Source: Sphaerochaetaceae bacterium (lineage in GTDB: Bacteria > Bacillota > Clostridia > Oscillospirales > CAG-272). Taken from it: 64,000 nt of DNA. This document shows, piece by piece, positions 1 to 64,000 of this stretch. Position numbers and translations under genes: made by a program. The stretch is from NCBI GenBank assembly GCA_963656825.1, contig CAVKJG010000003.1, forward strand, positions 2,243 to 66,242, read 5' to 3'. The notes beneath the pieces are model-generated. The model was not told the origin of the DNA. It did not search any database and saw nothing but the letters and a program-made list of their open reading frames with translations. Positions within the stretch are counted from its first letter, which is position 1; every line of letters begins with the position of its first letter.

Positions 1-199
1 CTCCCGTGACTTCAAACCCCTTTTCGGCAAGAAGCACCGAAACGCTTCCCGTGCCGCAGCCGAGATCGATAAGTCTCTTGGGCTGAGACGGTGCATATTT
101 TTCAATTATTTTTTCATAAAAGTCCGCATATCCGGCATAATCGGTATCAGCCATAAGGCTGTCATAATGCCGCGCAAGAACGGAATAGCTGTCCTCCAT
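1..199 (-). CDS. class I SAM-dependent methyltransferase, N-terminal part (3' end lies outside the window)
   Basis: Truncated, so absent from the ORF track. Minus-strand translation from ATG 199-197 reads MEDSYSVLARHYDSLMADTDYAGYADFYEKIIEKYAPSQPKRLIDLGCGTGSVSVLLAEKGFEVTG and contains the DLGCGTG SAM-binding motif I. AAGGAG RBS at 205-210. Confidence 0.6.
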   Translation of the reverse strand, partial: MEDSYSVLARHYDSLMADTDYAGYADFYEKIIEKYAPSQPKRLIDLGCGTGSVSVLLAEKGFEVTG

Positions 200-210
200 T
201 TTATCTCCTT

Positions 211-879
211 TTATCTGAAAAGTGTTTTTCCGTCGTCAAAATATACCGCCTTGCGGCAGATAAAAACTTCGCTTTCGGCAAGAGCGGGAATTTTATCGGC
301 AATGTATTTTACCGGAAGATTGGGTCCGACAAAGGTAAGCTCCTTGCACGAAAGCATTACCCGAAGCGTCAGCATACCGCCATCTGCCGTGCAGGAGACA
401 AGACGCATATCCGGCGCTATATCGACTGTGCGCGTTCCCGCCTTGCCCGTTTTTTCCACGTTTATTTCGCCCGAAAAAAGAGCGGCTACGTCGTTTTTTA
501 TCGCCTCCGCATGCGGAGTTTCAAATGCTATTTCGTAATCCGCCCAGCCGATATCGGAAAACTTCGTTTCCGGCTCGTATGCCGAAAGAATTCTTATTCC
601 GTCGGGGAAAGACTCATTGAGCCTTCTGCATATTTCGTCATACGGAACGTCCTGCGTCATTTTGAAATCCATAAATTCGCATTCGCTTGAAACGCCGACT
701 GAAAGCGGCGGAGAAAACACGGCTTTCGGATGAGGATTAAAGCCCTGAGTATACCATATCGGCAGCTTTGAACGCAAAAACGATGTCTGCACCGTGCGGT
801 TCAGATCCAGGTGCGATATATATTTAAGCGCACCTGTTTTTGAAAATTCAACTCTTATTTTTTTAAGTTCGGGCACCAT
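211..879 (-). CDS. DUF2344/TIGR03936-type radical-SAM-associated protein
   Basis: 222-aa ORF (MVPELKKIRVEFSKTGALKYISHLDLNRT...). Its start overlaps the stop of the upstream radical SAM gene (855-879), the usual pairing for this family. GGAGGTGA RBS. Confidence 0.65.
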   Translation of the reverse strand: MVPELKKIRVEFSKTGALKYISHLDLNRTVQTSFLRSKLPIWYTQGFNPHPKAVFSPPLSVGVSSECEFMDFKMTQDVPYDEICRRLNESFPDGIRILSAYEPETKFSDIGWADYEIAFETPHAEAIKNDVAALFSGEINVEKTGKAGTRTVDIAPDMRLVSCTADGGMLTLRVMLSCKELTFVGPNLPVKYIADKIPALAESEVFICRKAVYFDDGKTLFR

Positions 880-2711
880 GATCTCTCACCTCCAAGTTTA
901 TTCGCTCCGCATCCTGAACAGCTCTGTTTGCAGTTGGGCGTTGTTTTTCCTTCAAACGCTTTGTGTCTTTCGCGCAGGAAGAATTCCTTTGTCATTCCTA
1001 TGTCTATAACATCCCACGGAAGAATTTCGTCTTCTCCGCGCTCTCTGTTCGCATAAAAATCGGGATCTATGCCCGTATCCGCAAAGACGGAAAGCCATTT
1101 TTCATAGCTGAAATATTCTTCCCAGCTGTCAAAGCTCATGCCGCGTCTGTGCGCCTCCATAATCGCCTTCCCAAGCCGCCTGTCGCCCCGTGCGAAAACG
1201 GCTTCTATGCGGCTGACGGCGGCGTCGTGATAGTTGTATTTTATTTTTCTGTCGGTTATCTGCTCTTTGAGATACTGCTGCCTGCGCAAAAGCTCCTCAT
1301 ACGCGCACTGCGGCTCCCACTGGAACGCCGTAAAGGGCTTCGGAATAAAGCACGCCGCCGATATCGTCACCTGCGGAGCCTTGCGCGGTCTTGACGGCGT
1401 TGAATAATATTCTTCTATAACGTCTCTTGCAAGCTTTGCTATGCCGCAAAGATCCTCGTCCGTTTCGGTGGGAAGTCCCTGCATAAAATAAAGCTTTACC
1501 TGCGATTTTCCGCCCTCAAACGCCACCCTGCACGCGCGGAAAAGGTCTGATTCCACCACGTTTTTGTTTATAACGTCGCGCAGGCGCTGTGTTCCCGCCT
1601 CGGGCGCAAAGGTAAGCGTTCCCGTGCGGACGGTCGATATTTTATCCATAAGCTCCTTTGTGAAGCTGTCCACGCGGAGCGACGGAAGCGAAAGCGAAAT
1701 TTTTCTGTCATTTGTCCATTCAAGAAGCATATCCGTAAGCTGAGAAATACACGAATAGTCGCTTATCGAAAGCGAGGACAGGGTCATTTCGCTGTAGCCG
1801 GTACTGTCGGCAAGCTTTTTTGCCTGCTCGCAGAGCACCTCGGGCGATTTTTCCCTTACAGGACGGAACACCGCTCCCGCCTGACAGAAGCGACAGCCTC
1901 TTATACAGCCCCTGTAAACCTCAAGGGTTATTCTGTCCTGAACGGTCTGAATAAACGGCACTATGAATTTTTCGGGGTACGGAGCCTTGTCCATATCTTC
2001 AACAATTCGTTTCTGCACCTTTTCCGGCACGTCCGGATATTTCGGCGCGAAAAGCTTTATCGTGCCGTCGTCGTTATATTCGACGTCATAAAGCGACGGA
2101 ACGTAAATTCCCTTTATGTGCGAGGCTTCTCTCAGAAACTTCTCCTTTGAATAGCCTGCTTTTTTATGTTCTATATAAAGCTCGGTAAGCTCGATATTTA
2201 CTTCTTCTCCCTCGCCGATGATAAAAAGATCGACAAAGTCGGCAAGCGGCTCGCCGTTGTACGCGCACGGTCCTCCGCATATCACAAGCGGATCGCCGTC
2301 TCCTCTTTCGCTTGCAAGAAGCTTCACCTTGCCGAGCTCAAGCATATTCACAAGCGTCGTATAGCAAAGCTCGTACTGAATGGAGAACGCAACCATATCG
2401 AATTCATAAAGCGGATCTGACGATTCAAGCGAGCAGAGCGGAATATCGTGCTCGCGCAGCTGCTGCTCCATATCCGTCCACGGAGCAAAGCATCTTTCGC
2501 AGGCGATATTTTCGTGCCTGTTGTAAATATCGTAAAGTATTCTCATTCCCAGATTGGACATTCCTATTTCGTATATATCCGGAAAGCAGAAAACTATCCT
2601 TGCGTCAAGTCCTTCCTTGTTCTTTACTATCTGTCCCCATTCGCCGCCCGTGTATCTGGCAGGCTTTTGCACCTTTTTAAGTATACTCTCGGGAATTTTC
2701 ATCTTCTTCAC
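855..2711 (-). CDS. B12-binding-domain radical SAM protein (TIGR03960-like)
   Basis: 618-aa ORF with the radical SAM CxxxCxxC motif (YRGCIRGCRFCQAG). The N-terminal region is typical of B12-binding-domain radical SAM proteins. The GTG start at 2711 could instead be ATG at 2702. Overlaps the 3' end of addB. Confidence 0.7.
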   Translation of the reverse strand: MKKMKIPESILKKVQKPARYTGGEWGQIVKNKEGLDARIVFCFPDIYEIGMSNLGMRILYDIYNRHENIACERCFAPWTDMEQQLREHDIPLCSLESSDPLYEFDMVAFSIQYELCYTTLVNMLELGKVKLLASERGDGDPLVICGGPCAYNGEPLADFVDLFIIGEGEEVNIELTELYIEHKKAGYSKEKFLREASHIKGIYVPSLYDVEYNDDGTIKLFAPKYPDVPEKVQKRIVEDMDKAPYPEKFIVPFIQTVQDRITLEVYRGCIRGCRFCQAGAVFRPVREKSPEVLCEQAKKLADSTGYSEMTLSSLSISDYSCISQLTDMLLEWTNDRKISLSLPSLRVDSFTKELMDKISTVRTGTLTFAPEAGTQRLRDVINKNVVESDLFRACRVAFEGGKSQVKLYFMQGLPTETDEDLCGIAKLARDVIEEYYSTPSRPRKAPQVTISAACFIPKPFTAFQWEPQCAYEELLRRQQYLKEQITDRKIKYNYHDAAVSRIEAVFARGDRRLGKAIMEAHRRGMSFDSWEEYFSYEKWLSVFADTGIDPDFYANRERGEDEILPWDVIDIGMTKEFFLRERHKAFEGKTTPNCKQSCSGCGANKLGGERSWCPNLKK

Positions 2712-5700
2712 TGCCTTTCTTGTTTGTTATTCTGCAGATCGCCTTCATCCGGCAATATTTGCAGGGATCCGTTCCGTCCGCGTCCGTCGGGACGGCATAC
2801 GCAAGCCCTTCCTTAAGCTCCGCCGCACAGCAGAGCACAGTATCGACAATGCTTTGCCTGAGCCTGAAAAGCTCGTCAAGCGCAATAGTGTTTTTCGTCT
2901 TTCCGTCGGACGACACCTTTACCGGCGAATAAACTCCTTTAAGCTCCGGCTCCATCGCGCGCGCAAGATCGAGTCCGTCCTCGCCGGCTTCGGTAACAAC
3001 GCCCGACACGGCGAATTTGTCGTCGCCCTCGCCGCCGGAGGAAACCGTCTCCGCCTTCGGATTTGTTTCAACGTAAATAACTCCTGCCGGAACTATTTCT
3101 TTTCCGAAATATTTTTCTCCACTTTCCCAGAGCGAAAACAGATACAAAAGCATCTGCATATCAAGTCCTGCCGATATCTTTTCAAGGTCGAATTTCTTTG
3201 CGTTCTTTTTGTAATCCACAACGCGCAGGTACAGCTTTCCGTCGCCGCAGTCGTATGCGTCAACGCGGTCTATCCTGCCGAAAAGCTTTACGGTGCTTTG
3301 CCCGTTTTCTATCTTTATCGCTTCAACGCCGTCCGCACTTCCCACAGGAAGCTCAAAGCTGACGGGGCGGAATTTGCTTACGGAAAATTCGTCTCTTATT
3401 CTTTTTGCAAACACCATCGCCCTGTCGCAAAGATAATCTGTCATATGGCAAAGCCTTCCCGAAAGCTCCGCCATTGCTCTGCCCGTTATTTTGCGTATAT
3501 ATTTTTCAGCCGCACGGCGTATTGCGCGCTTTGTTTCTTCTTCGGAAAAATCGTCCTTTGTCGCAAGCTTTGCCGCGGCTTCGAGCGTCGCGTGCAGAAA
3601 GCTACCCGTGTTCATATCGGAAAAGCCTGCCGTTCCGTCGTCGGAAAGGTCAAGCTCATAGCGACAGAAATACTGAAATCTGCACTTTATGTAATTTTCA
3701 AGGCGCGAATAGCTTGTGTTTATGTTTCCCGAAAAAAGCTCGTTTGCGTTTTCGCGGTCAAGTCTGCATTTTTCCGCCGACATAGGCTCTTTTGCGCAGG
3801 AAAGCCTTTCGGCGTAATCGGGCTTTGTCGAAAGATAATCGCGCAGAGCCTGTGAAAGCTCGCCTTTTTCCGAAAGCGCGTATTCGAGCGCCGCCTCGCA
3901 GCAGTATATCCTGTCCTTTTCGGGAATATCGTCAAATCTTGTTTCTTTGAGCAGCGGAAACAGCTTTTCGATTCTGCCGAGCGCAGAGCAGCGTCCCGCG
4001 CTGCCGTCGGAGGTATACGTTATGAAAAGCTCCTCTTTGGGCGCGCACACGGAGCTGTAAAAGTAATAGTATTCGTCCGAAACGCTTTTTTCAAGCCTTG
4101 ACGAAAAATCAACGCCCTTTTCGCGCAAAAGATTTTTTTCGTATTCGGAAAAAATTCCGTCGTCGGTAATCCTTTTGGGAAAAACTCCGTCCGTCGCGCC
4201 GACGACGTAAACCGTTTTCGCTTCGGGGTGAGTCATTGCCGCGCCGCCTATAAGCACCTCATCGACGGAGGTCGGGATCGAGCCTATGTCCGTTTCCGAA
4301 AAAGCAAGCTTAAGAAGCTGTAAAAAGCCGTCGGCGTCGGTTTCTTCGTCGCCTGCGCTGAGCGCCGTCTGATCGAGCGCGTCACAAAGCACCTGCCACA
4401 GCTGAGAAAACTCCTCCGCCCCCGAAGCGTCGCCCGATTTCAGCGAAAGCTCCGCGTCCTCGCCGAGCTTTTCGGGAATTTTCATCATTACGAGAAAATC
4501 GTAAAGCAGTGCAGCATGATCGCGCACGGTTCTGCAATCCTTAAGCGCTCCGGCAAACCGCATAAGCGGAGCTTTTACCCTTTCGCGAAGAACGCCGAGC
4601 CTTTCCAGAATTTCTTCGTCGCCCTCGCGCGCTCTGTCGTCATAGCCGCGAAAGGGAAATATCCACGCCTCGTCCGACGAAAACCTTTTGCCCTGTATTT
4701 TCCACTTTATGATATAGTTTTCGAGCAGATCGCAGTCGTCGCCCGAAATACCGCTGTAATCGGTTTTTATGTACTCTATTATGTCGCGGCGCAGAAAGCC
4801 TCTTCTTACGCACGCATAAGCCGAATAAATGAACTTTACTATTCCGCGTTCGTCTATATCCGCGCGGCGCGAAACATAGTAAGGAATTCCGGCTTTTTCA
4901 AGCGCCGCATCGAGAATTCCGTCATAGTCCGCCGTGTCGCGCACGATAACAGCCATATCGCGATAGCGGACTCCCGCTCTCACGCGCTTCGATATGTCGA
5001 TTGCGACGGCTTCGGCTTCCTCGTACTTGTTTTTGCACTCGGTAACCGAAATATGCCCGGGAGCTTCCCTGTATTCCGCGTCCGGATTTTTTATCGAAAA
5101 CAGATTTTCCGCAAGAAATGCAAGCTCGCCGTTTTTATATCCGGCGCTGTATCTGAATATAACGGGCTCGGCAATATCGACTCCTGCCTTTTCAGCCGTG
5201 CGGTGAAGCCTTTCGTCCGTTTCCGAAAGCGAAACGAAAGCCGCTCCGTCGCCGTCCTCGTCAGGAACATAGGAAAGCGAAACATACGTTTCGCTCGCTC
5301 CCGAAAAAACAGCCGAAAGCATTTTGTACTGCTCCTTTGTAAAGCTGAGAAAAGAGTCTATATAAACGTCGGTATCGTCAAAAAAGTCGCCGCAGACCTC
5401 GCACGCCCTTGCAAGCGAACCGTCCGGCTCGCTCCATTTTTGGGCTACCTCGCTGTCAAAAGCGGAAAATATCGTCGCAAGATCGGAAAGCTTTCCCGCA
5501 ACTCTCGGATTTTCGGAAAGCTTCTCCGCCGCAGACAAAAGCTCCTGCGGCGCTATAAGATTTTTGAAAAGCTCCGTGCGCTCGGAGGTCAGCTTTTCAA
5601 CCGTCGAAAGATCCAACGCGGATATCCTGCCGTAGCAGGAAAGCGAGGGCGCTGCCCGCCGCAGAACATTATACATAATTATTTTCTTTGCGCCCGCGCC

Positions 5701-5937
5701 TATATAGCTTTCGCATATTCCGCCGCGACGACGGAATATATAGTTTGTAAGTCTGGAAAAGGTCAGAACGTCAATACCTGCCGCACCTTCGAGAGAAGCG
5801 CATCTCCGCTCGGCAGAAACGGCTTCCCTGTCGGGAACTATTATAAGCACGCGTCTTTTGCGTGCCGATTCGCTCGCCTTGGCATAAAGCCACGCGCTCT
5901 TGCCCGAAGCCGCTCTTCCGTAAACGAAATGAAGCAC
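2677..5937 (-). CDS. addB: helicase-exonuclease AddAB, subunit B (PD-(D/E)XK nuclease with Fe-S staple)
   Basis: 1086 aa. N-terminal Walker A (GRAASGKS). C-terminal nuclease motif (RIDRVDAY...VVDYKK). Cys ligands (CRFQYFC ... CKYCRMKAIC) typical of the AddB Fe-S cluster. Confidence 0.8.
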   Translation of the reverse strand: MLHFVYGRAASGKSAWLYAKASESARKRRVLIIVPDREAVSAERRCASLEGAAGIDVLTFSRLTNYIFRRRGGICESYIGAGAKKIIMYNVLRRAAPSLSCYGRISALDLSTVEKLTSERTELFKNLIAPQELLSAAEKLSENPRVAGKLSDLATIFSAFDSEVAQKWSEPDGSLARACEVCGDFFDDTDVYIDSFLSFTKEQYKMLSAVFSGASETYVSLSYVPDEDGDGAAFVSLSETDERLHRTAEKAGVDIAEPVIFRYSAGYKNGELAFLAENLFSIKNPDAEYREAPGHISVTECKNKYEEAEAVAIDISKRVRAGVRYRDMAVIVRDTADYDGILDAALEKAGIPYYVSRRADIDERGIVKFIYSAYACVRRGFLRRDIIEYIKTDYSGISGDDCDLLENYIIKWKIQGKRFSSDEAWIFPFRGYDDRAREGDEEILERLGVLRERVKAPLMRFAGALKDCRTVRDHAALLYDFLVMMKIPEKLGEDAELSLKSGDASGAEEFSQLWQVLCDALDQTALSAGDEETDADGFLQLLKLAFSETDIGSIPTSVDEVLIGGAAMTHPEAKTVYVVGATDGVFPKRITDDGIFSEYEKNLLREKGVDFSSRLEKSVSDEYYYFYSSVCAPKEELFITYTSDGSAGRCSALGRIEKLFPLLKETRFDDIPEKDRIYCCEAALEYALSEKGELSQALRDYLSTKPDYAERLSCAKEPMSAEKCRLDRENANELFSGNINTSYSRLENYIKCRFQYFCRYELDLSDDGTAGFSDMNTGSFLHATLEAAAKLATKDDFSEEETKRAIRRAAEKYIRKITGRAMAELSGRLCHMTDYLCDRAMVFAKRIRDEFSVSKFRPVSFELPVGSADGVEAIKIENGQSTVKLFGRIDRVDAYDCGDGKLYLRVVDYKKNAKKFDLEKISAGLDMQMLLYLFSLWESGEKYFGKEIVPAGVIYVETNPKAETVSSGGEGDDKFAVSGVVTEAGEDGLDLARAMEPELKGVYSPVKVSSDGKTKNTIALDELFRLRQSIVDTVLCCAAELKEGLAYAVPTDADGTDPCKYCRMKAICRITNKKGSEEDENSREYT

Positions 5938-5952
5938 CCTTCTCCTCTCCTC

Positions 5953-6594
5953 TCAGAAAATTTCAATAATTCTTACGTTTTTATTGTTTTTAAGCGATTT
6001 CACAAGCGAAAACGCAAAGCTTATGTGCAGATAGCATTTGCCTTCCTTCGGCTTTGAAGCGCTGAGAAATCCGCACTTGAATATCGAGCCGGTAACGCAC
6101 ATAAGCGTTCCGTTTTGTTTGAGCTCCTCGGCATATCCGCCCTTTACGTCGTCAAAAACTATATACACCGTTCCGGTAAGCGATTCAAACCTTTTCCGGC
6201 AGTGCCTGCGCGAAAAGCTTGCGATGATCGCTCCCAGAAGCGAAAGCACGAACGCCGTGGGAAGAATAAGCAGCGCCGCTATCACGGCTACAGCTACCGT
6301 CGCGCCGCCCTGAATGAGCAGAATAACAAGGTACGCTATCCTTACCACAGAGGAAGCGAGAAGAAAACGCTTCAGCGCAAAGAATATCTTTGAGCATATG
6401 TCCGCCGCAGCCGACATATTTATCGCGCTTTTGAGATATCCCGCATAGCCGGAATTTCTCTCTGCATTTGTCCGCTTCAGAAATTCTTTTCCCGGCTCGC
6501 TTTTTCCGCCCGTAAAGCTTGCCAGCCGCCGCTTGTAGTATGCGTTCTCCATTTTCAGAATACTGTTTTCGAGTTTCAGTTTTTCAATACTCAT
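5953..6594 (-). CDS. hypothetical membrane protein with N-terminal coiled-coil segment
   Basis: 213-aa ORF with a heptad-like N-terminus (MSIEKLKLENSILKMENAYYKRRL) and two or three hydrophobic helices (VVRIAYLVILLIQGGATVAVAVIAALLILPTAFVLSLLGAIIA). No family recognised. Confidence 0.45.
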   Translation of the reverse strand: MSIEKLKLENSILKMENAYYKRRLASFTGGKSEPGKEFLKRTNAERNSGYAGYLKSAINMSAAADICSKIFFALKRFLLASSVVRIAYLVILLIQGGATVAVAVIAALLILPTAFVLSLLGAIIASFSRRHCRKRFESLTGTVYIVFDDVKGGYAEELKQNGTLMCVTGSIFKCGFLSASKPKEGKCYLHISFAFSLVKSLKNNKNVRIIEIF

Positions 6595-6636
6595 ATAAAA
6601 TCCCCTCGGAAATATTTTTACCGCTGCCGCGCTTTT

Positions 6637-7479
6637 TTATTTCTGCGCGTCGCCCTCGCCGCAAAGAAGCTCCAGATTTCTTTTTATCGTAGCCTTGCCC
6701 CGCCACGAAAAAGCTCTTTTTCCGAATTCCTCGTCGCTCATCGCGCAAAGCCCGTCCGCCGTCAGATTTTTTATTCTGTTCTCTCTGAAAAAGCTTATGG
6801 GTGTCCTCGCGCCGTTTTTTATCGCCTTCTGCACCAATGGGCAGACAAGCTGACAGATATCGCACCCCCATGCGCTTTTGTATTTTATTATATATTCTTT
6901 TTCTTTTTCCGAAAGCTCTCCCTTTTTCTGAGTCACGGCGGAAAGACAATCCGTTCCCTCCGATATCATCGGGCAGGCTCTTTTGCATGCTCCGCAATGA
7001 ACGCAATATGAAAGCGGATATTCGCCGTTTTTATCACAGCCGAAGACTTCGGGTTCAATATCAGTAAATACTTCGGCAAGAAAAACGAACGAACCGTATT
7101 TTTCGTTTATGATAACGTAGCTGTCGCCCATCACGCCGAGTCCGGCGCGGCAGGCGGCGTCAGCCTCCTCTATCGGAGACTTGTCCGCAAAGCCGACAAA
7201 TTTCCCGCTGAATTTTTCGGAAAGCCTTCCGCAAAGGCGCGGAAAAAGCGCTTCGCAGTAAAGATGATAATCCCTCGGGCGCGCATAAAGCGATATGTTT
7301 CCCTCGCCGTCATCGTCGTAATACGGAATAAGAAACATTATAACCGTTTTTGCCTCCTCCGCAGGAAGTCCCGCCCGAACGAGCAGATCGGGACGTCTTA
7401 CATTGCATTTTTCAATCGGAACGGGAGCAAAGCATTCTATATTTTCCGCGGAAAATATCCCGTAAAGCGCTGAATTCAT
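6637..7479 (-). CDS. queG: epoxyqueuosine reductase QueG-like Fe-S protein (short form)
   Basis: 280 aa. Contains the YARPRDYH motif and two 4Fe-4S ferredoxin motifs (CVHCGACKRACP; CDICQLVCP). Confidence 0.6.
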   Translation of the reverse strand: MNSALYGIFSAENIECFAPVPIEKCNVRRPDLLVRAGLPAEEAKTVIMFLIPYYDDDGEGNISLYARPRDYHLYCEALFPRLCGRLSEKFSGKFVGFADKSPIEEADAACRAGLGVMGDSYVIINEKYGSFVFLAEVFTDIEPEVFGCDKNGEYPLSYCVHCGACKRACPMISEGTDCLSAVTQKKGELSEKEKEYIIKYKSAWGCDICQLVCPLVQKAIKNGARTPISFFRENRIKNLTADGLCAMSDEEFGKRAFSWRGKATIKRNLELLCGEGDAQK

Positions 7480-7518
7480 AAACGTTTATCCTCATAATTG
7501 TGTTTTTGCAAATTTTTC

Positions 7519-7547
7519 TTGATTAAAACCTCAACATATGGTATAAT
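7519..7547 (+). promoter_or_regulatory. sigma-A-type promoter for the topoisomerase operon
   Basis: TTGATT (7519-7524), 17-nt spacer, TATAAT (7542-7547) with a TG at the extended -10 position. About 110 nt upstream of the ATG at 7656. Confidence 0.5.
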
Positions 7548-7655
7548 ATATTGAATTAAAATAACCGTGTACATTACACCTATGATAAATATTATAACAA
7601 ATTTTCGGAATAAATCAACACAAAATAAAGCAAAACATTGAGCGGAGTGAAAAAA

Positions 7656-9638
7656 ATGACGAACCGTATCCACAATTATGACGACAACAGTATAACGATG
7701 CTGAAAGGAGCGGAGCGCGTAAGAGCGCGTCCTGCCGTTATTTTCGGCTCGGACAGCATCGAAGGCTGCGAGCATTCCGTTTTTGAAATACTTTCAAACT
7801 CCGTGGACGAGGCAAGAGAAGGCTACGGAAACAGAATAAACATAACCGTTTACAACGACCGCACCATCTGCATCGAGGATTTCGGGCGCGGCGTTCCGCT
7901 CGACTACAACGAAAAGGAGCAAGCCTACAACTGGGAGCTTGTCTACTGCGAGCTTTATGCCGGCGGCAAATACAACAACAACGCAAGCGGCGCAAACTAC
8001 AAATATTCGCTCGGACTCAACGGTCTCGGCGCGGCGGCGACGCAATGCTCGTCGGAATTTATGAAGGTTCAGTCGTATCACACGACCGAAATGCTTGAAA
8101 TGAATTTCAAAAAAGGCGAGCCCGACGGCGAGCTTATCCGCCGTCCGCTTTCAAAAAAGGAACAGCGCACGGGCACCGTTGTGACGTGGCGTCCCGACCT
8201 TGAAGTGTTCACGGACACAAATATCCCGAAAATTTATTTTGAAACCATGCTCGAACGTCAGGCTGTCGTAAACGCGGGACTGCGATTTGTTTTCCGCTGG
8301 CAGACAATGGAGGGCGATTTTGAAGAGAAGGAATATTACTACGAATCCGGCATAAAGGATTATATCGCAAGAATGGCGGGAGCGGAGGCTATAACTCCTC
8401 CGCAGTATTTTCAGATGGAAACAAAGGGTCGCGACCGCGCCGATAAGGACGATTACAGCCTGAAAGCCGAATTTGCGTTCTGCTTTTCGAATTCGTTTCA
8501 GCTTATTGAGTATTATCACAACTCAAGCTTTCTCGAACACGGCGGCTCGCCCGACAAGGCGGCAAGAGCGGCGTTCGTGTACGCTATCGACAAATATATA
8601 AAGCAGACGGGAAAATACAACAAGACCGATTCGAAGATAACCTTTGCCGATATCGAAGACTGTCTTGTTCTCGTGATAAACAGCTTTTCGACCGAAACCT
8701 CGTATGCAAACCAGACAAAAAAGGCTATAACAAACGAATTCATAGCCGAAGCCATGACCGATTATCTCAAGCGCACGCTTGAAGTTTATTTTGCGGAAAA
8801 TCCGCTCGACGCCGACAAGATAGCATCGCAGGTGCTTGTAAACAAGCGCAGTCGTGAAACGGCGGAAAGCACCCGTCTTAATCTGAAAAAGAAGCTCAGC
8901 ACGTCAAACGACATAACCTCAAGAGTGGAAAAATTCGTTTCGTGCCGTTCCAAAGATCCCGAAAGGCGCGAGCTTTATATAGTGGAGGGCGACTCGGCTC
9001 TCACCTCCTGCAAGCTCGGCAGGGACGCCGAATTTCAGGCGATAATTCCCGTGCGCGGAAAAACGCTCAACTGCCTTAAAGCCGGCTACGACAGAATTTT
9101 CAAAAGCGAAATCATAACCGATCTTCTCAAGGTCATCGGCTGCGGAGTCGAAGTAAAGCAAAAGGGCGAGGCGACCTTTGACCTCGATTCGCTGAAATGG
9201 AGCAAGATCATAATCTGCACCGATGCCGACGAGGACGGCTTCCAGATAAGAACGCTTATACTTACAATGTTTTACCGTCTTCTGCCCACGCTCATAAAGG
9301 AAGGAAAAGTCTACATTGCGGAATCGCCGCTTTTTGAGATAGCGTCGAAGGACAAAATATATTTTGCCTACAACGAAAAGGAAAAGCTTGACATATTGAA
9401 GCAGATAGGCAATGCAAAATATACGCTTCAGCGCTCGAAGGGTCTCGGCGAAAACGAGCCGGAAATGATGTGGCAGACAACAATGAATCCCGCCTCGCGC
9501 CGTCTGATAAAAATATGCGAAGCCGACAGAGCGCAGACGGAATATATTTTTGAAACGCTGCTCGGCGACGACATAACCGAAAGAAAAGATTTTATAGCGC
9601 ACAACGGCAGGCTTTATCTTGCCGATGCGGATATCTGA
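7656..9638 (+). CDS. parE: type IIA DNA topoisomerase subunit B (topoisomerase IV ParE-like / GyrB paralog)
   Basis: GHKL ATPase and TOPRIM motifs (LSNSVDEA, YIVEGDSA, PVRGKTLN, ICTDADEDGFQI). The ORF track starts at TTG 7638, but ATG 7656 has a GGAG RBS. Not in a dnaA-gyrB context, so topo IV-like is favoured. Confidence 0.75.
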   Translation: MTNRIHNYDDNSITMLKGAERVRARPAVIFGSDSIEGCEHSVFEILSNSVDEAREGYGNRINITVYNDRTICIEDFGRGVPLDYNEKEQAYNWELVYCELYAGGKYNNNASGANYKYSLGLNGLGAAATQCSSEFMKVQSYHTTEMLEMNFKKGEPDGELIRRPLSKKEQRTGTVVTWRPDLEVFTDTNIPKIYFETMLERQAVVNAGLRFVFRWQTMEGDFEEKEYYYESGIKDYIARMAGAEAITPPQYFQMETKGRDRADKDDYSLKAEFAFCFSNSFQLIEYYHNSSFLEHGGSPDKAARAAFVYAIDKYIKQTGKYNKTDSKITFADIEDCLVLVINSFSTETSYANQTKKAITNEFIAEAMTDYLKRTLEVYFAENPLDADKIASQVLVNKRSRETAESTRLNLKKKLSTSNDITSRVEKFVSCRSKDPERRELYIVEGDSALTSCKLGRDAEFQAIIPVRGKTLNCLKAGYDRIFKSEIITDLLKVIGCGVEVKQKGEATFDLDSLKWSKIIICTDADEDGFQIRTLILTMFYRLLPTLIKEGKVYIAESPLFEIASKDKIYFAYNEKEKLDILKQIGNAKYTLQRSKGLGENEPEMMWQTTMNPASRRLIKICEADRAQTEYIFETLLGDDITERKDFIAHNGRLYLADADI

Positions 9639-9658
9639 GTTAAGGGAGGATACGAAAA

Positions 9659-11857
9659 ATGGCAAGAAAAAAGAAAAGCGACCAGATAACCTTTGACGAC
9701 CTCCCCGCCGCGCTCCCGACGGATCAGCCCATAACCGAAACCATAGAAAAAAACTATATGCCGTACGTTATGTCGGTGATAGTTTCGCGCGCGATACCCG
9801 AAATCGACGGGTTCAAGCCGTCGCACAGAAAGCTGCTTTATACAATGTATAAAATGGGACTTCTGACCGGCGGCAGAACGAAGAGCGCAAACATCGTAGG
9901 TCAGACGATGAGGCTCAACCCTCACGGCGACGCCGCAATTTACGAAACAATGGTAAGACTGACGCGCGGAAACGAGGCGCTGCTTCATCCGTTTGTCGAT
10001 TCAAAGGGAAGCTTCGGAAAGCAGTACAGCCGCGATATGGCGTATGCCGCATCGCGCTATACCGAGGCAAAGCTCGATCCCATCTGCACCGAAATATTCG
10101 GCGGAATAGACCGCGACGCCGTCGATCTCGTTCCGAACTACGACAACACGACAACCGAGCCTTCCCTGCTCCCGACGTCGTTTCCGAACATTCTCGTTTC
10201 GGCGAACATGGGCATTGCCGTCGGACTTCAGAGCCAGATATGTTCTTTCAACTTGGGCGAGGTGTGCGACGGAACAATAGCCGTCCTGCGAAATCCAGCG
10301 CTTTCGACGGACGAGCTTATGGATATAATCAAAGCGCCCGATTTTCCCGGCGGCGCCGGACTTATCTATAATCGCGAGCAGATGAAAAGCCTTTTTGAAA
10401 CGGGACGCGGAAAGGTCACTCTGCGTTCGCGCTACGTTTACGATAAAAACGCCGGCTGTATAGAAATAGTCGAAATTCCGTATTCAACATCGATCGAGCT
10501 TATATTCAAAAAGCTCACCGATATGATAAAAGAAGGTCAGCTCAAAGAAGTCACGGACGTGCGCGACGAAATAGACCTTCACGGCTTCAAGCTGACGCTC
10601 GATATCCGTCGCGGAACGGATCCCGATATGCTTATGGCAAAGCTGTTCAGAAAAACTCCCCTGCAGGACGATTTTTCCTGCAACTTCAATGTGCTTATCG
10701 ACGGCGAGCCGCGCCTTCTCGGCGTAAGGGCGATAATCGACGAATGGATAAAATTCAGAATGAAGTGCGTAAGCCGCACTCTGAATTTCGACCTCGGCAA
10801 AAAATGCGAAAAGCTTCATCTGCTGCTCGGTCTCGGAGAAATACTCCTTGACATAGATAAAGCAATAAAAATCGTCCGCGAAACCGAAAAGGATGCGGAC
10901 GTCGTTCCCAATCTTATGGCGGGCTTCGGAATAGATCGGGTTCAGGCGGAATACATTGCGGAGATAAAGCTCCGTCATCTCAACCGCGAATACATTATCG
11001 AGCGCATAAAGGAAATAGAGGACTTAAAGCGCGAGATAGAGGATCTGCGCGAAACGCTCGGCTCGGAAAAGAAGCTGAAAAAGCTCATTGCCGCTCAGCT
11101 TGAAGAAGTGAAGAAAAAGTATGCCGTGCCGAGAAAAACACGTCTGATAGTTGAAGACACCGTAACCGAATACAAGGAAGAGGACTTTGTTGACAACTAC
11201 AACGTCAAATTCTATTTCACGCGCGGCGGATATTTCAAGAAAATAACGCTCACCTCGCTTCGCGGCGCGGACGAGCAGAAGCTCAAGGACGGCGACGAGA
11301 TCGCGCAGGTGACGGACGGCGAAAATATATCCGAGCTTTTGTTTGTTTCGGACAGACAGCGCATTTATCGCGCAAAGGCGTCGGATTTCGATGCCTGCAA
11401 GGCTTCCGCCCTCGGCGATTACATTCCGGCAAAGCTCGGCTTTGAAAAGGACGAAAGAGTCATCGCCATGGATTCGGATACAAAATTCGATTCAAAGCAT
11501 TTTGTCGTTTATATTTTTGAAAACGGCAAGGGCGTAAAAATTCCGCTCTCTCTGTATGAAACGAAAACCCCGCGCAAAAAGCTTGTCGCGGCATATTCCG
11601 CGGCATCGCCGATAGTCGCCGCGTTCTTTATATCCGAAAACGAGGATATTATTCTTGTAAATTCGCAAAACAAAGCCGTTGTGATTAACACAAAGCTTAT
11701 TCCCGAAAAAGCGACAAGAACCGCGGGCGGCGTAACGCTGTTTACGCTTAAGGGCGATCAGAGGATAACCGTCGCAAGCCGCGATATCGAAAGCTTTTCC
11801 GGAAGCGCACGTTGCAGAAAAATAAAGATTCCGGCAAGCGGAACATCGCTTGACTGA
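9659..11857 (+). CDS. parC: type IIA DNA topoisomerase subunit A (topoisomerase IV ParC-like / GyrA paralog)
   Basis: 732 aa. Breakage-reunion domain with the catalytic Tyr context (AASRYTEAKL) and PHGD motif (NPHGDAAIYETMVR). The C-terminal domain is short compared with GyrA. Confidence 0.75.
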   Translation: MARKKKSDQITFDDLPAALPTDQPITETIEKNYMPYVMSVIVSRAIPEIDGFKPSHRKLLYTMYKMGLLTGGRTKSANIVGQTMRLNPHGDAAIYETMVRLTRGNEALLHPFVDSKGSFGKQYSRDMAYAASRYTEAKLDPICTEIFGGIDRDAVDLVPNYDNTTTEPSLLPTSFPNILVSANMGIAVGLQSQICSFNLGEVCDGTIAVLRNPALSTDELMDIIKAPDFPGGAGLIYNREQMKSLFETGRGKVTLRSRYVYDKNAGCIEIVEIPYSTSIELIFKKLTDMIKEGQLKEVTDVRDEIDLHGFKLTLDIRRGTDPDMLMAKLFRKTPLQDDFSCNFNVLIDGEPRLLGVRAIIDEWIKFRMKCVSRTLNFDLGKKCEKLHLLLGLGEILLDIDKAIKIVRETEKDADVVPNLMAGFGIDRVQAEYIAEIKLRHLNREYIIERIKEIEDLKREIEDLRETLGSEKKLKKLIAAQLEEVKKKYAVPRKTRLIVEDTVTEYKEEDFVDNYNVKFYFTRGGYFKKITLTSLRGADEQKLKDGDEIAQVTDGENISELLFVSDRQRIYRAKASDFDACKASALGDYIPAKLGFEKDERVIAMDSDTKFDSKHFVVYIFENGKGVKIPLSLYETKTPRKKLVAAYSAASPIVAAFFISENEDIILVNSQNKAVVINTKLIPEKATRTAGGVTLFTLKGDQRITVASRDIESFSGSARCRKIKIPASGTSLD

Positions 11858-11872
11858 TCCGACGGAGGAGCT

Positions 11873-12484
11873 ATGACCGACGTATATATAATCTGCTCCG
11901 ACGGGGTATTCCGTCGGATGCTGGAGCTTGAGCTTACGGAATACGGCGCAAACGTAATGCCGGAGGGCAGCGCCGTGACGGCGCCGTGCGCCGCCGTGAT
12001 TTCAGCTCCGGATATTGACAGGGCTATCCTGCCGCAAAACGAATGTCTTACCGTGATATTCGGATATCCCGAAGAGCTTTCGGGCGTTTCGGCGGCAAGT
12101 CCTTCGGCGGTGCTTGTCCGCCCGTTCGATACGGGCGAGCTTATGCGCGTGCTTTTCGGAGAAAGCAAAGCGCAGTCCGCGCCGACGATAAGAAAAATCA
12201 CCGCCTCCGGCAGACTTACGGCAGACGCCGAAAAACGCACGGTAAGCTATCTCGGAGCGACCTCCCGCCTGACAAAGCGCGAATTTGCCCTGTTTGAATA
12301 TCTTTACGGACGAAAAGGCAGCGAGGTTTCCAGAAGCGAGCTTTACGACAACATATGGGGCGGCGGCGACGGAGAAAACGTCGTTGACGTTTACATCTGC
12401 TATCTGCGCGAAAAGCTTGAAAACAAATTCGGGGTAAAGCTTATCCGCACGGTCAGGGGCAAGGGCTATATGTTTGAAGAATAA
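11873..12484 (+). CDS. OmpR/PhoB-type winged-helix transcriptional regulator with degenerate (pseudo-)receiver domain
   Basis: The C-terminal Trans_reg_C pattern is clear (LTKREFALFEYLYGRKGSEVSRSELYDNIWG...VVDVYICYLREKLE...IRTVRGKGYMF). The ~100-aa N-terminus keeps the receiver topology but lacks the DD pair, the phospho-Asp context and the conserved Lys (RPF instead of KPF). Confidence 0.65.
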   Translation: MTDVYIICSDGVFRRMLELELTEYGANVMPEGSAVTAPCAAVISAPDIDRAILPQNECLTVIFGYPEELSGVSAASPSAVLVRPFDTGELMRVLFGESKAQSAPTIRKITASGRLTADAEKRTVSYLGATSRLTKREFALFEYLYGRKGSEVSRSELYDNIWGGGDGENVVDVYICYLREKLENKFGVKLIRTVRGKGYMFEE

Positions 12485-12496
12485 AGAGGCGCAGAT

Positions 12497-12976
12497 ATGA
12501 AAATAATTTCACGCGACGAATATTTTATGGGCATTGCGCTGAAGGAAGCCGATAAGGCGGCCGCTCTCGGAGAGGTTCCGGTGGGAGCGGTCGTCGTATG
12601 GGGAAACAGAATAATTTCGCGTGCGTTCAACACGCGCGAAACGGACAAAAACGCTCTTTGCCACGCCGAAATAAAAGCGATAGACAAGGCGTGCCGGAGA
12701 CTCGGCGGCTGGCGACTTTTTATGTGCGAACTTTTTGTCACGCTCGAGCCGTGCCCGATGTGCGCCGGCGCAATAATAAATTCAAGAATAAAGCGTGTCG
12801 TTTTCGGCGCGCGCGATGAAAAGGCGGGAGCAGTGGTGTCACGCGAGGAGACGTTTTCGCTCGGCTTCAACCACACGCCCGAGGTGACCGAGGGCGTTCT
12901 TTCGGAGGAATGTGCAAAAAAGCTGTCCGACTTTTTTGCAGATCTCCGCGAAAAACGGAGAAAATATAAAAAATGA
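12497..12976 (+). CDS. tadA: tRNA adenosine(34) deaminase
   Basis: 159 aa. CDA zinc motifs HAE (CHAEIKAI) and PCxxC (EPCPMCAGAI). Confidence 0.85.
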   Translation: MKIISRDEYFMGIALKEADKAAALGEVPVGAVVVWGNRIISRAFNTRETDKNALCHAEIKAIDKACRRLGGWRLFMCELFVTLEPCPMCAGAIINSRIKRVVFGARDEKAGAVVSREETFSLGFNHTPEVTEGVLSEECAKKLSDFFADLREKRRKYKK

Positions 12977-13127
12977 CGGAGTTTTGAGCGGAATTTTGTA
13001 ATTATTTCCGTACAAAATATATTTGACTTTTTTCCGTATATGTGGTAACATATAAATTACACAAGCGGCACATACAAGAACAGGAGCGGGAAACCCTGCC
13101 CGAAGGAAAAGAAAGGAAGTCCGTTCG

Positions 13128-14402
13128 ATGAAGAAAGAACTCAAACAAATATTACTTATGATTTTGACAATAGCCATTGTCGCGTCGTTCTGCGCGACGG
13201 CTATAAGCTGCGGAAACAGCGAAAGCAAGCAGACCTCCGAGGAAGGCGGTCTTACGCTGAAGCCGAGCACCACGGAAACGACCTCAACGGCAGCAACGAC
13301 AGCTCCCGTATCCACAACAACGGAAAATTCCGATACATCGACGGATACAGCCGTTGAAACGACAAAGCCGATAACTCCGGTCGAAACCGGTACATACACA
13401 AATCCTCTTACGGGACTTAAAACAAGCGTAACCGACCCTTCAAACAAACGTCCCGTCGCAATAGTTGTTGACAACATTTCAAACGCCTACAAGAATCAGA
13501 AGGGTCTTTATCAGGCAGATATACTTTACGAAGCGCTCGTCGCTCCGGGCATCACGCGTTATCTTGCCGTAATCGAAGATTATGAATCCGTAAAGGATAT
13601 CTGCAACGTCCGTTCGGGCAGAGATTATCACATAGATATCGCACAGGGACACAACGCCATACTCGTCTGCCACGGCGGTTCGATAACGGACAATTATGAC
13701 TTCTATCAGCTCGTTGTGAAAAGACTCGGCAGCCGTTATTCGTTTGTCGATACAAAGGACGAATACGTTACGGGCACAGAAGAAGGCGGAAAGAAATACG
13801 GCACGGTACAGAATTACAAGTCCCGTTCGGATATTCTTTATGATACGGTCGTAAACGGCTCGGCTCTCAAAATAATGGTGACGGGCAAATCGTCCAAGTT
13901 TGCAAACAGCGGCGCAGGCTACACCGGCGCTCCGAACGGTTTCAGCTTCGGAACAAGCTCCGCTTCATCCTCGTCAATCTCTGCAAAGACGGTAACGGTA
14001 CAGTTCACAATGGATAACAGCTCCAGCACAAAGGACGTTACCTTTACATACGATTCCGCATCGGACAAATACATCCGTTCACAGATCGCGGTAAACGGTC
14101 TGAGCGGCGAGGAGCTTTCCTTTACGAACGTTATCTTCCTCGGCGTTAAGGTAACTCAGGGCAAAGGCACGGAAGAAGATCCCAGAATGGCTCTTATCGA
14201 CGTAACGGGCTCGGGCAAGGGCTATTACTGCTACGGCGGCAAGATGGTTGCCATCAAGTGGACAAAGACAAAAGACGGCGCGCTCAGGCTTATGACCGAG
14301 AGCGGCGCAGAGCTTACCCTTTCCGCAGGAAACACCTATATCGGCTATCTTGAAAAAGGCTATGTAGACGAGTTTCCTTCAAAAGGCTATCACGCAAACT
14401 GA
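13128..14402 (+). CDS. DUF3048-family lipoprotein (YerB-like)
   Basis: Signal peptide with lipobox (ATAISCG), a Thr/Ser-rich linker, then the conserved RPVAIVVDN...ADILYEALVAPGITRYLAVI core typical of DUF3048. Confidence 0.65.
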   Translation: MKKELKQILLMILTIAIVASFCATAISCGNSESKQTSEEGGLTLKPSTTETTSTAATTAPVSTTTENSDTSTDTAVETTKPITPVETGTYTNPLTGLKTSVTDPSNKRPVAIVVDNISNAYKNQKGLYQADILYEALVAPGITRYLAVIEDYESVKDICNVRSGRDYHIDIAQGHNAILVCHGGSITDNYDFYQLVVKRLGSRYSFVDTKDEYVTGTEEGGKKYGTVQNYKSRSDILYDTVVNGSALKIMVTGKSSKFANSGAGYTGAPNGFSFGTSSASSSSISAKTVTVQFTMDNSSSTKDVTFTYDSASDKYIRSQIAVNGLSGEELSFTNVIFLGVKVTQGKGTEEDPRMALIDVTGSGKGYYCYGGKMVAIKWTKTKDGALRLMTESGAELTLSAGNTYIGYLEKGYVDEFPSKGYHAN

Positions 14403-14410
14403 ATAAAATA

Positions 14411-14442
14411 AAAAAAATCCCCGCGCGAGCGGGGATTTTTTT
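14411..14442. terminator. bidirectional intrinsic terminator between convergent genes
   Basis: A-run, stem ATCCCCGC / GCGGGGAT (14417-14424 / 14429-14436), T-run. Confidence 0.7.
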
Positions 14443-16745
14443 CATCCTATATATACCGTAAGATTCATCCTTTCGCCGACAGGCGCGATAGTGTTTTTCT
14501 CCGGCTTTATTTCTTTTCCGTCAAGCTCTATTCTGCTTACCTTGTCGCTCTCTCCCGAGCAAACAAATCTGATATTGTACTCACAGCCTCTGAAAAGCTT
14601 CTTTATCGAACATTCTTTCCACGAAAGCGGCAGACACGGCTCGATTCTCAGTCCCTCAAGCTCGGGATGCAAGCCGAAAATATATTCAACCGTACTCTTG
14701 AGCAGCCATGAGCTTGCCGCCGTTCTCCAGCTTTGTCCGGGAGTAGCGTAGCGGTAGCCTGTCTCGGGCGCAAAATACGAATTATACATTGCATAAGGCT
14801 CGCCGCATTTTGTTTCGTATTCGGTGTTTGTCACAAGCATTTTCTTGAGTCCCTCCTCGACCTTGTCGGGGCGATGAAGCATACTGTCAGCCGCAAGCTT
14901 CCATGCGGAAGGATGCAGATAGATTCCGCCGTTATCCTGAACGCCGGGCGCCTTTTCAGCCATAGAGCCTATATAAGAATACTGATGCGAATATGCGGGA
15001 TATGCAAGTCTTGTGCCGAGCTTTGTTTCAAGAATTCTGTCCGCGCTTTCCATGGCGATTCTCTCCTTGCCGTCCTTTGCCGCGCCCGAAAGCACAGCCC
15101 ACAGCTGAGATATAAGGAATATCTTTCCCTCCTCGCAATCCTTTGAACCCATAATTATATCGTCGTCCGTGCGGGCATATATATAATATTCGCCGTCCCA
15201 GCCGTACTTGTCAATGCGCTCGCGCATGATGTCGCCGCGCTCGGCTGAGGTTTTTGCGTCGTCCGTTTTTCCCATAGCGGCGGCAAGTCTGCCGAAGGCG
15301 GCATTGGCTCTGTACCATGCGAGCGTCAGCCATACGGAAACGCCTTTGCCTTCAAGTCCGGCAAAATTCACGCAGTCGTTCCAATCTCCGCCCCATATGC
15401 GAACAAGTCCGTAAAGTCCTGTGAAATTCCACAAAAAATCTACCGAACGGCGAAGATGCTCATATACGCTCGCCTTTGTACCGTTGTTGAATTCAACCTC
15501 TTCATTCAGAAGATTTATATCGCCAAGCTCTTTTACTATCGTGTCTGCGGCAAACGTCATCCATACGGTGTTGTCGGCAAATCTTCTGTCGCGGATCGCA
15601 CCGTCGATTATCGTTCTCGGGGCATAGCCGTTGTCATACTGATATGTAAGAATTCTCTTTAATCTTTCCCACGCAAGACGCGGATTTACGCAGGCAAGAC
15701 ATTCCGTATCGCTTGTAAGATCGCGATATCCATTATGGCGGACTCTTGCCCATCTGCTGCCCATATCGGCGGCGTATTTCATCCAGCCGTTTATAAGCTT
15801 GTCGAAGTCTCCCCACGGAGTGCTTATCTCAACGCCGCAAAGTCTTTCCTTATATTTGTTTTCCATAGCGGAAAATTCTTTTTCGACCTCGTCCGGAGAA
15901 AGCGCGGCTATGCCGTCTTTATCATAGGCAAGACCGAGCGTGAAATGAACCGTCTTTTTCTCACCGGGGAGAAGCGTCATATCGTTTTGCAAAACAAGAC
16001 AAAGCTTTTCGGAGTTGCAGTCCGTGTTCTGACATTTAAGTCCTTTTTCAAGCGCCGAAGGATGCTGTTCATCGCCGTAAGGTCCGATAAAAGCGTTTCT
16101 TCTTGAATCAAAGCCGCTTATTTTATCGCTTGAAGCCATATATGCGTACATCGGACGGCATCTTCCGGGCAATGCGGGATCGGGATAAAACTCAGTATAG
16201 AAATGTCCCCATACTGCATTTTTATCTTCAAAAGCGCCGCCCGTAGCAAGATTATAGCCCTGCGGACGGTATGTTCCGTCAACTTCGGTTTTTGCATACG
16301 AAACAAGCGAAAGCGTTCTTTCCTTATCGGAAGTATTTTCAAGCGTTACGCTCCATATTTCGCGCATACCGTCGCACGGCACGAATATACGCAACGTGCT
16401 TTTTATGCCGTTTTTCTTTTGGCTTATTTCGGTCGAACCGTTTTTGTGAGTACAAAGATAATCGGTATATCCCGAATTCATCGGCAAACCGCATATGCTG
16501 AAATATTTTCCGTCCTCCGAGACGAAAAGATTGCGGTTTGAAACAAGCATGGCTCTTCTGCCCATGTCGTCCTGTGCAAAGCCTTCTCCGTAGCCCACCT
16601 GAGATGTAAAGGTTATGTATTCGTCGTTGTACATATAATTGTACCAATGACGCGGAGTTTCCGGCTCTGTTATATAATATGCGTCCCCTTTTTCGGAAAA
16701 ATGACCGTACTGCTTTGTTCTGTCCATAAAAGCGGTTCCTTTCAA
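14442..16745 (-). CDS. GH94-like glycoside phosphorylase (cellobiose/chitobiose phosphorylase-like)
   Basis: 767 aa. The N-terminus (YYITEPETPRHWYNYMYN) and the catalytic-domain GDWND motif (WGGDWNDCVNFAG) resemble GH94 phosphorylases. Substrate is unknown. Confidence 0.55.
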   Translation of the reverse strand: MKGTAFMDRTKQYGHFSEKGDAYYITEPETPRHWYNYMYNDEYITFTSQVGYGEGFAQDDMGRRAMLVSNRNLFVSEDGKYFSICGLPMNSGYTDYLCTHKNGSTEISQKKNGIKSTLRIFVPCDGMREIWSVTLENTSDKERTLSLVSYAKTEVDGTYRPQGYNLATGGAFEDKNAVWGHFYTEFYPDPALPGRCRPMYAYMASSDKISGFDSRRNAFIGPYGDEQHPSALEKGLKCQNTDCNSEKLCLVLQNDMTLLPGEKKTVHFTLGLAYDKDGIAALSPDEVEKEFSAMENKYKERLCGVEISTPWGDFDKLINGWMKYAADMGSRWARVRHNGYRDLTSDTECLACVNPRLAWERLKRILTYQYDNGYAPRTIIDGAIRDRRFADNTVWMTFAADTIVKELGDINLLNEEVEFNNGTKASVYEHLRRSVDFLWNFTGLYGLVRIWGGDWNDCVNFAGLEGKGVSVWLTLAWYRANAAFGRLAAAMGKTDDAKTSAERGDIMRERIDKYGWDGEYYIYARTDDDIIMGSKDCEEGKIFLISQLWAVLSGAAKDGKERIAMESADRILETKLGTRLAYPAYSHQYSYIGSMAEKAPGVQDNGGIYLHPSAWKLAADSMLHRPDKVEEGLKKMLVTNTEYETKCGEPYAMYNSYFAPETGYRYATPGQSWRTAASSWLLKSTVEYIFGLHPELEGLRIEPCLPLSWKECSIKKLFRGCEYNIRFVCSGESDKVSRIELDGKEIKPEKNTIAPVGERMNLTVYIG

Positions 16746-16774
16746 AAATGTTTATATATCTTTTAATACAGATA

Positions 16775-17968
16775 TCAGTTCAATTGCGGCAAATACTTTT
16801 TAGGATCAACTTTTACATATGAGCCTTGCGAATACTTTCTTATCTCAAAGTGAAGATGAGTGCCTGCATAGGGATTCGATGCGGTAGGCGCCGGAGAGAC
16901 TCTTCCGGTGTTTCCGCTGTAACCTATAACCTGCCCCTGAACTACTTTATCTCCCACAGAGACCGTCCTTGACTTTAAGTGAGCGTAATATGTGCGATAG
17001 CCGTTTCCGTGATCTATCACAACGTACGTTCCATATGTCCAGCGCAGATCTGAAGAGGAAAAATAGCCGTCGTTGTAGGCATAAACGACCGTCCCGCTCA
17101 TTGAAGCCGTTATCGGTGCTCCGTAATAAACGCCGAAATCTATCCCTCCGTGAGAGTTTGAGCCGCCGTAATACTGCGTTACACGGTAATCCGCTCCGCC
17201 CTGAGCCGCCGTCCTGAACGGAAGAGCAAAAGTCTCCTCTTTTTTCTTTGTGCCTATGACAATCACTTCATCGACAGGCGCAACCGTTTCGGATGAGATG
17301 ACTTCGCGCTTTATCTCTTTTCCCCGCTCATATGTTATTTTATATGTATTTACCGTATATCCGTCGGCGCCGTAGGTTTTTGTCCTTCGTTCGCCTTCGT
17401 AAATATTTCCGTCATAAACGTACTTTACGGAATATTTCACCGTGTTTTCGTTTTTCTTTATCGTTTCGTATGTAAACACGGGCTTTGTGCCTATGAGAAT
17501 TTTTTCGTTTTCCGGCTCGCTCAAAATTGTTTCTTCGCTGTCCTCAAAGGCAAGTCTGCCGTCAGAATAGTAGCCCGTTTTTGTTATCTGTAAAAGCCCG
17601 TCCCTGCCGTATTTCAGAACGTAGCTTACGTCTTCATATTCGTCGTCCGAATAAACGTATTCCGTTTCGCACGGAATTTTTTCTATCGTCGCGGATATTT
17701 TCGTTTCAAGCAGCGGCTCGAACGCGCTTTCGGGCAAATCCGAGGTTGCCTCTGTCAGAGAGGCTTTGCTCTGCGTTTCGTAAAAAGAAGTTCCGACAGC
17801 CGACGTTTGCGTTACCGATGCTGTCTGCGCCGACAAAACGGTTGTGTATTTACCGCCCGTTTCGGCGATCGGCGTCTGCTTTCCGCAGGAAACAAAAACC
17901 GCAGCGACGGCAAAAACCGCCGTCAAAATCAGAATCGCGCAAAAGCGCCCGTGATATGATCGTGCCAT
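16775..17968 (-). CDS. M23 family metallopeptidase lipoprotein with G5-like repeats
   Basis: Lipobox (FVSCGK). G5-like segments ending in ILIGTKP and VIVIGTKK. C-terminal LytM/M23 motifs (HGGIDFGV ... HLHFEIR). Confidence 0.75.
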   Translation of the reverse strand: MARSYHGRFCAILILTAVFAVAAVFVSCGKQTPIAETGGKYTTVLSAQTASVTQTSAVGTSFYETQSKASLTEATSDLPESAFEPLLETKISATIEKIPCETEYVYSDDEYEDVSYVLKYGRDGLLQITKTGYYSDGRLAFEDSEETILSEPENEKILIGTKPVFTYETIKKNENTVKYSVKYVYDGNIYEGERRTKTYGADGYTVNTYKITYERGKEIKREVISSETVAPVDEVIVIGTKKKEETFALPFRTAAQGGADYRVTQYYGGSNSHGGIDFGVYYGAPITASMSGTVVYAYNDGYFSSSDLRWTYGTYVVIDHGNGYRTYYAHLKSRTVSVGDKVVQGQVIGYSGNTGRVSPAPTASNPYAGTHLHFEIRKYSQGSYVKVDPKKYLPQLN

Positions 17969-18186
17969 AAAAATACCGCTTTCTTTCCGTACAAAAAGCG
18001 ATTTGTCGCTCTCTGCCGAAATTACCTTGCTTTGACAAAATTATATAATACGGCACGCGATATTTCAATGAATAAATAAAGGCTGCAAAAGAATAATCTT
18101 CCTGAAAACGCCGGATAAAATTCAAAAGCGTTTATCCCTCCGGTTACGGCTCATATTATACCACAAAACCCGTAAAAAATCAAGAC

Positions 18187-18215
18187 TTGTAATTTGTCTT
18201 TCAGCGATTTATAAT
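18187..18215 (+). promoter_or_regulatory. sigma-A-type promoter upstream of the ABC exporter
   Basis: TTGTAA (18187-18192), 17-nt spacer, TATAAT (18210-18215). Confidence 0.45.
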
Positions 18216-18253
18216 TAAAAATGCAATAATATGATAAGAAAACACAAAAGGAT

Positions 18254-20245
18254 GTGATGCAAATGAACCGACCGCCCAAAGATCCCGAACTTATGAAGCA
18301 CCCGATGGACAAAATGCGCGAGCCGAAGCCGAAAAGCATAAAAGAAGTCCCGGGATATCTTAAAAGGGTAATATCAAAATTCTTTTACAGACTTTTCTAT
18401 ATCTTCACTCTCGTCTGGGAAGCGAAGCCGAGCGTTCTGTTTCTGATTTCGTTTTTCTCGGTAATACTCGGCGTTCTGCCGGCAATCTCCGCGTCGATAG
18501 CAAAGGATATCTTAAACCGCCTTGCAGTCGATTATGCTCTGGTAAAGGCAGGCGAAGGCGATCCTTCCGCCATGCTGGACGAAATATTTATGCTGCTTGT
18601 GTGGCAGTTTGCGATAATCTTTGCAACCTCCGTCGTTTCAAGCCTGAAAACATACACTACGAGAATCGCAAGCGAGCTTGTCGCGTACAGGACAAACGTA
18701 AAGATAATAGAAAAAGCGAAAACGGTCGACGTCGCAAGCTTTGACCGTCCCGATTTCTATGAAAAGCTGGAAAACGCCTCGCGCGAGGCAGGCAACAGAC
18801 CGATGCAGGTGCTTTCAGCCGCGTGTTCCTCAATCTCCGCCGTGATAAGCATGATTTCGTTTATCGTCATTCTTGCCGGAATTCCGGGCGAGGTACATAT
18901 CGCAAGCCTGAGCGTAAAAACAGCCGGCTTTGCGCCCGTGGCGGTTGCGCTCGTTGCTATTCCTTCGGCTGTCGTTTCCTTTGTTTACAGGCGCAAGGTA
19001 TTTGATTATTCCCGCCGCCGCTCCAAAGACAGACGTCAGTTCAACTATTACAAAGGTCTTATGACAAACAAGGATATGGTCAAAGAGATCCGCCTTTTCG
19101 GACTTTCGGACACCTTTATAGAAAGATATAAAAGCATTTTCAGCCATTATTTCGGCGGTGTGCGCCGCATATATTTTTCGGAGGGCGCATGGAACCTTGT
19201 GATGTCGGTGCTCTCGTCCGGCGTCAACTGTGTGTTGTTTTTACTGATAGCAAAGGGCGTAATCGCAGGCGATTTTGAGGTCGGTAACTATTCGCTTTAT
19301 ACGGGCGCACTGCATTCGATAGCGAGCGGAATTTCAACGCTGATAAATACCACCGCATCCATTTACGAAGGCACGCTTTTTATCGACAATCTTATAACTT
19401 TTATAAATGAAAAAACCGAGATAGTGCCTTCGCTTCCCGAGCCTCGTCATCCGCAGCGTCATATCGCTCACAAAATAGAGCTGAAAAACGTTTCGTTCCG
19501 CTATCCCGGCACAACAAGAGACGTTATAAAAAATATGTCCGTAACCTTTGAGCCCGGCGAAACAGTCGTTCTTGTAGGACTCAACGGCGCGGGAAAGACT
19601 ACGCTTATAAAGCTGATAACAAGACTGTACGATCCGACCGAAGGAGTCATTTTTCTTGACGGCCACGACATAAGGGAATACGATATAAGCGAGCTTTATT
19701 CGATATACGGAATAATCTTTCAGGATTTCGGCAGATATGCCGTATCCGTCCGTGAAAACGTCTCGTTTTCCGATATAAACAGCCCGATAGACGACGAAAG
19801 AGTCTCAAAGGCGGCAAAGGAAAGCGGCGCGGAGGATTTTATAAAAAATCTTCCCGGCGGCTACGATACCGCGCTTATGCGATATTTTGAAGAGGACGGC
19901 ATAGAGCTTTCAACAGGTCAGTGGCAGAAGCTTTCCGTTGCGCGCGCGTTCTATTCCGATTCCGATATTCTCATTCTTGACGAGCCGACAGCCGCGCTTG
20001 ACGCGATCGCCGAGCAGGAGATTTACTCTCAGTTCGACAATCTCCGCAAGGATAAAACCACCGTTTTTGTTTCGCACAGACTTTCAAGCGCAACGACGGC
20101 TGACAGAATTCTCGTTCTCGAAAACGGACAGATAATAGAAAGCGGAACGCATCGCGAGCTTATGCGGAAGGGCGGCAGATACTGCGAGCTTTTCTCAACT
20201 CAGGCGCAGAGATATATCGCCTCCGAGCGCGAGATGAAAAAATAA
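18254..20245 (+). CDS. ABC exporter, fused permease/ATP-binding protein (MsbA/MdlB type)
   Basis: 663 aa with six predicted TM helices followed by an NBD. Walker A GLNGAGKTT, signature LSTGQWQK, Walker B ILILDEPT. Start is ambiguous (GTG 18254, ATG 18257 or ATG 18263). Confidence 0.8.
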   Translation: MMQMNRPPKDPELMKHPMDKMREPKPKSIKEVPGYLKRVISKFFYRLFYIFTLVWEAKPSVLFLISFFSVILGVLPAISASIAKDILNRLAVDYALVKAGEGDPSAMLDEIFMLLVWQFAIIFATSVVSSLKTYTTRIASELVAYRTNVKIIEKAKTVDVASFDRPDFYEKLENASREAGNRPMQVLSAACSSISAVISMISFIVILAGIPGEVHIASLSVKTAGFAPVAVALVAIPSAVVSFVYRRKVFDYSRRRSKDRRQFNYYKGLMTNKDMVKEIRLFGLSDTFIERYKSIFSHYFGGVRRIYFSEGAWNLVMSVLSSGVNCVLFLLIAKGVIAGDFEVGNYSLYTGALHSIASGISTLINTTASIYEGTLFIDNLITFINEKTEIVPSLPEPRHPQRHIAHKIELKNVSFRYPGTTRDVIKNMSVTFEPGETVVLVGLNGAGKTTLIKLITRLYDPTEGVIFLDGHDIREYDISELYSIYGIIFQDFGRYAVSVRENVSFSDINSPIDDERVSKAAKESGAEDFIKNLPGGYDTALMRYFEEDGIELSTGQWQKLSVARAFYSDSDILILDEPTAALDAIAEQEIYSQFDNLRKDKTTVFVSHRLSSATTADRILVLENGQIIESGTHRELMRKGGRYCELFSTQAQRYIASEREMKK

Positions 20246-20252
20246 ATAATGC

Positions 20253-20290
20253 ACGGTCGGAACAAATCACCGTTCCGACCGTTATTTTCT
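20253..20290 (+). terminator. intrinsic terminator after the ABC exporter
   Basis: Stem ACGGTCGGAAC / GTTCCGACCGT (20253-20263 / 20272-20282) followed by a T-rich tract. Confidence 0.6.
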
Positions 20291-20398
20291 TTGAAAAATG
20301 CACAAATAAAAACGCGAAATATCGTCGGTTACAGGGCATTTTTCAGATTACGCCCTCTGCATATCGATATATGCATAACCGATATGAAAAATCAGCAA

Positions 20399-20427
20399 TT
20401 GCATAATCGCAAAGCTTATGATAGAAT
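20399..20427 (+). promoter_or_regulatory. sigma-A-type promoter of the mdh-fumC-hdr-flx-frd operon
   Basis: TTGCAT (20399-20404), 17-nt spacer, TGaTAGAAT extended -10 (20419-20427). It is the only good promoter match I see before 11 tightly packed same-strand genes. Confidence 0.5.
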
Positions 20428-20459
20428 ATGTAAAACAATTATTTTAGGAAGGTGTTTTT

Positions 20460-21404
20460 ATGAACAAGATATCCATCATCGGAACCGGAAGCGTAGGTTC
20501 CACCATCGCATATTCCCTTGCAATTCTCGGAATGGCGTCAGAGATCGTAATGATCGACATCAACAGCGAAAAGGCTCTCGGAGAGGCGCTCGATATCAGA
20601 CAGGGTACTCCCTTCTGCAGCCCCTGCTCGATTTACGCCGGCAGCTATCCCGACGCCGCAGGCTCGAACATCGTTATTCTTACATCCGGAATAGCAAGAA
20701 AGCCCGGTCAGTCGCGTCTTGAGCTCGCTCAGACAAACGTAAACATAACAAAGAGCATCATTCCCGAGATAACAAAGCACGCTCCGGACGCAACGTACAT
20801 AATCGTAAGCAATCCGGTAGATATCCTTACTTATACGTTCCATAAGTTTTCCGATCTTCCCGAAAACCGCATAATCGGTTCGGGAACGATTCTCGATACG
20901 GCTCGTCTCCGCGCAAGACTTTCCGAATACTACAACATCAGCCAGAGCAACGTTCACGCTTACGTTTTCGGCGAGCACGGCGATTCTTCCTTTATTCCGT
21001 GGTCGGTTGCAAACATTTCGAACGTACCGATTTCAAAGTGCAACGAGCTTATATCGCTTCCCGGAATGGAAAGCCCCTCTCTCAATTTTGACGAAATAGA
21101 GCAGTACGTAAGAAAATCCGGCGGCAGAGTTATCGCGCGCAAGGGCGCAACCTTCTATGCGGTTTCGATTTCCGTATGCCACATCTGCAAGTGCCTGCTC
21201 GCAGGTATAGACACAACGATGACCGTTTCCACAATGATGCACGGCGAATACGGTATAGACGACGTGTGCCTGAGCACGCTCAATCTTGTCGGTCACGACG
21301 GAATACGCGGCAAGGTAAATATGCCTCTCACAGACGAGGAAACCGCAAAGCTCCGTTTCAGCGCGGACACGCTCAAAGACGTTATCAAAAATCTCAGCAT
21401 CTGA
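20460..21404 (+). CDS. LDH/MDH-family NAD-dependent 2-hydroxyacid dehydrogenase; LDH scaffold with Arg at the specificity position, predicted malate dehydrogenase
   Basis: 314 aa. Rossmann motif IIGTGSVGS, DTAR, GEHGDS. The segment TSGIARKPGQSRLEL aligns with LDH AGANQKPGETRLDL, so the specificity residue Gln102 is Arg here. Confidence 0.75.
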   Translation: MNKISIIGTGSVGSTIAYSLAILGMASEIVMIDINSEKALGEALDIRQGTPFCSPCSIYAGSYPDAAGSNIVILTSGIARKPGQSRLELAQTNVNITKSIIPEITKHAPDATYIIVSNPVDILTYTFHKFSDLPENRIIGSGTILDTARLRARLSEYYNISQSNVHAYVFGEHGDSSFIPWSVANISNVPISKCNELISLPGMESPSLNFDEIEQYVRKSGGRVIARKGATFYAVSISVCHICKCLLAGIDTTMTVSTMMHGEYGIDDVCLSTLNLVGHDGIRGKVNMPLTDEETAKLRFSADTLKDVIKNLSI

Positions 21405-21424
21405 GAAAAGGACGGTAAACAAAG

Positions 21425-22801
21425 ATGGAATATCGCATAGAACACGACTCCATGGGCGAGGTAAAGGTTCCCGCGGATCGCCTGTGGGCGGCGCAGACCG
21501 AAAGAAGCCATGAAAATTTCAGAATAGGCGTCGGTATAGAAACAATGCCGAGAGAAATAACCCATGCGTTCGGAATTCTCAAAAAGGCTGCCGCTATGGC
21601 AAACGCCGAGCTTAAACCCGAAAAAATGACGCAGGAAAAGCTCGCCGCAATATCGCAGGCGTGCGACGAGGTTATCTCCGGAAGCTTGAACGATCACTTC
21701 CCGCTCGTCGTATGGCAGACAGGCTCCGGCACGCAGTCGAACATGAACGCAAACGAGGTCATCGCGAACAGAGCAAATCAGATAGCGGGCTCAAAGCTCT
21801 GCCACCCCAACGACGATATAAATATGAGTCAGTCCTCAAACGACACCTTCCCCACGGCAATGCACATCTCCGCCGTAACGGCAATAGAGGATAAGCTCCT
21901 CCCCGCGATAGAAACGCTTACAGCCACATTCAGACGTCTTGAAGAAGAAAACGAGGGCATAGTAAAATCCGGAAGAACGCATCTTCAGGACGCAACGCCG
22001 ATTAAATTCAGTCAGGAGATTTCCGGCTGGAGATCGAGCCTTGAAAAAGACGCCGAGCTTCTCCGCATTGCGGTAAAGCCGCTTTACGAGCTTGCTCTCG
22101 GCGGAACGGCTGTCGGCACGGGACTCAACGCCCCCAAAGGCTTTGCCGAGCTTGTCGCCGCAAAGGTGGCGCTGCTCACAGGAAAGCCCTTTGTGACAGC
22201 CGAAAACAAATTCCACGCTCTCACCTCAAAGGACGAGCTTGTATTTGCTCACGGCGCGATAAAGGCAACCGCCTGCGATATGATGAAAATCGCAAACGAC
22301 GTCCGCTGGCTCGCTTCGGGTCCGCGCGACGGTCTTGGCGAAATACACATTCCCGAAAACGAGCCCGGCTCATCCATAATGCCGGGAAAGGTAAATCCCA
22401 CGCAGTGCGAAGCTGTCACGATGGTCGCCGTTCAGGTTATGGGCAACGATGTAGCCGTAGGAATGGCTGCGTCGCAGGGAAACTTCGAGCTCAACGTTTT
22501 CATGCCCGTTGCGGCATACAACTTCCTGCAATCAGCGCGTCTGCTTGCCGAAGCGATAATTTCCTTCAACGTAAACTGCGCCGTCGGCATTACGGCAAAC
22601 AAAGAAAAAATGTATCACAATCTGCACAATTCGCTCATGCTCGTTACGGCGCTCAATCCCTACATAGGTTATGAAAACGCCGCAAAAACCGCAAAGAAAG
22701 CCTTCAAGGACAATATCTCCTTAAAGCAGGCATGCGTCGAGCTCGGATTTCTTACCGCGGAAAAATTCGACGAGGTATTCCATCCCGAACAGATGGTCTG
22801 A
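21425..22801 (+). CDS. fumC: class II fumarate hydratase
   Basis: 458 aa with the signature GSSIMPGKVNPTQCEA, which is the FumC variant rather than the AspA variant. Confidence 0.85.
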   Translation: MEYRIEHDSMGEVKVPADRLWAAQTERSHENFRIGVGIETMPREITHAFGILKKAAAMANAELKPEKMTQEKLAAISQACDEVISGSLNDHFPLVVWQTGSGTQSNMNANEVIANRANQIAGSKLCHPNDDINMSQSSNDTFPTAMHISAVTAIEDKLLPAIETLTATFRRLEEENEGIVKSGRTHLQDATPIKFSQEISGWRSSLEKDAELLRIAVKPLYELALGGTAVGTGLNAPKGFAELVAAKVALLTGKPFVTAENKFHALTSKDELVFAHGAIKATACDMMKIANDVRWLASGPRDGLGEIHIPENEPGSSIMPGKVNPTQCEAVTMVAVQVMGNDVAVGMAASQGNFELNVFMPVAAYNFLQSARLLAEAIISFNVNCAVGITANKEKMYHNLHNSLMLVTALNPYIGYENAAKTAKKAFKDNISLKQACVELGFLTAEKFDEVFHPEQMV

Positions 22802-22819
22802 TATCGAACGGAGGTAAAT

Positions 22820-23626
22820 ATGAAGGTAAGTTATTTTCCCGGCTGCACCCTCAAAACCAAAGCGAAGGACCTTGATCTTTACGCACGCAAAAGCGCCGAA
22901 AAGCTCGGCGTTGAGCTGTGCGAAACAGAGAATTGGCAATGCTGCGGAGGCGTTTTCGTCAGCGCAAAGGACGAAATAGCCACAAAGCTGTCAAGCGTGC
23001 GTGCGCTTGCTTCCGCGCGCGACGCGGAAATGCCGCTTGTAACGGTGTGTTCAGCCTGTCATAACGTAATAAAACAAACAAATGCCGCCATGCGAACGGA
23101 TAAGGATTTTGCCGACAAGGTAAATCTTTATATGTCGCAGGACAAAAACCCTGCCGCCGCTTATCACGGCGAGACGGCTGTCTATCATTATCTTGAGCTT
23201 CTTCGCGACACGGTCGGCTTCGACAAAATAAAGGAAGCCGTGACGCGTCCGCTCACAGGCAAGAAAATCGCCGCATATTACGGCTGTATGCTTCTCCGCC
23301 CGAGCAAGGTGATGCGCTTCGACGATCCCGAAAATCCGAGCATTATGGAGGATTTTATAAGAGCGCTCGGCGCAGAGCCGGTTATTTATCCGCACAGAAA
23401 TGAATGCTGCGGCGGATATGTGGCGCTTGAAGACGCAGACTCCGCAAGAAAAAAGAGTCTTTCCGTAAGCAATGACGCCGCAGATCACGGAGCGGAGCTT
23501 ATAGTTACGGCTTGTCCGCTGTGCAAGTACAATCTTGTCAAAAACGAAAGCCGGATTCCCGTTGTATACTTTACCGAACTGCTCGCGGAAGCGCTCGGCA
23601 TAAAGGAGGATAAAAATGCAGAATAA
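22820..23626 (+). CDS. HdrB-like CCG-domain protein (heterodisulfide reductase subunit B / SdhE / TfrB C-terminal type)
   Basis: 268 aa with two CCG domains: FPGCTLK...NWQCCGG...CSACHN and YYGCMLL...NECCGG...CPLCKYN. Confidence 0.8.
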   Translation: MKVSYFPGCTLKTKAKDLDLYARKSAEKLGVELCETENWQCCGGVFVSAKDEIATKLSSVRALASARDAEMPLVTVCSACHNVIKQTNAAMRTDKDFADKVNLYMSQDKNPAAAYHGETAVYHYLELLRDTVGFDKIKEAVTRPLTGKKIAAYYGCMLLRPSKVMRFDDPENPSIMEDFIRALGAEPVIYPHRNECCGGYVALEDADSARKKSLSVSNDAADHGAELIVTACPLCKYNLVKNESRIPVVYFTELLAEALGIKEDKNAE

Positions 23627-24008
23627 AACAGAGCTTTTGCGCGAACAGGTTCTCCGCATAAGCGGCGTAAACCCCAGAAAGTGCATGCGCTGCGGAAAGT
23701 GCTCGGCAACCTGCCCGTCCTATGACGAAATGGAATATCATCCTCATCAGTTCGTTTATATGGCCGAAAACGGCGATATCGAAACCCTGATGAAATCGCC
23801 GTCCGTTTATAAATGTCTTTCATGCTTTGCCTGCGTTGACCGTTGCCCGAGAGGCGTGGAGCCGGCAAAGCTTATAGAAGCCGTCCGTCTTTGCGTCATA
23901 CGCGAAAAGGGCGGCGACAGAATGACGGCAGACGATATTCCCTCCCGCATAGACGAGGACACGCCTCAGCAGGCGATCGTAAGCGCAATGAGAAAATATT
24001 CAAAATAA
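23616..24008 (+). CDS. HdrC-like 2x[4Fe-4S] ferredoxin subunit
   Basis: 130 aa with CMRCGKCSATCP and CLSCFACVDRCP. The start overlaps the hdrB-like stop by 11 nt. Confidence 0.75.
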   Translation: MQNKTELLREQVLRISGVNPRKCMRCGKCSATCPSYDEMEYHPHQFVYMAENGDIETLMKSPSVYKCLSCFACVDRCPRGVEPAKLIEAVRLCVIREKGGDRMTADDIPSRIDEDTPQQAIVSAMRKYSK

Positions 24009-24027
24009 AGAAAGGAGAAAACATCAA

Positions 24028-26022
24028 ATGCAGAGAATCGGAGTTTTTGTCTGCCATTGCGGCACCAACATTGCCGGCACGGTAGACGTAAAAGCCGTGG
24101 CAGAAGCGCTGAAAAACGAACAGGGCGTTGTTTTCTCCACGGATTATCAGTATATGTGTTCCCAATCGGGACAAAACATAATAAAGGAAGCAATCGCAGA
24201 GCATCACCTGACAGGTATCGTCGTTTGCTCCTGCTCGCCGCGTATGCACGAAGCAACCTTCCGCAAAACGGCAGCTTCCGCAGGACTCAATCCCTATATG
24301 GTTGAGATAGCGAATATCCGCGAGCAATGCTCGTGGGTGCATAAGGACATGCCTATAGGCACGGAAAAAGCAATAATTCTTGCAAAGGCAGCCGTGGCAA
24401 AGGTAAATCTCAACGCTCCGCTCACCCCCGGAGAAAGCCCCGTGACAAAGCGCGCGCTCGTTATCGGCGGCGGTATCGCCGGCATACAGACGGCGCTTGA
24501 CATTGCCGACGCAGGCTTCCCCGTCGATATAGTCGAAACAAAGCCGACAATCGGCGGAAAAATGGCTCAGCTCGACAAAACCTTCCCCACTCTCGACTGC
24601 GCGGCATGTATTCTCACACCGAAAATGGTTGACGTGGCTCAAAACGAAAAAATACGCGTTTTCTCGTATTCCGAGGTGACCGACGTAAAGGGCTTTGTAG
24701 GCAATTTTGATGTAACGATAAAACGCAAGGCTCGCTACGTAAAGGAGGATATCTGCACCGGCTGCGGACTCTGCACGGAAAAATGTCCGCAGAAAAAAGT
24801 CCCGAACGAATTCAATCTCGGAATGGACAACCGTCACGCAATATATATTCCCTTTGCGCAGGCTGTGCCGAAGGTCGCAACAATCGACCCGAATTACTGC
24901 ACAATGCTGAAAACAGGCAAATGCGGCGTATGCTCAAAGGTCTGTTCCGCAGGCGCTATCGATTACACCGCAAAGGACGAATTCATCGAAGAAAAATACG
25001 GCGCTATCGTCGTTGCGACGGGCTTCAATCCCATTTCAATGGAGAAATTCGACGAATTCGCATATTCGCAGTCAAAGGACGTCATCACCTCGCTTGAGCT
25101 TGAACGTCTTATGAACGCCGCAGGTCCTACGGGCGGCACGCTTCTCCGTCCGTCCGACGGCAAGCATCCGCACACGATAGTTTTTGTTCAGTGTGTAGGC
25201 TCGCGCTGTGCGGCTTGCGCCGAAAAGGGCAAGGAATATTGCTCAAAAATATGCTGTATGTACACGGCAAAGCACGCCATGCTCATACGCGACAAATATC
25301 CCGACACGGATGTATATGTTTTCTATATAGACGTCCGCACGCCCGGAAAGAACTTCGACGAATTCTATCGCCGCGCGGTTGAGGAATACGGAGTTCACTA
25401 CATAAAGGGTATGGTCGGAAAGGTATGCCCCGACGGCGACAAGCTTAAAGTTCAGGGCTCGGATCTCATCTACGGAAAACAGATCCATATCGACGCCGAC
25501 CTCGTCGTTCTTGCGGCGGCTATCGAGCCGGATAAATCCGCAAGACACCTTGCGACGCTTCTTACGGCAAGCATGGACACAAACGACTTCTTCACGGAGG
25601 CGCATCCCAAGCTCCGTCCCGTTGAAAGTCCGACGGCTGGCGTGTTCCTTTCGGGAACATGTCAGGGACCGAAGGATATTCCCGAAACGGTCGCTCAGGC
25701 AGGAGCCGCGGCTTCAAAGGTTATCGGACTTCTCTGCAAGGACAAGCTGACGGGTAACCCCTGCGTCGCTCACTCGGACGAGATGATGTGCAACGGCTGT
25801 TCGACCTGCGAAAAGGTCTGCCCGTACGGTGCGATTTCGTATATCGACAAGGAATTCCGTATGCCCGACAGAACGACAAAGCTTCGCCGCGTGGCAGTCG
25901 TAAACGAGGCTGTATGTCAGGGCTGCGGCGCATGTACGGTCGCCTGTATGTCCGGCGCAATGGATCTGAAAGGATTTTCAAGCAAACAAATTATGGCGGA
26001 GGTTGACGCAATATGCAAGTAA
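24028..26022 (+). CDS. HdrA-like FAD / Fe-S subunit (heterodisulfide reductase subunit A family, bifurcating-flavin type)
   Basis: 664 aa. N-terminal cluster motif (VCHCGTNIAG), FAD fold (LVIGGGIAGIQTALDIA), an inserted ferredoxin domain and a C-terminal one (CTGCGLCTEKCP, CGVCSKVCS, CNGCSTCEKVCP, CQGCGACTVAC). Confidence 0.8.
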   Translation: MQRIGVFVCHCGTNIAGTVDVKAVAEALKNEQGVVFSTDYQYMCSQSGQNIIKEAIAEHHLTGIVVCSCSPRMHEATFRKTAASAGLNPYMVEIANIREQCSWVHKDMPIGTEKAIILAKAAVAKVNLNAPLTPGESPVTKRALVIGGGIAGIQTALDIADAGFPVDIVETKPTIGGKMAQLDKTFPTLDCAACILTPKMVDVAQNEKIRVFSYSEVTDVKGFVGNFDVTIKRKARYVKEDICTGCGLCTEKCPQKKVPNEFNLGMDNRHAIYIPFAQAVPKVATIDPNYCTMLKTGKCGVCSKVCSAGAIDYTAKDEFIEEKYGAIVVATGFNPISMEKFDEFAYSQSKDVITSLELERLMNAAGPTGGTLLRPSDGKHPHTIVFVQCVGSRCAACAEKGKEYCSKICCMYTAKHAMLIRDKYPDTDVYVFYIDVRTPGKNFDEFYRRAVEEYGVHYIKGMVGKVCPDGDKLKVQGSDLIYGKQIHIDADLVVLAAAIEPDKSARHLATLLTASMDTNDFFTEAHPKLRPVESPTAGVFLSGTCQGPKDIPETVAQAGAAASKVIGLLCKDKLTGNPCVAHSDEMMCNGCSTCEKVCPYGAISYIDKEFRMPDRTTKLRRVAVVNEAVCQGCGACTVACMSGAMDLKGFSSKQIMAEVDAICK

Positions 26023-26447
26023 ATGAATATAAGCCCCTTATCGTAGCGTTTTGCTGTAACTGGTGTTCATATGCCGGCGCAGACCTTGCGGGAAACAACC
26101 GATTGAGCTATCCCGCCGACGTAAAGATAATTCGCGTTCCCTGCTCATGCAGAGTAAACCCGATGTTCATTCTCCGCGCTTTTCAGAGAGGCGCGGACGG
26201 AGTTATAATCTGCGGCTGCCATCCCGGCGATTGCCATTACACCTCCGGAAACTACTATACGCGCAGACGTATGGCTCTGCTTTTCTCGATGCTCGACTAT
26301 CTCGGCATTGAAAGAGAAAGAACCCGCGTCGAATGGGTATCTGCGGCGGAGGGCGCAAAATTCGCCGCAACAATGAACGATTTTGCAACAAAAGTCGCCG
26401 CGCTCGGCGAAAACAAGAGATTGGAGGACTTAAGATGCAAGAAATAA
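26013..26447 (+). CDS. MvhD/FlxD-like Fe-S protein (methyl-viologen-reducing hydrogenase delta subunit family)
   Basis: 144 aa with FCCNWCSYAGADLAG ... VPCSCRV ... IICGCHPGDCHY. Overlaps the hdrA stop. Confidence 0.8.
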   Translation: MQVNEYKPLIVAFCCNWCSYAGADLAGNNRLSYPADVKIIRVPCSCRVNPMFILRAFQRGADGVIICGCHPGDCHYTSGNYYTRRRMALLFSMLDYLGIERERTRVEWVSAAEGAKFAATMNDFATKVAALGENKRLEDLRCKK

Positions 26448-27427
26448 ATCGTGCGGCTTTGATAAAAAGAGCGTCCGAGCTGCTTTCGGACGGCACTGCT
26501 GACAGAGTTCTCGGCTGGAAGGCAGGCGAATTCGACTATGATGTCACTCCTGCGGTTTTCAACAGCTCCGAGGAGCTTGAAAAAGATTTTGTATGGGGCG
26601 ATTTCTGCGGCGCAAACTTTTCAAAATATCTCATAAAAGAAACACAGAAGGGCGATGGAAAGGTGCTTGTTTTTCTCAAGCCCTGCGACACATACAGCTT
26701 CAATCAGCTTCTTACCGAGCATCGCTTCGACCGTGAAAAGGTCTATGTCGTGGGTATTCCTTGCGACGGCATGCTCGACGTTACAAAGATAAAATCGCTT
26801 GCCGACGGTATTTCGTCGGTTAAAAGCGAGGGCGACACCGTAAAGATAGAAACCCTTTACGACGGTACGATCTCCGGAAAAAGAGCAGAGCTTCTTTCCG
26901 ACAGATGCGTTCACTGCAAGTCCAAAAAGCACGTTTCCTACGACGAGCTTCTCGGCGATGACGGAGACGTTCTCGACAGCGGACGCTTCGACGAGGTTGA
27001 AAAAATAGAAAAAATGACACCGGACGAGCGCTTTGCGTTCTGGCAGGGAGAGCTTTCCCGCTGTATACGCTGCAACGCCTGCCGCGACGTCTGCCCTGCC
27101 TGCACCTGCGAAAAGTGCGTTTTCGACAATCCCGATTCGGGCGTTGAAAACAAGGCTGCGGCAAACTCCTTTGAGGACAGTATGTTCCACATCATCCGCG
27201 CGTTCCACGTTGTCGGAAGATGCACGGACTGCGGCGAATGCTCAAGAGTATGTCCTCAGCACATACCGCTTCATCTTCTCAACCGCAAGTTCATAAAGGA
27301 TATAGATAATTTTTACGGCGAATATCAGGCAGGAGAAACGGTAGGAAGCCGCGCTCCGATAGTGAACTATTCACAGGATGATATAGAGCCGGCAAAAGCT
27401 GTGGAAAGAGGTGGCGACAATGCGTAA
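26435..27427 (+). CDS. FlxC-like (AsrA/HydB-like) iron-sulfur protein
   Basis: The ORF track starts at 26333 inside mvhD. ATG 26435 (MQEINRAAL) has a GGAGG RBS. Fe-S motifs: CIRCNACRDVCPACTCEKC and CTDCGECSRVCP. Confidence 0.65.
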   Translation: MQEINRAALIKRASELLSDGTADRVLGWKAGEFDYDVTPAVFNSSEELEKDFVWGDFCGANFSKYLIKETQKGDGKVLVFLKPCDTYSFNQLLTEHRFDREKVYVVGIPCDGMLDVTKIKSLADGISSVKSEGDTVKIETLYDGTISGKRAELLSDRCVHCKSKKHVSYDELLGDDGDVLDSGRFDEVEKIEKMTPDERFAFWQGELSRCIRCNACRDVCPACTCEKCVFDNPDSGVENKAAANSFEDSMFHIIRAFHVVGRCTDCGECSRVCPQHIPLHLLNRKFIKDIDNFYGEYQAGETVGSRAPIVNYSQDDIEPAKAVERGGDNA

Positions 27428-28445
27428 AATATCGCTTGACAAGCTGAATTCGCTTTTCTCCGCCATAGCGGAAAATGAAACGCTTTATCTGCCCGTCGAT
27501 ACAAAAGCGGGCGCAAGCTATGAAAAATGGCACGACGGCGCAGTCCTTTCGGACGCGCTCAACACCGTAAGAAGCGCAAAGGATTTCTTCTTTCCGCAGA
27601 CGGAAAATCTTATGGATTTCAAGGTTGAAGGAAAGAATATTGAAATTATCGATACAAGAGAGGAATGCGAGGATTTCGTTATTTTCGGAGTGCGCGCATG
27701 CGACGTCAAGAGCTTTGAGGTTCTCGACAGAGTTTTCCTTTCCGAGCCTGTTGACAGCTACTACAAAAACCGTCGCGAGCACGGCGTTATAATGTCGCTC
27801 GCCTGCACAAAACCGCACGAAACGTGCTTCTGCGGCACTTTCGGCATAGACGCTTCGTCGCCTGAAGGCGATATCGTCTGCCACAAGACAGATGACGCCC
27901 TCTATATGGACGCAAAGACCGAAAAGGGCGAAGCTCTTCTTTCAAGGCTTTCTGCCGTTACGGAAGAAACCGACGATAAAGCCGTTGAAGAACAGAAGAA
28001 AGTCACAAAGGAGAGACTTGCAAGGCTCCCGCTCGCAAGCCTTTCGGCGGACAGCTTCGGCGCCGGCAAAACAGAAGAGTTCTTCGGCGCTCCCGAATGG
28101 AAGGAGCTTTCTCAGTCATGTCTCGGATGCGGAACATGCACGTTCGTATGCCCCACTTGTCAGTGCTACGATATAAAGGATTTCAACACAGGTCACGGAG
28201 TAAAGCGTTTCCGCTGCTGGGACTCGTGCATGTATTCGGACTTTACAAAAATGTCCGCAGGTCAGCCGAGACTTACTCAGCTTGAACGCTTCCGTCAGAG
28301 ATTTATGCATAAACTTGTGTATTATCCCACAAACAACGACGGACTTTTCTCGTGCGTCGGCTGCGGCAGATGTATTTCAAAATGTCCCATTCAGATGAAT
28401 ATTGTAAAGGTAATGAAAAAGCTGGGAGGAAACAAAAATGATTGA
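27420..28445 (+). CDS. FlxB-like (anaerobic sulfite reductase AsrA-like) iron-sulfur protein
   Basis: ATG 27420 (MRKISLDKL) is preceded by GAGGTG; the track lists GTG 27411. Fe-S motifs: CLGCGTCTFVCPTCQCYD and CVGCGRCISKCP. Confidence 0.65.
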   Translation: MRKISLDKLNSLFSAIAENETLYLPVDTKAGASYEKWHDGAVLSDALNTVRSAKDFFFPQTENLMDFKVEGKNIEIIDTREECEDFVIFGVRACDVKSFEVLDRVFLSEPVDSYYKNRREHGVIMSLACTKPHETCFCGTFGIDASSPEGDIVCHKTDDALYMDAKTEKGEALLSRLSAVTEETDDKAVEEQKKVTKERLARLPLASLSADSFGAGKTEEFFGAPEWKELSQSCLGCGTCTFVCPTCQCYDIKDFNTGHGVKRFRCWDSCMYSDFTKMSAGQPRLTQLERFRQRFMHKLVYYPTNNDGLFSCVGCGRCISKCPIQMNIVKVMKKLGGNKND

Positions 28446-29271
28446 TGTAAAAGAACCTCTTATCCCCAAAATAGGCGTCGTTACCGATATACGCATAGAC
28501 ACTCCCGACGTAAAGACATTCAGAGTTGTGACACCCGACGGCAAAAAAGCCTTTGAGCATAAGCCCGGTCAGTGCGCGATGCTTTCGATTCCCGGCGTGG
28601 GAGAAGCGATGTTTTCAATAACCTCCTCGCCGACAAACGAAGAATTTATGGAATTTTCCATTAAAAAATGCGGCTGCGTCACAAAGTGGCTTCACTCAAT
28701 GGAGGTAGGTCAGCAGATAACGATAAGAGGACCCTACGGAAGACCCTTCCCCGTGGATACGGAATTTGTCGGTCACGATATGCTCTTTATCGCGGGCGGT
28801 ATCGGACTTGCTCCGCTCCGCTCGGTAATAAACTACTGCCGTCACTACCGCGACCGCTACGGAAAGATAGACATAGTCTACGGATCACGTAGCATGCAGG
28901 ACCTTGTCGATTACAAAGAAATAATCGACGAATGGGCAAATGACGCCGGCGTGACCGTTCATCTGACGATCGACCGCGAACAGCCCGAATGGTCGGGACA
29001 CGTCGGATTTGTGCCGAACTATGTAAAAGAACTCGGATTTTCTCCGGACAAAATTGCTATTCTCTGCGGTCCTCCGATAATGATCAAGTTCACCCTTGCG
29101 GGACTTACAGAGCTCGGCTTTGAAAAAACCCAGGTCTACACAACGCTTGAGCTTCGTATGAAATGCGGAATAGGCAAGTGCGGAAGATGCAACGTCGGAG
29201 CAAAATATGTCTGCAAGGACGGACCTGTATTCCGTCTTGACGAGCTTGACGAGCTTCCGAATGAATATTGA
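28438..29271 (+). CDS. FlxA-like (AsrB / hydrogenase gamma / PyrK-like) FAD-NAD(P)H oxidoreductase with C-terminal 2Fe-2S
   Basis: 277 aa. FNR-like fold (PGQCAMLSIPG...ITSSP, LFIAGGIGLAPL) and a C-terminal cluster (CGIGKCGRCNVG...VCKDGPVF). Confidence 0.7.
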   Translation: MIDVKEPLIPKIGVVTDIRIDTPDVKTFRVVTPDGKKAFEHKPGQCAMLSIPGVGEAMFSITSSPTNEEFMEFSIKKCGCVTKWLHSMEVGQQITIRGPYGRPFPVDTEFVGHDMLFIAGGIGLAPLRSVINYCRHYRDRYGKIDIVYGSRSMQDLVDYKEIIDEWANDAGVTVHLTIDREQPEWSGHVGFVPNYVKELGFSPDKIAILCGPPIMIKFTLAGLTELGFEKTQVYTTLELRMKCGIGKCGRCNVGAKYVCKDGPVFRLDELDELPNEY

Positions 29272-29290
29272 TAAAAAGGAGATATACAGC

Positions 29291-29965
29291 ATGGAAAATA
29301 TGGTTGATATATATTTGTTCGGCAAGAAATATTCCGTTCCGGACGATCTGACTATAATGCGCGCAATGGAATATGCGGGATATCAGCTTGTGCGCGGCTG
29401 CGGATGCCGTAACGGCTTCTGCGGAGCGTGCGCGACTATTTACCGCATAAAAGGCGACAGAACTCTTCGCACCTGTCTTGCCTGTCAGACGAAGGTTGAA
29501 AACAATATGTATATTGCGACTCTTCCCTTCTTCCCGCTCATAAAGCAGGTTTACGACATTGAAAAAATAAAGCCCACAGAGCAGATAATGATGCAGCTTT
29601 ATCCCGAAATATACGCCTGCGTAGGCTGTAACGCCTGCACAAAGGCTTGTCCGCAGGGATTAAACGTTATGCAGTACATCGCATACGCTCAGCGCGGCGA
29701 ATATGAAAAATGCGCCGAAGAATCGTTTGACTGCGTTATGTGCGGAATATGCTCGTCGCGTTGTCCTGCCGGAATATCTCATCCGCAGGTGGCAATGCTC
29801 GCGCGCCGACTGAACGGCAAATATCTCGCGCCGAAGTCCGAGCATCTTGAAAATCGCGTAAAAGAGATAAAGGACGGCACATTTACGGAGCTTATAGAAG
29901 CGCTTATGGGCAAGCCCGTGGAGGAGCTCAAAGAGCTTTACAACAACAGAGATATTGAAAAATAA
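29291..29965 (+). CDS. FrdB/SdhB-like iron-sulfur subunit (2Fe-2S plus two 4Fe-4S motifs)
   Basis: ATG 29291 (MENMVDIYLFGKKY) has an AAGGAG RBS; the track lists an upstream start at 29207. Motifs: CGCRNGFCGAC...CLAC, then CVGCNACTKACP and CVMCGICSSRCP. Confidence 0.7.
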   Translation: MENMVDIYLFGKKYSVPDDLTIMRAMEYAGYQLVRGCGCRNGFCGACATIYRIKGDRTLRTCLACQTKVENNMYIATLPFFPLIKQVYDIEKIKPTEQIMMQLYPEIYACVGCNACTKACPQGLNVMQYIAYAQRGEYEKCAEESFDCVMCGICSSRCPAGISHPQVAMLARRLNGKYLAPKSEHLENRVKEIKDGTFTELIEALMGKPVEELKELYNNRDIEK

Positions 29966-29979
29966 GGAGGGCGGAAAGA

Positions 29980-31575
29980 ATGTATTCGGAAAAATTTCAG
30001 AAATCGCTTGCTGCCGTAGAAGAGGCAAGAGAAGCAAACATAGCGTATGAACCCGCCCGTATGACCGCAAAGGAAAAGGATGAGCTGCTTGCGGCATATC
30101 ATCCCGACTATAAAAAAAGCGAGTTTGCAACGCTTAAAATCGGAGCAAACAAGGGCGAGGATGTTCCCCACGAGCTTTGCGAAATGCTTCAGGCTCACAG
30201 CCGCATTTCAGCCTCCGACGTTGACCTTTCGGACGTAACGTATGACGTTGACGTTCTTATAATCGGCGGCGGCGGCGCAGGCGCTTCTGCGGCTATCGAA
30301 GCCGATAATGTCGGCGCAAAGACAATGATAGTTACAAAGCTCCGCATAGGCGACGCAAACACAATGATGGCTGAGGGCGGAATTCAGGCGGCTGACAAGC
30401 CCGGAGATTCTCCTGCCATACATTTTCTTGACGCTTTCGGCGGCGGTCACTTTGCCGCAAAAAGAGAGCTTCTCGAAAAGCTCGTCTGCGACGCTCCCGA
30501 GGCTATTCAGTGGCTCAACAACCTCGGCGTTGAGTTCGACAAGGCTCCCGACGGCACAATGATAACGACTCACGGCGGCGGTACGTCGCGCAAGCGTATG
30601 CACGCCGCAAAGGACTATTCCGGCGCGGAAATAATGAGAACGCTTCGTGACGAGGTTCTCAATCGCGGAATACCCGTTGTCGATTTTACCTCGGCAATTG
30701 AGCTTATTCTCGACGAAAACGGCAAGGCTGCCGGTGCGGTTCTTATGAATATGGAAACAAAAGAGCTTATGGTCGCAAGAGCAAAAACAGTTATCATTGC
30801 GACAGGCGGCGCAGGACGTATGCACTATCAGGGCTTCCCCACGTCAAACCATTACGGCGCGACGGCGGACGGCCTTGTTCTCGGCTACAGAGTCGGCGCA
30901 AAGCTGCTCTATGCCGATACGCTTCAGTATCACCCGACGGGCGCGGCGTTTCCTCAGCAGATATTCGGCGCGCTTGTAACGGAAAAGGTTCGTTCGCTCG
31001 GCGCAAAGCTCGTAAACCGCGACGGTAAAGTATTTATGCATCCGCTTGAAACGCGCGACGTTGCGGCGGCGTCGATAATAAGAGAATGCTCCGACCGCGA
31101 CGAAGGCATTGATACCGGCAACGGCAAAGCCGTATGGCTCGATACGCCGATGATTGAAAAAATCGGCGGAAAGGGCACAATCGAACGCAGAATCCCCGCG
31201 ATGATGCGTATGTTCGGTAGCTACGGCATCGACATAAGAAAAGAGCCTATCCTCGTTTATCCGACGCTCCATTATCAGAACGGCGGACTTGACATTGACG
31301 CAAGCGGTATGACGACAAACGTTGAAAACCTCTTCGTCGCAGGCGAGGCTGTCGGCGGAATTCACGGCAGAAATCGTCTGATGGGCAATTCTCTGCTCGA
31401 TATAATCGTTTTCGGAAGAAGCGCCGGAAGAAACGCCGCCGAAAAGTCAAAGGACGTAAAGGTCGGCACGCTCACGCTTGACCATATCGCAAAATTCGAC
31501 GCGGAGCGCGAGGCGGCAGGTATCGTTACGGACGCCGTTTCACCCAAGCTCCTGCCCGATTACAGAAGAAAATAA
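29980..31575 (+). CDS. soluble fumarate reductase/succinate dehydrogenase/L-aspartate oxidase-family flavoprotein (FrdA/TfrA-like)
   Basis: 531 aa. FAD fold VLIIGGGGAGASAAIEA begins about 100 aa in. Also has MAEGGIQAA (no His for covalent FAD), YHPTG and GIHGRNRLMGNSLLDIIVFG. Confidence 0.75.
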   Translation: MYSEKFQKSLAAVEEAREANIAYEPARMTAKEKDELLAAYHPDYKKSEFATLKIGANKGEDVPHELCEMLQAHSRISASDVDLSDVTYDVDVLIIGGGGAGASAAIEADNVGAKTMIVTKLRIGDANTMMAEGGIQAADKPGDSPAIHFLDAFGGGHFAAKRELLEKLVCDAPEAIQWLNNLGVEFDKAPDGTMITTHGGGTSRKRMHAAKDYSGAEIMRTLRDEVLNRGIPVVDFTSAIELILDENGKAAGAVLMNMETKELMVARAKTVIIATGGAGRMHYQGFPTSNHYGATADGLVLGYRVGAKLLYADTLQYHPTGAAFPQQIFGALVTEKVRSLGAKLVNRDGKVFMHPLETRDVAAASIIRECSDRDEGIDTGNGKAVWLDTPMIEKIGGKGTIERRIPAMMRMFGSYGIDIRKEPILVYPTLHYQNGGLDIDASGMTTNVENLFVAGEAVGGIHGRNRLMGNSLLDIIVFGRSAGRNAAEKSKDVKVGTLTLDHIAKFDAEREAAGIVTDAVSPKLLPDYRRK

Positions 31576-31601
31576 TTTACAAAAAAGGCGGTTAACTCAA
31601 A

Positions 31602-31928
31602 ATGAATATTACTGATCTGCTCGAAGCTTTAACTATATTCTGCTTTGGTCTTTCATGGCCGATATCAATAAGAAAATCGTGGACATCACGCACGGCGAAA
31701 GGCAAAAGTCTTTTCTTTGAGATATTCCTTCTCATAGGCTATGCCTGCGGTATTGCAAGAAAGATAATACAGACAGTCGACGGAAGCTCCGGTTTCCTTT
31801 TCTGGCTCAGCTTTTTCTTCTATGTGCTCAACTTCATTGAAATTTCAATCGACGTTGCGCTCTATTTCAGAAACAAAAAGCTCGACGAAGAAGCCGATCT
31901 TCTTGCGGCAGAAAACAAGAAAGCATAA
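31602..31928 (+). CDS. small 3-TM membrane protein (PQ-loop/SemiSWEET-like topology possible), last gene of the operon
   Basis: 108 aa with three hydrophobic helices. Sits 26 nt after the frdA-like gene and before the terminator. No family confidently recognised. Confidence 0.45.
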   Translation: MNITDLLEALTIFCFGLSWPISIRKSWTSRTAKGKSLFFEIFLLIGYACGIARKIIQTVDGSSGFLFWLSFFFYVLNFIEISIDVALYFRNKKLDEEADLLAAENKKA

Positions 31929-31936
31929 GACAAAAA

Positions 31937-31974
31937 AACTCCGACAGTGTAAACGCTGTCGGAGTTTTTGTTTT
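31937..31974. terminator. intrinsic terminator (bidirectional) closing the hdr-flx-frd operon
   Basis: Stem AACTCCGACAG / CTGTCGGAGTT (31937-31947 / 31956-31966) with a T-run; an A-run lies upstream. Confidence 0.7.
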
Positions 31975-31992
31975 ACTTATGAAAATCGTCTT

Positions 31993-32664
31993 TTATGCCG
32001 TCTTTTTCTTTTTGAAAACACCCTTGTAAATTATCGCCCACCAGATGAACCCGAGAGGAATCGCTACGAAAATATCAAGTATGGAATGCTGCTTTACAAA
32101 CACCGTTGACATACATATAAGCACACCCAATATTATCGAAAGCGCGACAAGCCACTTGCGGTTTTTAAGCGATTTGCAGTCAAGCACGGCAAAATCTATC
32201 GCCATCGCACCGAAAACGTGCGCGCTCGGCAAGACGTTTGTATATGTATCGGCGGTGTAAATACGCTTCATCGCAAAACAGAAAATGTTTTCTTCACCCG
32301 TTATATCGGGGCGCATATCCTGATAATTGGGAAACACCGCGCAGATTATTATCATCGTAAAGAATGTAGCGCCGATGTATATCATATATTTTTTGAAGCC
32401 CTCGGCGTCGCGGAACATAAGATATATGCCTATTGCGGCAAGCGCGGGATACCAAAGATAATAAGCTATCGCAAAATATTCGCAAAAAGGTATCATATCG
32501 TCAAGCGGTATATGCGAAAGGAACATTTTGTCTGCGGGAAAATCGTTTGAGATTATTTTTTCAAGAATAAAAAAGGCTATGAGATAAGCCGGAAAAATGA
32601 GCGTATACCAAAGGTGCTTATAATATTTGTTTTTTATGGGGTGGGAATTTATTTCATCTGTCAT
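31993..32664 (-). CDS. PAP2-superfamily phosphatase / membrane protein
   Basis: 223 aa, polytopic. PAP2-like motif region (PSAHVFGAMAI ... MSTVFVKQHSILD). Confidence 0.6.
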   Translation of the reverse strand: MTDEINSHPIKNKYYKHLWYTLIFPAYLIAFFILEKIISNDFPADKMFLSHIPLDDMIPFCEYFAIAYYLWYPALAAIGIYLMFRDAEGFKKYMIYIGATFFTMIIICAVFPNYQDMRPDITGEENIFCFAMKRIYTADTYTNVLPSAHVFGAMAIDFAVLDCKSLKNRKWLVALSIILGVLICMSTVFVKQHSILDIFVAIPLGFIWWAIIYKGVFKKKKTA

Positions 32665-32800
32665 AATCTGCCTCCTTGATTTGCCACGCTATAAGAATAT
32701 CATATTTCGGGGCATGATGTCAATAGACGATTTTTTTATTTTGTATTGTAAAACTGCACAATTTATGATATTATAATCTTTGAAAGGAAGGTGAAAACCG

Positions 32801-34432
32801 TTGAAAATCACATTTATAGGTGCGGCGCACGAAGTAACAGGCTCCTGCACGCTTGTCGAAGCTGCGGGAAAAAAGTTCCTTGTAGACTGCGGCATGGAGC
32901 AGGGTCCCGATATATATGAAAATCGCGAGCTTACCGTTTCGCCCGCCGATATCGACTTTGTGTTTCTCACTCACGCTCATATAGACCATTCGGGTAAGCT
33001 TCCGCTTCTTGTAAAGAACGGCTTTCACGGAAAAATATATTCGACCGACGCAACGCGCAGACTTTGCTCTGTAATGCTTGCGGATTCGGCGCACATTCAG
33101 ACGTCGGATGCCGAATGGAAAAACCGTCGTGCGTCGCGCTCGGGCGGTGCGGAATACGAACCGCTATATACGCAAAAGGACGTAGATTCCACAATGGCTC
33201 TGTTTGAGTCGTTCGGATACGGAATGGAGTTCTTCATCGCCGACGGAATAGTGGCAAGCTTTTTCGATTCGGGTCACCTTCTCGGCTCGGCGTCGATAAA
33301 ATTTCGTCTTACGGAAGGCAAGCGCGAATGCACCGTCATCTTCTCCGGAGATATCGGAAACTCGGAAAGACCGCTTCTCCGCGATCCGCAGATGCCGGAC
33401 GAAGCCGACGTCGTTATAATAGAATCCACCTACGGCGACAGAACTCATGACCAAAAACGTCCCGACTACGAACAAAAGCTTATTCAGCTGATAACCGAAA
33501 CCTTCGATAAGGGCGGAAACCTTGTTATTCCGTCGTTTGCGGTAGGCAGAACGCAGGAGCTTTTATATATGCTCCGTAATATAAAAGAGCGCAAAGCCGT
33601 AAATTACGATTTCCCCGTGTATCTCGACAGCCCGCTTGCGATCGAAGCGACAAAAATATACGCTTCGCCCGATATGCAGGAATATTACGACGACGAAACT
33701 CTCGCCCTTCTCGCCAAGGATATAAACCCCATAACCTTTGAAGGTCTTCACCTGAGCGTGACGACGGAGGATTCAAAAGCCATAAATTCCGACCCCGCTC
33801 CGAAGGTCATAATCGCCTCGTCCGGAATGTGCGAAGCCGGCAGAATACGTCATCATCTGAAGCATAATCTGTGGCGTCCCGAATGTACCGTGCTTTTCAT
33901 AGGCTATCAGGTAGAAGGCACGCTCGGACGCAGGCTTCTTAACGGAGAAAAATTCGTAAATCTTTTCGGCGAGGATGTAAAGGTTGCGGCAAAGATCGAC
34001 AGGCTTGACGGTATCTCCGCCCACGCCGACAAGGACGGACTTCTTGCGTGGCTCGGCGCAATGGAAAAACGTCCGCGCCGCGTTTATGTAAATCACGGCG
34101 ATGACACAGCCTGCGAGGTGCTTTCCAAAGCAATAAACGCAAAGCTGCTTATTAAAGCGCTTGCGCCCTTCAGCGGCGGCACATACGACCTTGTAACCGA
34201 CATATGCTCTGATCCCGGGAATATCCGCGCGCGCGCAAAGCGTCAGTCGCCGAAAGGCAAGAGCAATGCCTCGGTAGCATGGACAAAGCTTTTCGCCGCC
34301 GGAGTAAGACTCTCCTCGATAATTGAAAAAATGCGCGGCAAAAACAGCAAGGATATAGCAAAGCTTACAAGTCAGATAAACTCTCTGTGCGGAAAATGGG
34401 AAAAAACCGTGAAAACCCGCAAAAATAAATGA
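32801..34432 (+). CDS. MBL-fold beta-CASP ribonuclease-like hydrolase
   Basis: 543 aa from a TTG start with an AGGAAGGTG RBS. Metallo-beta-lactamase motif THAHIDHSG. Beta-CASP-like middle part (ESTYGDR...; SAHAD). Basic C-terminal extension. Confidence 0.7.
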   Translation: MKITFIGAAHEVTGSCTLVEAAGKKFLVDCGMEQGPDIYENRELTVSPADIDFVFLTHAHIDHSGKLPLLVKNGFHGKIYSTDATRRLCSVMLADSAHIQTSDAEWKNRRASRSGGAEYEPLYTQKDVDSTMALFESFGYGMEFFIADGIVASFFDSGHLLGSASIKFRLTEGKRECTVIFSGDIGNSERPLLRDPQMPDEADVVIIESTYGDRTHDQKRPDYEQKLIQLITETFDKGGNLVIPSFAVGRTQELLYMLRNIKERKAVNYDFPVYLDSPLAIEATKIYASPDMQEYYDDETLALLAKDINPITFEGLHLSVTTEDSKAINSDPAPKVIIASSGMCEAGRIRHHLKHNLWRPECTVLFIGYQVEGTLGRRLLNGEKFVNLFGEDVKVAAKIDRLDGISAHADKDGLLAWLGAMEKRPRRVYVNHGDDTACEVLSKAINAKLLIKALAPFSGGTYDLVTDICSDPGNIRARAKRQSPKGKSNASVAWTKLFAAGVRLSSIIEKMRGKNSKDIAKLTSQINSLCGKWEKTVKTRKNK

Positions 34433-34441
34433 AAGCATAAG

Positions 34442-34468
34442 AAAATCCCGCAAAAATGCGGGATTTTC
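34442..34468 (+). terminator. intrinsic terminator
   Basis: Stem ATCCCGCA / TGCGGGAT (34445-34452 / 34457-34464) followed by TTTT. Confidence 0.65.
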
Positions 34469-34492
34469 GGCTTATTTGCAATCACATTCCTA

Positions 34493-34522
34493 TTGACAGC
34501 GTATATATATATATGGTATAAT
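34493..34522 (+). promoter_or_regulatory. sigma-A-type promoter (extended -10) for the CNNM/CorC-family gene
   Basis: TTGACA (34493-34498), 18-nt spacer, TGgTATAAT (34514-34522). Confidence 0.6.
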
Positions 34523-34718
34523 ACATTTAATTACAGTAGTTGAAAGGATTTTTCAAGTGGAAAGCAGTACGGGCGACAGTCCTTACCGAAGTACATATTC
34601 GGAATACAGATAATATCGGCATAACCCGCTTATTTTTGAGGCTGACGGGCTATGCTTTTTTGCGTTTTACTTGAAATTCATATAATAATTTTATTTTTTC
34701 CGGAGGAAAACATTTCTT
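34523..34718 (+). promoter_or_regulatory. ~190-nt 5' leader with an internal terminator-like hairpin (candidate riboswitch/attenuator, class not recognised)
   Basis: Hairpin GGCATAACCCG / CGGGCTATGC (34618-34628 / 34646-34655, one A.C mismatch) followed by TTTTTT (34656-34661). It lies about 60 nt before the RBS and ATG at 34719. Confidence 0.4.
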
Positions 34719-36149
34719 ATGGCAGACCCTTATCCCTTATCTGAGTTGATAACACCTATGGCTATCGACGCTTCCGCCGCCGCAACGGACGGAAGCACAA
34801 ACACACTTATTTTACAGATACTTTTTCAGGTACTTCTGATATTCCTGAACGCCGTATTTGCCTGCGCCGAGATCGCCGTGATTTCAATGAACGGCACAAA
34901 GCTCGATCAGCTTGTGGCAAAGGGCAATAAAAGAGCAAAAAAGCTTGCAAAGCTCACAGATCAACCCGCAAAGTTTCTTTCCACCATTCAGGTTGCAATA
35001 ACTCTTGCCGGATTTCTCGGAAGCGCTTTTGCGGCAGACAACTTTGCGCATTATATAGTAAAATGGCTCTATAAGCCGGACGGTTATTTTTCGGAAAGCT
35101 TTATAAATTCCGTATCGGTCATAGTAGTAACGCTTATACTTTCATACTTCACGCTGATTTTCGGCGAGCTTGTTCCGAAAAGAGTGGCAATGAAAAAAAC
35201 AGAACAGCTTGCGCTCGGTATGGCGGGAATGCTGCGTTTCGTTTCGATAATATTCGCGCCGATAGTATGGCTGCTTACCGTTTCGACAAACGGCGTGCTC
35301 AGACTTCTCGGCATTGATCCCAATGCAAAGGACGACGAAGTGACCGAAGAAGAAATTCGTATGATGGTTGACGCCGGAAGCGAAAAGGGCGCGATAGACG
35401 TCGAGGAAAAAGAGCTTATTCAGAACGTTTTTGAGTTTGACGATCTTACCGCAGACGAAATAGCGACTCACCGCACGGAGATTTCGCTTCTCTGGATGGA
35501 TGAAACGCCTGAGGAATGGGAGGAAACCATTCACGAAAGCCGTCACACAAATTTTCCGATATGCGAAGAAAGCGTGGACAACGTGATAGGCGTTCTCAAC
35601 GCAAAGGATTATTTCCGTCTTACCGATAAAAGCCGTGAAAACGTGCTGAAAGAAGCCGTAAAGCCCGCATATCTCGTTCCCGAAGCCGTAAAAGCCGATG
35701 TCCTTTTCAAGAATATGAAAAAGACGCACAACTATTTTGCCGTTGTTCTTGATGAATACGGCGGCATGAGCGGCATCGTAACAATGACAGACCTTATAGA
35801 ATGTATCGTCGGCGATCTTGAAGAAAACAATGAAATAAACAAAGAGCCGGAAAAAGAGATCGAGCCTATCGACTCAAAAACGTGGAAAATCAGCGGAAGT
35901 GCGCCGATAGACGACGTTATAGAAGCGCTCGGCATAACGCTTGAAGAAGAAAGCGATTGCGATACCTTCGGCGGTTATGTAATGGGCATAATCGGAACGA
36001 TACCCGAGGACGGCACGACATTGACAGCCGAAACCGAGCATCTTTCAATAAAGGTTACCGAAATAAAAGAGCACAGAATAGAAAAAACCGTGGTTTGCCT
36101 GCTCGATCCCCCCACGGACGAAAACGGCAGCGACAAGGATAAAGAATAA
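34719..36149 (+). CDS. CNNM/CorC/TlyC ('hemolysin') family protein: DUF21 TM domain, CBS pair, CorC_HlyC domain
   Basis: 476 aa. N-terminal TM region, a CBS pair (TPEEWEETIHESRHTNFPICEE..., NYFAVVLDEYGGMSGIVTMTDLIE) and a C-terminal transporter-associated domain (FGGYVMG...). Confidence 0.75.
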   Translation: MADPYPLSELITPMAIDASAAATDGSTNTLILQILFQVLLIFLNAVFACAEIAVISMNGTKLDQLVAKGNKRAKKLAKLTDQPAKFLSTIQVAITLAGFLGSAFAADNFAHYIVKWLYKPDGYFSESFINSVSVIVVTLILSYFTLIFGELVPKRVAMKKTEQLALGMAGMLRFVSIIFAPIVWLLTVSTNGVLRLLGIDPNAKDDEVTEEEIRMMVDAGSEKGAIDVEEKELIQNVFEFDDLTADEIATHRTEISLLWMDETPEEWEETIHESRHTNFPICEESVDNVIGVLNAKDYFRLTDKSRENVLKEAVKPAYLVPEAVKADVLFKNMKKTHNYFAVVLDEYGGMSGIVTMTDLIECIVGDLEENNEINKEPEKEIEPIDSKTWKISGSAPIDDVIEALGITLEEESDCDTFGGYVMGIIGTIPEDGTTLTAETEHLSIKVTEIKEHRIEKTVVCLLDPPTDENGSDKDKE

Positions 36150-36157
36150 ATAAAAAA

Positions 36158-36186
36158 ATTCCTGCCGGAATGGGCAGGAATTTTTT
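36158..36186 (+). terminator. intrinsic terminator after the CNNM gene
   Basis: Stem AATTCCTGCC / GGCAGGAATT followed by TTTT. Confidence 0.7.
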
Positions 36187-36220
36187 ATGTCCTGACCTGA
36201 TGAATAAGTTTGCAATTACA

Positions 36221-36285
36221 AAAAACCCCGCTGACAGCGGGGTTTTTGTACCAAGAGAAAACGGCCGGAACAATGTTCCGACCGT
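36221..36285 (-). terminator. two tandem hairpin terminators downstream of the minus-strand surface-protein operon
   Basis: AAAAACCCCGCTGACAGCGGGGTTTTT (36221-36247) and ACGGCCGGAACAATGTTCCGACCGT (36261-36285). Both are followed by T-rich tracts on the minus strand. Confidence 0.6.
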
Positions 36286-36338
36286 CTCTCTAAGTGTGGT
36301 ATAGGAGTTAATTTTAACGCTGTTGTTGCGTTTAATGA

Positions 36339-38129
36339 TCAATCAAGATCAGCTTTTCTTTTTTTAGAAATAACAACTGCAACTACCACGGCTGCACCGA
36401 TTACAACTACTACACCAACCGTTATATAAATCCAAAGTGCAGATTTCTTAGCTATTGCCTGCTGAGCGATTATTACTTCGCCGCAAACAGAGCAGTGACT
36501 GCCTTCTGTCTTGCCTTCCTTTGAAAGTGTAGGCTCAACCTTTTCATCAACAACGGGAGTGTGTCCCTTAGCGGGAGTAATCACTGTGCCGCAAACCGTA
36601 CATTTCTGAGCTTCTGTACATGTTGCAGCCGCGCCGGGTGTATGCTTTCCTGTAGCGGGAGCTATTTCAGCACCGCATACAGTACATTTCTGAGCTTTCA
36701 CGCATGTAGCAGCTGCGCCGGGAGTGTGTCCCTTGGCGGGAGCAATCACTGTGTCGCAAACCGTACATTTCTGAGCTTCTGTGCAGGTTGCAGCCGCGCC
36801 GGGAGTGTGGCTTGCTTTCGGAGCCAATTCAGCACCGCAAACCGCACACGTCTGAGCTTCTGTGCAACTTGCACCGGGACCATATGTATGACCCTTTGCA
36901 GGAGCTATTTCAACACCACAGACAGTACATTTCTGTCCTTCTGTGCATGTGGCAGCCGCACCGGGAGTGTGGCCCTTTGCCTGACCGAGATTCTTTCCGC
37001 ATACCTTGCATCTCTGAGGTTCTGTGCAGGTTGCTTCCGGACCCGGAGTATGACCTGTTGCCGGAATTCTCTTTTGAGCAACAAGTACTTTTTTACAAAC
37101 CGAGCAATGACTGCCTGCAGTCTTGCCATCGGTTATACAGCTTTCCTCGATTGCAGCATCCTTAACTACTGTATGTCCTGTTGCAGGAACCACTTCCTGA
37201 GCAACAAGAACTTTGTTACATACCGAGCAATGCTTGCCTTCGGTTTTGCCTGCTGTTTCACAGGTAGCCGCCACTGCAGCATCTACCACTTCGGTATGAC
37301 CTTTTTTAGCTATTACAAGTGCTGCTTCTGTTGTTTCTACTTTCTTCTCATCGAAGAATTTACCGCATACAGAGCATTTGTAATATGCTGCCTTACCGTC
37401 GGCTTCACAGGTTGCAGCTACTTCTGCTACAAGTGTGCCGTAGGTATGACCTTTTTTAGCTATTACAAGTGCTGCTTCTGTTGTTTCTACTTTCTTCTCA
37501 TCGAAGAATTTACCGCATACAGAGCATTTGTAATATGCTGCCTTACCGTCGGCTTCACAGGTTGCAGCTACTTCTGCTACAAGTGTGCCGTAGGTATGAA
37601 CATGTCCGGTTGAAACGGACTTAATTGTGGTTGAACCACATGTTATAGTGAAATTGCCGGATGTAGCTTTTCCGGCTGCATCTTTTATAGAAAGATATCC
37701 GTCCTTTGAATATGACGTAATAGTTGTTTCGCCATCAAAGCCTTCGTTAACCTTGAAATTCAAAACAACAAGTTCGCCAGTAAGATTTACTGTATTGTAT
37801 TTTTTGTCGTTTACGTTAACTGCGATAAGGTCGCCGGTGTCAAATGCAGAAACTGCTACATTGCTGTCCGAGGCAAATGCCTTGCCAACCGTGTAGTTAA
37901 CATATGTAAGAGCTTTGTTATCATATATAACATCGGCACCCGCCACCATAAAGCCTGTCGACTCGGAAATCGAAAGGGTTACAGAAACGGTATCGCCGGG
38001 TTTTACCGTCGAGGCAGAAGCCTCGACGGTAAAACTTATTTTGTTTGTGCTTGCCGCAAATGTTGTAAGCGATGTCACCATCACAAGAAGCATTGCCACA
38101 AGCGCTATTATTGTGCGCTTAGTTTTCAT
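36339..38129 (-). CDS. secreted, C-terminally membrane-anchored surface protein: cohesin-like domain plus His/Cys-rich repeat array
   Basis: 596 aa. Signal peptide (MKTKRTIIALVAMLLVMVTSLTTFAAS). Cohesin-like beta-sandwich (ISFTVEASASTVKPGDTVSVTLSISESTGFMVAGADVIYDNKALTYV...). About 13 modules, each starting with GH and holding 3 Cys. C-terminal TM helix (LWIYITVGVVVVIGAAVVVAVVI) followed by KKRK. GGGAGGTG RBS 6 nt after the upstream gene's stop. Confidence 0.7.
   Translation of the reverse strand: MKTKRTIIALVAMLLVMVTSLTTFAASTNKISFTVEASASTVKPGDTVSVTLSISESTGFMVAGADVIYDNKALTYVNYTVGKAFASDSNVAVSAFDTGDLIAVNVNDKKYNTVNLTGELVVLNFKVNEGFDGETTITSYSKDGYLSIKDAAGKATSGNFTITCGSTTIKSVSTGHVHTYGTLVAEVAATCEADGKAAYYKCSVCGKFFDEKKVETTEAALVIAKKGHTYGTLVAEVAATCEADGKAAYYKCSVCGKFFDEKKVETTEAALVIAKKGHTEVVDAAVAATCETAGKTEGKHCSVCNKVLVAQEVVPATGHTVVKDAAIEESCITDGKTAGSHCSVCKKVLVAQKRIPATGHTPGPEATCTEPQRCKVCGKNLGQAKGHTPGAAATCTEGQKCTVCGVEIAPAKGHTYGPGASCTEAQTCAVCGAELAPKASHTPGAAATCTEAQKCTVCDTVIAPAKGHTPGAAATCVKAQKCTVCGAEIAPATGKHTPGAAATCTEAQKCTVCGTVITPAKGHTPVVDEKVEPTLSKEGKTEGSHCSVCGEVIIAQQAIAKKSALWIYITVGVVVVIGAAVVVAVVISKKRKADLD
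36560..37055 (-). repeat. array of six ~81-bp (27-aa) diverged in-frame tandem repeats
   Basis: Protein units GHTPG(A/P)(A/E)ATCTE(A/G/P)Q(K/R)C(T/K)VCG..I(A/T)PAK. The DNA copies are visibly similar, for example 36561-36640 and 36721-36800. Confidence 0.75.
37293..37599 (-). repeat. perfect tandem duplication, 2 x 150 bp (+7 bp), in frame
   Basis: 37293-37442 is identical to 37443-37592, and identity continues to 37599. It encodes HTYGTLVAEVAATCEADGKAAYYKCSVCGKFFDEKKVETTEAALVIAKKG twice. Confidence 0.9.
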
Positions 38130-38143
38130 TCAGCACCTCCCGA

Positions 38144-41100
38144 TTACTCGGCGGCTTTAAGTGTGACTACTATTTCGTCCCAGGTTACTTCACCGGACAG
38201 GTAGTTGTAGAGAAGATCGAAGTCTCTCTGGTCTACTGAACCATCCTTGTTGAGGTCGGCTGCTGCGTCATATTTTCTGTAGTTCTTAAGTCCAAGCAGC
38301 TTGGAAAGGTCGTTGATGTCAACATAACCTGTACCGTCAATATCAGCTATCGGTTTAACTGTTACGTTGCCTTCTTTTTCTGCATCAGCTACGGCAACAG
38401 TTACAGACTCAGCGTCAACGGTGCTGCCGTGTGCTTCGCTTATTGTAATGGTTGTTGTCTTGTTCTCTTTCTTTTCCCCATCGTTTTCGTCCGTTGTATT
38501 CGTGTCACCCACTACGTTGAAGTAGAGATCAATGAGTTTTACTTCGCCGGAGATGTTAACGTTTTCAGATTTGTTTGTTTCTTTGTTGTCTTCAGCGTAA
38601 GCAACAACCTTCACTTCGCCGGTTTCTCTTTTAACAGTAACTTTTTTCTCATCGACTTCTTTTTCTTCCGTCCTTGTTACAGCGTTAGCCTGCATTGTGA
38701 ACAAGCCTTCGGATGCGTTCTCGAATCCTACGAAGCTGAGCATTCCTGCAGCGTACTTAACCGAGAAGTTTGTTCCCCAGATTGCAGAGTCACGAGAGCT
38801 GATGCTTACGGTAACCTTAACCTTACCGGATTCAACGATTTCTGCGCCGGCAACAACTGCGTTGTCAACGGAGATGTTGAGCTTAAGATCGGAAAGCTTG
38901 GGTGTTTCAACTGTTTCTGTTACATCACAGCCTGCACGAGCGCATGCCCAAAGTTCCTTGCCGCCGCTTACTTCTGTTGCCGCAACAAGAGTCTTGCTGA
39001 GCTGCATATCGTGGCCAAGAGCAGCTGTGGGATTTTCAACCTTATATACGGTATTGCACCAATCGCATGTGTAAACAGTGCCGCCTGCCGTTGTGCAAGT
39101 TTCAGTGATTATTTCTATGTTTGAACCTGTTGCTTTATGATCTTCATTTTTTGTAAATGCTATCCGATTAGCTACTGTTTTATTCTTATCAGTTGTTCCG
39201 GCTTTGTACAGCGATGTTTTGCAGGTTGCATTCTGGCAGATTCTGCCCTTCTGGTTGCAAGGATAGAATACGCCCTCCGCGTCCTCATGACCTGTTGCGG
39301 GGATTACTTCGCCGCCAACCTGGTTCTTGCCACACACGCTGCACTTTGTTCCGGCTGTGTTTCCAGACGTTGTGCATGTAGCTGCTACTGCTTTTATTGT
39401 CGTCTTCGAATCGTGAGCCGTTGCAGCAACATATCCGTCAATCCATGATGTTTTGCAAGCGCTGCAGTAATTGTACACATACTTTTCAGCTGCGCAATCT
39501 TTTCCTGCTGTAGCTTCACTGTAATCGCCAAGAACTGTTATTGTTGAAACGCCTTTTGAATCGTGATGATTTGTTGTCGAGACAACCGATTTGCCACTTT
39601 CCAAGCCGCAGACCGTGCAGTACTTATATTTTGTATAACCTTCTGTTGTGCAAGTTGCTGCTTTAGCGGCGACATCTTTCCAGCTATGTGCTGCCGTTAT
39701 AACTGCGGAAGTACCGTTTTCAAGGATACACGCATTGCATACAGAGCACTGATACCAGCCTTCTTTAAGACCGTCTTCCAGTTTTTCGGCTGTATGAACA
39801 GCAGCTTTTGCTGCGCCGCCATTTCCATCTGTTGTGATTGTATGACCGCCGTTTTTCGTTTCGCTTGCTATGAATTCGTCACATACTGCGCAGAAGTAAG
39901 CCGCTGTCTTTGCACCAACCCACTTCTTTGTTATTTTTAAAGTTGTCAGTTCTGCGGCTGTTTTGCTTGCCAAACCTGCAGCCGAAACATCGCCATCGCC
40001 AATTTTTGCACCCTTAGCATAGCTTTGTGAGTTTACCGTAATAGCTTCGTTTGCATAGTACTCATAATGCTCTTCAACTGCGTAAGCCTCAACCTTTTTG
40101 CCGTCGCTGCTCTTTTTAAGGACGTATCCTCCCCCAGTAAAGCCGTCGGGCATTTTGTGGCCATCTGCAGCACCCGATACATAGCTCCATGTCTTCTTGC
40201 AGCTTGTACATGTAGCTGTTGTTATTTCGTCTGTTGTGCAGGTTTTTTGTGTCGTGACTTTTGTCGACACATTATGGCCTTCTGCTTTTACCTTAGCATC
40301 ATGTTCTGTTTTTGTAAGAACGCCGGTTACCGGTGTAAATGCAAGCTTGGGTATTTCTACTGTAGCTGTGCAACCCTCAGTTGTACATGTGTATTTGCCT
40401 GTCTTGGAGCAGGTGGGTTCGTTTTCTTTTTTCAGTTCATAAACGTGTGCAATTTTATCAAGCACTACGCTTACGGACGTTCCGCAGGAGCACTTTCCGG
40501 TAATAACACCGGCTTTTATACATGTTGCAGCTGTTTTTGCACTTTCAGTGTATACTGCATGAACATCTTTTGCTGTAGCTTCTTCCTGCTTCGTGACGTC
40601 TTTTCCGTCAACCTTTACTGTCTCTGTTTTGCCTGCTGTGTTTACATAATTACGCGTTGCAACGCTCCACTCTGTTCCCTTCGCGTTGGGAATTACTTTT
40701 AATGCATTGTAGTCAGCGTCTGTTGTTCTGTATGTTTTTTTCACGGTCTCGCCGTTCAGTTTCCATTCGTAGTCTTCTACATATGACTTTGCTTCAAGCG
40801 AGCAGTTGTCGTTTGTGCAGTACCAGAATGTGAATGCACCGTGCTGGCAGTCTGCGGGGGTTGTGTAAGCAACAGCTTTATGACCCTCAGCTTCAACTGT
40901 TGTTTTTACTTCGCCGGCTTTAACCGCGTCGGCAAGATTAACGGTAATTGATACACCGTTTTCATCTATAACGCTTATAGAGTGTGTTGACGACAAAACG
41001 TCTGTTTCATATGTTCTATAATCTTTATAATCGTCGTTTGTGTCTTTTTCAACGTGAACGCAGTATCTTGTTTCTACCTTTGCCTCTGTGTCTTTATAGC

Positions 41101-42124
41101 TTGATTTGTCATAGCTTACTATAACGTCGCCTTTTTTGTGGATAACGTTTCCGTCTGAATCTGTCACGTCAGCAGGGTATGTAAGATATTCATGACCCGT
41201 GGGGGCGATAACTTCAACTTCGCCTACCTGCGCGCCACACTTTGTGCATACATCACCTATCATTCCGTATGTGGTGCATGTAGCGGGGGTAACTGCTGTC
41301 TTTAATGTCTTGGAATGCTTTGCGGTTATGTTTTTCGCAACGGCTTCCTCGCTCATAAGTGTTGTAGCCGCTTTGTCCGAATATGCCTTGCCGCATTTGC
41401 AGACATAGTACGTTTCCGTAACGCCTTCTGACGTGCAGGTTGCGTCAACTTTCTTTATTTCTGTAACATAGTCTTTGCATGCGTGAACAGGATATACGTT
41501 AACCTCGGTCTCTTTGCCGCATTCGCATACAGCTTTAGCTTTGCCGGGGTTATCCATTGTTGCGTCAGGGGCAACTTCCATGGAAGATATTTCGAACTTA
41601 TGTGTATGAGTTTCGACCCCTGTGCAGCCTTCAACCGTGCATTTACGGGTTTTGCCCGTAGCTGTTTCTGTCCAAGCGCCCCATACGTGATCGCTTGTCT
41701 TAGCGATTTTCAGAGCCTCTTTAACGGCCACTCCATTGATCTGTCCGTCTTTATTCTCTACAGTTCCGTTGAGTCTGACTTTCTTGCATACAACACATTT
41801 TTCGTGTGCAAGAACGCCGTCTTCTCCGCATGTAGCGGGAACTTCTGCGACAAACTCGAATTCCTTGCAGTCGCCAAGCTGTTCTTTTATTTCGTCAATG
41901 AAATGCGCGCCGCAAATATCGCACGCATAAAGTGTGTAGCCGTTTTTGCCGCAGAGGGGCTCAGCGAACTCTTCCGGCGTGTACTTGCAGTTATCTTTTG
42001 TATGTACCGCGCCTGTGCCCGGGCATGTAACTTCAGCGTCCGCTGCGAAAAGCGTTACCGCTGAGCCGAAGCACATGGTAAATGCAAGAAGCAATACAAG
42101 TACTCTTCTTAATTGTTTTTTCAT
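38144..42124 (-). CDS. large secreted surface protein: Cys-rich (CxxC-type) module array, cohesin-like domain, C-terminal dockerin
   Basis: The track lists TTG 42148; ATG 42124 (MKKQLRRVLVLLLAFTMCFGSAVTLFA) has an AGGAGG RBS and gives 1326 aa. Many ATCxxxGxxxxxCxxCG modules. Cohesin-like segment (LKLNISVDNAVVAGAEIVESGKVKVTVSISS...FSVKYAAGMLSFVGF). Dockerin with two EF-hand-like loops (DIDGTGYVDINDL ... DLNKDGSVDQRDF). Confidence 0.75.
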   Translation of the reverse strand: MKKQLRRVLVLLLAFTMCFGSAVTLFAADAEVTCPGTGAVHTKDNCKYTPEEFAEPLCGKNGYTLYACDICGAHFIDEIKEQLGDCKEFEFVAEVPATCGEDGVLAHEKCVVCKKVRLNGTVENKDGQINGVAVKEALKIAKTSDHVWGAWTETATGKTRKCTVEGCTGVETHTHKFEISSMEVAPDATMDNPGKAKAVCECGKETEVNVYPVHACKDYVTEIKKVDATCTSEGVTETYYVCKCGKAYSDKAATTLMSEEAVAKNITAKHSKTLKTAVTPATCTTYGMIGDVCTKCGAQVGEVEVIAPTGHEYLTYPADVTDSDGNVIHKKGDVIVSYDKSSYKDTEAKVETRYCVHVEKDTNDDYKDYRTYETDVLSSTHSISVIDENGVSITVNLADAVKAGEVKTTVEAEGHKAVAYTTPADCQHGAFTFWYCTNDNCSLEAKSYVEDYEWKLNGETVKKTYRTTDADYNALKVIPNAKGTEWSVATRNYVNTAGKTETVKVDGKDVTKQEEATAKDVHAVYTESAKTAATCIKAGVITGKCSCGTSVSVVLDKIAHVYELKKENEPTCSKTGKYTCTTEGCTATVEIPKLAFTPVTGVLTKTEHDAKVKAEGHNVSTKVTTQKTCTTDEITTATCTSCKKTWSYVSGAADGHKMPDGFTGGGYVLKKSSDGKKVEAYAVEEHYEYYANEAITVNSQSYAKGAKIGDGDVSAAGLASKTAAELTTLKITKKWVGAKTAAYFCAVCDEFIASETKNGGHTITTDGNGGAAKAAVHTAEKLEDGLKEGWYQCSVCNACILENGTSAVITAAHSWKDVAAKAATCTTEGYTKYKYCTVCGLESGKSVVSTTNHHDSKGVSTITVLGDYSEATAGKDCAAEKYVYNYCSACKTSWIDGYVAATAHDSKTTIKAVAATCTTSGNTAGTKCSVCGKNQVGGEVIPATGHEDAEGVFYPCNQKGRICQNATCKTSLYKAGTTDKNKTVANRIAFTKNEDHKATGSNIEIITETCTTAGGTVYTCDWCNTVYKVENPTAALGHDMQLSKTLVAATEVSGGKELWACARAGCDVTETVETPKLSDLKLNISVDNAVVAGAEIVESGKVKVTVSISSRDSAIWGTNFSVKYAAGMLSFVGFENASEGLFTMQANAVTRTEEKEVDEKKVTVKRETGEVKVVAYAEDNKETNKSENVNISGEVKLIDLYFNVVGDTNTTDENDGEKKENKTTTITISEAHGSTVDAESVTVAVADAEKEGNVTVKPIADIDGTGYVDINDLSKLLGLKNYRKYDAAADLNKDGSVDQRDFDLLYNYLSGEVTWDEIVVTLKAAE

Positions 42125-42192
42125 GAAAAATTTCCTCCTAATTTTCAAGGCGTTTACGCATTTGTATCGGGCGGATAATTTTCCTTATTTAC

Positions 42193-42216
42193 TACAAAAA
42201 AGTAGACATTTTTTTA
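42193..42216. repeat. left recombination site (hix-like imperfect palindrome, core AG)
   Basis: TACAAAAAAGT-AG-ACATTTTTTTA. It shares CTA(C/T)AAAAAAGTAGAC (15/16 identical) with the reverse complement of the right site. Confidence 0.65.
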
Positions 42217-42226
42217 ACGAAAGGTA

Positions 42227-42255
42227 TTGACAAGAATGGCTATGTATGATATTCT
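42227..42255 (+). promoter_or_regulatory. near-consensus sigma-A promoter inside the invertible segment, currently facing away from the surface-protein operon
   Basis: TTGACA (42227-42232), 17-nt spacer, TGaTATTCT extended -10 (42247-42255). Confidence 0.55.
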
Positions 42256-42307
42256 TGAATGGAACAATGGCGGTCAATCACGCATTGAAGGTCGGTATTT
42301 TCAGCGC

Positions 42308-42331
42308 TATAAAAAAGTCTACTTTTTTATA
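42308..42331. repeat. right recombination site (hix-like palindrome, core CT)
   Basis: TATAAAAAAGT-CT-ACTTTTTTATA has perfect 11-bp inverted arms around a 2-bp asymmetric core. It ends 7 bp from the recombinase stop codon. Confidence 0.7.
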
Positions 42332-42338
42332 GGCTTTT

Positions 42339-42956
<618 letters not shown>

Positions 42957-43103
42957 CTATCTGTAAACGTACCTCCTTGGTGTGAATTATACACACAACC
43001 TGTAAATTATTCAGCACCAAAAGATAAAAAGTCACAAACAAATTACGAAAAATACAAAATTATCTTCGCAAAATTCCACGAAAACAAAAACGTCCGTAAC
43101 CAC

Positions 43104-43130
43104 AAAAACCCCGCCGTCAGCGGGGTTTTT
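43104..43130. terminator. bidirectional intrinsic terminator
   Basis: AAAAACCCCGCCGTCAGCGGGGTTTTT, nearly identical to the hairpin at 36221-36247. Confidence 0.65.
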
Positions 43131-43138
43131 GTTATGTT

Positions 43139-43357
43139 TCAATCAAGCTCTTTCTTCCGTATGTCCGAAAGCTTCTCTATTGTTCCGTCCGGACGTTTTA
43201 TAACCGTATTTTCCAGCTGTCCGGCAAAGCTCGCGCGGAAACGTCTGCGGAATTCGTCGCGCAGCTTTATCTGCTCCGCTTTTTCCTCCTCGGTAAGTCC
43301 TTCCGATTTTTCCTTATGGGCAAGATCGTTTATTCTTCTTGTGAGTTCGTCTTTCAT
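43139..43357 (-). CDS. DUF896 (UPF0291, YnzC-like) small protein
   Basis: MKDELTRRINDLAHKEKSEGLTEEEKAEQIKLRDEFRRRFRASFAGQLENT... matches the typical DUF896 pattern. ATG 43357 has an AAAGGAAG RBS; the track's start at 43393 is unlikely. Confidence 0.7.
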   Translation of the reverse strand: MKDELTRRINDLAHKEKSEGLTEEEKAEQIKLRDEFRRRFRASFAGQLENTVIKRPDGTIEKLSDIRKKELD

Positions 43358-43444
43358 TTCGGTACTTCCTTTCCGATTTATTTTATATAACATTGTGTAT
43401 TATATCACATATTGTTGTGACAATCAATCACTTTATCTGCCGTT

Positions 43445-44014
43445 TCAATTATTTTTTTGCAAAAGATATCCTGCGAAAAGATACGAACAGAATATCAGCA
43501 GCGCGGCGTTTTCCGCCGTGTAAAAAAATATATAAACGGCAAGCATCCAAAGGAAAAACAGGCTTACCGCGGTTGTGAATTCAACAATTTTTTCTCCCAC
43601 GCCTTCGCCGAGCAGAAACGATGCCGCCGAAGAAATTATTCTTCCGCCGTCAAGGGTCGCCATCGGAAGCATATTCACGGCAAGAGTTATCTCGGAAAAC
43701 AGCCTTATGCTTTCCGCGCACGGAAAATATCGCGCGCAGATGATTATAAATATATTTTCAAGCGGTCCGGCAAAGGCAACAAGCACTTCCTCCGCATAAG
43801 ATGACGGCTTCGATATTTTCATGCTTATTCCCACGGGCATAAGCGTGATTTTTTCTATTCTTTTCCCGAGCAGAAGCGCCGCCGCTGCGTGTCCGATTTC
43901 GTGAAGCGCGGTCACGACTATAACCGAAAAGCTCTGCTGCTTCGGCATGGCAAAAAGAAGCAGAAAAATTCCCGCCGTGGCAAACGGGTGAACCGAAAAA
44001 CGAGGCAGCTTCAT
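43445..44014 (-). CDS. M50 site-2 protease, minimal SpoIVFB-like
   Basis: 189 aa, polytopic. HExxH (LHEIGHAAA) and NxxPxxxLDGG (NMLPMATLDGG). No CBS domain. Overlaps the upstream gene by 4 nt. Confidence 0.7.
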   Translation of the reverse strand: MKLPRFSVHPFATAGIFLLLFAMPKQQSFSVIVVTALHEIGHAAAALLLGKRIEKITLMPVGISMKISKPSSYAEEVLVAFAGPLENIFIIICARYFPCAESIRLFSEITLAVNMLPMATLDGGRIISSAASFLLGEGVGEKIVEFTTAVSLFFLWMLAVYIFFYTAENAALLIFCSYLFAGYLLQKNN

Positions 44015-45039
44015 AACGGCTTCCTTTCCTTTTTATTCTTTATAACGGCTGCGGTAAGCGAAACGGCAAGCGGAGAAAGCACTGCGCCCGCTCCGCCGAA
44101 AAGCTTTATTCCGGCATATATCGCAAAAAGAGAAAGCACCGGCGGAACTCCCGCGCCCTCGCCGATCAGCTTCGGCTCAAGCACCTGTCTTGCAAGCACG
44201 GTAATTCCCCACAATACCATAAGGAAAAGCGACGTCCTTTTTTCGCCGGAAAGAAACGATACGGCGGCATACGGCACAAGTATTATACCCGTTCCCACCG
44301 CAGGAAGCGCGTCAAGGATCGCTACTGTGACCGCCAGCGCAAGTGAATATCTTACGCCCATAACCGAAAGCCCGAGATAAAGCAGAGAAAACATAAAAAA
44401 CGCTATAAGCGTCTCAGCGCAAAAGGCTTTCCATACGGCTTTCGTCGCGCCGGTTTTTATTTTTCCCGTCGGAAAATACTTTTTTGCAAGCGCTGAAATT
44501 TCGTCAAATCCAAAGCAAAGCATTATTCCGGAAGAAATCGCAACAAACGAAAAAAGCAGAATCGCAGGCACTCCCGCCGCAATTTTCCCGAGCAATGACG
44601 ACGCCGCCGAAAACATCGAATCGGTAAGTTTTTTCACAAGCGCCGCAATTATTTCTCCGGTTTCATCGTCATTGCCGCCGAATATTTTTTCGGAAATAAA
44701 ATCGGGCAAAAGCTTCAGCTTTCCGAGCAAAGCGCTTATTTTTCCTTCGTCGCGCCGCCACGCAAGGTACATTTCGCCCAGCTGCCCGTATATCATTCTG
44801 CCGGCAAGAGCGATAATTCCTATCAGCATTGCGTAGATAAGCACAGAGATAAATGCCGCCATCCGTTTTTTAGCGGTGCTTTTATGAAATCCGAGCTTTT
44901 CGGCGCTTTTTACGGAAAAAAACGCCACGGCAAAACCGACGGCGAAGGGCGCGAGCGGCTCCAAAAAAATTTTCATTCCGAAAGTCACGGCGCAAGCCGT
45001 CAAAACTGCCGTCACCGCTGACTTTTTCTCCTTCGGCAT
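44011..45039 (-). CDS. AI-2E family transporter (sporulation membrane protein YtvI-like)
   Basis: 342 aa with about 8 TM helices. Conserved C-terminal region (LALAVTVAILDALPAVGTGIILVPYA ... LEPKLIG). Confidence 0.65.
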   Translation of the reverse strand: MPKEKKSAVTAVLTACAVTFGMKIFLEPLAPFAVGFAVAFFSVKSAEKLGFHKSTAKKRMAAFISVLIYAMLIGIIALAGRMIYGQLGEMYLAWRRDEGKISALLGKLKLLPDFISEKIFGGNDDETGEIIAALVKKLTDSMFSAASSLLGKIAAGVPAILLFSFVAISSGIMLCFGFDEISALAKKYFPTGKIKTGATKAVWKAFCAETLIAFFMFSLLYLGLSVMGVRYSLALAVTVAILDALPAVGTGIILVPYAAVSFLSGEKRTSLFLMVLWGITVLARQVLEPKLIGEGAGVPPVLSLFAIYAGIKLFGGAGAVLSPLAVSLTAAVIKNKKERKPL

Positions 45040-45084
45040 AATTCTTCACCTCTCTCGTTATATTTTAACATTCGGTTAATTTTA

Positions 45085-45113
45085 TTGACAAAACGCCCCG
45101 ATTGTGATATCAT
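45085..45113 (+). promoter_or_regulatory. sigma-A-type promoter for the LRR lipoprotein gene
   Basis: TTGACA (45085-45090), 17-nt spacer, TGaTATCAT (45105-45113). Confidence 0.5.
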
Positions 45114-45166
45114 TGATGTGTATACAGGCTTACAGCTGAATATTTTTAATGAGGATAGATAAATAT

Positions 45167-45934
45167 ATGAAAAAATTTGCTGCTTTATTTCTTGTTCTTA
45201 CGTTTATAGTTGCCTGCGCGGCAGCCTGCAAAAAGAATCCCGCCAACCCCGATGTGACCGTCGGAACAACTACAACGGAATCCGCCGCGACAACCGGCAC
45301 CAAGGGCACGGAGACCACCGAAACGACTCCCGCTGAAACGACAACGACCTCCGCCGCAAGATTTACGGAAGTAAAGGACGGCGATTTCTCTTACAGAATA
45401 CTCAAGGATGACGACGGCAAATATTACGCCGTGGCAGTTATCAACTGGTCGGGAAGCGACGAAGCGCTCGTTGTCCCCTCCACATACACATACAAGGGTA
45501 CAACCTATGATATAACGACAATAGGCGTTCTCGGTAATATCGGCGGCAGTAACGGACTTATGTCGGTAAAGGAGCTTACCATTCCGTCAACGGTCAAAAC
45601 AATAAATTCCGTTGCCTTTTTCAGTGCGCTCAAGCTTGAAAAAATCAACTTCTCCGAAGGTCTTGAATCCATCGGCGAAATGGCTTTCTGGCTTTGCGGA
45701 AGCCTTAAAGAACTTACTCTTCCCTCAACGCTTAAAGAGATCGGTCAGAATGCTTTTCAGGGTTGCGAATCGATAGAATCCATAACGGTTCCCTCCTCCG
45801 TAACGACGATAGGCGCGGGCGCGTTCTCCGGCTGCTCGTCGCTCAAAACGATAACTCTTCCCGAAGCGTTCCGCGCTCAGGAAGCCGAGCTTTTCAACGG
45901 CTCTCCAAACGTCCAGATAACCTACGTCGGCTGA
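45167..45934 (+). CDS. BspA-type leucine-rich-repeat lipoprotein
   Basis: ATG 45167 (MKKFAALFLVLTFIVACAAAC) has a GAGGA RBS and a lipobox. Thr-rich linker, then repeats of the type LTIPSTVKTINSVAFFSALKLEKINFSEGLESIGEMAF. Confidence 0.7.
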   Translation: MKKFAALFLVLTFIVACAAACKKNPANPDVTVGTTTTESAATTGTKGTETTETTPAETTTTSAARFTEVKDGDFSYRILKDDDGKYYAVAVINWSGSDEALVVPSTYTYKGTTYDITTIGVLGNIGGSNGLMSVKELTIPSTVKTINSVAFFSALKLEKINFSEGLESIGEMAFWLCGSLKELTLPSTLKEIGQNAFQGCESIESITVPSSVTTIGAGAFSGCSSLKTITLPEAFRAQEAELFNGSPNVQITYVG

Positions 45935-45997
45935 TTGACAAAAAATATCACCCCTTCATAACATGGAAAGACGACCATGTTGTAAAGGGGTGTTTTT

Positions 45998-47278
45998 TTG
46001 TCTTTATATACAGTAAAATCGGGCGATTCTCTGTACTCGATAGCAAAAGCCTACGGCTCGTCGCCTGCGCTGATAGCCGAATGGAACGGACTTTCCGCTC
46101 CCTATCCGCTTGCGGTCGGACAGTCGCTTCTGATTCTTTCTCCCGTCCGGACGCACACCGTCGCGCGCGGAGATACCGTGTTTTCCGTATGCTCGCGCTA
46201 CGGAATAACGCAAAACGAGCTTTTCCGCAAAAATCCTTCTCTGTGCGGCGGATATGTTCCGCTTTCTGTGGGGCAGACGCTCGTCACGGAATTTGCAGAA
46301 AAACCGGACGATAAAATGTTTTCCTACGCATACGCCTATACTTTTATAGAGGAGCGTATTCTGCGGCAGACGCTTCCGTATCTGTCCGCGCTTGCGCCGT
46401 TTACCTACGGCTTTACACCGGACGGCACTCTGCTTTCTCTGTCCGATTCAAAGCTGCTTTCGGCTTGCCGCGACTACGGCACAACGCCGCTTATGCATCT
46501 TTCGACGCTCACCGAAAGCGGCGGATTTTCAAACGAGCTTGCAAGCGGACTTTTCTCTTCCGAACAGGCGCAGGAAAATCTTATAGGCGAAATCATAACC
46601 GAAATGACGGAAAAGGGCTACGGCGGACTTGATATCGATTTTGAATTTGTCTTTGCCTATGACGCCGAAGCGTATGCGGATTTCATCGCAAAGGCAAGGG
46701 CTGCGCTTGCGCCCTACGGCTATACCGTTTATGCGGCGCTCGCGCCGAAAACCTCCGCCTCGCAGTCCGGACTTTTGTACGAGGGACATCTTTACGATAA
46801 AATAGGCGCAGCGGCGGACAGGGTTTTTCTTATGACCTACGAATGGGGGTACACCTACGGTCCGCCGATGGCGGTAGCGCCGATAAACGCCGTGCGTCGC
46901 GTGCTTGATTATGCCGTAACGGAGATTCCTCCAGAAAAAATCATTATGGGAATTCCGAATTACGCATACGACTGGACGCTTCCCTACAAATCGGGAGAAA
47001 CGCGCGCAAGGCTGATATCAAACGAGGAAGCCGTGAGAACAGCAATCCAAAACAACGCCGAAATAAAATTTGACGAAACGGCTCGGTCGCCTTATTTCAA
47101 TTATTATTCGGACGGCAGACAGCACGAGGTATGGTTTGAAGATCCGCGCTCGATAGAAGCGAAGCTTTCGCTTCCGAAGGAATACGGATTTTTCGGCGTG
47201 GGCTATTGGAACGCAATGCGTCCGTTCAATTCAAACTGGCTGATTCTTTCTCAGATATACGGAGTAAACCCACTGTAA
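45998..47278 (+). CDS. 2x LysM plus GH18 glycosyl hydrolase (YaaH/SleL-like spore cortex hydrolase)
   Basis: TTG start with an AAGGGG RBS. Two LysM repeats (YTVKSGDSLYSIAKAYG...; HTVARGDTVFSVCSRYG...). GH18 catalytic motif GGLDIDFEF. Confidence 0.75.
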   Translation: MSLYTVKSGDSLYSIAKAYGSSPALIAEWNGLSAPYPLAVGQSLLILSPVRTHTVARGDTVFSVCSRYGITQNELFRKNPSLCGGYVPLSVGQTLVTEFAEKPDDKMFSYAYAYTFIEERILRQTLPYLSALAPFTYGFTPDGTLLSLSDSKLLSACRDYGTTPLMHLSTLTESGGFSNELASGLFSSEQAQENLIGEIITEMTEKGYGGLDIDFEFVFAYDAEAYADFIAKARAALAPYGYTVYAALAPKTSASQSGLLYEGHLYDKIGAAADRVFLMTYEWGYTYGPPMAVAPINAVRRVLDYAVTEIPPEKIIMGIPNYAYDWTLPYKSGETRARLISNEEAVRTAIQNNAEIKFDETARSPYFNYYSDGRQHEVWFEDPRSIEAKLSLPKEYGFFGVGYWNAMRPFNSNWLILSQIYGVNPL

Positions 47279-47282
47279 AAAA

Positions 47283-47311
47283 TATGCGGAAAGCAGACAG
47301 CTTTCCGCATA
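47283..47311. terminator. bidirectional hairpin terminator between convergent genes
   Basis: Stem TATGCGGAAAGC / GCTTTCCGCATA with an AGACA loop, flanked by A and T runs. Confidence 0.65.
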
Positions 47312-47313
47312 TT

Positions 47314-48612
47314 TTATTTTGCTTTAAGCCTGCTTATGCCCTTTCGGAGCATATCCAGCAGCGTATACATTGTAATAAGTCCGAGCGCGATAGCCCCTGC
47401 AACCATCAGCGTGGAATTAAGCGCCGAGCTTGCGAGCGGATCGCCGCTTATAAGATAATAAACGGCGCGATAAATTCCCGCTCCGGGCACAAGAGGAATT
47501 ATTCCGCAGATAAGAAATATCGTTTCGGGAGCCTTGAGAAGTCTTGCGAAAATATAAGCGAAAAGCTCTGCAAGCAGTGCGCCGAGAAACGCTCCCCATA
47601 CGTCGCCAAGCCCGTTATAAAAGCCGAAAAGATTGGCTGTCCAGCCCATCGCCGCCGTAAAAGCGGAGGCAACTATAAACTTTTTCGGCACATCGAGCAG
47701 AAAGGAAAAGCCGACAATAGAGAAAGCCGCCGCCGCAAAGCCAACCGCGTATCCGACAAAGCCCTCTCTTGTTATGCTTGTTATAAAGCCAATCGTTTCG
47801 GGAGCAACTCCGACCTTACGGCAGAAGAATATTCCGGCGCCGACGCCCACGGCGACAGCCGCGGCTATCATAAACGCTTCAACCATTCTCGCGCAGGCGG
47901 AGATAAAGTCGCCCTGAAGCACGTCGCGCACGGCGTTCGTTATGGCAACCCCGGGGACAAGCGGCATTATTCCGCCGACGATTATATACTGCGGATGAAG
48001 CTCCGTTCCCGTTTTCATCGCACCGTACACGCACAGAAGCGAAACCACGGTTATCGTCGCCGCGCAAAGCACGTCGCACAGAAAATCCATACCTATGAAT
48101 TTTCTCAGGTAATAATTTTCAAACGACATTACAAGCCCCGCAAGAAGCGCAACCGCGGCGTCCGCAAGCGAGCCTCCGTAAAGCAGGGAAAACATACTCG
48201 TAGCGAGCATAACGCCTATCAGCTTCATTGCGATACCGTAGATATGCTCGTTTTTAATTTTTTCAAGGCGGGATTTTGCCTCGTCAAGAGTTATTTTCCC
48301 TCCGCAGAAATCACGTGAAACATTGTTTACAAGATATATTTTGGAAAGGTTGTTCGATCCCGGCGCGATTCTGCGCGTTACCGAAAGCGTTTCCTTTTTG
48401 TCGTCGGAAAGCGTAACGGTTATTCCCGTCGGCAGAACAAATGCGTCCGCCTGAGAAAAGCCCGTCGTCTGAAGTATTCTCGATATGGTGTCCTCAACGC
48501 GATGAGTTTCCGCGCCCGCGCTCATCATTATCTGTCCCGCGAGTATAGCCATATCGACAAGCTCGCGGTAATAAAACGAATCTTCCATTGTCCCTCCGAA
48601 TTTATTTTGCAT
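47314..48612 (-). CDS. threonine/serine exporter family protein (ThrE-like, DUF1212+DUF3815)
   Basis: 432 aa. Soluble N-terminal part (AGAETHRVEDTISRI) followed by about 10 TM helices. The start may be ATG 48588 (MEDSFYY). Confidence 0.6.
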   Translation of the reverse strand: MQNKFGGTMEDSFYYRELVDMAILAGQIMMSAGAETHRVEDTISRILQTTGFSQADAFVLPTGITVTLSDDKKETLSVTRRIAPGSNNLSKIYLVNNVSRDFCGGKITLDEAKSRLEKIKNEHIYGIAMKLIGVMLATSMFSLLYGGSLADAAVALLAGLVMSFENYYLRKFIGMDFLCDVLCAATITVVSLLCVYGAMKTGTELHPQYIIVGGIMPLVPGVAITNAVRDVLQGDFISACARMVEAFMIAAAVAVGVGAGIFFCRKVGVAPETIGFITSITREGFVGYAVGFAAAAFSIVGFSFLLDVPKKFIVASAFTAAMGWTANLFGFYNGLGDVWGAFLGALLAELFAYIFARLLKAPETIFLICGIIPLVPGAGIYRAVYYLISGDPLASSALNSTLMVAGAIALGLITMYTLLDMLRKGISRLKAK

Positions 48613-49552
48613 TTTTTCTTTCTTCGATTATCCGCGCGACAAAGCCCTCGCGCACTCCGGCTCCGCTTATTACAAGCTTTTCCGTGCCGCAGTATTTTAT
48701 TATCTCACAGAGAGCGACCGTACCCGGAGCGACCGTCGCCACCCTGTCCGGAGCGTATCGTTTTATCGCCGCGCCGCCGTCGGAGCACACCGTGTCGCAA
48801 ACGGAAAGCATATCCTTCGCCGTCATTTCAAAGCCGTCAAGCGAGGAGGTGTTCAGCCTTGCGCCCATAAAAATTCTGGCTGCGGCTCTCGCCGTTCCGC
48901 CGATAAGATAAGCCGTTCCGCCCACTCCCGAAAATTCGGGGTGAGCCGACAGCAGTCCGTTTACATAATCCTTTATGTTCTCCGCTTCCTCTCCGGTCAC
49001 GGAAAGAGGCGCTTTCACATATTTTTTTGAAAGCGCAAGACAGCCTATCGGAAAGCTGTGGGCATTCTGCTTTTTGCCGTCCGCAAAGCTTACCGTTTCC
49101 GTGCTTCCGCCGCCCATATCGACCGTCACTCCCCTTGCGGCAAGCGAGCCTTCGAAACGCTTTTGCGTTGCGTAAAAATCAAGCTCCGCCTCTTCATCTC
49201 CCGATATGACGGTGATCTGTGTTCCGAGCCGTCTTTTTATCGAAGCCAGCACCTTATCGGTATTTGAAAGTCCGCGCAGACTTGCCGTCGCAAACGCAAA
49301 GAAATCGTCTGCCGGCAGAGAATTTGCCCTTGCAAGATATTCGCGCAGAACGGCAAAAAGTCTTCCCTCTCCGTCCGGAGAAAGCCTTCCGCCCGAGGTA
49401 TACGCCGCAAGCCCGAGCATACTCCGCGCGGAATCGCATACGGAAAATTCTCCCGTTTCGGTGTTTACATCATATATATTCATTCTGACGCTGTTCGCGC
49501 CTATATCCACCACCGCAATTTTTTCGGTGGGATCAAAAAACGTGTCTTTCAT
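48602..49552 (-). CDS. Ppx/GppA family phosphatase (exopolyphosphatase-like)
   Basis: 316 aa. ASKHA-fold phosphate motifs (VVDIGANSVRMNIY; VDMGGGSTE; IGGTARA). Confidence 0.7.
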   Translation of the reverse strand: MKDTFFDPTEKIAVVDIGANSVRMNIYDVNTETGEFSVCDSARSMLGLAAYTSGGRLSPDGEGRLFAVLREYLARANSLPADDFFAFATASLRGLSNTDKVLASIKRRLGTQITVISGDEEAELDFYATQKRFEGSLAARGVTVDMGGGSTETVSFADGKKQNAHSFPIGCLALSKKYVKAPLSVTGEEAENIKDYVNGLLSAHPEFSGVGGTAYLIGGTARAAARIFMGARLNTSSLDGFEMTAKDMLSVCDTVCSDGGAAIKRYAPDRVATVAPGTVALCEIIKYCGTEKLVISGAGVREGFVARIIEERKNAK

Positions 49553-49875
49553 ATAACAAAAGAAATGAACTCCGCGCCGCGAACCGTTATCGTTCCCTCA
49601 TCGCCTTCGGCAAAATACAGATACGCGTCGGACGATACACGATACTCTGCTCTGTCGCCGGTCTTGTATTCAAACGTTATGAAATACGTCTTTGCCTTTT
49701 CCGACACGGCGCAGCTCCTTTTGGAAACCACCCTTGCCGGCGCCGATATTCTCGGCAGCGAAAAGCTCTTTTTCGAGCCGCCGACAGCACGCGCTACGGT
49801 TATCGTCATTATAACGATCGCCGCGGCAAAGCAGACAAACACAAATATCCCGCCGATGCTGGAAGCGTAGTTCAT
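49549..49875 (-). CDS. DUF2500-like small membrane-anchored protein
   Basis: 108 aa with an N-terminal TM helix and a beta-rich C-terminus (YFITFEYKTGDRAEYRVS...). 4-nt overlap with the downstream ppx-like gene. Confidence 0.5.
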   Translation of the reverse strand: MNYASSIGGIFVFVCFAAAIVIMTITVARAVGGSKKSFSLPRISAPARVVSKRSCAVSEKAKTYFITFEYKTGDRAEYRVSSDAYLYFAEGDEGTITVRGAEFISFVI

Positions 49876-50009
49876 TTCTCAACCTCCGGAAAATGATTGC
49901 CCTATGATTATACACCATAAAAACAAAAATCGCAATAGAAATACGAAAAAGTACTTGCTCTGCGGAATATAATTTTATAAACGCTGAAAACGGAGGCTTT
50001 TTACACAAA

Positions 50010-50702
50010 ATGATGGGCATTTTTTCGGCACTTATGTCGAATTTTCTTTACCTGTTTCTGAAAATCTCATATTCTCAAAGCTTTCCTCCGCCGCTTTCGC
50101 CGAAGGAGGAGGAAGAATGTTTTGAAAAAATGCGCCGCGGCGATTCCGCCGCGCGCGGAAAGCTTATAGAGCATAATCTGCGGCTTGTGGCGCATATAGT
50201 CAAAAAATACTATTCGATGTCCAAAAATCAGGACGATCTTATCTCCATCGGCACGATAGGACTTATAAAAGCCATAGACACCTTTGACAGCCGCAACGGA
50301 ACACGCTTTGCAACATACGCAAGCAAATGTCTGCAAAATGAAATCCTTATGCATTTCCGTTCTCAGAAAAAGACCGCGTGCGAGGTCAGCATAAGCGAGC
50401 CGATAGACATTGACAAGGACGGGAATCCGCTTACATATATCGATGTTATCAGCACGGAGGACACGATCGCCGACGATATCGACAGCAAAATAAAAACCGT
50501 AAAAGCCAAAAAGGCGATCCTTACAGTGCTCGACGAAAGAGAAAGAGAAATCATCATCCTGCGGTACGGACTCGGCGGAGCGCGCGCCATAACTCAGCGC
50601 GAGGTCGCCGAGAAGCTCGGAATTTCCCGTTCATATGTTTCGAGAATAGAAAAATCGGCGCTGAAAAAGATGAGCGGATATCTTTCCTCCGGAATATTCT
50701 GA
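50010..50702 (+). CDS. sigK: RNA polymerase sporulation sigma factor sigma-K (pro-sigma-K, uninterrupted)
   Basis: 230 aa. Hydrophobic pro-sequence followed by SFPPPLS...LIEHNLRLVAHIVKKY...DLISIGTIGLIKAID...ILMH...GISRSYVSRIEKSALKKM. Aligns closely with Bacillus SigK along its whole length. Confidence 0.8.
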   Translation: MMGIFSALMSNFLYLFLKISYSQSFPPPLSPKEEEECFEKMRRGDSAARGKLIEHNLRLVAHIVKKYYSMSKNQDDLISIGTIGLIKAIDTFDSRNGTRFATYASKCLQNEILMHFRSQKKTACEVSISEPIDIDKDGNPLTYIDVISTEDTIADDIDSKIKTVKAKKAILTVLDEREREIIILRYGLGGARAITQREVAEKLGISRSYVSRIEKSALKKMSGYLSSGIF

Positions 50703-50811
50703 TATACGGCGGCATATATCTTATACCGGATAAATAAAACTTTGACCGTCGACGGCGGCGAAGAGGAAAAAACATCTTGAAAAAATCCGTCGGGAAAGAG
50801 GTTATATATTT

Positions 50812-52392
50812 ATGTTCAGTTACACAGACGACGGCGCAAAGAACTGCGTCGTGATAAAAACCTTTGAGGATACTGTAATAAAAGAGGTAAATGCGGATTG
50901 CACACTTCCCGATTATCTTCCGGACGTAAGCAGAATACTCCGCGCCGATGCAAGAGTATGCCGTGCGGGAAAATACATAAACGGAAGCTCTCTCGAATAT
51001 GACGGCACGGTAAACTTTTCAATTATCTATTCAACAGCCGACGGAATAGTAAAAAATGCGGAATTCTCCTCCGATTACGGCGGCAGTATGCCGCTCGGTG
51101 ATTTTTCCGGCGACTGCTCGGTCGACGCGGACACAGAGCTTGATTCCGTAACAGTGCGTCTTCAAAATCCGCGCAGGCTCAGTGCAAAGGCGCGCGTTTC
51201 CGTATCGGCGCAGATAAACTGCCTTGACTGCGCCACTCCCGCCGTGACGGGAAAATGCGGCGATGACGATATAAGATGCAAAACGGAAAATATAGACTGC
51301 TGCTTCGGCATCGAAGCCTCGGACACCGATGTTGCCGTAAGCGAGGACATTGCCATAGCTTCTCCGCTTCCGGCGATCGACGAGATAGTCAGCGTATTTC
51401 TCGATCCTTATCTTTATGAAATAAAAGCCGGCGACGGCGTGATAAGCTATAAGGGCAATGCCGTTGCAAACATTCTTTACAGCGCCGCAGAAGAAGATCC
51501 CCCCGCGCCGAAAACATACGTTTCTCTGCTCCGCAGAATACCCGTTTCGGGCGAGGCGATCGCCGAAGGCACTACGGAAAACTGCGTATGCACGGGAAAT
51601 ATCTGCATAACAAATCTTGCATACAGAAAGGCGGCGGACGCGAGCGGCGAGGACAGAACTATCGAAACGGATTTTTCCTATTCGGTATATTTTGACGCTT
51701 ACAAAAACGTAAAAAGCGAAATAACAACCGATATGTACTCGACAGAATACGAAAGCTCAACGGAAATGAAAACCCTTTCCTATCGCTGTGCCGTAAGCGG
51801 AAAAAGCTTTAACTTTTCCGATTCCGCCTGCACGGAGCTGCCCGACGATGCCCTTACTACCGTCACCGCGATAAGAGCCGGCGCCACCGTCACGGGCGCG
51901 GAAAAATCGGGCGGAAGGCTTGTATTTACCGGCAATACCGAAATTTATGCAATACTTTCCGACGGCGGAGTTTATATGGGCAAGATGTTTTCTTCTCCGT
52001 TCCGCGCCGAAACCGATGCCGCTGCGATCCCCGACGATTTTGATTTTTCCGCAAACGCCTCCGTTATAGATATAAAGGGCAGAACCGCCGACGGCAGGCT
52101 CTGCGCCGATATGGAAATAATGATAAGCTATATTGTTTTCCGCAAAAAGGAATGTAACTCGGTTTCGGTTCTTTCAATTATGTGCGACAAGCCGCGAAAA
52201 ACGGAAGACAGCGCAAAAATAATTATGTATTACCCATCCAAAAACGAAACCCTTTGGGATATTGCCAAAAAATACGGTACGACTGAAGCGGAAATAGCTT
52301 CGGCAAACGGACTTTCCGGCGAACCCGACGGAAGCGTACTTATGATACCGTCAAAAGCCGCCAAAGCACCGATATATACAAAAATAATATAG
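50812..52392 (+). CDS. DUF3794-domain protein with C-terminal LysM (SafA/spore-coat-assembly-like)
   Basis: 526 aa. N-terminus (VNADCTLPDYLPDVSRILRADARV) is typical of DUF3794. C-terminal LysM (YYPSKNETLWDIAKKYGTTEAEIASANGL). Confidence 0.6.
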   Translation: MFSYTDDGAKNCVVIKTFEDTVIKEVNADCTLPDYLPDVSRILRADARVCRAGKYINGSSLEYDGTVNFSIIYSTADGIVKNAEFSSDYGGSMPLGDFSGDCSVDADTELDSVTVRLQNPRRLSAKARVSVSAQINCLDCATPAVTGKCGDDDIRCKTENIDCCFGIEASDTDVAVSEDIAIASPLPAIDEIVSVFLDPYLYEIKAGDGVISYKGNAVANILYSAAEEDPPAPKTYVSLLRRIPVSGEAIAEGTTENCVCTGNICITNLAYRKAADASGEDRTIETDFSYSVYFDAYKNVKSEITTDMYSTEYESSTEMKTLSYRCAVSGKSFNFSDSACTELPDDALTTVTAIRAGATVTGAEKSGGRLVFTGNTEIYAILSDGGVYMGKMFSSPFRAETDAAAIPDDFDFSANASVIDIKGRTADGRLCADMEIMISYIVFRKKECNSVSVLSIMCDKPRKTEDSAKIIMYYPSKNETLWDIAKKYGTTEAEIASANGLSGEPDGSVLMIPSKAAKAPIYTKII

Positions 52393-52428
52393 CACAACAG
52401 CCGCACTGAAAAGTGCGGCTGTTGTGCT
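52391..52428 (+). terminator. strong 17-bp hairpin (terminator-like) after the DUF3794 gene
   Basis: AGCACAACAGCCGCACT-GAAA-AGTGCGGCTGTTGTGCT. The T-tract is weak. Confidence 0.5.
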
Positions 52429-52454
52429 TAAAAATTTATTGCAATGCAATTACA

Positions 52455-52570
52455 AAGCTTATTTTGCTTTTTTAATAAGCTCTGTCTGTGCAGATACTAA
52501 AAAATCTGTATATCGTCCCCGATAATTAAAGTTTCTTTTGCCTACTTTTCTTTTCCAAAGAAAAGTACGG
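52455..52570 (-). repeat. intergenic repeat, copy C (inverted relative to copies at 61391-61556)
   Basis: The reverse complement reads TACTTTTCTTTGGAAAAGAAAAGTAGGCAAAAGAAACTTTAATTATCGGGGACGATATACAGATTTTTTAGTATCTGCACAGACAGAGCTTATTAAAAAAG. This is about 90% identical to 61411-61493. Confidence 0.75.
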
Positions 52571-54292
52571 TCATTCGTATTGGGCGAGCATTTCGCTGAC
52601 TACCTCGCGGAGCTTGCCTGCCGCCTCGTCTGTGGCAACGTCATATTTTGCACTCTTGTCTCTGTACGATATCTCAATAACGCCGCGCTCGCACGTCTTG
52701 GGGCTGACGACCGCTCTCACGGGAATACCGTAAAGATCCGCGTCCGCGAACATAACGCCGGGACGGATATCTCTGTCGTCGTAAAGCACCTCAACGCCGA
52801 GCTTTTCAAGATCCGCGCAAAGCTTTTCGGCTGTCTTTGTAACGTTTTCATCGTCCGAGCGGAGATTGCAGACCTCAACCTGCCACGGAGCTATGCTCAT
52901 AGGCCAGACAGGACCGTAATCGTCATGGCTTTCTTCGCAGATGGACGCGGCAAGTCTGCCCACGCCGATACCGTAGCAGCCCATAACGGGATTCTGCGTT
53001 TCGCCGTTCTTGTCTATATATTCCATACCCATAGACTTTGTGTATTTTGTTCCGAGCTGGAATATGTTGCCAATCTCAATGCCTTTTTTAATAGTTATCG
53101 AATGCTTGCCGCAAACTGGGCAGATGCCGCCTTCGGTTGCTTTCGCAACGCTTGTATATTCAACGTCGCCTATGTCGCGGGCAATATTGAGACCTTTGAA
53201 GTGAGTATCGTCTTTGTTCGCGCCGGCAACAAGAGAATTTATACCCTTAAGGGATTCGTCATATACAACGGTAACATTTTCGGGAAGTCCGAGCGGACCT
53301 ATAAATCCGGGGTGAACGCCCATAGCCTCCGTAACTGTCGCGGGGTGAACCTCGGCGCAGAGATAATTGCGGAGCTTTGTTTCGTTTATTTCAAGATCGC
53401 CGCGAACGAAAACGATAACAAGCGAATCGTCCGCATTGCGCTGATAAAGCACCGCCTTGCAGGAGCGCTCTTTCGGGGCATGAAGATAATTGCACACATC
53501 CTCTATCGTTTTCTGATGCGGGGTGTAAACCTCTTCAAGCGGTTCGATTTCACATTCGTGATTGTGAACTATGCAATCCGCAGCTTCCATATTGGATCTG
53601 TAATCACATTCGGAGCAGATGACAAGCGTGTCCTCGCCGATGTCGGAAAGGAGCATAAATTCATGGGATACGCTTCCGCCCATCATACCGGAATCGCTTT
53701 TTACCGCAACGAAATTTTTTACTCCGCAACGACGGAAGATGCGGTTATAGGCTTCGTAGCATTCTTCGTAATAGCTGAGAAGATCCTCCCACGAGGTATG
53801 GAAGGAGTACGCGTCCTTCATTGTGAATTCTCTTACGCGGATAAGACCGCCGCGCGCACGGGGCTCATCGCGGAATTTTGTCTGTATCTGATAAATCATA
53901 TAAGGGAATTTCGTATATGTCTGCGCCGCAACGCGCGCAAGATGCACGGCTGCTTCCTCGTGCGTCATACCGAGAACCATATCCGAACCGTTTCTGTCTT
54001 TGAAACGGAGTAGCTCGCTGCCTATAGAATCATATCTGCCGGATTCTTTCCATATCGACGCGGGCATTGCGACGGGGAAAAGCACCTCCTGACCGCCGAT
54101 CCTGTCCATTTCCTCGCGCAGAATATTTTCGATTTTTCTCGTTATGCGCTTTGTCGAGGGGAAAAGCGAAAAAATACCCGTTCCGACCTGCTTTATATAT
54201 CCGCCGCGCACCATCAGCGCATGACTTGCGATCTGACAGTCGGCGGGAGCTTCCTTGAAATGCTCGCCCAAAAGTTTTGAAACCTTCATCAT
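52571..54292 (-). CDS. proS: proline--tRNA ligase (bacterial type with editing insertion)
   Basis: 573 aa. Class II aaRS motifs and an INS editing domain. N-terminus MKVSKLLGEHFKEAPADCQIASHALMVRGGYI is typical of ProS. Confidence 0.85.
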   Translation of the reverse strand: MMKVSKLLGEHFKEAPADCQIASHALMVRGGYIKQVGTGIFSLFPSTKRITRKIENILREEMDRIGGQEVLFPVAMPASIWKESGRYDSIGSELLRFKDRNGSDMVLGMTHEEAAVHLARVAAQTYTKFPYMIYQIQTKFRDEPRARGGLIRVREFTMKDAYSFHTSWEDLLSYYEECYEAYNRIFRRCGVKNFVAVKSDSGMMGGSVSHEFMLLSDIGEDTLVICSECDYRSNMEAADCIVHNHECEIEPLEEVYTPHQKTIEDVCNYLHAPKERSCKAVLYQRNADDSLVIVFVRGDLEINETKLRNYLCAEVHPATVTEAMGVHPGFIGPLGLPENVTVVYDESLKGINSLVAGANKDDTHFKGLNIARDIGDVEYTSVAKATEGGICPVCGKHSITIKKGIEIGNIFQLGTKYTKSMGMEYIDKNGETQNPVMGCYGIGVGRLAASICEESHDDYGPVWPMSIAPWQVEVCNLRSDDENVTKTAEKLCADLEKLGVEVLYDDRDIRPGVMFADADLYGIPVRAVVSPKTCERGVIEISYRDKSAKYDVATDEAAGKLREVVSEMLAQYE

Positions 54293-54326
54293 AAAAATAA
54301 ACGTCCTTTTTTAAGTGTTACAAAAT

Positions 54327-54355
54327 ATTTTAGCACCATATCTTGCTTATGTCAA
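54327..54355 (-). promoter_or_regulatory. sigma-A-type promoter of proS
   Basis: Minus strand: TTGACA (54355-54350), 17-nt spacer, TGcTAAAAT (-10 at 54332-54327). Leader is only about 30 nt. Confidence 0.5.
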
Positions 54356-54365
54356 CCGAGCGGAG

Positions 54366-54405
54366 CAAAAAAACGCAGTCCGGACGCTTGAAAAACGTCC
54401 GGACT
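54366..54405 (-). terminator. intrinsic terminator of the NfeD-SPFH operon
   Basis: Stem AGTCCGGACG / CGTCCGGACT (54377-54386 / 54396-54405). T-run on the minus strand (54367-54373). Confidence 0.7.
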
Positions 54406-54416
54406 CCGTAAAATTT

Positions 54417-55349
54417 TTATTCTTTGTCTTTTTTGATAAGCTCTGAAACGGAAGTCGCAAGTCCCGCGATCGACTGAATTTCACTCGGAATGATTATCTT
54501 TGTCGCTTTGCCGTCCGCCGCTTTTTCAAACGCTTCAAGTCCCTTTATGGCTATAACGGCTTCCGACGGCGCGGCGTCGTTTATCATTTTGATACCCTCC
54601 GCGGTAGCCTCCTGAACCTGTCTGATAGCCTCCGCCTCGCCCTCTGCCTGACGGATTTTTGCTTCCTTTTCGGCTTCGGCAAGAAGTATCTGACGCTGTT
54701 TCTGAGCTTCGGCGTCAAGGATCATAGCCTGCTTTTTACCTTCCGCAACAAGAATGGTGGAATTCTTTTCGCCTTCCGCGCGGAGGATTTGTTCACGGCG
54801 CTCGCGTTCGGCTTTCATCTGTTTTTCCATTGCGTCCTGAATTTCTCTCGGCGGAATGATGTTTTTAAGCTCAACGCGGGTGACCTTTATACCCCACGGA
54901 TCCGTCGCTTCGTCAAGAATGGCGCGCATTTTCGTGTTGATTATATCGCGCGAGGTGAGCGTGCTGTCAAGCTCAAGCTCGCCTATGATGTTACGGAGAG
55001 TTGTCGCCGTAAGATTTTCGATTGCCGACATCGGATTTTCCACACCGTAAGCATAAAGCTTGCAATCGGTTATCTGAAAGAAAACAACCGTATCTATCTG
55101 CATTTTTACGTTATCTTTTGTGATAACCGCCTGAGGCTCGAAGTCGGCGACGCGCTCCATCAGGGAAACACGCTTTGCGACTCTGTCCACAAACGGCGCC
55201 TTTACATGCAGGCCGGTGTGCCATGTCGTGTGATATGTTCCGAGGCGTTCGACAACGCATGCGTGAGCCTGCGGAACGATGTGAATGTTTGAGATGATAA
55301 TCACAAGAATTATTACCGCAATTATTCCCAGAATGATAAGTCCCGTCAT
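54417..55349 (-). CDS. SPFH/Band 7 (stomatin-like) membrane protein
   Basis: 310 aa. N-terminal TM helix, SPFH core (IVPQAHACVVERLGTYH...) and an Ala/Glu-rich coiled coil. Confidence 0.8.
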   Translation of the reverse strand: MTGLIILGIIAVIILVIIISNIHIVPQAHACVVERLGTYHTTWHTGLHVKAPFVDRVAKRVSLMERVADFEPQAVITKDNVKMQIDTVVFFQITDCKLYAYGVENPMSAIENLTATTLRNIIGELELDSTLTSRDIINTKMRAILDEATDPWGIKVTRVELKNIIPPREIQDAMEKQMKAERERREQILRAEGEKNSTILVAEGKKQAMILDAEAQKQRQILLAEAEKEAKIRQAEGEAEAIRQVQEATAEGIKMINDAAPSEAVIAIKGLEAFEKAADGKATKIIIPSEIQSIAGLATSVSELIKKDKE

Positions 55350-55366
55350 AAGTTTTACCTTCTTTC

Positions 55367-55816
55367 TCAGTTTTCTTTTTTGCAGATGAGCTTTACGCCC
55401 TCGATTGCCATTGCCACGACGAGCGCACCCTCGTCAATTGTGATATCGTCGCGTTCCGAACGCGCCGTCCATATTTTGCCGTCGATTTTCACTGCTCCCG
55501 TTGCTGCCACGTTGTCTATTTTTTCAATCACCGTGCCTGTTTTTCCTATTACCGTATCGGCATTTGTGGGGGAATAACTCACTTTCAGCACTTTTTTGAC
55601 AAAAGGCTTGAGGAATATCATAAGCAGAACCGATGACACAAGGAACACGGTTATCTGAAGCCAGAGCGGCAGACTGAAAATCGAAAGCAGAAGCGATATG
55701 AGCGCCGACGGTATAAACCATATCGCAACGAGCGCAAAGGTCGAAGCTTCGATAACTATTGCCGCTATTGTAACGCCGAGCCATACCCAAGGCATGACCG
55801 CAAGTATTTCTTCCAT
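55367..55816 (-). CDS. NfeD family membrane protein
   Basis: 149 aa. Three TM helices and a C-terminal OB-fold (GKTGTVIEKI...GAVKIDGKIWTARS). Classic pairing with the SPFH gene. Confidence 0.75.
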   Translation of the reverse strand: MEEILAVMPWVWLGVTIAAIVIEASTFALVAIWFIPSALISLLLSIFSLPLWLQITVFLVSSVLLMIFLKPFVKKVLKVSYSPTNADTVIGKTGTVIEKIDNVAATGAVKIDGKIWTARSERDDITIDEGALVVAMAIEGVKLICKKEN

Positions 55817-55934
55817 AGACTTACCTCCCTTTTCGCATTTGCCGGAAAAGCAATATGCACTGTATTTCTGTTATCATTATAGCATCAAATCCGGCTTGTG
55901 TAAATATATTGTCGCACGATTTTTAATTTAAGTG

Positions 55935-55963
55935 TTGAAAAATACGCAATATGGGAGTAAAAT
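55935..55963 (+). promoter_or_regulatory. sigma-A-type promoter of the M16 peptidase pair
   Basis: TTGAAA (55935-55940), 17-nt spacer, TAAAAT (55958-55963). Confidence 0.45.
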
Positions 55964-55997
55964 ATATGTAAATCCACAATTATCGAAAGGACAGACA

Positions 55998-57278
55998 ATG
56001 TACAGCGAAAGAAAACAGATAGCCAAAGGGGTATATTTTACGGATATCCCTGCGGACAAATTCAAAGCAAACTATATTCAGATAAGATTTATGATGCCGC
56101 TCGCAAAGGATACGGCGGCGAAAAACGCGCTCGTTTTCCCCGTAATTCTGCGCGGAACGGAAAAATATCCCGCGCTTGCGGATATGCGCCGTCGCAAGCA
56201 GGAGCTTTATGATTCGGGCGTATGGTCGGGACACTGGAAGCACGGCGACAACCACATAGTGACGATCGAAGCAAGCTCGCTGCGCAATTCGTACGCGATA
56301 GACGATACCGACATAACGGAGGGCGTGCTTGACCTTATCGGGCAGGTAATTCTTCATCCCGTGACGGAGGACGGAGTTTTCAAAGCCGAAAGCGTTGAGG
56401 GCGAAAAGAAAATAGCAGCCGATGCCGTCCGCGCGACGATAAACCAGAAGGGCAGATACGCAAGAATCCGCGCGCTTGAGGAAATGTTCTCCGGCGACGC
56501 ATACGGCATAAGCGACGGAGGCACGGTTGAGGAAATCGAAGCCGTTTGTCCGAAGTGCCTTTTCGACGCTTACAAAAATATGCTCCGCACGGCAAGAATC
56601 GAAATTTTTGCCGTCGGCGATTTTGACGGCGACGTCCTTGAAAAGAAATTTTCCGAAATTTTCTCCTCCGTCGAAAGAGGCGAAATCTACGAGCCGGAAC
56701 CCGATACAAAGGGCGCGGCAAGAGCCGAGGTAAAGAAAATTTATGACAGGCAGAACGTCACTCAGGGCGTGCTTGTTCTCGGATTTTTCACGGGCAGCGC
56801 AGCTTCGGACGACGACTACGCCGTGACAAAGGTTTTCAACACCGTTTTCGGCGGAAGCGCGGCAAGCAAGCTGTTTATGAACGTCAGAGAAAAGCTCAGC
56901 CTCTGCTATTACTGCTCGTCGTCTCTTATCGGCGAAAAGGGCGCGATGACCGTCGCCTCCGGAATTCAGTTTGAAAACGAGCAGAAGGCGTTCGACGAGA
57001 TAATGGCTCAGCTTGACAAAATGAAAAACGGCGAAATAACCGAAGACGAAATAGAAATGGCGAAGAAATCCCTTTGCGATGATATTATGGGCGCCGACGA
57101 CAATATCCGCGCGCTTGCGGCGAGGGCCTTCGGCGAGGTAATATACGGCAGAAAGCTGACCGATGAAGAAAAGATTGCAAAAATAAACGCCGTGACAAAA
57201 GAGCAGATAACCGAGCGGGCGAAGGCTGTGCGTCTTGATACGTACTACTTCCTTTGCGGACAGGAGGAGAGCAAATGA
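55998..57278 (+). CDS. M16 (pitrilysin/insulinase) family protein, non-catalytic subunit-like
   Basis: ATG 55998 (MYSERKQIAKGVYF) has a GAAAGG RBS. M16 fold pattern, but no HxxEH zinc motif in the N-terminal region. Confidence 0.65.
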   Translation: MYSERKQIAKGVYFTDIPADKFKANYIQIRFMMPLAKDTAAKNALVFPVILRGTEKYPALADMRRRKQELYDSGVWSGHWKHGDNHIVTIEASSLRNSYAIDDTDITEGVLDLIGQVILHPVTEDGVFKAESVEGEKKIAADAVRATINQKGRYARIRALEEMFSGDAYGISDGGTVEEIEAVCPKCLFDAYKNMLRTARIEIFAVGDFDGDVLEKKFSEIFSSVERGEIYEPEPDTKGAARAEVKKIYDRQNVTQGVLVLGFFTGSAASDDDYAVTKVFNTVFGGSAASKLFMNVREKLSLCYYCSSSLIGEKGAMTVASGIQFENEQKAFDEIMAQLDKMKNGEITEDEIEMAKKSLCDDIMGADDNIRALAARAFGEVIYGRKLTDEEKIAKINAVTKEQITERAKAVRLDTYYFLCGQEESK

Positions 57279-58561
57279 ACGAAATAATAATGCGCGAAGA
57301 CAAGGCGATAGGCGAAAAATATTATTATACAAAGCACAAGAGCGGACTTGATATTTATGTCATTCCGAAAAAGTTCCGTCAGAGCTACGCCATATTTTCA
57401 ACGAAATACGGCGCGGCGGACAACTGCTTCAAGCTTGAGGTCGACAAGGATTTTGTGAAAGTGCCGGACGGCATCGCACATTTTCTTGAACACAAAATGT
57501 TTGAAAACGAAGACGGCAGCGATACGTTTGAGCGTTTTGCAAAATACGGCGCGGACGCAAACGCGTTTACGTCAAGCGAAATGACGGGCTACCTTTTCTC
57601 CTGCACGAGCAATTATGACGAAAACCTTGAAACCCTGCTTGACTATGTTACAAAGCCGTATTTCACTCCGCAGACCGTCGCAAAGGAACAGGGAATTATA
57701 GGTCAGGAAATAAAAATGGGAGAGGACAATCCCGCAAGAGCGCGCTACTACAACACGATGGAGGCGCTTTATGCCGACAGTCAGATAAAGATAAACGTAG
57801 CCGGAACGGTTGAATCCATTGCCGAAATAACGGCGGATCTGCTTTACAGCTGCTATCGCACGTTCTATAACCTTTCAAATATGGTGCTTGTCACAAGCGG
57901 CGACATCACTATGGAGCAGGTGCTTGCCGTTGCGGATAAGGTTCTTCCCGTTCAGGAGGAAAAGAAGATTGTCCGTTGCTATAATCCCGAAAAGGCGGAG
58001 GTCAACAAAAAGCGCGTAAAGGTAAAAATGGCGGTGGCAAAACCGATGTTTGAAATCGGCATAAAGGATATTGAAATACCGTCCGACCCGAAGGAGCTTC
58101 TGAAAAAATCAATTGCGGGCGGCGTGCTTTACGATATGCTGTTCGGCGGCACGTCCGACTTTGCGATAGACGTTTACGAAAGCGGACTTGTCCGCGGCTT
58201 TGGCGCAGGGTATTCGCTTGACCATATTTTCGGCATGGGAGAGCTTGTCGGCGAGAGCGACGATCCCGAGGCGGTTTACGATAAATTCGTGAAATACATT
58301 GAAGAAAAGAAGAAAACGGGACTTGACCGCAGTGAATTCGAGAGAATAAAGAAAGCCAATTACGCAAGTCTTGTCAAAAGCTTCGATTCGACGCAGAACA
58401 TCGCAAACAACGTAACCTATATGCTTCTTGACGGTATCGACATTATGGATTACAGCAAGGCTGTTGCGGATGTATCGTTTGAATATACGGAGGAGCTGCT
58501 AAATAAGCTGTTCGACGAAAAATATTATGCGATGAGCGTCGTCGAGCCTCTGGATAAATAA
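57275..58561 (+). CDS. M16 family zinc peptidase (catalytic subunit-like)
   Basis: ATG 57275 (MNEIIMRED) has an AGGAGG RBS and overlaps the upstream stop by 4 nt. Contains the HxxEH motif (GIAHFLEHKMFE). Confidence 0.7.
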   Translation: MNEIIMREDKAIGEKYYYTKHKSGLDIYVIPKKFRQSYAIFSTKYGAADNCFKLEVDKDFVKVPDGIAHFLEHKMFENEDGSDTFERFAKYGADANAFTSSEMTGYLFSCTSNYDENLETLLDYVTKPYFTPQTVAKEQGIIGQEIKMGEDNPARARYYNTMEALYADSQIKINVAGTVESIAEITADLLYSCYRTFYNLSNMVLVTSGDITMEQVLAVADKVLPVQEEKKIVRCYNPEKAEVNKKRVKVKMAVAKPMFEIGIKDIEIPSDPKELLKKSIAGGVLYDMLFGGTSDFAIDVYESGLVRGFGAGYSLDHIFGMGELVGESDDPEAVYDKFVKYIEEKKKTGLDRSEFERIKKANYASLVKSFDSTQNIANNVTYMLLDGIDIMDYSKAVADVSFEYTEELLNKLFDEKYYAMSVVEPLDK

Positions 58562-58641
58562 AATATCCGAAAAATAAGAAAGAAAGGATGCGGACGTCGG
58601 CTCTGTGAAAAAAGCGCAAAGCCGACGGACGCGCGTCAGAA

Positions 58642-59781
58642 ATGGAACAGATATCAAGAATTTCGTTTCCCGGACTCGGGATAGGCGAATTTTCGGTTGA
58701 CAATGTGGCGTTTACCGTTTTCGGCAGACCTGTCATGTGGTACGGCGTGATAATTTGCATAGGAATAATTCTTTCGTTTTCGTATTTTGCATATCGCGCG
58801 GGAAAAGCCGGAATAAAATTCGACGACGTTATAGACACAACGCTGTTTGCGGTCCCTGCCGGAATTATCGGCGCAAGACTTTATTACGTTATATTCTACG
58901 GCAACGTCCATTCGTTTTATGACGTTATCGCCATATGGAACGGCGGTCTTGCCATATACGGCGGAATAATCGGCGGCGCAATAGCGGTTATTCTGGTATC
59001 GCTTTATAAAAAGATAGACTTTTTCAAATATGCGGATATGATAATTCCCGGGGTTATGATAGGTCAGCTTCTTGGCAGATGGGGAAACTTTTTCAACGGC
59101 GAAGCCTATGGCGGAATCGTTTCCGAATCGCACCCCTTGTATTTTCTCCGCATGGGACTGCAGAACGGGAACACCTACAGCGATTTTGCAACCGCCGATA
59201 TGGTTTTCGTCCATCCCACGTTCCTTTACGAGTCGGTATGGAATCTTATCGGATTTATTCTGATAAACGTATTTTATAAAAAGAAAAAGTTCGGCGGCGA
59301 GGTGCTTTTGTGGTATCTCGGCTGGTACGGCTTCGGAAGATTTTTCATAGAACAGCTCCGGACGGATTCTCTTTACCTCGGAAACACCGGAATAAGAGTT
59401 TCGGCACTGCTCGGAATGGTGCTGTTTGTGATATCGCTGCCGCTTACGGTGGTATTTCATGTTCTTGCCGCAAAGAAAGAAAAAGAAGGAAAAATAAGAC
59501 GCAGCTACGATGTTTCCATCCCGTATTTCTTCGGAATAGGAAAGAGCGGATACGAAGCGCCCGAAACCGATTCTTCGGTTGATTTCGATACTGCAGAATT
59601 TGAAAAAAACGAGGCGGAAAGCGACAAAGCGCTCCGCCGCGCAAGCTCGAAAAAGGATCTTTTCATGGCGGACGAGAGCAAGGACGAAGAAGCTCCGCCG
59701 ATAAAGGTCGTTTTGAAAAAGCAAGAAAAAGACGCGCCCGAAAAATCAGACGGAGAAAACGAAGATGGCAAAGATAATTGA
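58642..59781 (+). CDS. lgt: prolipoprotein diacylglyceryl transferase with ~100-aa charged C-terminal extension
   Basis: Lgt core (WYGVIICIGIIL...GARLYYV...WNGGLAIYGGIIGG...GRWGNFFNGEAYG...HPTFLYES). The tail is rich in K/E/D. Confidence 0.8.
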   Translation: MEQISRISFPGLGIGEFSVDNVAFTVFGRPVMWYGVIICIGIILSFSYFAYRAGKAGIKFDDVIDTTLFAVPAGIIGARLYYVIFYGNVHSFYDVIAIWNGGLAIYGGIIGGAIAVILVSLYKKIDFFKYADMIIPGVMIGQLLGRWGNFFNGEAYGGIVSESHPLYFLRMGLQNGNTYSDFATADMVFVHPTFLYESVWNLIGFILINVFYKKKKFGGEVLLWYLGWYGFGRFFIEQLRTDSLYLGNTGIRVSALLGMVLFVISLPLTVVFHVLAAKKEKEGKIRRSYDVSIPYFFGIGKSGYEAPETDSSVDFDTAEFEKNEAESDKALRRASSKKDLFMADESKDEEAPPIKVVLKKQEKDAPEKSDGENEDGKDN

Positions 59782-60610
59782 CGGAAAGGCGATTTCCGCC
59801 GAGGTGAGAGTGGAAATAAAAGCGGAGGTTGCAAGGCTTTTGGCGGAAGGAATAAGCGTTTGTCTTGCCGTTGTGATAGTCGGCGACGATCCCGCTTCGC
59901 AAATTTATGTCCGCAACAAGAAAAAAGCCTGCGACGAAACGGGCATACGCTCCGAAATAATCGCCTTGCCTGCGGAAACCTCCGAAAAAGAGCTTATCTC
60001 CGTGCTTGACGGACTGAACTTCCGCAGTGACGTAAACGGCATACTTGTTCAGCTTCCGCTGCCAAAGCATATAAGCGAGCGGAATATAATCGCGCATATC
60101 GCGCCCGAAAAGGACGTTGACGCATTCCGCGACGAAAACGTCGGCAAGATAATGACGGGGAGCTTCAGCTTTCTGCCGTGTACTCCGGCGGGAATAATTG
60201 AGCTTCTGCATCGCAGCAAAATAAGCATAGAGGGCAAGGAATGTGTAGTCGTGGGACGGAGCAACATAGTGGGAAAGCCTATGGCAATGCTGCTTCTGCA
60301 CGAAAACGGCACGGTGACGATCTGCCACTCAAAAACAAAAAATCTGCCCGAAATCACACGTCGGGCGGACATACTTGTTTCCGCCGTCGGCAAGGCGAAC
60401 TTTATAACCGCCGATATGGTGAAGGCGGGCGCCGTCGTGATCGACGTAGGTATGAACAGAACGCCCGAAGGCAAGCTTACGGGCGATGTCGATTTTCCGG
60501 CTGTCGAGCCGATAGCTTCGTTTATCACGCCCGTTCCGGGCGGAGTAGGACCTATGACGGTTACAATGCTTCTTAAAAATACGGTTACAGCCGCGAAAAA
60601 AGCCACCTGA
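59765..60610 (+). CDS. folD: bifunctional methylenetetrahydrofolate dehydrogenase / methenyltetrahydrofolate cyclohydrolase
   Basis: 281 aa with MAKIIDGKAISAEVR..., LAVVIVGDDPASQIYVRNK, VVGRSNIVGKPMAMLL and TPVPGGVGPMT. Confidence 0.85.
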   Translation: MAKIIDGKAISAEVRVEIKAEVARLLAEGISVCLAVVIVGDDPASQIYVRNKKKACDETGIRSEIIALPAETSEKELISVLDGLNFRSDVNGILVQLPLPKHISERNIIAHIAPEKDVDAFRDENVGKIMTGSFSFLPCTPAGIIELLHRSKISIEGKECVVVGRSNIVGKPMAMLLLHENGTVTICHSKTKNLPEITRRADILVSAVGKANFITADMVKAGAVVIDVGMNRTPEGKLTGDVDFPAVEPIASFITPVPGGVGPMTVTMLLKNTVTAAKKAT

Positions 60611-60669
60611 AAAGGCGGCTTCCGGTGATATAATCGGTCTTGTAAATATAATGAAAGACGGTAGAAAAA

Positions 60670-61419
60670 ATGATATTCAGCGAAAAATATCACAGCAGAA
60701 TAGAGGACTTCGGCAGGGGCGGACTTATGACTCCGGAGGCGATTCTGCGCGTGTTTGAAAATACGGGAAGTCACCATTCGGATTCTGTCGGAGACAGTCT
60801 TATATCGGGCAGCGCTGCGGGAATTGCATGGATAGTTGCGGAATGGAATGTGAAGATCCATCGCGCGCCGAAATACGGTGAAGAGCTTATTCAGTCAACA
60901 TGCGCGGTGGGACTTAAGCCCGCAATTCAAAGCGGCAGAAAAATGGCGATAAAAACCGCGTCGGGAGAAGTATGCGCAGAGGGAAGCGCAAAGCTTGTAA
61001 GACTTGATGTTGCCACAGGAAAGCTTGTAAAGTCAACAGAGGAGCTTATTGCAAGATATGCTCCGGAGCCTGATGATGAAAATGAACAGAAGCCGCCGCG
61101 TCTTGTCGTGCCGAAGGAATTCGATTTCGAGCAAGAGGTTTTGCTTCGTCGCGGAGATATAGATTATAACGGTCATGTTCATAACGCAAATTATCTTACT
61201 CTTGCAATAGAAGCTTTGCCCGAAGATCTTTACAGAGAAAAGAAGATCGTCTCTTACCGTATTTCTTATCGCGCGCCGATAAAAGAATCGGACAAGGTGA
61301 CGGTCAGGAGCGCAGTAAGCGAAGATTCCGTTACAGAGTGTTTCTTCGGCTCTGACGGTACGCTTAAAACCATAGTATTTTTTGAATTCGACCATACTTT
61401 TTTCCCTGAAGAAAAGTAG
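60670..61419 (+). CDS. acyl-ACP thioesterase-like (double hotdog)
   Basis: 249 aa with the DIDYNGHVHNANYL motif in the second hotdog half. The last ~9 codons lie inside intergenic-repeat copy A. Confidence 0.6.
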   Translation: MIFSEKYHSRIEDFGRGGLMTPEAILRVFENTGSHHSDSVGDSLISGSAAGIAWIVAEWNVKIHRAPKYGEELIQSTCAVGLKPAIQSGRKMAIKTASGEVCAEGSAKLVRLDVATGKLVKSTEELIARYAPEPDDENEQKPPRLVVPKEFDFEQEVLLRRGDIDYNGHVHNANYLTLAIEALPEDLYREKKIVSYRISYRAPIKESDKVTVRSAVSEDSVTECFFGSDGTLKTIVFFEFDHTFFPEEK

Positions 61420-61556
61420 GGAAAAGAAACTTTAGTTATCGGGGGCAATGTACAGATTTTTTAATACCTGTACAGACAGAGCTTATTAAAAAAGGCAAAA
61501 GAAACTTTAATTATCGGGGACGATATACAGATTTTTTAATACCTGCACAGACGGTT
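61391..61556 (+). repeat. intergenic repeat, copies A (61391-61493) and B (61494-61556) in tandem
   Basis: Copy A: TACTTTTTTCCCTGAAGAAAAGTAGGGAAAAGAAACTTTAGTTATCGGGGGCAATGTACAGATTTTTTAATACCTGTACAGACAGAGCTTATTAAAAAA. Copy B: GGCAAAAGAAACTTTAATTATCGGGGACGATATACAGATTTTTTAATACCTGCACAGACGG. Confidence 0.75.
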
Positions 61557-61724
61557 GAGGCATACCCTCTCCGTCACGGCAAGCCGTGCCACCGCCCTCT
61601 TCTCGGCGACGCCGAGACGGGTGTGGATTTGCAAATGCGTAGCGTTTGCGCAGCTTCGCCGAGAGTGATGTTCCAAAGCAGACAAAACGCTTCGTATTCC
61701 ACTGATTAAACCTTACAAAGAAAA

Positions 61725-61757
61725 ACAGAGGTGATTTTTTTCATCTCTGTTTTTTTC
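61725..61757. terminator. bidirectional intrinsic terminator (recO side and thioesterase side)
   Basis: Stem CAGAGGTGA / TCATCTCTG (61726-61734 / 61741-61749), flanked by A5 and T7 runs. Confidence 0.65.
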
Positions 61758-61761
61758 GTTT

Positions 61762-62565
61762 TTATTTCACCGAATTATAAAAATCAAGCGAGCGGAAGCT
61801 TCTTTCAAGATGACCAAGCAGATATTTTTCGCAGGCGCCTGAAAATTCGCTCATCGCCTCGTCCTTCAGCTCAAAAGCAAACAGCCTTTCCGGCTTGCAG
61901 TAAAGCACATATCTCATTGCCGAAAATACGGACGGCGTAAGCGGAATTATAAGGTGCGCGTGCGAATATATTCCCTCCGCCTCGCTTGTACGCTTAGCCT
62001 GAACGTCAAAATCGGTCTCCTTTGCGCGATAGCAGCTTTCACAGCAGAAATATCCGCCCTCGACATCAAAATAATATGTATCAAGCTCCGATTTTCCGCA
62101 GCCCTCGCACCCGACAAGATCCGGCATAAAGCCCGCCTCCGCCGCCGCGCGAAGCTCAAAAGCCGCCTTTATCTGCGCTATGGATTTAAGCTTTTTGGCT
62201 ATACAGAAAAACGAATTGAGCACAAGCCGCAAAAGCTTTTCCTCCGGCTGATCTTCAAGCGAAATATCGCAGGCGACCTCGGCGATATATGCCGCAAGCG
62301 CCGCGCCTTCAAGCGTATCGCGTATGCCGAAAAAGCTTTCCGTCGGCGCGGATTCCCGCAGATAATATTTATCGCGCGAGCCGTAGATCGTGAATTCCGA
62401 ATAAGTATAAAGCTGACACGCCACAAAATGCGGACTTTTCAGTCTTTTCACGCCGCCGCCGTAGACGGAAATCTGTCCCATCTCCGCCGTCAGCAACGTA
62501 AGCATTTTGTCCGATTCGCCGACATCGACCTCGCGGAGTACAATGCCTTTTACGGTGGATATCAT
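61762..62565 (-). CDS. recO: DNA repair protein RecO
   Basis: 267 aa. N-terminal OB-fold (VKGIVLREVDVGESDKMLTLLT), a zinc-finger Cys pair (CEGCG...CCESC) and conserved position after era. Confidence 0.8.
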   Translation of the reverse strand: MISTVKGIVLREVDVGESDKMLTLLTAEMGQISVYGGGVKRLKSPHFVACQLYTYSEFTIYGSRDKYYLRESAPTESFFGIRDTLEGAALAAYIAEVACDISLEDQPEEKLLRLVLNSFFCIAKKLKSIAQIKAAFELRAAAEAGFMPDLVGCEGCGKSELDTYYFDVEGGYFCCESCYRAKETDFDVQAKRTSEAEGIYSHAHLIIPLTPSVFSAMRYVLYCKPERLFAFELKDEAMSEFSGACEKYLLGHLERSFRSLDFYNSVK

Positions 62566-62575
62566 ACAGCCTCCG

Positions 62576-63466
62576 TCAGAGCTCCTCGCGCTTGAAGCCC
62601 ATATTGCTTACAGCCGCTTCGGAAGCCCGCCAATTTTCTTTCACCTTTACCCAGAGGTCAAGGAACACCTTTATGCCGAAAAACGCTTCGAGATCCTGTC
62701 TTGCCGTTTCGCCGATGCGCTTGAGCGTTGCGCCGCCCTTGCCTATTATTATAGGCTTGTGTGACGCTTTTTCGCAGAATATTTCGGCGCGTATGGAAAG
62801 CAGCTTTGACGTTTCCTTCCAGTCTTCTATAACGACGGCTGTTCCGTGCGGAATTTCATCGCTTAAAAGGCGGAGCAGTTTTTCTCTTATGAATTCAGCC
62901 GCTATCTGTCTTTCCGGCTGATCGGTTATCATGTCGTCCGGGAAGATCCATTCTCCCTCTATTGCGTATTTATCGATTTCCTCAAAGATTATATCCGTAT
63001 TTTTGCCGTTCTTTGCGGATATCGGAATAACGGCGGCAAAATTATATTTTTCTGAAAAACGAAGAATGGTATCGCCTATTTCCTTTGCCGTGCTTATGTC
63101 CGTTTTGTTTACAAGAAGTATGACGGGAACGCCTATGCTGCCGAATTTCTTCATAAGAGATTCTTCTATCGGGCCTATTCTGTCGCCTGCCGCAACGATA
63201 TAAAGAATAAGATCAACGCCTGCCGCGGCGTCCGATGCCGCGCGCATCATAAACGAGCCGAGCTTGTCCTGCGGCTTGTGAACGCCTGGCGTATCAAGAA
63301 AAACATACTGCGTTTCCCCGCGTGACGTTATGCCGGTGATTTTTGTGCGCGTGGTCTGGGGCTTATCGGAAACTATCGCTATTTTTTCGCCGAGCAATGT
63401 GTTGAGAAGCGTCGATTTTCCCGTGTTTGCCCTGCCTATTATCGCCGTAAAAATATTCTTTTTCAT
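62576..63466 (-). CDS. era: GTPase Era
   Basis: 296 aa. G1 GRANTGKST, G3 DTPG, G4 NKTD. C-terminal KH domain (IIGKGGATLKRIG). Confidence 0.9.
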   Translation of the reverse strand: MKKNIFTAIIGRANTGKSTLLNTLLGEKIAIVSDKPQTTRTKITGITSRGETQYVFLDTPGVHKPQDKLGSFMMRAASDAAAGVDLILYIVAAGDRIGPIEESLMKKFGSIGVPVILLVNKTDISTAKEIGDTILRFSEKYNFAAVIPISAKNGKNTDIIFEEIDKYAIEGEWIFPDDMITDQPERQIAAEFIREKLLRLLSDEIPHGTAVVIEDWKETSKLLSIRAEIFCEKASHKPIIIGKGGATLKRIGETARQDLEAFFGIKVFLDLWVKVKENWRASEAAVSNMGFKREEL

Positions 63467-63960
63467 TTTGCGCTTTTACGCTCCTGTCCTATTGATGATA
63501 ATATTTTTTCCTGTTTTTCACGCATCAGCCTGTCCTCATCGTCGCTGCGCTCATGATCGTAGCCGAGAAGATGAAGCGTTGAATGTACCGAAAGAAACGC
63601 TATTTCCCTTTCCGGACTGTGACCGTACAGCTCCGCCTGCTCCATTGCGCGCTCAACCGATATCACTATATCGCCGAGCACCGCGCAGCCGTTTGCTTCG
63701 TCCGTGTCCCAATCGGAATCGTCCTCCGAAAGTATCGGAAACGAAAGAACATCGGTGGGAGAATCCTTTCCTCTGTATTCGCGGTTAAGCTCACGTATGC
63801 CGTCGTTGTCTGTAAACGTCACCGAAACCTCCGCCGGGTGCGGAAAGTCCTCGCTTTTCAGCGTTTCGCCTACAGCCCTTCGGATAAGCCTTTTCATATC
63901 CGCCGTAACGGGCAGCCTGCTTTGAGTGTCAAGAAAATATATTTCGTTGTGAAATCTCAT
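63463..63960 (-). CDS. ybeY: rRNA maturation endoribonuclease YbeY
   Basis: 165 aa with zinc motif HSTLHLLGYDH. 4-nt overlap with era. Confidence 0.85.
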   Translation of the reverse strand: MRFHNEIYFLDTQSRLPVTADMKRLIRRAVGETLKSEDFPHPAEVSVTFTDNDGIRELNREYRGKDSPTDVLSFPILSEDDSDWDTDEANGCAVLGDIVISVERAMEQAELYGHSPEREIAFLSVHSTLHLLGYDHERSDDEDRLMREKQEKILSSIGQERKSAK

Positions 63961-64000
63961 TTTTCCTCTCCTCCCGATCTTTTCATTCTGAATTTTTCGG

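Follow-up and report, generated by a model that had tools for sequence, protein, structure and literature searches.

Ferredoxin-coupled fumarate reduction via Flx-Hdr was proposed in 2019/2020 for an operon of Pseudoclostridium thermosuccinogenes termed the 'succinate operon' (preprint by Koendjbiharie & van Kranenburg 2019, cited in PMC7282089). This operon is reported to be co-transcribed and co-regulated, responding as a unit in RNA-seq, and high H2 leads to a collapse of succinate formation in this organism (PMC7282089). A second group of examples is given by the rTCA clusters of tubeworm symbionts ('Ca. Endoriftia') and Thioflavicoccus mobilis, in which flxABCD-hdrABC are interspersed with tfrAB (PMC6315080, PMC11636981, PMC13147460), and for the symbionts it was explicitly suggested in 2019 and 2024 that bifurcation passes electrons from NADH to both fumarate and ferredoxin. 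The ferredoxin-coupled fumarate reductase is thus an already published idea for related operons, and the novelty implied by the original prediction for the locus described here does not hold, the same hypothesis being in print (PMC7282089, PMC6315080, PMC11636981, PMC13147460).

The present locus lies in a 64-kb window, i.e. the whole stretch of DNA analysed, and comprises 12 co-directional genes spanning 20460-31928 on the + strand. Fumarate hydratase, seven Flx-Hdr genes, two fumarate reductase genes and a trailing hypothetical protein are shared with P. thermosuccinogenes (PMC7282089), a likeness in published architecture, not one of sequence comparison; in contrast, an LDH-type malate dehydrogenase leads the present operon and the host belongs to a mesophilic gut Clostridia lineage. 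The window also encodes a GH94 and a cohesin protein, a context of gut saccharolytic Clostridia. The features are as follows:

20253-20282, + strand: upstream hairpin terminator (stem 11-13 bp, 7 GC pairs, T-run)
20360-20386, + strand: operator-like element CATATCGATATATGCATAACCGATATG, directly 5' of the -35 box (conserved block, alignment A2)
20399-20427, + strand: candidate sigma-70-type promoter (TTGCAT, 17 nt, TG-n-TAGAAT, extended -10)
20460-21404, + strand: mdh, LDH-family malate dehydrogenase (natural Q102R; Ldh_1_N/C)
21425-22801, + strand: fumC, class II fumarate hydratase (Lyase_1 and FumaraseC_C; TIGR00979)
22820-23626, + strand: hdrB, HdrB/SdhE/TfrB-C-terminus-like (two CCG motifs, both complete)
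23616-24008, + strand: hdrC, HdrC-like 2x[4Fe-4S] protein (Fer4_17/Fer4_8)
24028-26022, + strand: hdrA, full-length HdrA of 664 aa (FAD and six predicted [4Fe-4S] sites)
26013-26447, + strand: flxD, MvhD/FlxD [2Fe-2S] adaptor (PF02662 FlpD, E 3.6e-55)
26435-27427, + strand: flxC, FlxC-like Fe-S protein (4Fe-4S dicluster; weak FrhB_FdhB_C match)
27420-28445, + strand: flxB, FlxB-like Fe-S protein of the AsrA/sulfhydrogenase-beta type (Fer4_22)
28438-29271, + strand: flxA, NAD(P)H-binding FAD/[2Fe-2S] protein of the AsrB/HydG type (FAD_binding_6, NAD_binding_1 and DHODB_Fe-S_bind)
29291-29965, + strand: frdB, FrdB-like Fe-S subunit (Fer2_4/Fer2_3 and Fer4)
29980-31575, + strand: frdA, TfrA/FrdA-like fumarate reductase flavoprotein (FAD_binding_2 over residues 91-472)
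31602-31928, + strand: accessory membrane ORF, 108 aa, three predicted helices (weak, sub-cutoff DUF2304 match)
31934-31969, + strand: closing intrinsic terminator (stem 16 bp, 7 GC pairs, T-run)

All 11 catalytic ORFs and the small ORF were recovered on one strand as first described, with the same tight spacing (gaps of 20, 18, 19, 19, 14 and 26 nt; overlaps of 11, 10, 13, 8 and 8 nt), and profile searches returned domains matching the earlier gene labels, with refinements for the MDH and FrdA only. A strong hairpin terminator lies on either side: the upstream one ends an ABC-transporter gene and forms the 5' boundary of the operon, while the expected single 3' terminator outranks all other hairpins in the region. 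The promoter, originally called good, is weaker than that, with a -35 box matching the consensus at 3/6 and a -10 box (TAGAAT) at 5/6 positions and a score under the threshold of the promoter scan; what stands is the extended -10 (TGnTATAAT), which is conserved upstream in relatives. The 27 nt CATATCGATATATGCATAACCGATATG element occurs once in the window (chance expectation 0), and exact-consensus copies precede the operon at four further loci (L002, L003, L024 and L063).

The seven subunit types of FlxABCD-HdrABC from Desulfovibrio vulgaris (Ramos et al. 2015, as cited in PMC7282089 and PMC6315080) are all present, with the expected domains, i.e. FAD/NAD(P)H/2Fe-2S in FlxA, Fe-S in FlxB/C, an MvhD-like FlxD, and HdrA/B/C. 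Compared with what these sources give for D. vulgaris, the order here is hdrBCA-flxDCBA, a single operon joins the module to genes for FrdAB, MDH and fumarase, and the proposed acceptor is fumarate via FrdAB, not the DsrC disulfide. The FlxA-like protein matches HydG/AsrB models, the FlxB-like protein ShyB/HydB/AsrA models and the structure 9nez_B, and the FlxD-like protein also the MvhD portion of the HdrA2 model. HdrA itself scores 790 bits against the HdrA2 model over positions 1-641 and 685 bits against M. wolfeii HdrA (5odc_A), a bifurcating HdrA of known structure, over residues 3-661. Indeed, when the methanogen MvhADG-HdrABC complex (PDB 5ODC and relatives) is taken for comparison, all aligned Cys motifs of HdrA are kept, HdrB and HdrC align to solved subunits and an MvhD-type adaptor is present, but here FlxABC (NAD(P)H) takes the place of a [NiFe] hydrogenase as the donor module, and the proposed acceptor is a C=C bond via FrdAB instead of CoM-S-S-CoB. 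HdrA is the candidate bifurcation site.

On the other hand, Flx-Hdr might just wire NAD(P)H to FrdAB, leaving ferredoxin untouched. Such a plain enzyme was assumed in the 2026 model of Blautia luti, and the soluble five-subunit NADH-dependent fumarate reductase of Hydrogenobacter thermophilus is treated as non-bifurcating (PMC12773636 and PMC13147460, respectively). The latter, FrdABCDE (Miura et al. 2008), resembles the present system, as far as the summary in PMC13147460 describes it, in being cytoplasmic, multi-subunit, quinone-independent and NADH-using, and differs in its five subunits. Moreover, electron transfer from NADH to fumarate is already exergonic alone. To our knowledge, the H. 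thermophilus enzyme has no HdrA or Flx module, and ferredoxin coupling has presumably not been proposed for it. However, a full HdrA would be needless for a simple wire, yet no variation was seen among 149 distinct Clostridial orthologues in the Cys residues of its two ferredoxin domains, N-terminal domain and CC motif. HdrA is 72-94 % identical from one Clostridia family to another, and nine redox subunits are kept for a reaction doable by one or two proteins. Since the H2-sensitive succinate formation in P. thermosuccinogenes (PMC7282089) is also consistent with ferredoxin coupling, we regard a non-bifurcating oxidoreductase as an unlikely alternative.

The remaining redox subunits point to a known fumarate reductase. 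The TfrB model is tiled by the FrdB-like (positions 17-94), HdrC-like (132-219) and HdrB-like (262-487) proteins, so that, by predicted domains, these three and the FrdA-like protein form a core corresponding to a split archaeal thiol:fumarate reductase TfrAB. The HdrB-like protein scores 159 bits with SdhE and 155 bits with HdrB, and aligns over its full length with methanogen HdrB (8rvv_B), Cys motifs included; the HdrC-like protein matches HdrC and QmoC models, and the FrdB-like protein, carrying a [2Fe-2S] and two CxxCxxCxxxCP motifs, matches the dhsB model and, distantly, SdhB. Like Methanothermobacter TfrAB (Heim et al. 1998, as cited in PMC6315080), the core is soluble and anchor-free, with TfrA as the best model; as far as that citation allows comparison, it differs by the splitting of TfrB into three polypeptides, an extra dicluster domain, a flavoprotein lacking the C-terminal third (positions 5-410 of 546 matched) and having a new N-terminal extension, unmet curated cutoffs, and the attachment to HdrA and Flx. 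The absence of an FrdC/FrdD-type anchor was confirmed by the domain search, which found no FrdC/FrdD or Sdh_cyt domain in the operon. The 108-aa ORF (family A3; low-confidence single-sequence structure model) is found at only 36/220 related loci and is thus not a conserved anchor.

The kinship with TfrAB, which uses CoM-SH and CoB-SH, also allows for a thiol-mediated process in two steps, in which Flx-Hdr and NADH reduce a disulfide, of a small thiol or a DsrC-like protein, after which re-oxidation of these thiols by the Tfr-like core would serve to reduce fumarate. Both CCG motifs, at which Hdr and Tfr handle disulfides, are complete in HdrB, and TfrA is the nearest model of the flavoprotein. 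In Clostridia, CoM-SH or CoB-SH would not be expected as donors. A DsrC-like carrier was left open for the symbionts (PMC11636981), but neither a DsrC/TusE-like nor a thiol-biosynthesis gene was found in the operon. Furthermore, since the operon encodes only one CCG protein, a CCG domain being absent from the FrdB-like subunit, a disulfide shuttle would be short of a second thiol-handling site; disulfide reduction and thiol oxidation would share one site, with no gain over direct transfer. As the HdrC-HdrB-FrdB order in addition parallels the continuous cluster chain of TfrB, a thiol intermediate seems quite unlikely.

The scores of the flavoprotein reach no curated equivalog cutoff. The label 'FrdA/TfrA-like' is upheld by the best model, TfrA (326 bits, under the cutoff of 718), and by motifs aligned with E. 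coli FrdA H232, T244, H355 and the NRL(M)GNS Arg, and needs qualification in that the C-terminal domain and the covalent-FAD His are missing, while an N-terminal extension of 90 residues is conserved. An ETRD Arg is also present and, going by family motifs, probably corresponds to FrdA R287. The AF2 model (pLDDT 88.6) has E. coli FrdA (1kf6_A, TM 0.71) as its best fold match. An L-aspartate oxidase, or a reductase of another unsaturated acid, could be considered given the substantial NadB scores (265 bits with TIGR00551), NadB structures among the fold matches, and an Asn in place of the covalent-FAD His, as in NadB and soluble enzymes. Nevertheless, all NadB cutoffs are missed (453 for TIGR00551), both carboxylate-binding His/Arg pair motifs align with FrdA, and an FrdB-like partner is obligate: frdB adjoins frdA in 254/257 loci, and one natural FrdB-FrdA fusion exists (P0122). 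With MDH and fumarase of either class co-encoded and neither nadA nor nadC adjacent, an L-aspartate oxidase, which the original prediction had named as fatal to its case, or a reductase of another unsaturated acid is extremely improbable.

The head gene product, predicted as an 'MDH-type dehydrogenase', exceeds the L-LDH model cutoffs, stays under the MDH cutoff and has only LDHs as top PDB matches. Its scores are thus those of the LDH family, whereas the segment GIARKPGQSR, aligned to GAAQKPGETR, carries Arg at the Q102 specificity position, kept in 50/50 syntenic orthologues. Judged by this residue, it is an LDH-derived malate dehydrogenase, co-encoded with fumarase and a soluble fumarate reductase. 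FumC exceeds its cutoff (TIGR00979, 698 versus 665 bits), and a class I fumarase substitutes for it in the same cluster at 71 loci, e.g. in Lachnospiraceae. These genes also bear on the direction of the pathway: flavin-based bifurcation can in principle run either way, relatives are known from sediment and digester lineages, and the Hdr-Flx direction is given as unknown for the symbionts (PMC11636981), so that succinate oxidation driven by reduced ferredoxin and yielding NADH (confurcation) could be imagined, as in syntrophic succinate/propionate oxidisers. Yet mdh and fumC head the operon, its surroundings (GH94, cohesin protein) are those of gut saccharolytic Clostridia, and cultured carriers excrete succinate (PMC12773636, PMC7282089), making mainly reverse or reversible operation very unlikely.

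Synteny between the hdr/flx and frd-like genes was conserved, as predicted. All seven hdr/flx genes lie beside frdBA in 144/144 Clostridia loci, counting only those with enough upstream or flanking DNA, and colinearity was complete in each locus set (53/53, 61/61 and 30/30 Clostridia loci). Carriers include cultured Blautia, Christensenella tenuis and Yeguia hominis; Blautia luti carries the cluster (L196, L198), forms 0.42 succinate per glucose, and shows NADH-MDH and MV-fumarate reductase activity with highly transcribed frdAB (PMC12773636). At the level of gene order, this linkage is not due to chance, and the core is obligately accompanied by MvhD/FlxD, a full-length HdrA and a predicted NAD(P)H-oxidising FlxABC. 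The narrower hdrC-hdrB-frdB-frdA core is retained in 29/41 distant loci of Archaea and Bacteria; its range extends to Bathyarchaeota, Asgard archaea, Acidobacteriota and Planctomycetota. Many Acidobacteriota and Planctomycetota relatives have hdrCB-frdBA with no HdrA or Flx inside 10 kb, indicating that the core can use another donor and that bifurcation is not intrinsic to it. One Bathyarchaeota locus (L081) neighbours a 2-oxoacid:ferredoxin oxidoreductase, as in the symbiont rTCA clusters; their context is autotrophic (korABCD, aclAB, pntAB), whereas the present one is fermentative (mdh, fumC, no kor genes).

Taken together, the best explanation, to which we assign a probability of roughly 0.6, is an NAD(P)H-dependent, ferredoxin-reducing (bifurcating) fumarate reductase. 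All parts of this prediction open to sequence analysis are borne out, and synteny and flavoprotein identity, two of the points originally named as able to refute it, did not tell against it; the operon probably yields succinate while reducing ferredoxin. FlxA would be the entry point, oxidising NADH or NADPH, and the flavin of HdrA would receive the electrons by way of FlxB/C and FlxD and split each pair. Fumarate (about +30 mV) would take up the downhill electron, handed on by HdrC, the CCG clusters of HdrB, the clusters of FrdB and the FAD of FrdA, and the uphill one would reach ferredoxin through the HdrA ferredoxin-domain clusters, giving 2 NADH + fumarate + Fd(ox) -> 2 NAD+ + succinate + Fd(red); judging by the TfrB domain order, FrdB would dock on HdrB or HdrC. 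In the searchable literature, we found no biochemical proof of ferredoxin coupling for any member and, as originally stated, apparently no biochemically characterised enzyme of such a subunit set.

Reduced ferredoxin may then feed Rnf or a hydrogenase; genes for Rnf, hydrogenase, menaquinone or a second fumarate reductase were not found within the 64-kb window. The operon would thus form the reductive branch from oxaloacetate via malate and fumarate to succinate in a menaquinone-independent fermenter, and neither quinones nor a membrane anchor would be needed to conserve the energy of fumarate reduction, a hypothesis open to testing in culture.

The proposed mdh-fumC-hdrBCA-flxDCBA-frdBA operon, including its small membrane ORF, was recovered with the same 12 ORFs, intergenic gaps of 14-26 nt and five start/stop overlaps of 8-13 nt, and the subunit labels given to its products in the original prediction are upheld by Pfam and NCBIfam matches. 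The features of the region, in positions of the window, are as follows.

Features of the operon and its flanks
20253-20282: strong hairpin terminator at the end of the upstream ABC-transporter gene
20360-20386: conserved 27-nt element, candidate operator
20460-31928, + strand: all 12 ORFs of the operon
20460-21404, + strand: mdh
22820-29271, + strand: genes for all seven FlxABCD-HdrABC subunit types
31602-31928, + strand: small membrane protein (108 aa), three helices predicted, motif FG-SWP-S..S.SR..G.S invariant (alignment A3 of its family)
31934-31969: terminator, the strongest of the region, 3' of the last ORF

By sequence inspection the promoter reads TTGCAT, 17 nt, TG-n-TAGAAT. It is weaker than the 'good' match it had been taken for and is unlisted by the consensus scan, and we retain it as a candidate solely because its extended -10 is conserved in related species. 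The top-scoring promoter-like matches of the region (10/12) fall inside flxD, at 26180-26209. Just 5' of the -35 lies the 27-nt element CATATCGATATATGCATAACCGATATG, which contains two ATCGATA/CCGATAT-like half-sites, occurs a single time in the 64-kb window and is kept in related species with the consensus GTATATCGATAAATGCAATACCGATATG; this element is probably an operator for a regulator of the operon. An exact palindrome upstream, TGCATAT-N4-ATATGCA, was also considered but is not conserved, the broader 27-nt block being the conserved unit.

Automatic annotation would mislabel the first gene as a lactate dehydrogenase. The mdh product scores above the curated cutoffs for L-lactate dehydrogenase and below the one for malate dehydrogenase, and its best PDB matches are all LDHs. 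At specificity position 102, however, it carries an arginine (GIARKPGQSR), i.e. a natural Gln102-to-Arg exchange, which is invariant in 50/50 syntenic orthologues. In dogfish LDH numbering, Arg at this position gives specificity for oxaloacetate and Gln specificity for pyruvate, as reported by Wilks et al. in 1988. Arg102 and its invariance therefore argue that 'MDH' is correct as a function, so that the earlier label 'MDH-type' holds for function and fails for family, the product appearing to be a malate dehydrogenase by function and an LDH by family. The second gene, fumC, encodes a class II fumarase (TIGR00979 above cutoff). Lachnospiraceae lack class II fumC and have a two-subunit class I fumarase after frdA instead; class I fumarase adjoins the cluster in 71 loci, Asgard archaea among them. 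This non-orthologous replacement of the fumarase is strong evidence for fumarate as the substrate.

The flavoprotein itself is atypical. It has a FAD_binding_2 domain, and its best curated model is TfrA (NF004900), against which it reaches 326 bits, below the cutoff of 718, and matches only positions 5-410 of 546. It lacks the C-terminal helical domain, with no Succ_DH_flav_C match, the His that binds 8-alpha-FAD covalently is replaced by Asn (GDANTMMAEGG versus RSHTVAAEGG), and an N-terminal extension of 90 residues with HPDY and GxNxGE motifs is conserved family-wide. The closest structural match of its confident AlphaFold model (pLDDT 88.6) is E. coli FrdA (1kf6_A, TM 0.71), with which the active-site motifs QYHPTG, LVTEK, HYQNGG and NRLMGNS are aligned. 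We take the fumarate-site residues to be His232, Thr244, Arg287, His355 and Arg390 in E. coli FrdA numbering; the Arg of ETRD is presumably the Arg287 equivalent, placed by family motifs in a stretch where the alignment is loose. As judged from these motifs, the dicarboxylate-binding and catalytic residues of the FrdA/SdhA/Fcc3 superfamily appear to be present. L-aspartate oxidase (NadB), which the original prediction had named as the identity that would speak against it, is excluded as far as sequence reaches: TIGR00551 gives 265 bits against a cutoff of 453, the other NadB models also stay under cutoff, the active-site motifs are of the FrdA type, and the flavoprotein always occurs with an Fe-S partner and in a fumarase/MDH context, rather than alone beside nadA/nadC as expected of NadB. 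This partner, the FrdB-like protein, carries [2Fe-2S] and 2x[4Fe-4S] clusters, and the two are naturally fused in P0122 (727 aa), a representative relative of the flavoprotein, with the FrdB-like protein at the N-terminus.

The TfrB model is covered piecewise by the FrdB-like (17-94), HdrC-like (132-219) and HdrB-like (262-487) proteins, all under the cutoff of 385, with the segments of the single TfrB polypeptide spread over three ORFs. Since the three proteins tile the model, the core of the enzyme can be read as a split thiol:fumarate-reductase-like enzyme; TfrAB itself draws its electrons from CoM-SH and CoB-SH. Domain searches found no Fumarate_red_C/D or Sdh_cyt domain in the operon proteins, and the SdhE model gives the HdrB-like protein 159 bits (cutoff 500), in line with the absence of a FrdC/FrdD-type anchor noted in the original prediction. 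In contrast to the membrane-bound quinol:fumarate reductases and succinate dehydrogenases of types A-E, both the anchor and the covalent-FAD His are absent here, and no membrane anchor or quinone-related gene was found in the operon or in the rest of the 64-kb window. The small membrane ORF was rejected as a FrdC/D-like anchor, given that Pfam yields only a sub-threshold DUF2304 match and that just 36 of 220 loci carry it (184 lack it). Its single-sequence model is poor (pLDDT 68.6, pTM 0.39), and in Lachnospiraceae it sits 3' of the class I fumarase.

According to Pfam and NCBIfam domains, the Flx-Hdr module comprises FlxA (FAD, NAD(P)H and [2Fe-2S]; AsrB/HydG-like), the Fe-S proteins FlxB and FlxC (AsrA/sulfhydrogenase-beta-like), an MvhD-like FlxD, an HdrB-like protein with two CCG domains, an HdrC-like dicluster protein and an HdrA of 664 aa. 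HdrA can be aligned end to end with 5odc_A, from the bifurcating enzyme of known structure (685 bits), and, by its domains, would be of the bifurcating methanogen type, with the N-terminal cluster domain, the FAD domain with its CC motif, the inserted and C-terminal ferredoxin domains and the Cys ligands. Across 149 distinct Clostridial orthologues, no Cys varies in the N-terminal domain, the CC motif or either ferredoxin domain. For the FlxABCD-HdrABC of Desulfovibrio, the coupling of NADH oxidation to ferredoxin and disulfide reduction has, to our knowledge, only been proposed and not demonstrated.

In the mechanism we envisage, electrons from NAD(P)H would pass through FlxA, FlxB/C and FlxD to the FAD of HdrA. 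From there, the high-potential branch would run through HdrC, the CCG clusters of HdrB, FrdB and the FAD of FrdA to fumarate, and the low-potential branch through the clusters of the HdrA ferredoxin domains to ferredoxin. With standard potentials of -320 mV for NADH, +33 mV for fumarate and about -420 to -500 mV for ferredoxin, the energetics of bifurcation work. A plain, non-bifurcating wire from NAD(P)H to FrdAB would use the same proteins, but the HdrA Cys kept in all 149 orthologues are not obviously needed for it. A thiol shuttle between Flx-Hdr and the fumarate-reducing core is less likely because the operon encodes a single CCG protein and a CCG domain is lacking in the FrdB-like one. 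In P. thermosuccinogenes, high H2 abolishes succinate formation (PMC7282089), which we count toward bifurcation. The alignment of HdrA with a bifurcating enzyme, its invariant Cys, the energetics and the H2 effect thus support, indirectly, the interpretation of the complex as a candidate electron-bifurcating fumarate reductase.

While supported as a candidate, this idea is not new, as the hypothesis is already in print. In the 'succinate operon' of P. thermosuccinogenes (CDQ83_RS03315-03365), seven Flx-Hdr genes stand between a fumarase gene and two fumarate-reductase genes, with an ORF for a hypothetical protein at the end that its authors speculated to be a succinate transporter. This operon is co-regulated in RNA-seq (PMC7282089); compared by its published description, and in architecture only, it matches the window operon in gene content and order. 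The same layout without mdh is found in L172, a locus of a relative. Fumarate/ferredoxin coupling has also been proposed where tfrAB lies beside flxABCD-hdrABC in rTCA clusters (PMC6315080), co-expression data have followed up that proposal (PMC11636981), and a 2026 paper still terms the coupling a suggestion (PMC13147460). Blautia luti was reported in 2026 to form 0.42 succinate per glucose, to show NADH-dependent MDH and viologen-dependent fumarate reductase activities and to transcribe frdAB highly, and that study modelled a simply NADH-dependent enzyme with Hdr and Flx unmentioned (PMC12773636); the whole cluster is present in both B. luti loci (L196 and L198). The literature searched contained proposals and transcript data only and no biochemical characterisation of such an enzyme, which agrees with the earlier statement that none with this subunit set was known. 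The window operon is a further case of a predicted, published kind, not a discovery.

The cluster is common. With the flavoprotein as query against a collection of one genome per species, more than 588 species-level relatives were found, and a second scan likewise gave more than 588 confirmed ones. Four scans with four FrdA queries yielded 273 distinct loci, onto which the twelve window proteins were mapped. The synteny check suggested with the original prediction came out in favour of the linkage: among Clostridia loci with at least 7.4 kb of upstream DNA, the seven hdr/flx genes are colinear with frdBA in 53/53, 61/61 and 30/30 (144/144 in total), and frdB adjoins frdA in 254 of 257 loci. 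What these data show are the parts of the complex and their obligate joint inheritance. Cultured carriers include Yeguia hominis, Christensenella tenuis, Mediterraneibacter agrestimuris and, within Blautia, B. schinkii, B. luti, B. fusiformis, B. acetigignens, B. glucerasea and B. aquisgranensis; Marvinbryantia is represented by metagenome-assembled genomes (MAGs) only, and many further MAGs come from human, ruminant, chicken and termite gut. Two Anoxynatronum loci (L106, A. sibiricum; L107, A. buryatiense) have this gene set rearranged, with frdBA first, hdrBCA-flxDCBA downstream of it and a fumC-like gene of 38% identity upstream.

When P0121, a distant representative relative with 54% identity, was used as query, the family reached Bathyarchaeota, Asgard archaea and Thermoplasmata among the Archaea, and Chloroflexota, Acidobacteriota, Planctomycetota, Gemmatimonadota, Eisenbacteria and Omnitrophota among the Bacteria. 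Of the 41 distant loci, 29 keep hdrC-hdrB-frdB-frdA, 19 have HdrA and MvhD adjacent, and only seven, all Clostridia-like, hold the full Flx set. Loci of Acidobacteriota, Planctomycetota and Gemmatimonadota (L132-L142, including L135 and L138, and similar ones) have only the four-gene unit hdrC-hdrB-frdB-frdA, which resembles a soluble fumarate reductase; HdrA and Flx genes are missing from the surrounding 10 kb. In a Bathyarchaeota MAG (L081, 3043-5607), three 2-oxoacid:ferredoxin oxidoreductase subunits lie directly 5' of hdrA-mvhD-hdrC-hdrB-frdB-frdA, an arrangement reminiscent of the kor/tfr/flx-hdr clusters in tubeworm symbionts (PMC6315080) and suggests a possible ferredoxin producer-consumer pairing, as proposed for those rTCA clusters.

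Besides the operon, the 64-kb window holds housekeeping, sporulation and carbohydrate genes only; a search for Rnf, PEPCK and menaquinone genes found none. Next to a 1334-aa ORF without Pfam match lies a cohesin-domain protein of 596 aa (36339-42148, - strand), and a GH94 cellobiose/cellodextrin phosphorylase-type gene lies at 14442-16745; taken together, the cohesin and GH94 genes would fit a lifestyle that is cellulosome-like or based on plant-fibre degradation.

Textbook fumarate respiration requires menaquinone and a membrane anchor, and succinate is a major gut cross-feeding and signalling metabolite. We see roughly an even chance that the operon encodes a true flavin-based bifurcating fumarate reductase, the first HdrA-type bifurcase with a C=C bond instead of a disulfide as high-potential acceptor; that it is the main, hitherto overlooked succinate route in abundant quinone-independent gut Firmicutes (Blautia, Christensenellales, Oscillospirales), with more ATP via Rnf; and that its hdrCB-frdBA core is an ancient, modular soluble fumarate reductase that many bacterial phyla have in common with Bathyarchaeota and Asgard archaea and that combines with different donor modules, namely FlxABCD, HdrA-MvhD alone or none nearby. 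What the present analysis adds to the published proposals is the breadth of distribution, the split-TfrAB core also found in archaea, the displacement of the fumarase, the LDH-type MDH, the atypical flavoprotein and cultured organisms suited to an assay. Since the cluster is present in cultured strains with measured fumarate reductase activity, the decisive assay is feasible now. If the enzyme is bifurcating, the drop of ~350 mV from NADH to fumarate would be conserved as reduced ferredoxin, models of ATP yield and H2 production, such as that of Blautia luti from 2026, would change, and HdrA-based bifurcation would be extended to a carbon-carbon double bond.

Follow-up and report, generated by a model that had tools for sequence, protein, structure and literature searches.

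In the window, by which we mean the whole 64-kb stretch of DNA that was analysed, a 113-bp segment lies between a small serine recombinase gene and an operon for surface proteins, and closely related assemblies carry this segment in both orientations between fixed flanks. We conclude that the locus is very probably a phase-variation switch (inverton) that is flipped by the adjacent serine recombinase and whose promoter points toward the operon in one of the two states. A first-pass annotation of the same DNA had proposed a promoter switch worked by a Hin-type invertase. Its mechanism was essentially right, and its label for the recombinase family was wrong. The kind of inverton is known, and the family-level features described below appear undescribed in the literature that could be searched. 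The features of the locus are as follows.

36186-36153, minus strand: terminator of the operon
36339-38129, minus strand: second operon gene, for a protein of 596 aa that has a signal peptide, a cohesin domain (PF00963, E 1.2e-8), Cys-rich repeats and a C-terminal transmembrane anchor
38144-42124, minus strand: first operon gene, for a secreted protein of 1326 aa that has a signal peptide, Cys-rich repeats and, at its C terminus, a dockerin containing two Ca-loop repeats
42192-42217: operon-proximal recombination site D, a 26-bp imperfect palindrome, CTACAAAAAAGT-AG-ACATTTTTTTAA on the plus strand, core AG at 42204-42205
42206-42318: invertible segment of 113 bp between the two core dinucleotides, present as its exact reverse complement in five related assemblies with unchanged flanks
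42227-42255, plus strand: sigma-70-type promoter-like site, TTGACA-17 nt-TG-n-TATTCT, with 10/12 consensus matches plus the TG
42303-42346, plus strand: terminator-like element for transcripts running from the segment toward the recombinase gene in the OFF state, formed by the hairpin of site P (-13 kcal/mol, z -4.8) and then UUUUUUAUUUU
42307-42332: recombinase-proximal recombination site P, a perfect 12+2+12 palindrome, CTATAAAAAAGT-CT-ACTTTTTTATAG, core CT at 42319-42320
42339-42935, minus strand: small serine recombinase gene, 198 aa, resolvase domain PF00239 (E 1.5e-27)
42656-42681: degenerate pseudo-site X within the recombinase coding sequence, reading AGAAAAAAAGAT-AG-ACATTTCAATAA on the minus strand, located by repeat search and the crossover site in one rearranged assembly (L092)
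43006-43035, minus strand: candidate recombinase promoter, GTGACT-18-AATAAT, a weak consensus match only
43102-43132: bidirectional terminator separating the recombinase gene from the upstream DUF896 gene

Recombination sites and inversion of the segment

Re-reading the sequence bore out the first-pass description of the two sites to within 1 bp. The left site, TACAAAAAAGT-AG-ACATTTTTTTA at 42193-42216, is imperfect and has a core complementary to that of the right site, TATAAAAAAGT-CT-ACTTTTTTATA at 42308-42331, which is palindromic apart from its core and extends by one base more per side to 12+2+12. The two lie in inverted orientation, with 15/16 identity between CTACAAAAAAGTAGAC and the reverse complement of 42317-42332 and a distance of 115 bp from centre to centre. 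A repeat search recovered the same pair as inverted arms of 28 nt (42192-42219 and 42305-42332) that are 86% complementary. The sites had been called hix-like, which suits their 26-bp length, 12-bp inverted half-sites and 2-bp asymmetric core, and the segment that they bound is seen in its flipped state in near-identical strains. The end of the recombinase gene does adjoin the right site, with 6 bases between the stop codon and the 26-bp site. The core of pseudo-site X has the same orientation as that of P and is inverted relative to that of D.

The site pattern occurred three times at D and P against a chance expectation of ~0.02 for the whole 64-kb window, a ~150-fold excess, and the same scan of the window found no second site pair and no second switch. 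A site-like match at 59005-59025 was set aside as chance, having three mismatches, a position within a coding region and no partner. No accessory repeats were recognised, and no accessory site or enhancer was identified; an A-rich stretch upstream of P looks like a half-site in the window but is inconsistent across the family, and we rejected it as an accessory half-site.

The palindromes could also be taken for mere terminators or protein operators of the recombinase gene, whose likeness to each other is coincidental and between which nothing inverts. P does sit 6 bp past the stop codon, forms a perfect palindrome and is followed by a T-run on the plus strand. The excess of the site pattern over chance speaks against such a reading and the flipped segment in five related assemblies refutes it, so that we give it a negligible probability.

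These assemblies come from a census of orientation in 17 independent assemblies of one species-level clade, the window included, whose recombinases are 96-98% identical in protein and 90-98% identical in DNA. The exact protein of the window's recombinase has no database record, and the assemblies were gathered instead via the near-identical recombinases P0001-P0004, the neighbouring 72-aa DUF896 protein, a genome collection and a scan of metagenome DNA. Orientation was determined by alignment and read from recombinase to operon; a 20-mer screen had missed diverged relatives.

The orientation of the window, with the promoter toward the recombinase gene (OFF), was found in 11/17 assemblies (the window, L001, L081, L083-85, L097 and L102-105). 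In 5/17 (L082, L086, L089, L090 and L091) the segment was exactly flipped, with the promoter toward the operon (ON) and the flanks unchanged, and the remaining assembly (L092) has a compound rearrangement involving pseudo-site X. The window had been described as captured in the promoter-away state, and near-identical strains indeed supply the other one: one OFF assembly (L097) and three ON assemblies (L089-91) have flanks ~99% identical to those of the window, and their segments match at 111/113 positions once flipped. Two or more sub-lineages contain both states, which means that flipping has happened repeatedly. When contigs were scanned with a 19-mer from the segment, 4/7 metagenome matches were real, all of them OFF, and 3/7 were due to chance; the genome contigs yielded the same species only, plus one chance match in Verrucomicrobiales. 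By the operational definition used in PhaseFinder-type analyses, namely both orientations between fixed flanks, the segment is a real inverton.

The position of the crossover can be read from the half-sites. In the direction from recombinase to operon, the OFF sites are CTATAAAAAAGT-AG-ACTTTTTTATAG (P) and CTAAAAAAATGT-CT-ACTTTTTTGTAG (D), and the ON sites are ...GT-AG-ACATTTTTTTAG (P') and CTATAAAAAAGT-CT-ACTTTTTTGTAG (D'). In all five flipped assemblies (L082, L086 and L089-91), the inner half of D (42206-42217) has been exchanged with the inner half of P. The outer half-sites are thus fixed, while the inner half-sites trade place and strand, as predicted if the strands break and rejoin in the middle of each site. 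The compound rearrangement of L092 places the 5' part of the recombinase gene first, followed by the segment, the inverted 3' part of the recombinase gene and the operon, which is the product expected if the ON form inverts again between D and X. Its X/P junction narrows the exchange to AGAC, 4 bp that hold the central AG, in keeping with a serine recombinase that cuts with a 2-bp stagger.

The rearrangement in L092 splits and destroys the recombinase gene. Elsewhere in the census, codon 2 of the gene is changed from AAA to TAA in L083-85 (three samples, OFF), and codon 176 from GAA to TAA in L086 (ON), with loss of the recognition helix of the helix-turn-helix. Given such nonsense alleles in 4/17 assemblies, the switch may be frozen in some strains. 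A 1-bp insertion directly after the core (GTCTAAC) is common to L086 and L092.

Inactivated recombinase genes, together with a comparison that rests on consensus assemblies, would suit the view that no programmed, recombinase-driven switch is at work, and that strains differ by rare inversions that became fixed or assembly went wrong at an inverted repeat. We consider this very improbable. The perfect identity of the arms extends over just 12 bp, which is too short for RecA-type recombination and below the k-mers of assemblers, and the exchange always falls at the site centre. Independent flips have recurred in two or more sub-lineages of this species and in three or more further species groups, and ON and OFF forms came from ENA, Logan and NCBI, which are independent of each other. 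The switch always has its own serine recombinase gene nearby, and the cores of the family's site pairs are complementary without exception (53/53).

Predicted promoter and terminator, and the switched operon

The promoter-like sequence TTGACA-17-TGaTATTCT faces away from the operon, as had been annotated, and toward the recombinase gene, and no other match of this kind lies near the operon start; a promoter-motif scan of 42125-42192 agreed with the earlier reading in finding none on the minus strand. The site outscores 200 shuffles of the segment (p <= 0.005), and segments from 53 loci of the family show enrichment of a comparable motif (Fisher p 8e-18). Judged by its match to the consensus, it is presumably an active promoter. 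Its -10 hexamer is imperfect, being TATTCT here or TATCCT in relatives. Transcription is predicted to start near 42262, a position that inversion would place ~138 nt upstream of the ATG at 42124, close to the ~140 nt estimated before. Two open reading frames were rejected as genes: a 129-aa frame (42227-42616, plus strand) has its start after the -35 and before the -10 hexamer and crosses the recombinase gene in antisense, and a 41-aa frame called in L086 likewise starts between the two hexamers.

Inversion had been expected to bring the promoter before a surface-protein operon. That arrangement is present in the five flipped assemblies, and the operon here is of the cohesin/dockerin type. The ATG of its first gene is preceded at 9 nt by AGGAGG. 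The match of the encoded protein to Dockerin_1 (E 8e-4) is below the Pfam cut-off, and loops of the DxDxDG type are visible in the sequence.

We propose the following mechanism. Recombinase dimers would bind both 26-bp sites, and the bound sites would synapse via a tight DNA loop. Both sites would then be cut with a 2-bp stagger at the AG/CT core, and the halves would rotate and religate, leaving the 113-bp segment inverted. In the orientation of the window, the promoter would fire toward the recombinase gene, and the transcript would stop after ~80 nt at a hairpin with a U-tract (T-run at 42336-42346) that would form only in the OFF state, from the palindromic P together with the invariant A-run on its outer side. 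In the flipped orientation, with both sites as hybrids, the promoter would face the operon and give it a leader of ~138 nt; no U-tract lies past the exit site, and the membrane-anchored cohesin protein and its dockerin partner would therefore be made. The OFF state may be truly silent. Frequent and reversible switching within one population is what we would expect of the locus.

Several properties of P agree with this proposal. Relative to the stable hairpin of the OFF state, the hybrid P' of the ON state (from L089) folds weakly (-5.2 kcal/mol, z -0.2). Across the family, the palindrome of P extends beyond 26 bp by 3.6 bp in OFF loci vs 0.4 bp in ON loci (p 1e-4), and the stretch preceding P is rich in A (7.2/12 bases vs a background of 4.5). 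This asymmetry in palindrome extension, A-run and folding supports orientation-specific termination. The promoter in its OFF orientation would be insulated by the predicted terminator at P, with no equivalent block past the exit site of the ON state. In the window, no U-tract follows the P hairpin in the direction from recombinase to operon, so read-through from the recombinase gene is possible, and the operon may receive some of it from the recombinase promoter in both states.

The same properties raise the possibility that the inversion is real but that its main payload is not the promoter, the flip serving instead to turn a terminator tail or to control the recombinase itself. In one variant, the P hairpin blocks one state and read-through from the recombinase promoter supplies the operon in the other; in a second, recombinase expression is tuned by an RNA, antisense or short, made from the outward promoter of the OFF state. 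The recombinase gene and the operon are co-directional with 215 bp between them, the extended P palindrome is confined to the promoter-away state across the family, the hairpin has -13 kcal/mol in the OFF state against -5.2 kcal/mol in the ON state, and many members (such as L076, L015 and L068) have a T-run after P inside the segment, all of which suits such a payload. However, the hairpin of the window, having no U-tract toward the operon, would make a poor terminator of read-through, and the promoter-like motif is enriched in the segments with a direction that correlates with the state of the sites. We therefore regard a payload other than the promoter as unlikely. It is also compatible with the promoter switch that we favour, which already includes a terminator element.

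A resolvase-like recombinase and its cassette family

The recombinase contains the motifs YVRVSS, with the catalytic serine, and SIDRLGRN, and the set of S, R and D-R-x-x-R is present. Its C-terminal helix-turn-helix gives a weak match to HTH_28 (residues 162-196). The 64-kb window holds no other recombinase copy, and we infer that the adjacent 198-aa protein is the catalyst of inversion. When searched against all solved structures, its best match was the Sin/Bin3 resolvase of Tn552 (2r0q, E 7e-32, residues 4-158), followed by the Tn3 and gamma-delta resolvases at ~1e-17, while Gin (4m6f, 3uj3) reached only ~1e-13. Against the Mpi family model (NCBIfam NF009949) it scored 38.4 bits, where the cut-off is 272. 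The label "Hin-type" therefore does not hold. The ranking of structures, the Mpi score and the plasmid relatives without sites (see below) make the enzyme look like a protein of the resolvase clade that was recruited for inversion. To our knowledge Fis is not expected in Clostridia, and control by Fis and an enhancer in the style of Hin is unlikely there. No Rfam family matched within the switch, and weak Rfam matches at 43060-43210 were discounted as the terminator of the DUF896 gene.

The family as a whole numbers roughly 500 loci or more. Relatives of the recombinase were collected as a family set of 79 loci of other Clostridia (Acutalibacteraceae, Oscillospiraceae, Lachnospiraceae and Ruminococcus) plus one Synergistales locus, with recombinases 59-68% identical to that of the window. 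The same cassette directly follows the recombinase gene in 51/67 loci with enough downstream sequence, as compared with 0/71 control regions upstream and 1/61 far downstream. In the usual layout, the stop codon of the gene is followed after 10-35 bp by a 26-bp palindromic site and, 114-198 bp on, by a second site. The half-site consensus for the family is roughly yTrTCAAAAGGT. In 53/53 pairs one core is the reverse complement of the other; GT/AC predominates, and AA/TT, TC/GA and AG/CT also occur. Each switch in the family has one recombinase gene, as the window has one such gene and one site pair.

The state of the sites follows the direction of the promoter-like motif. Where the motif points toward the recombinase gene, 18/19 loci have two fully palindromic sites that differ in their outer triplets, and where it points toward the cargo, both sites are hybrids in 5/5 loci, the assignment of direction being wrong for at least L027 (whose true orientation is that of L039) and probably for L046. 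Homologous loci of other lineages with the same cargo gene also occur in flipped form, as in L037 vs L024/30/32 (84-86% identity once flipped), L004/18 vs L006/11, and L022 vs L008. The cargo is diverse and includes collagen-repeat, LRR_5, VWA, Cna_B and dockerin proteins as well as TIR, SLOG, FtsK-like and helicase-associated proteins.

In a second sample, centred on a Lachnospiraceae relative, strict site pairs were present in 16/74 loci, so not all relatives of the recombinase are invertases of this type. Relatives available in culture that carry the cassette are Chakrabartyella piscis BP5G (NZ_CP092441, L067), Lachnospiraceae bacterium M18-1 (L114), Dorea sp. 5-2 (L186) and Lachnospiraceae bacterium isolate B84_9_MI_BP (L046). 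Plasmid homologues from Enterococcus and Bacillus (~49% identical; L106 and L107 examined) have no paired palindromic sites downstream and were excluded from the cassette family on that ground.

The distance between the two sites falls into nine classes (114-115, 124-127, 134-137, 145-147, 156-158, 165-169, 176-178, 187-191 and 198 bp). A Rayleigh scan peaked at a period of 10.4 bp with R = 0.82 (n = 53), against a maximum of 0.41 in 2000 random sets, and counting each distinct spacing once gave R = 0.76 against a null maximum of 0.53. The pre-specified period of 10.4 bp gave R = 0.64 in the second sample (n = 16, p ~0.0015), the p-values for phasing being rough, since related loci cannot count as independent. 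Even so, hardly any spacings fall between the nine classes, which is otherwise hard to explain. This quantisation implies that the two sites have to lie on one face of the helix, which is what would be expected for synapsis via a very small loop. A loop of 115 bp is very short, and a DNA-bending protein is probably needed to form it.

Taken as a whole, the window may be one member of a large and so far undescribed family of self-contained switch cassettes of gut Clostridia, a proposal that we make tentatively and hold to be slightly less probable than its negation. Each such cassette would use a recombinase related to Sin and beta as a dedicated, Fis-independent invertase, with two palindromic sites of 26 bp separated by whole helical turns (115 to 198 bp in ~10.4-bp steps), an internal promoter, an asymmetric flank that makes the recombinase-proximal site a terminator in a single orientation, and diverse cargo.

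Relation to known systems and significance

The switch shares its general design with the Hin, Gin, Cin and Pin systems (the Salmonella H-segment, the Mu G-segment and the P1 C-segment among them), which likewise combine a serine recombinase of ~190-200 aa and a C-terminal helix-turn-helix with 26-bp sites in inverted orientation, each having 12-bp half-sites in inverted repeat around an asymmetric core of 2 bp. As with Hin, the switch would flip a promoter for a surface structure. Unlike those enzymes, the recombinase of the window lies outside the invertase clade (Gin 1e-13, Sin 7e-32). Their segments measure 1-4 kb, whereas the segment here has 113 bp, leaves the recombinase gene outside and belongs to a family with helically phased site spacing.

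The closest sequence relatives are resolvases of the Sin, Bin3 (Tn552) and beta type from plasmids and transposons of Firmicutes. These act in the resolution of multimers and cointegrates at res sites that are in direct repeat and have accessory sites. In contrast, the sites described here are inverted, chromosomal and bracket a putative promoter, and the products of inversion are seen. The beta recombinase is able to catalyse inversion in addition to resolution, aided by an HU-like protein.

Among gut anaerobes, the Mpi-dependent invertons of Bacteroides fragilis capsular polysaccharide loci are similar in having a serine-type invertase and short promoter segments (~170-230 bp) upstream of operons for surface structures. 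Their populations are a mix of ON and OFF cells, as we would expect here. Mpi, however, is a master invertase of many dispersed loci, while the cassettes described above have one recombinase gene per switch in a fixed arrangement. The site sequences also differ, as does the promoter, which is sigma-70-like here and of the Bacteroides type there. Invertons of the kind detected by PhaseFinder and the RecV switches of C. difficile (flgB, cwpV and cmrRST) resemble the locus in their short inverted repeats around a regulatory segment that lies upstream of surface or motility genes, in Clostridia as in other gut bacteria, although RecV is a tyrosine recombinase and serves several loci.

Invertons have been catalogued on a wide scale, Clostridia-like Firmicutes included (PMC11892184, PMC11602134). 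In a survey of the hCom2 community, the Clostridia inverton group with the strongest link to an invertase was tied to tyrosine recombinases (PMC11892184). A 2026 paper describes small serine recombinases as markers of anti-phage defence genes in Bacillota; it leaves the role of the enzymes open and raises inversion only as a possibility (PMC13552941). Within the searchable (non-subscription) literature, we found no prior description of the Sin-like cassette family or its palindromic sites, no report of phased site spacing in invertons and no report of cohesin/dockerin phase variation.

Surface variation in gut bacteria comes in large part from invertible promoters, and mechanistic knowledge of them comes almost entirely from Bacteroides (Mpi and tyrosine recombinases), enterobacteria (Hin and FimB/E) and C. 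difficile (RecV). The switch described here would give an uncultured Clostridia species (order Eubacteriales/Oscillospirales) ON/OFF control of a cohesin/dockerin surface assembly, by means of an enzyme that belongs, among small serine recombinases, with the Sin-like resolvases. The 10.4-bp spacing rule offers a testable account of how serine recombinases synapse over barely 115 bp. The cassette, with gene, sites, promoter and terminator in ~800 bp, is compact and could serve as a genetic memory part in Firmicutes. If the cassette family is as proposed, it would give a mechanistic reason for the linkage of serine recombinases to defence genes in Bacillota (PMC13552941), and the diversity of its cargo may explain why small serine recombinases mark such genes.

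Recombinase nonsense alleles and a gene split by inversion

Within the species-level clade of the window, several assemblies carry a disrupted gene for the 198-aa small serine recombinase. In L083-L085, which come from three samples, codon 2 is a stop (the gene reads ATG-TAA), and the switch is OFF in all three, with its promoter-like motif facing the recombinase gene. In L086, from one sample, codon 176 is changed from GAA to TAA with loss of the last 23 residues, and the switch is ON, facing the cohesin/dockerin operon. On their sequences, the strains bearing these nonsense alleles are candidate naturally locked strains.

A different kind of disruption was observed in L092, and it involves a feature lying inside the recombinase gene:

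42656-42681, degenerate recombination site within the recombinase coding sequence

At L092:1240-1730 (ENA ERZ15610573 NODE_21092), a second inversion has occurred between site D, the operon-proximal site of the switch, and the degenerate site within the coding sequence, splitting the recombinase gene. Judged from the assembled sequence, this inversion is a self-inactivating event that would leave the switch frozen.

L086 and L092 are unrelated assemblies, each with a disrupted recombinase gene, and at one site they share an identical 1-bp insertion, placed directly behind the core dinucleotide (L086:3770-3800 and L092:1355-1385), where GTCTAAC replaces GTCTAC. The shared insertion may be coincidental, or it may be a locking mutation or a footprint left by aberrant recombination.

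Terminator, operon proteins and neighboring genes

The DUF896 and recombinase genes are separated by a predicted terminator:

43102-43132, predicted strong bidirectional terminator

Its 13-bp stem includes 7 GC pairs and is flanked by A- and T-runs. Given this terminator, the recombinase gene's own promoter must be within 42936-43100.

The operon proteins and a nearby gene are located as follows:

36339-38129 (-), operon protein gene with Cys repeats
38144-42124 (-), operon protein gene with Cys repeats
45149-45934 (+), gene for a 261-aa BspA-type leucine-rich-repeat (LRR_5) protein

Both operon proteins are full of short Cys-containing repeats of ~30-45 aa and of the form ...ATC...G...CxVCG..., which resemble zinc-ribbon or treble-clef units and have weak matches to DUF7128 and RYYR-CCHC. 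This is an unusual extracellular repeat. The LRR_5 gene, which is on the opposite strand to the recombinase gene and three genes away from it, is kept beside the locus in related strains and likely encodes another surface protein.

Variation and limits of the recombinase family

Core dinucleotides were palindromic (GC, AT, or TA) in some loci of the family (L019, L165, L170, and L120). A palindromic core should erase site polarity for a serine recombinase, thereby permitting both inversion and deletion. L006 and L063 are both complete recombinase-plus-switch cassettes, share AA/TT cores, and lie ~11 kb apart on one contig (JBGUUB010000053.1). Hence, several copies per genome can occur, and cross-talk among them is possible.

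In another family member, L045, the two recombination sites are separated only by Ns (L045:4628-4754, DCIE01000037.1). The N-run may represent either a gap in the scaffold or masking that covers precisely the invertible segment; if the gap is real, it would be consistent with an assembler unable to resolve mixed orientations.

Our second sample (L110-L187) comprised related recombinases of the Lachnospiraceae/Acetatifactor clade, which share 69-85% identity with that of family locus L077; paired palindromic sites were found directly downstream of only about a fifth. The remaining recombinases of this clade may act on other sites or have another job.
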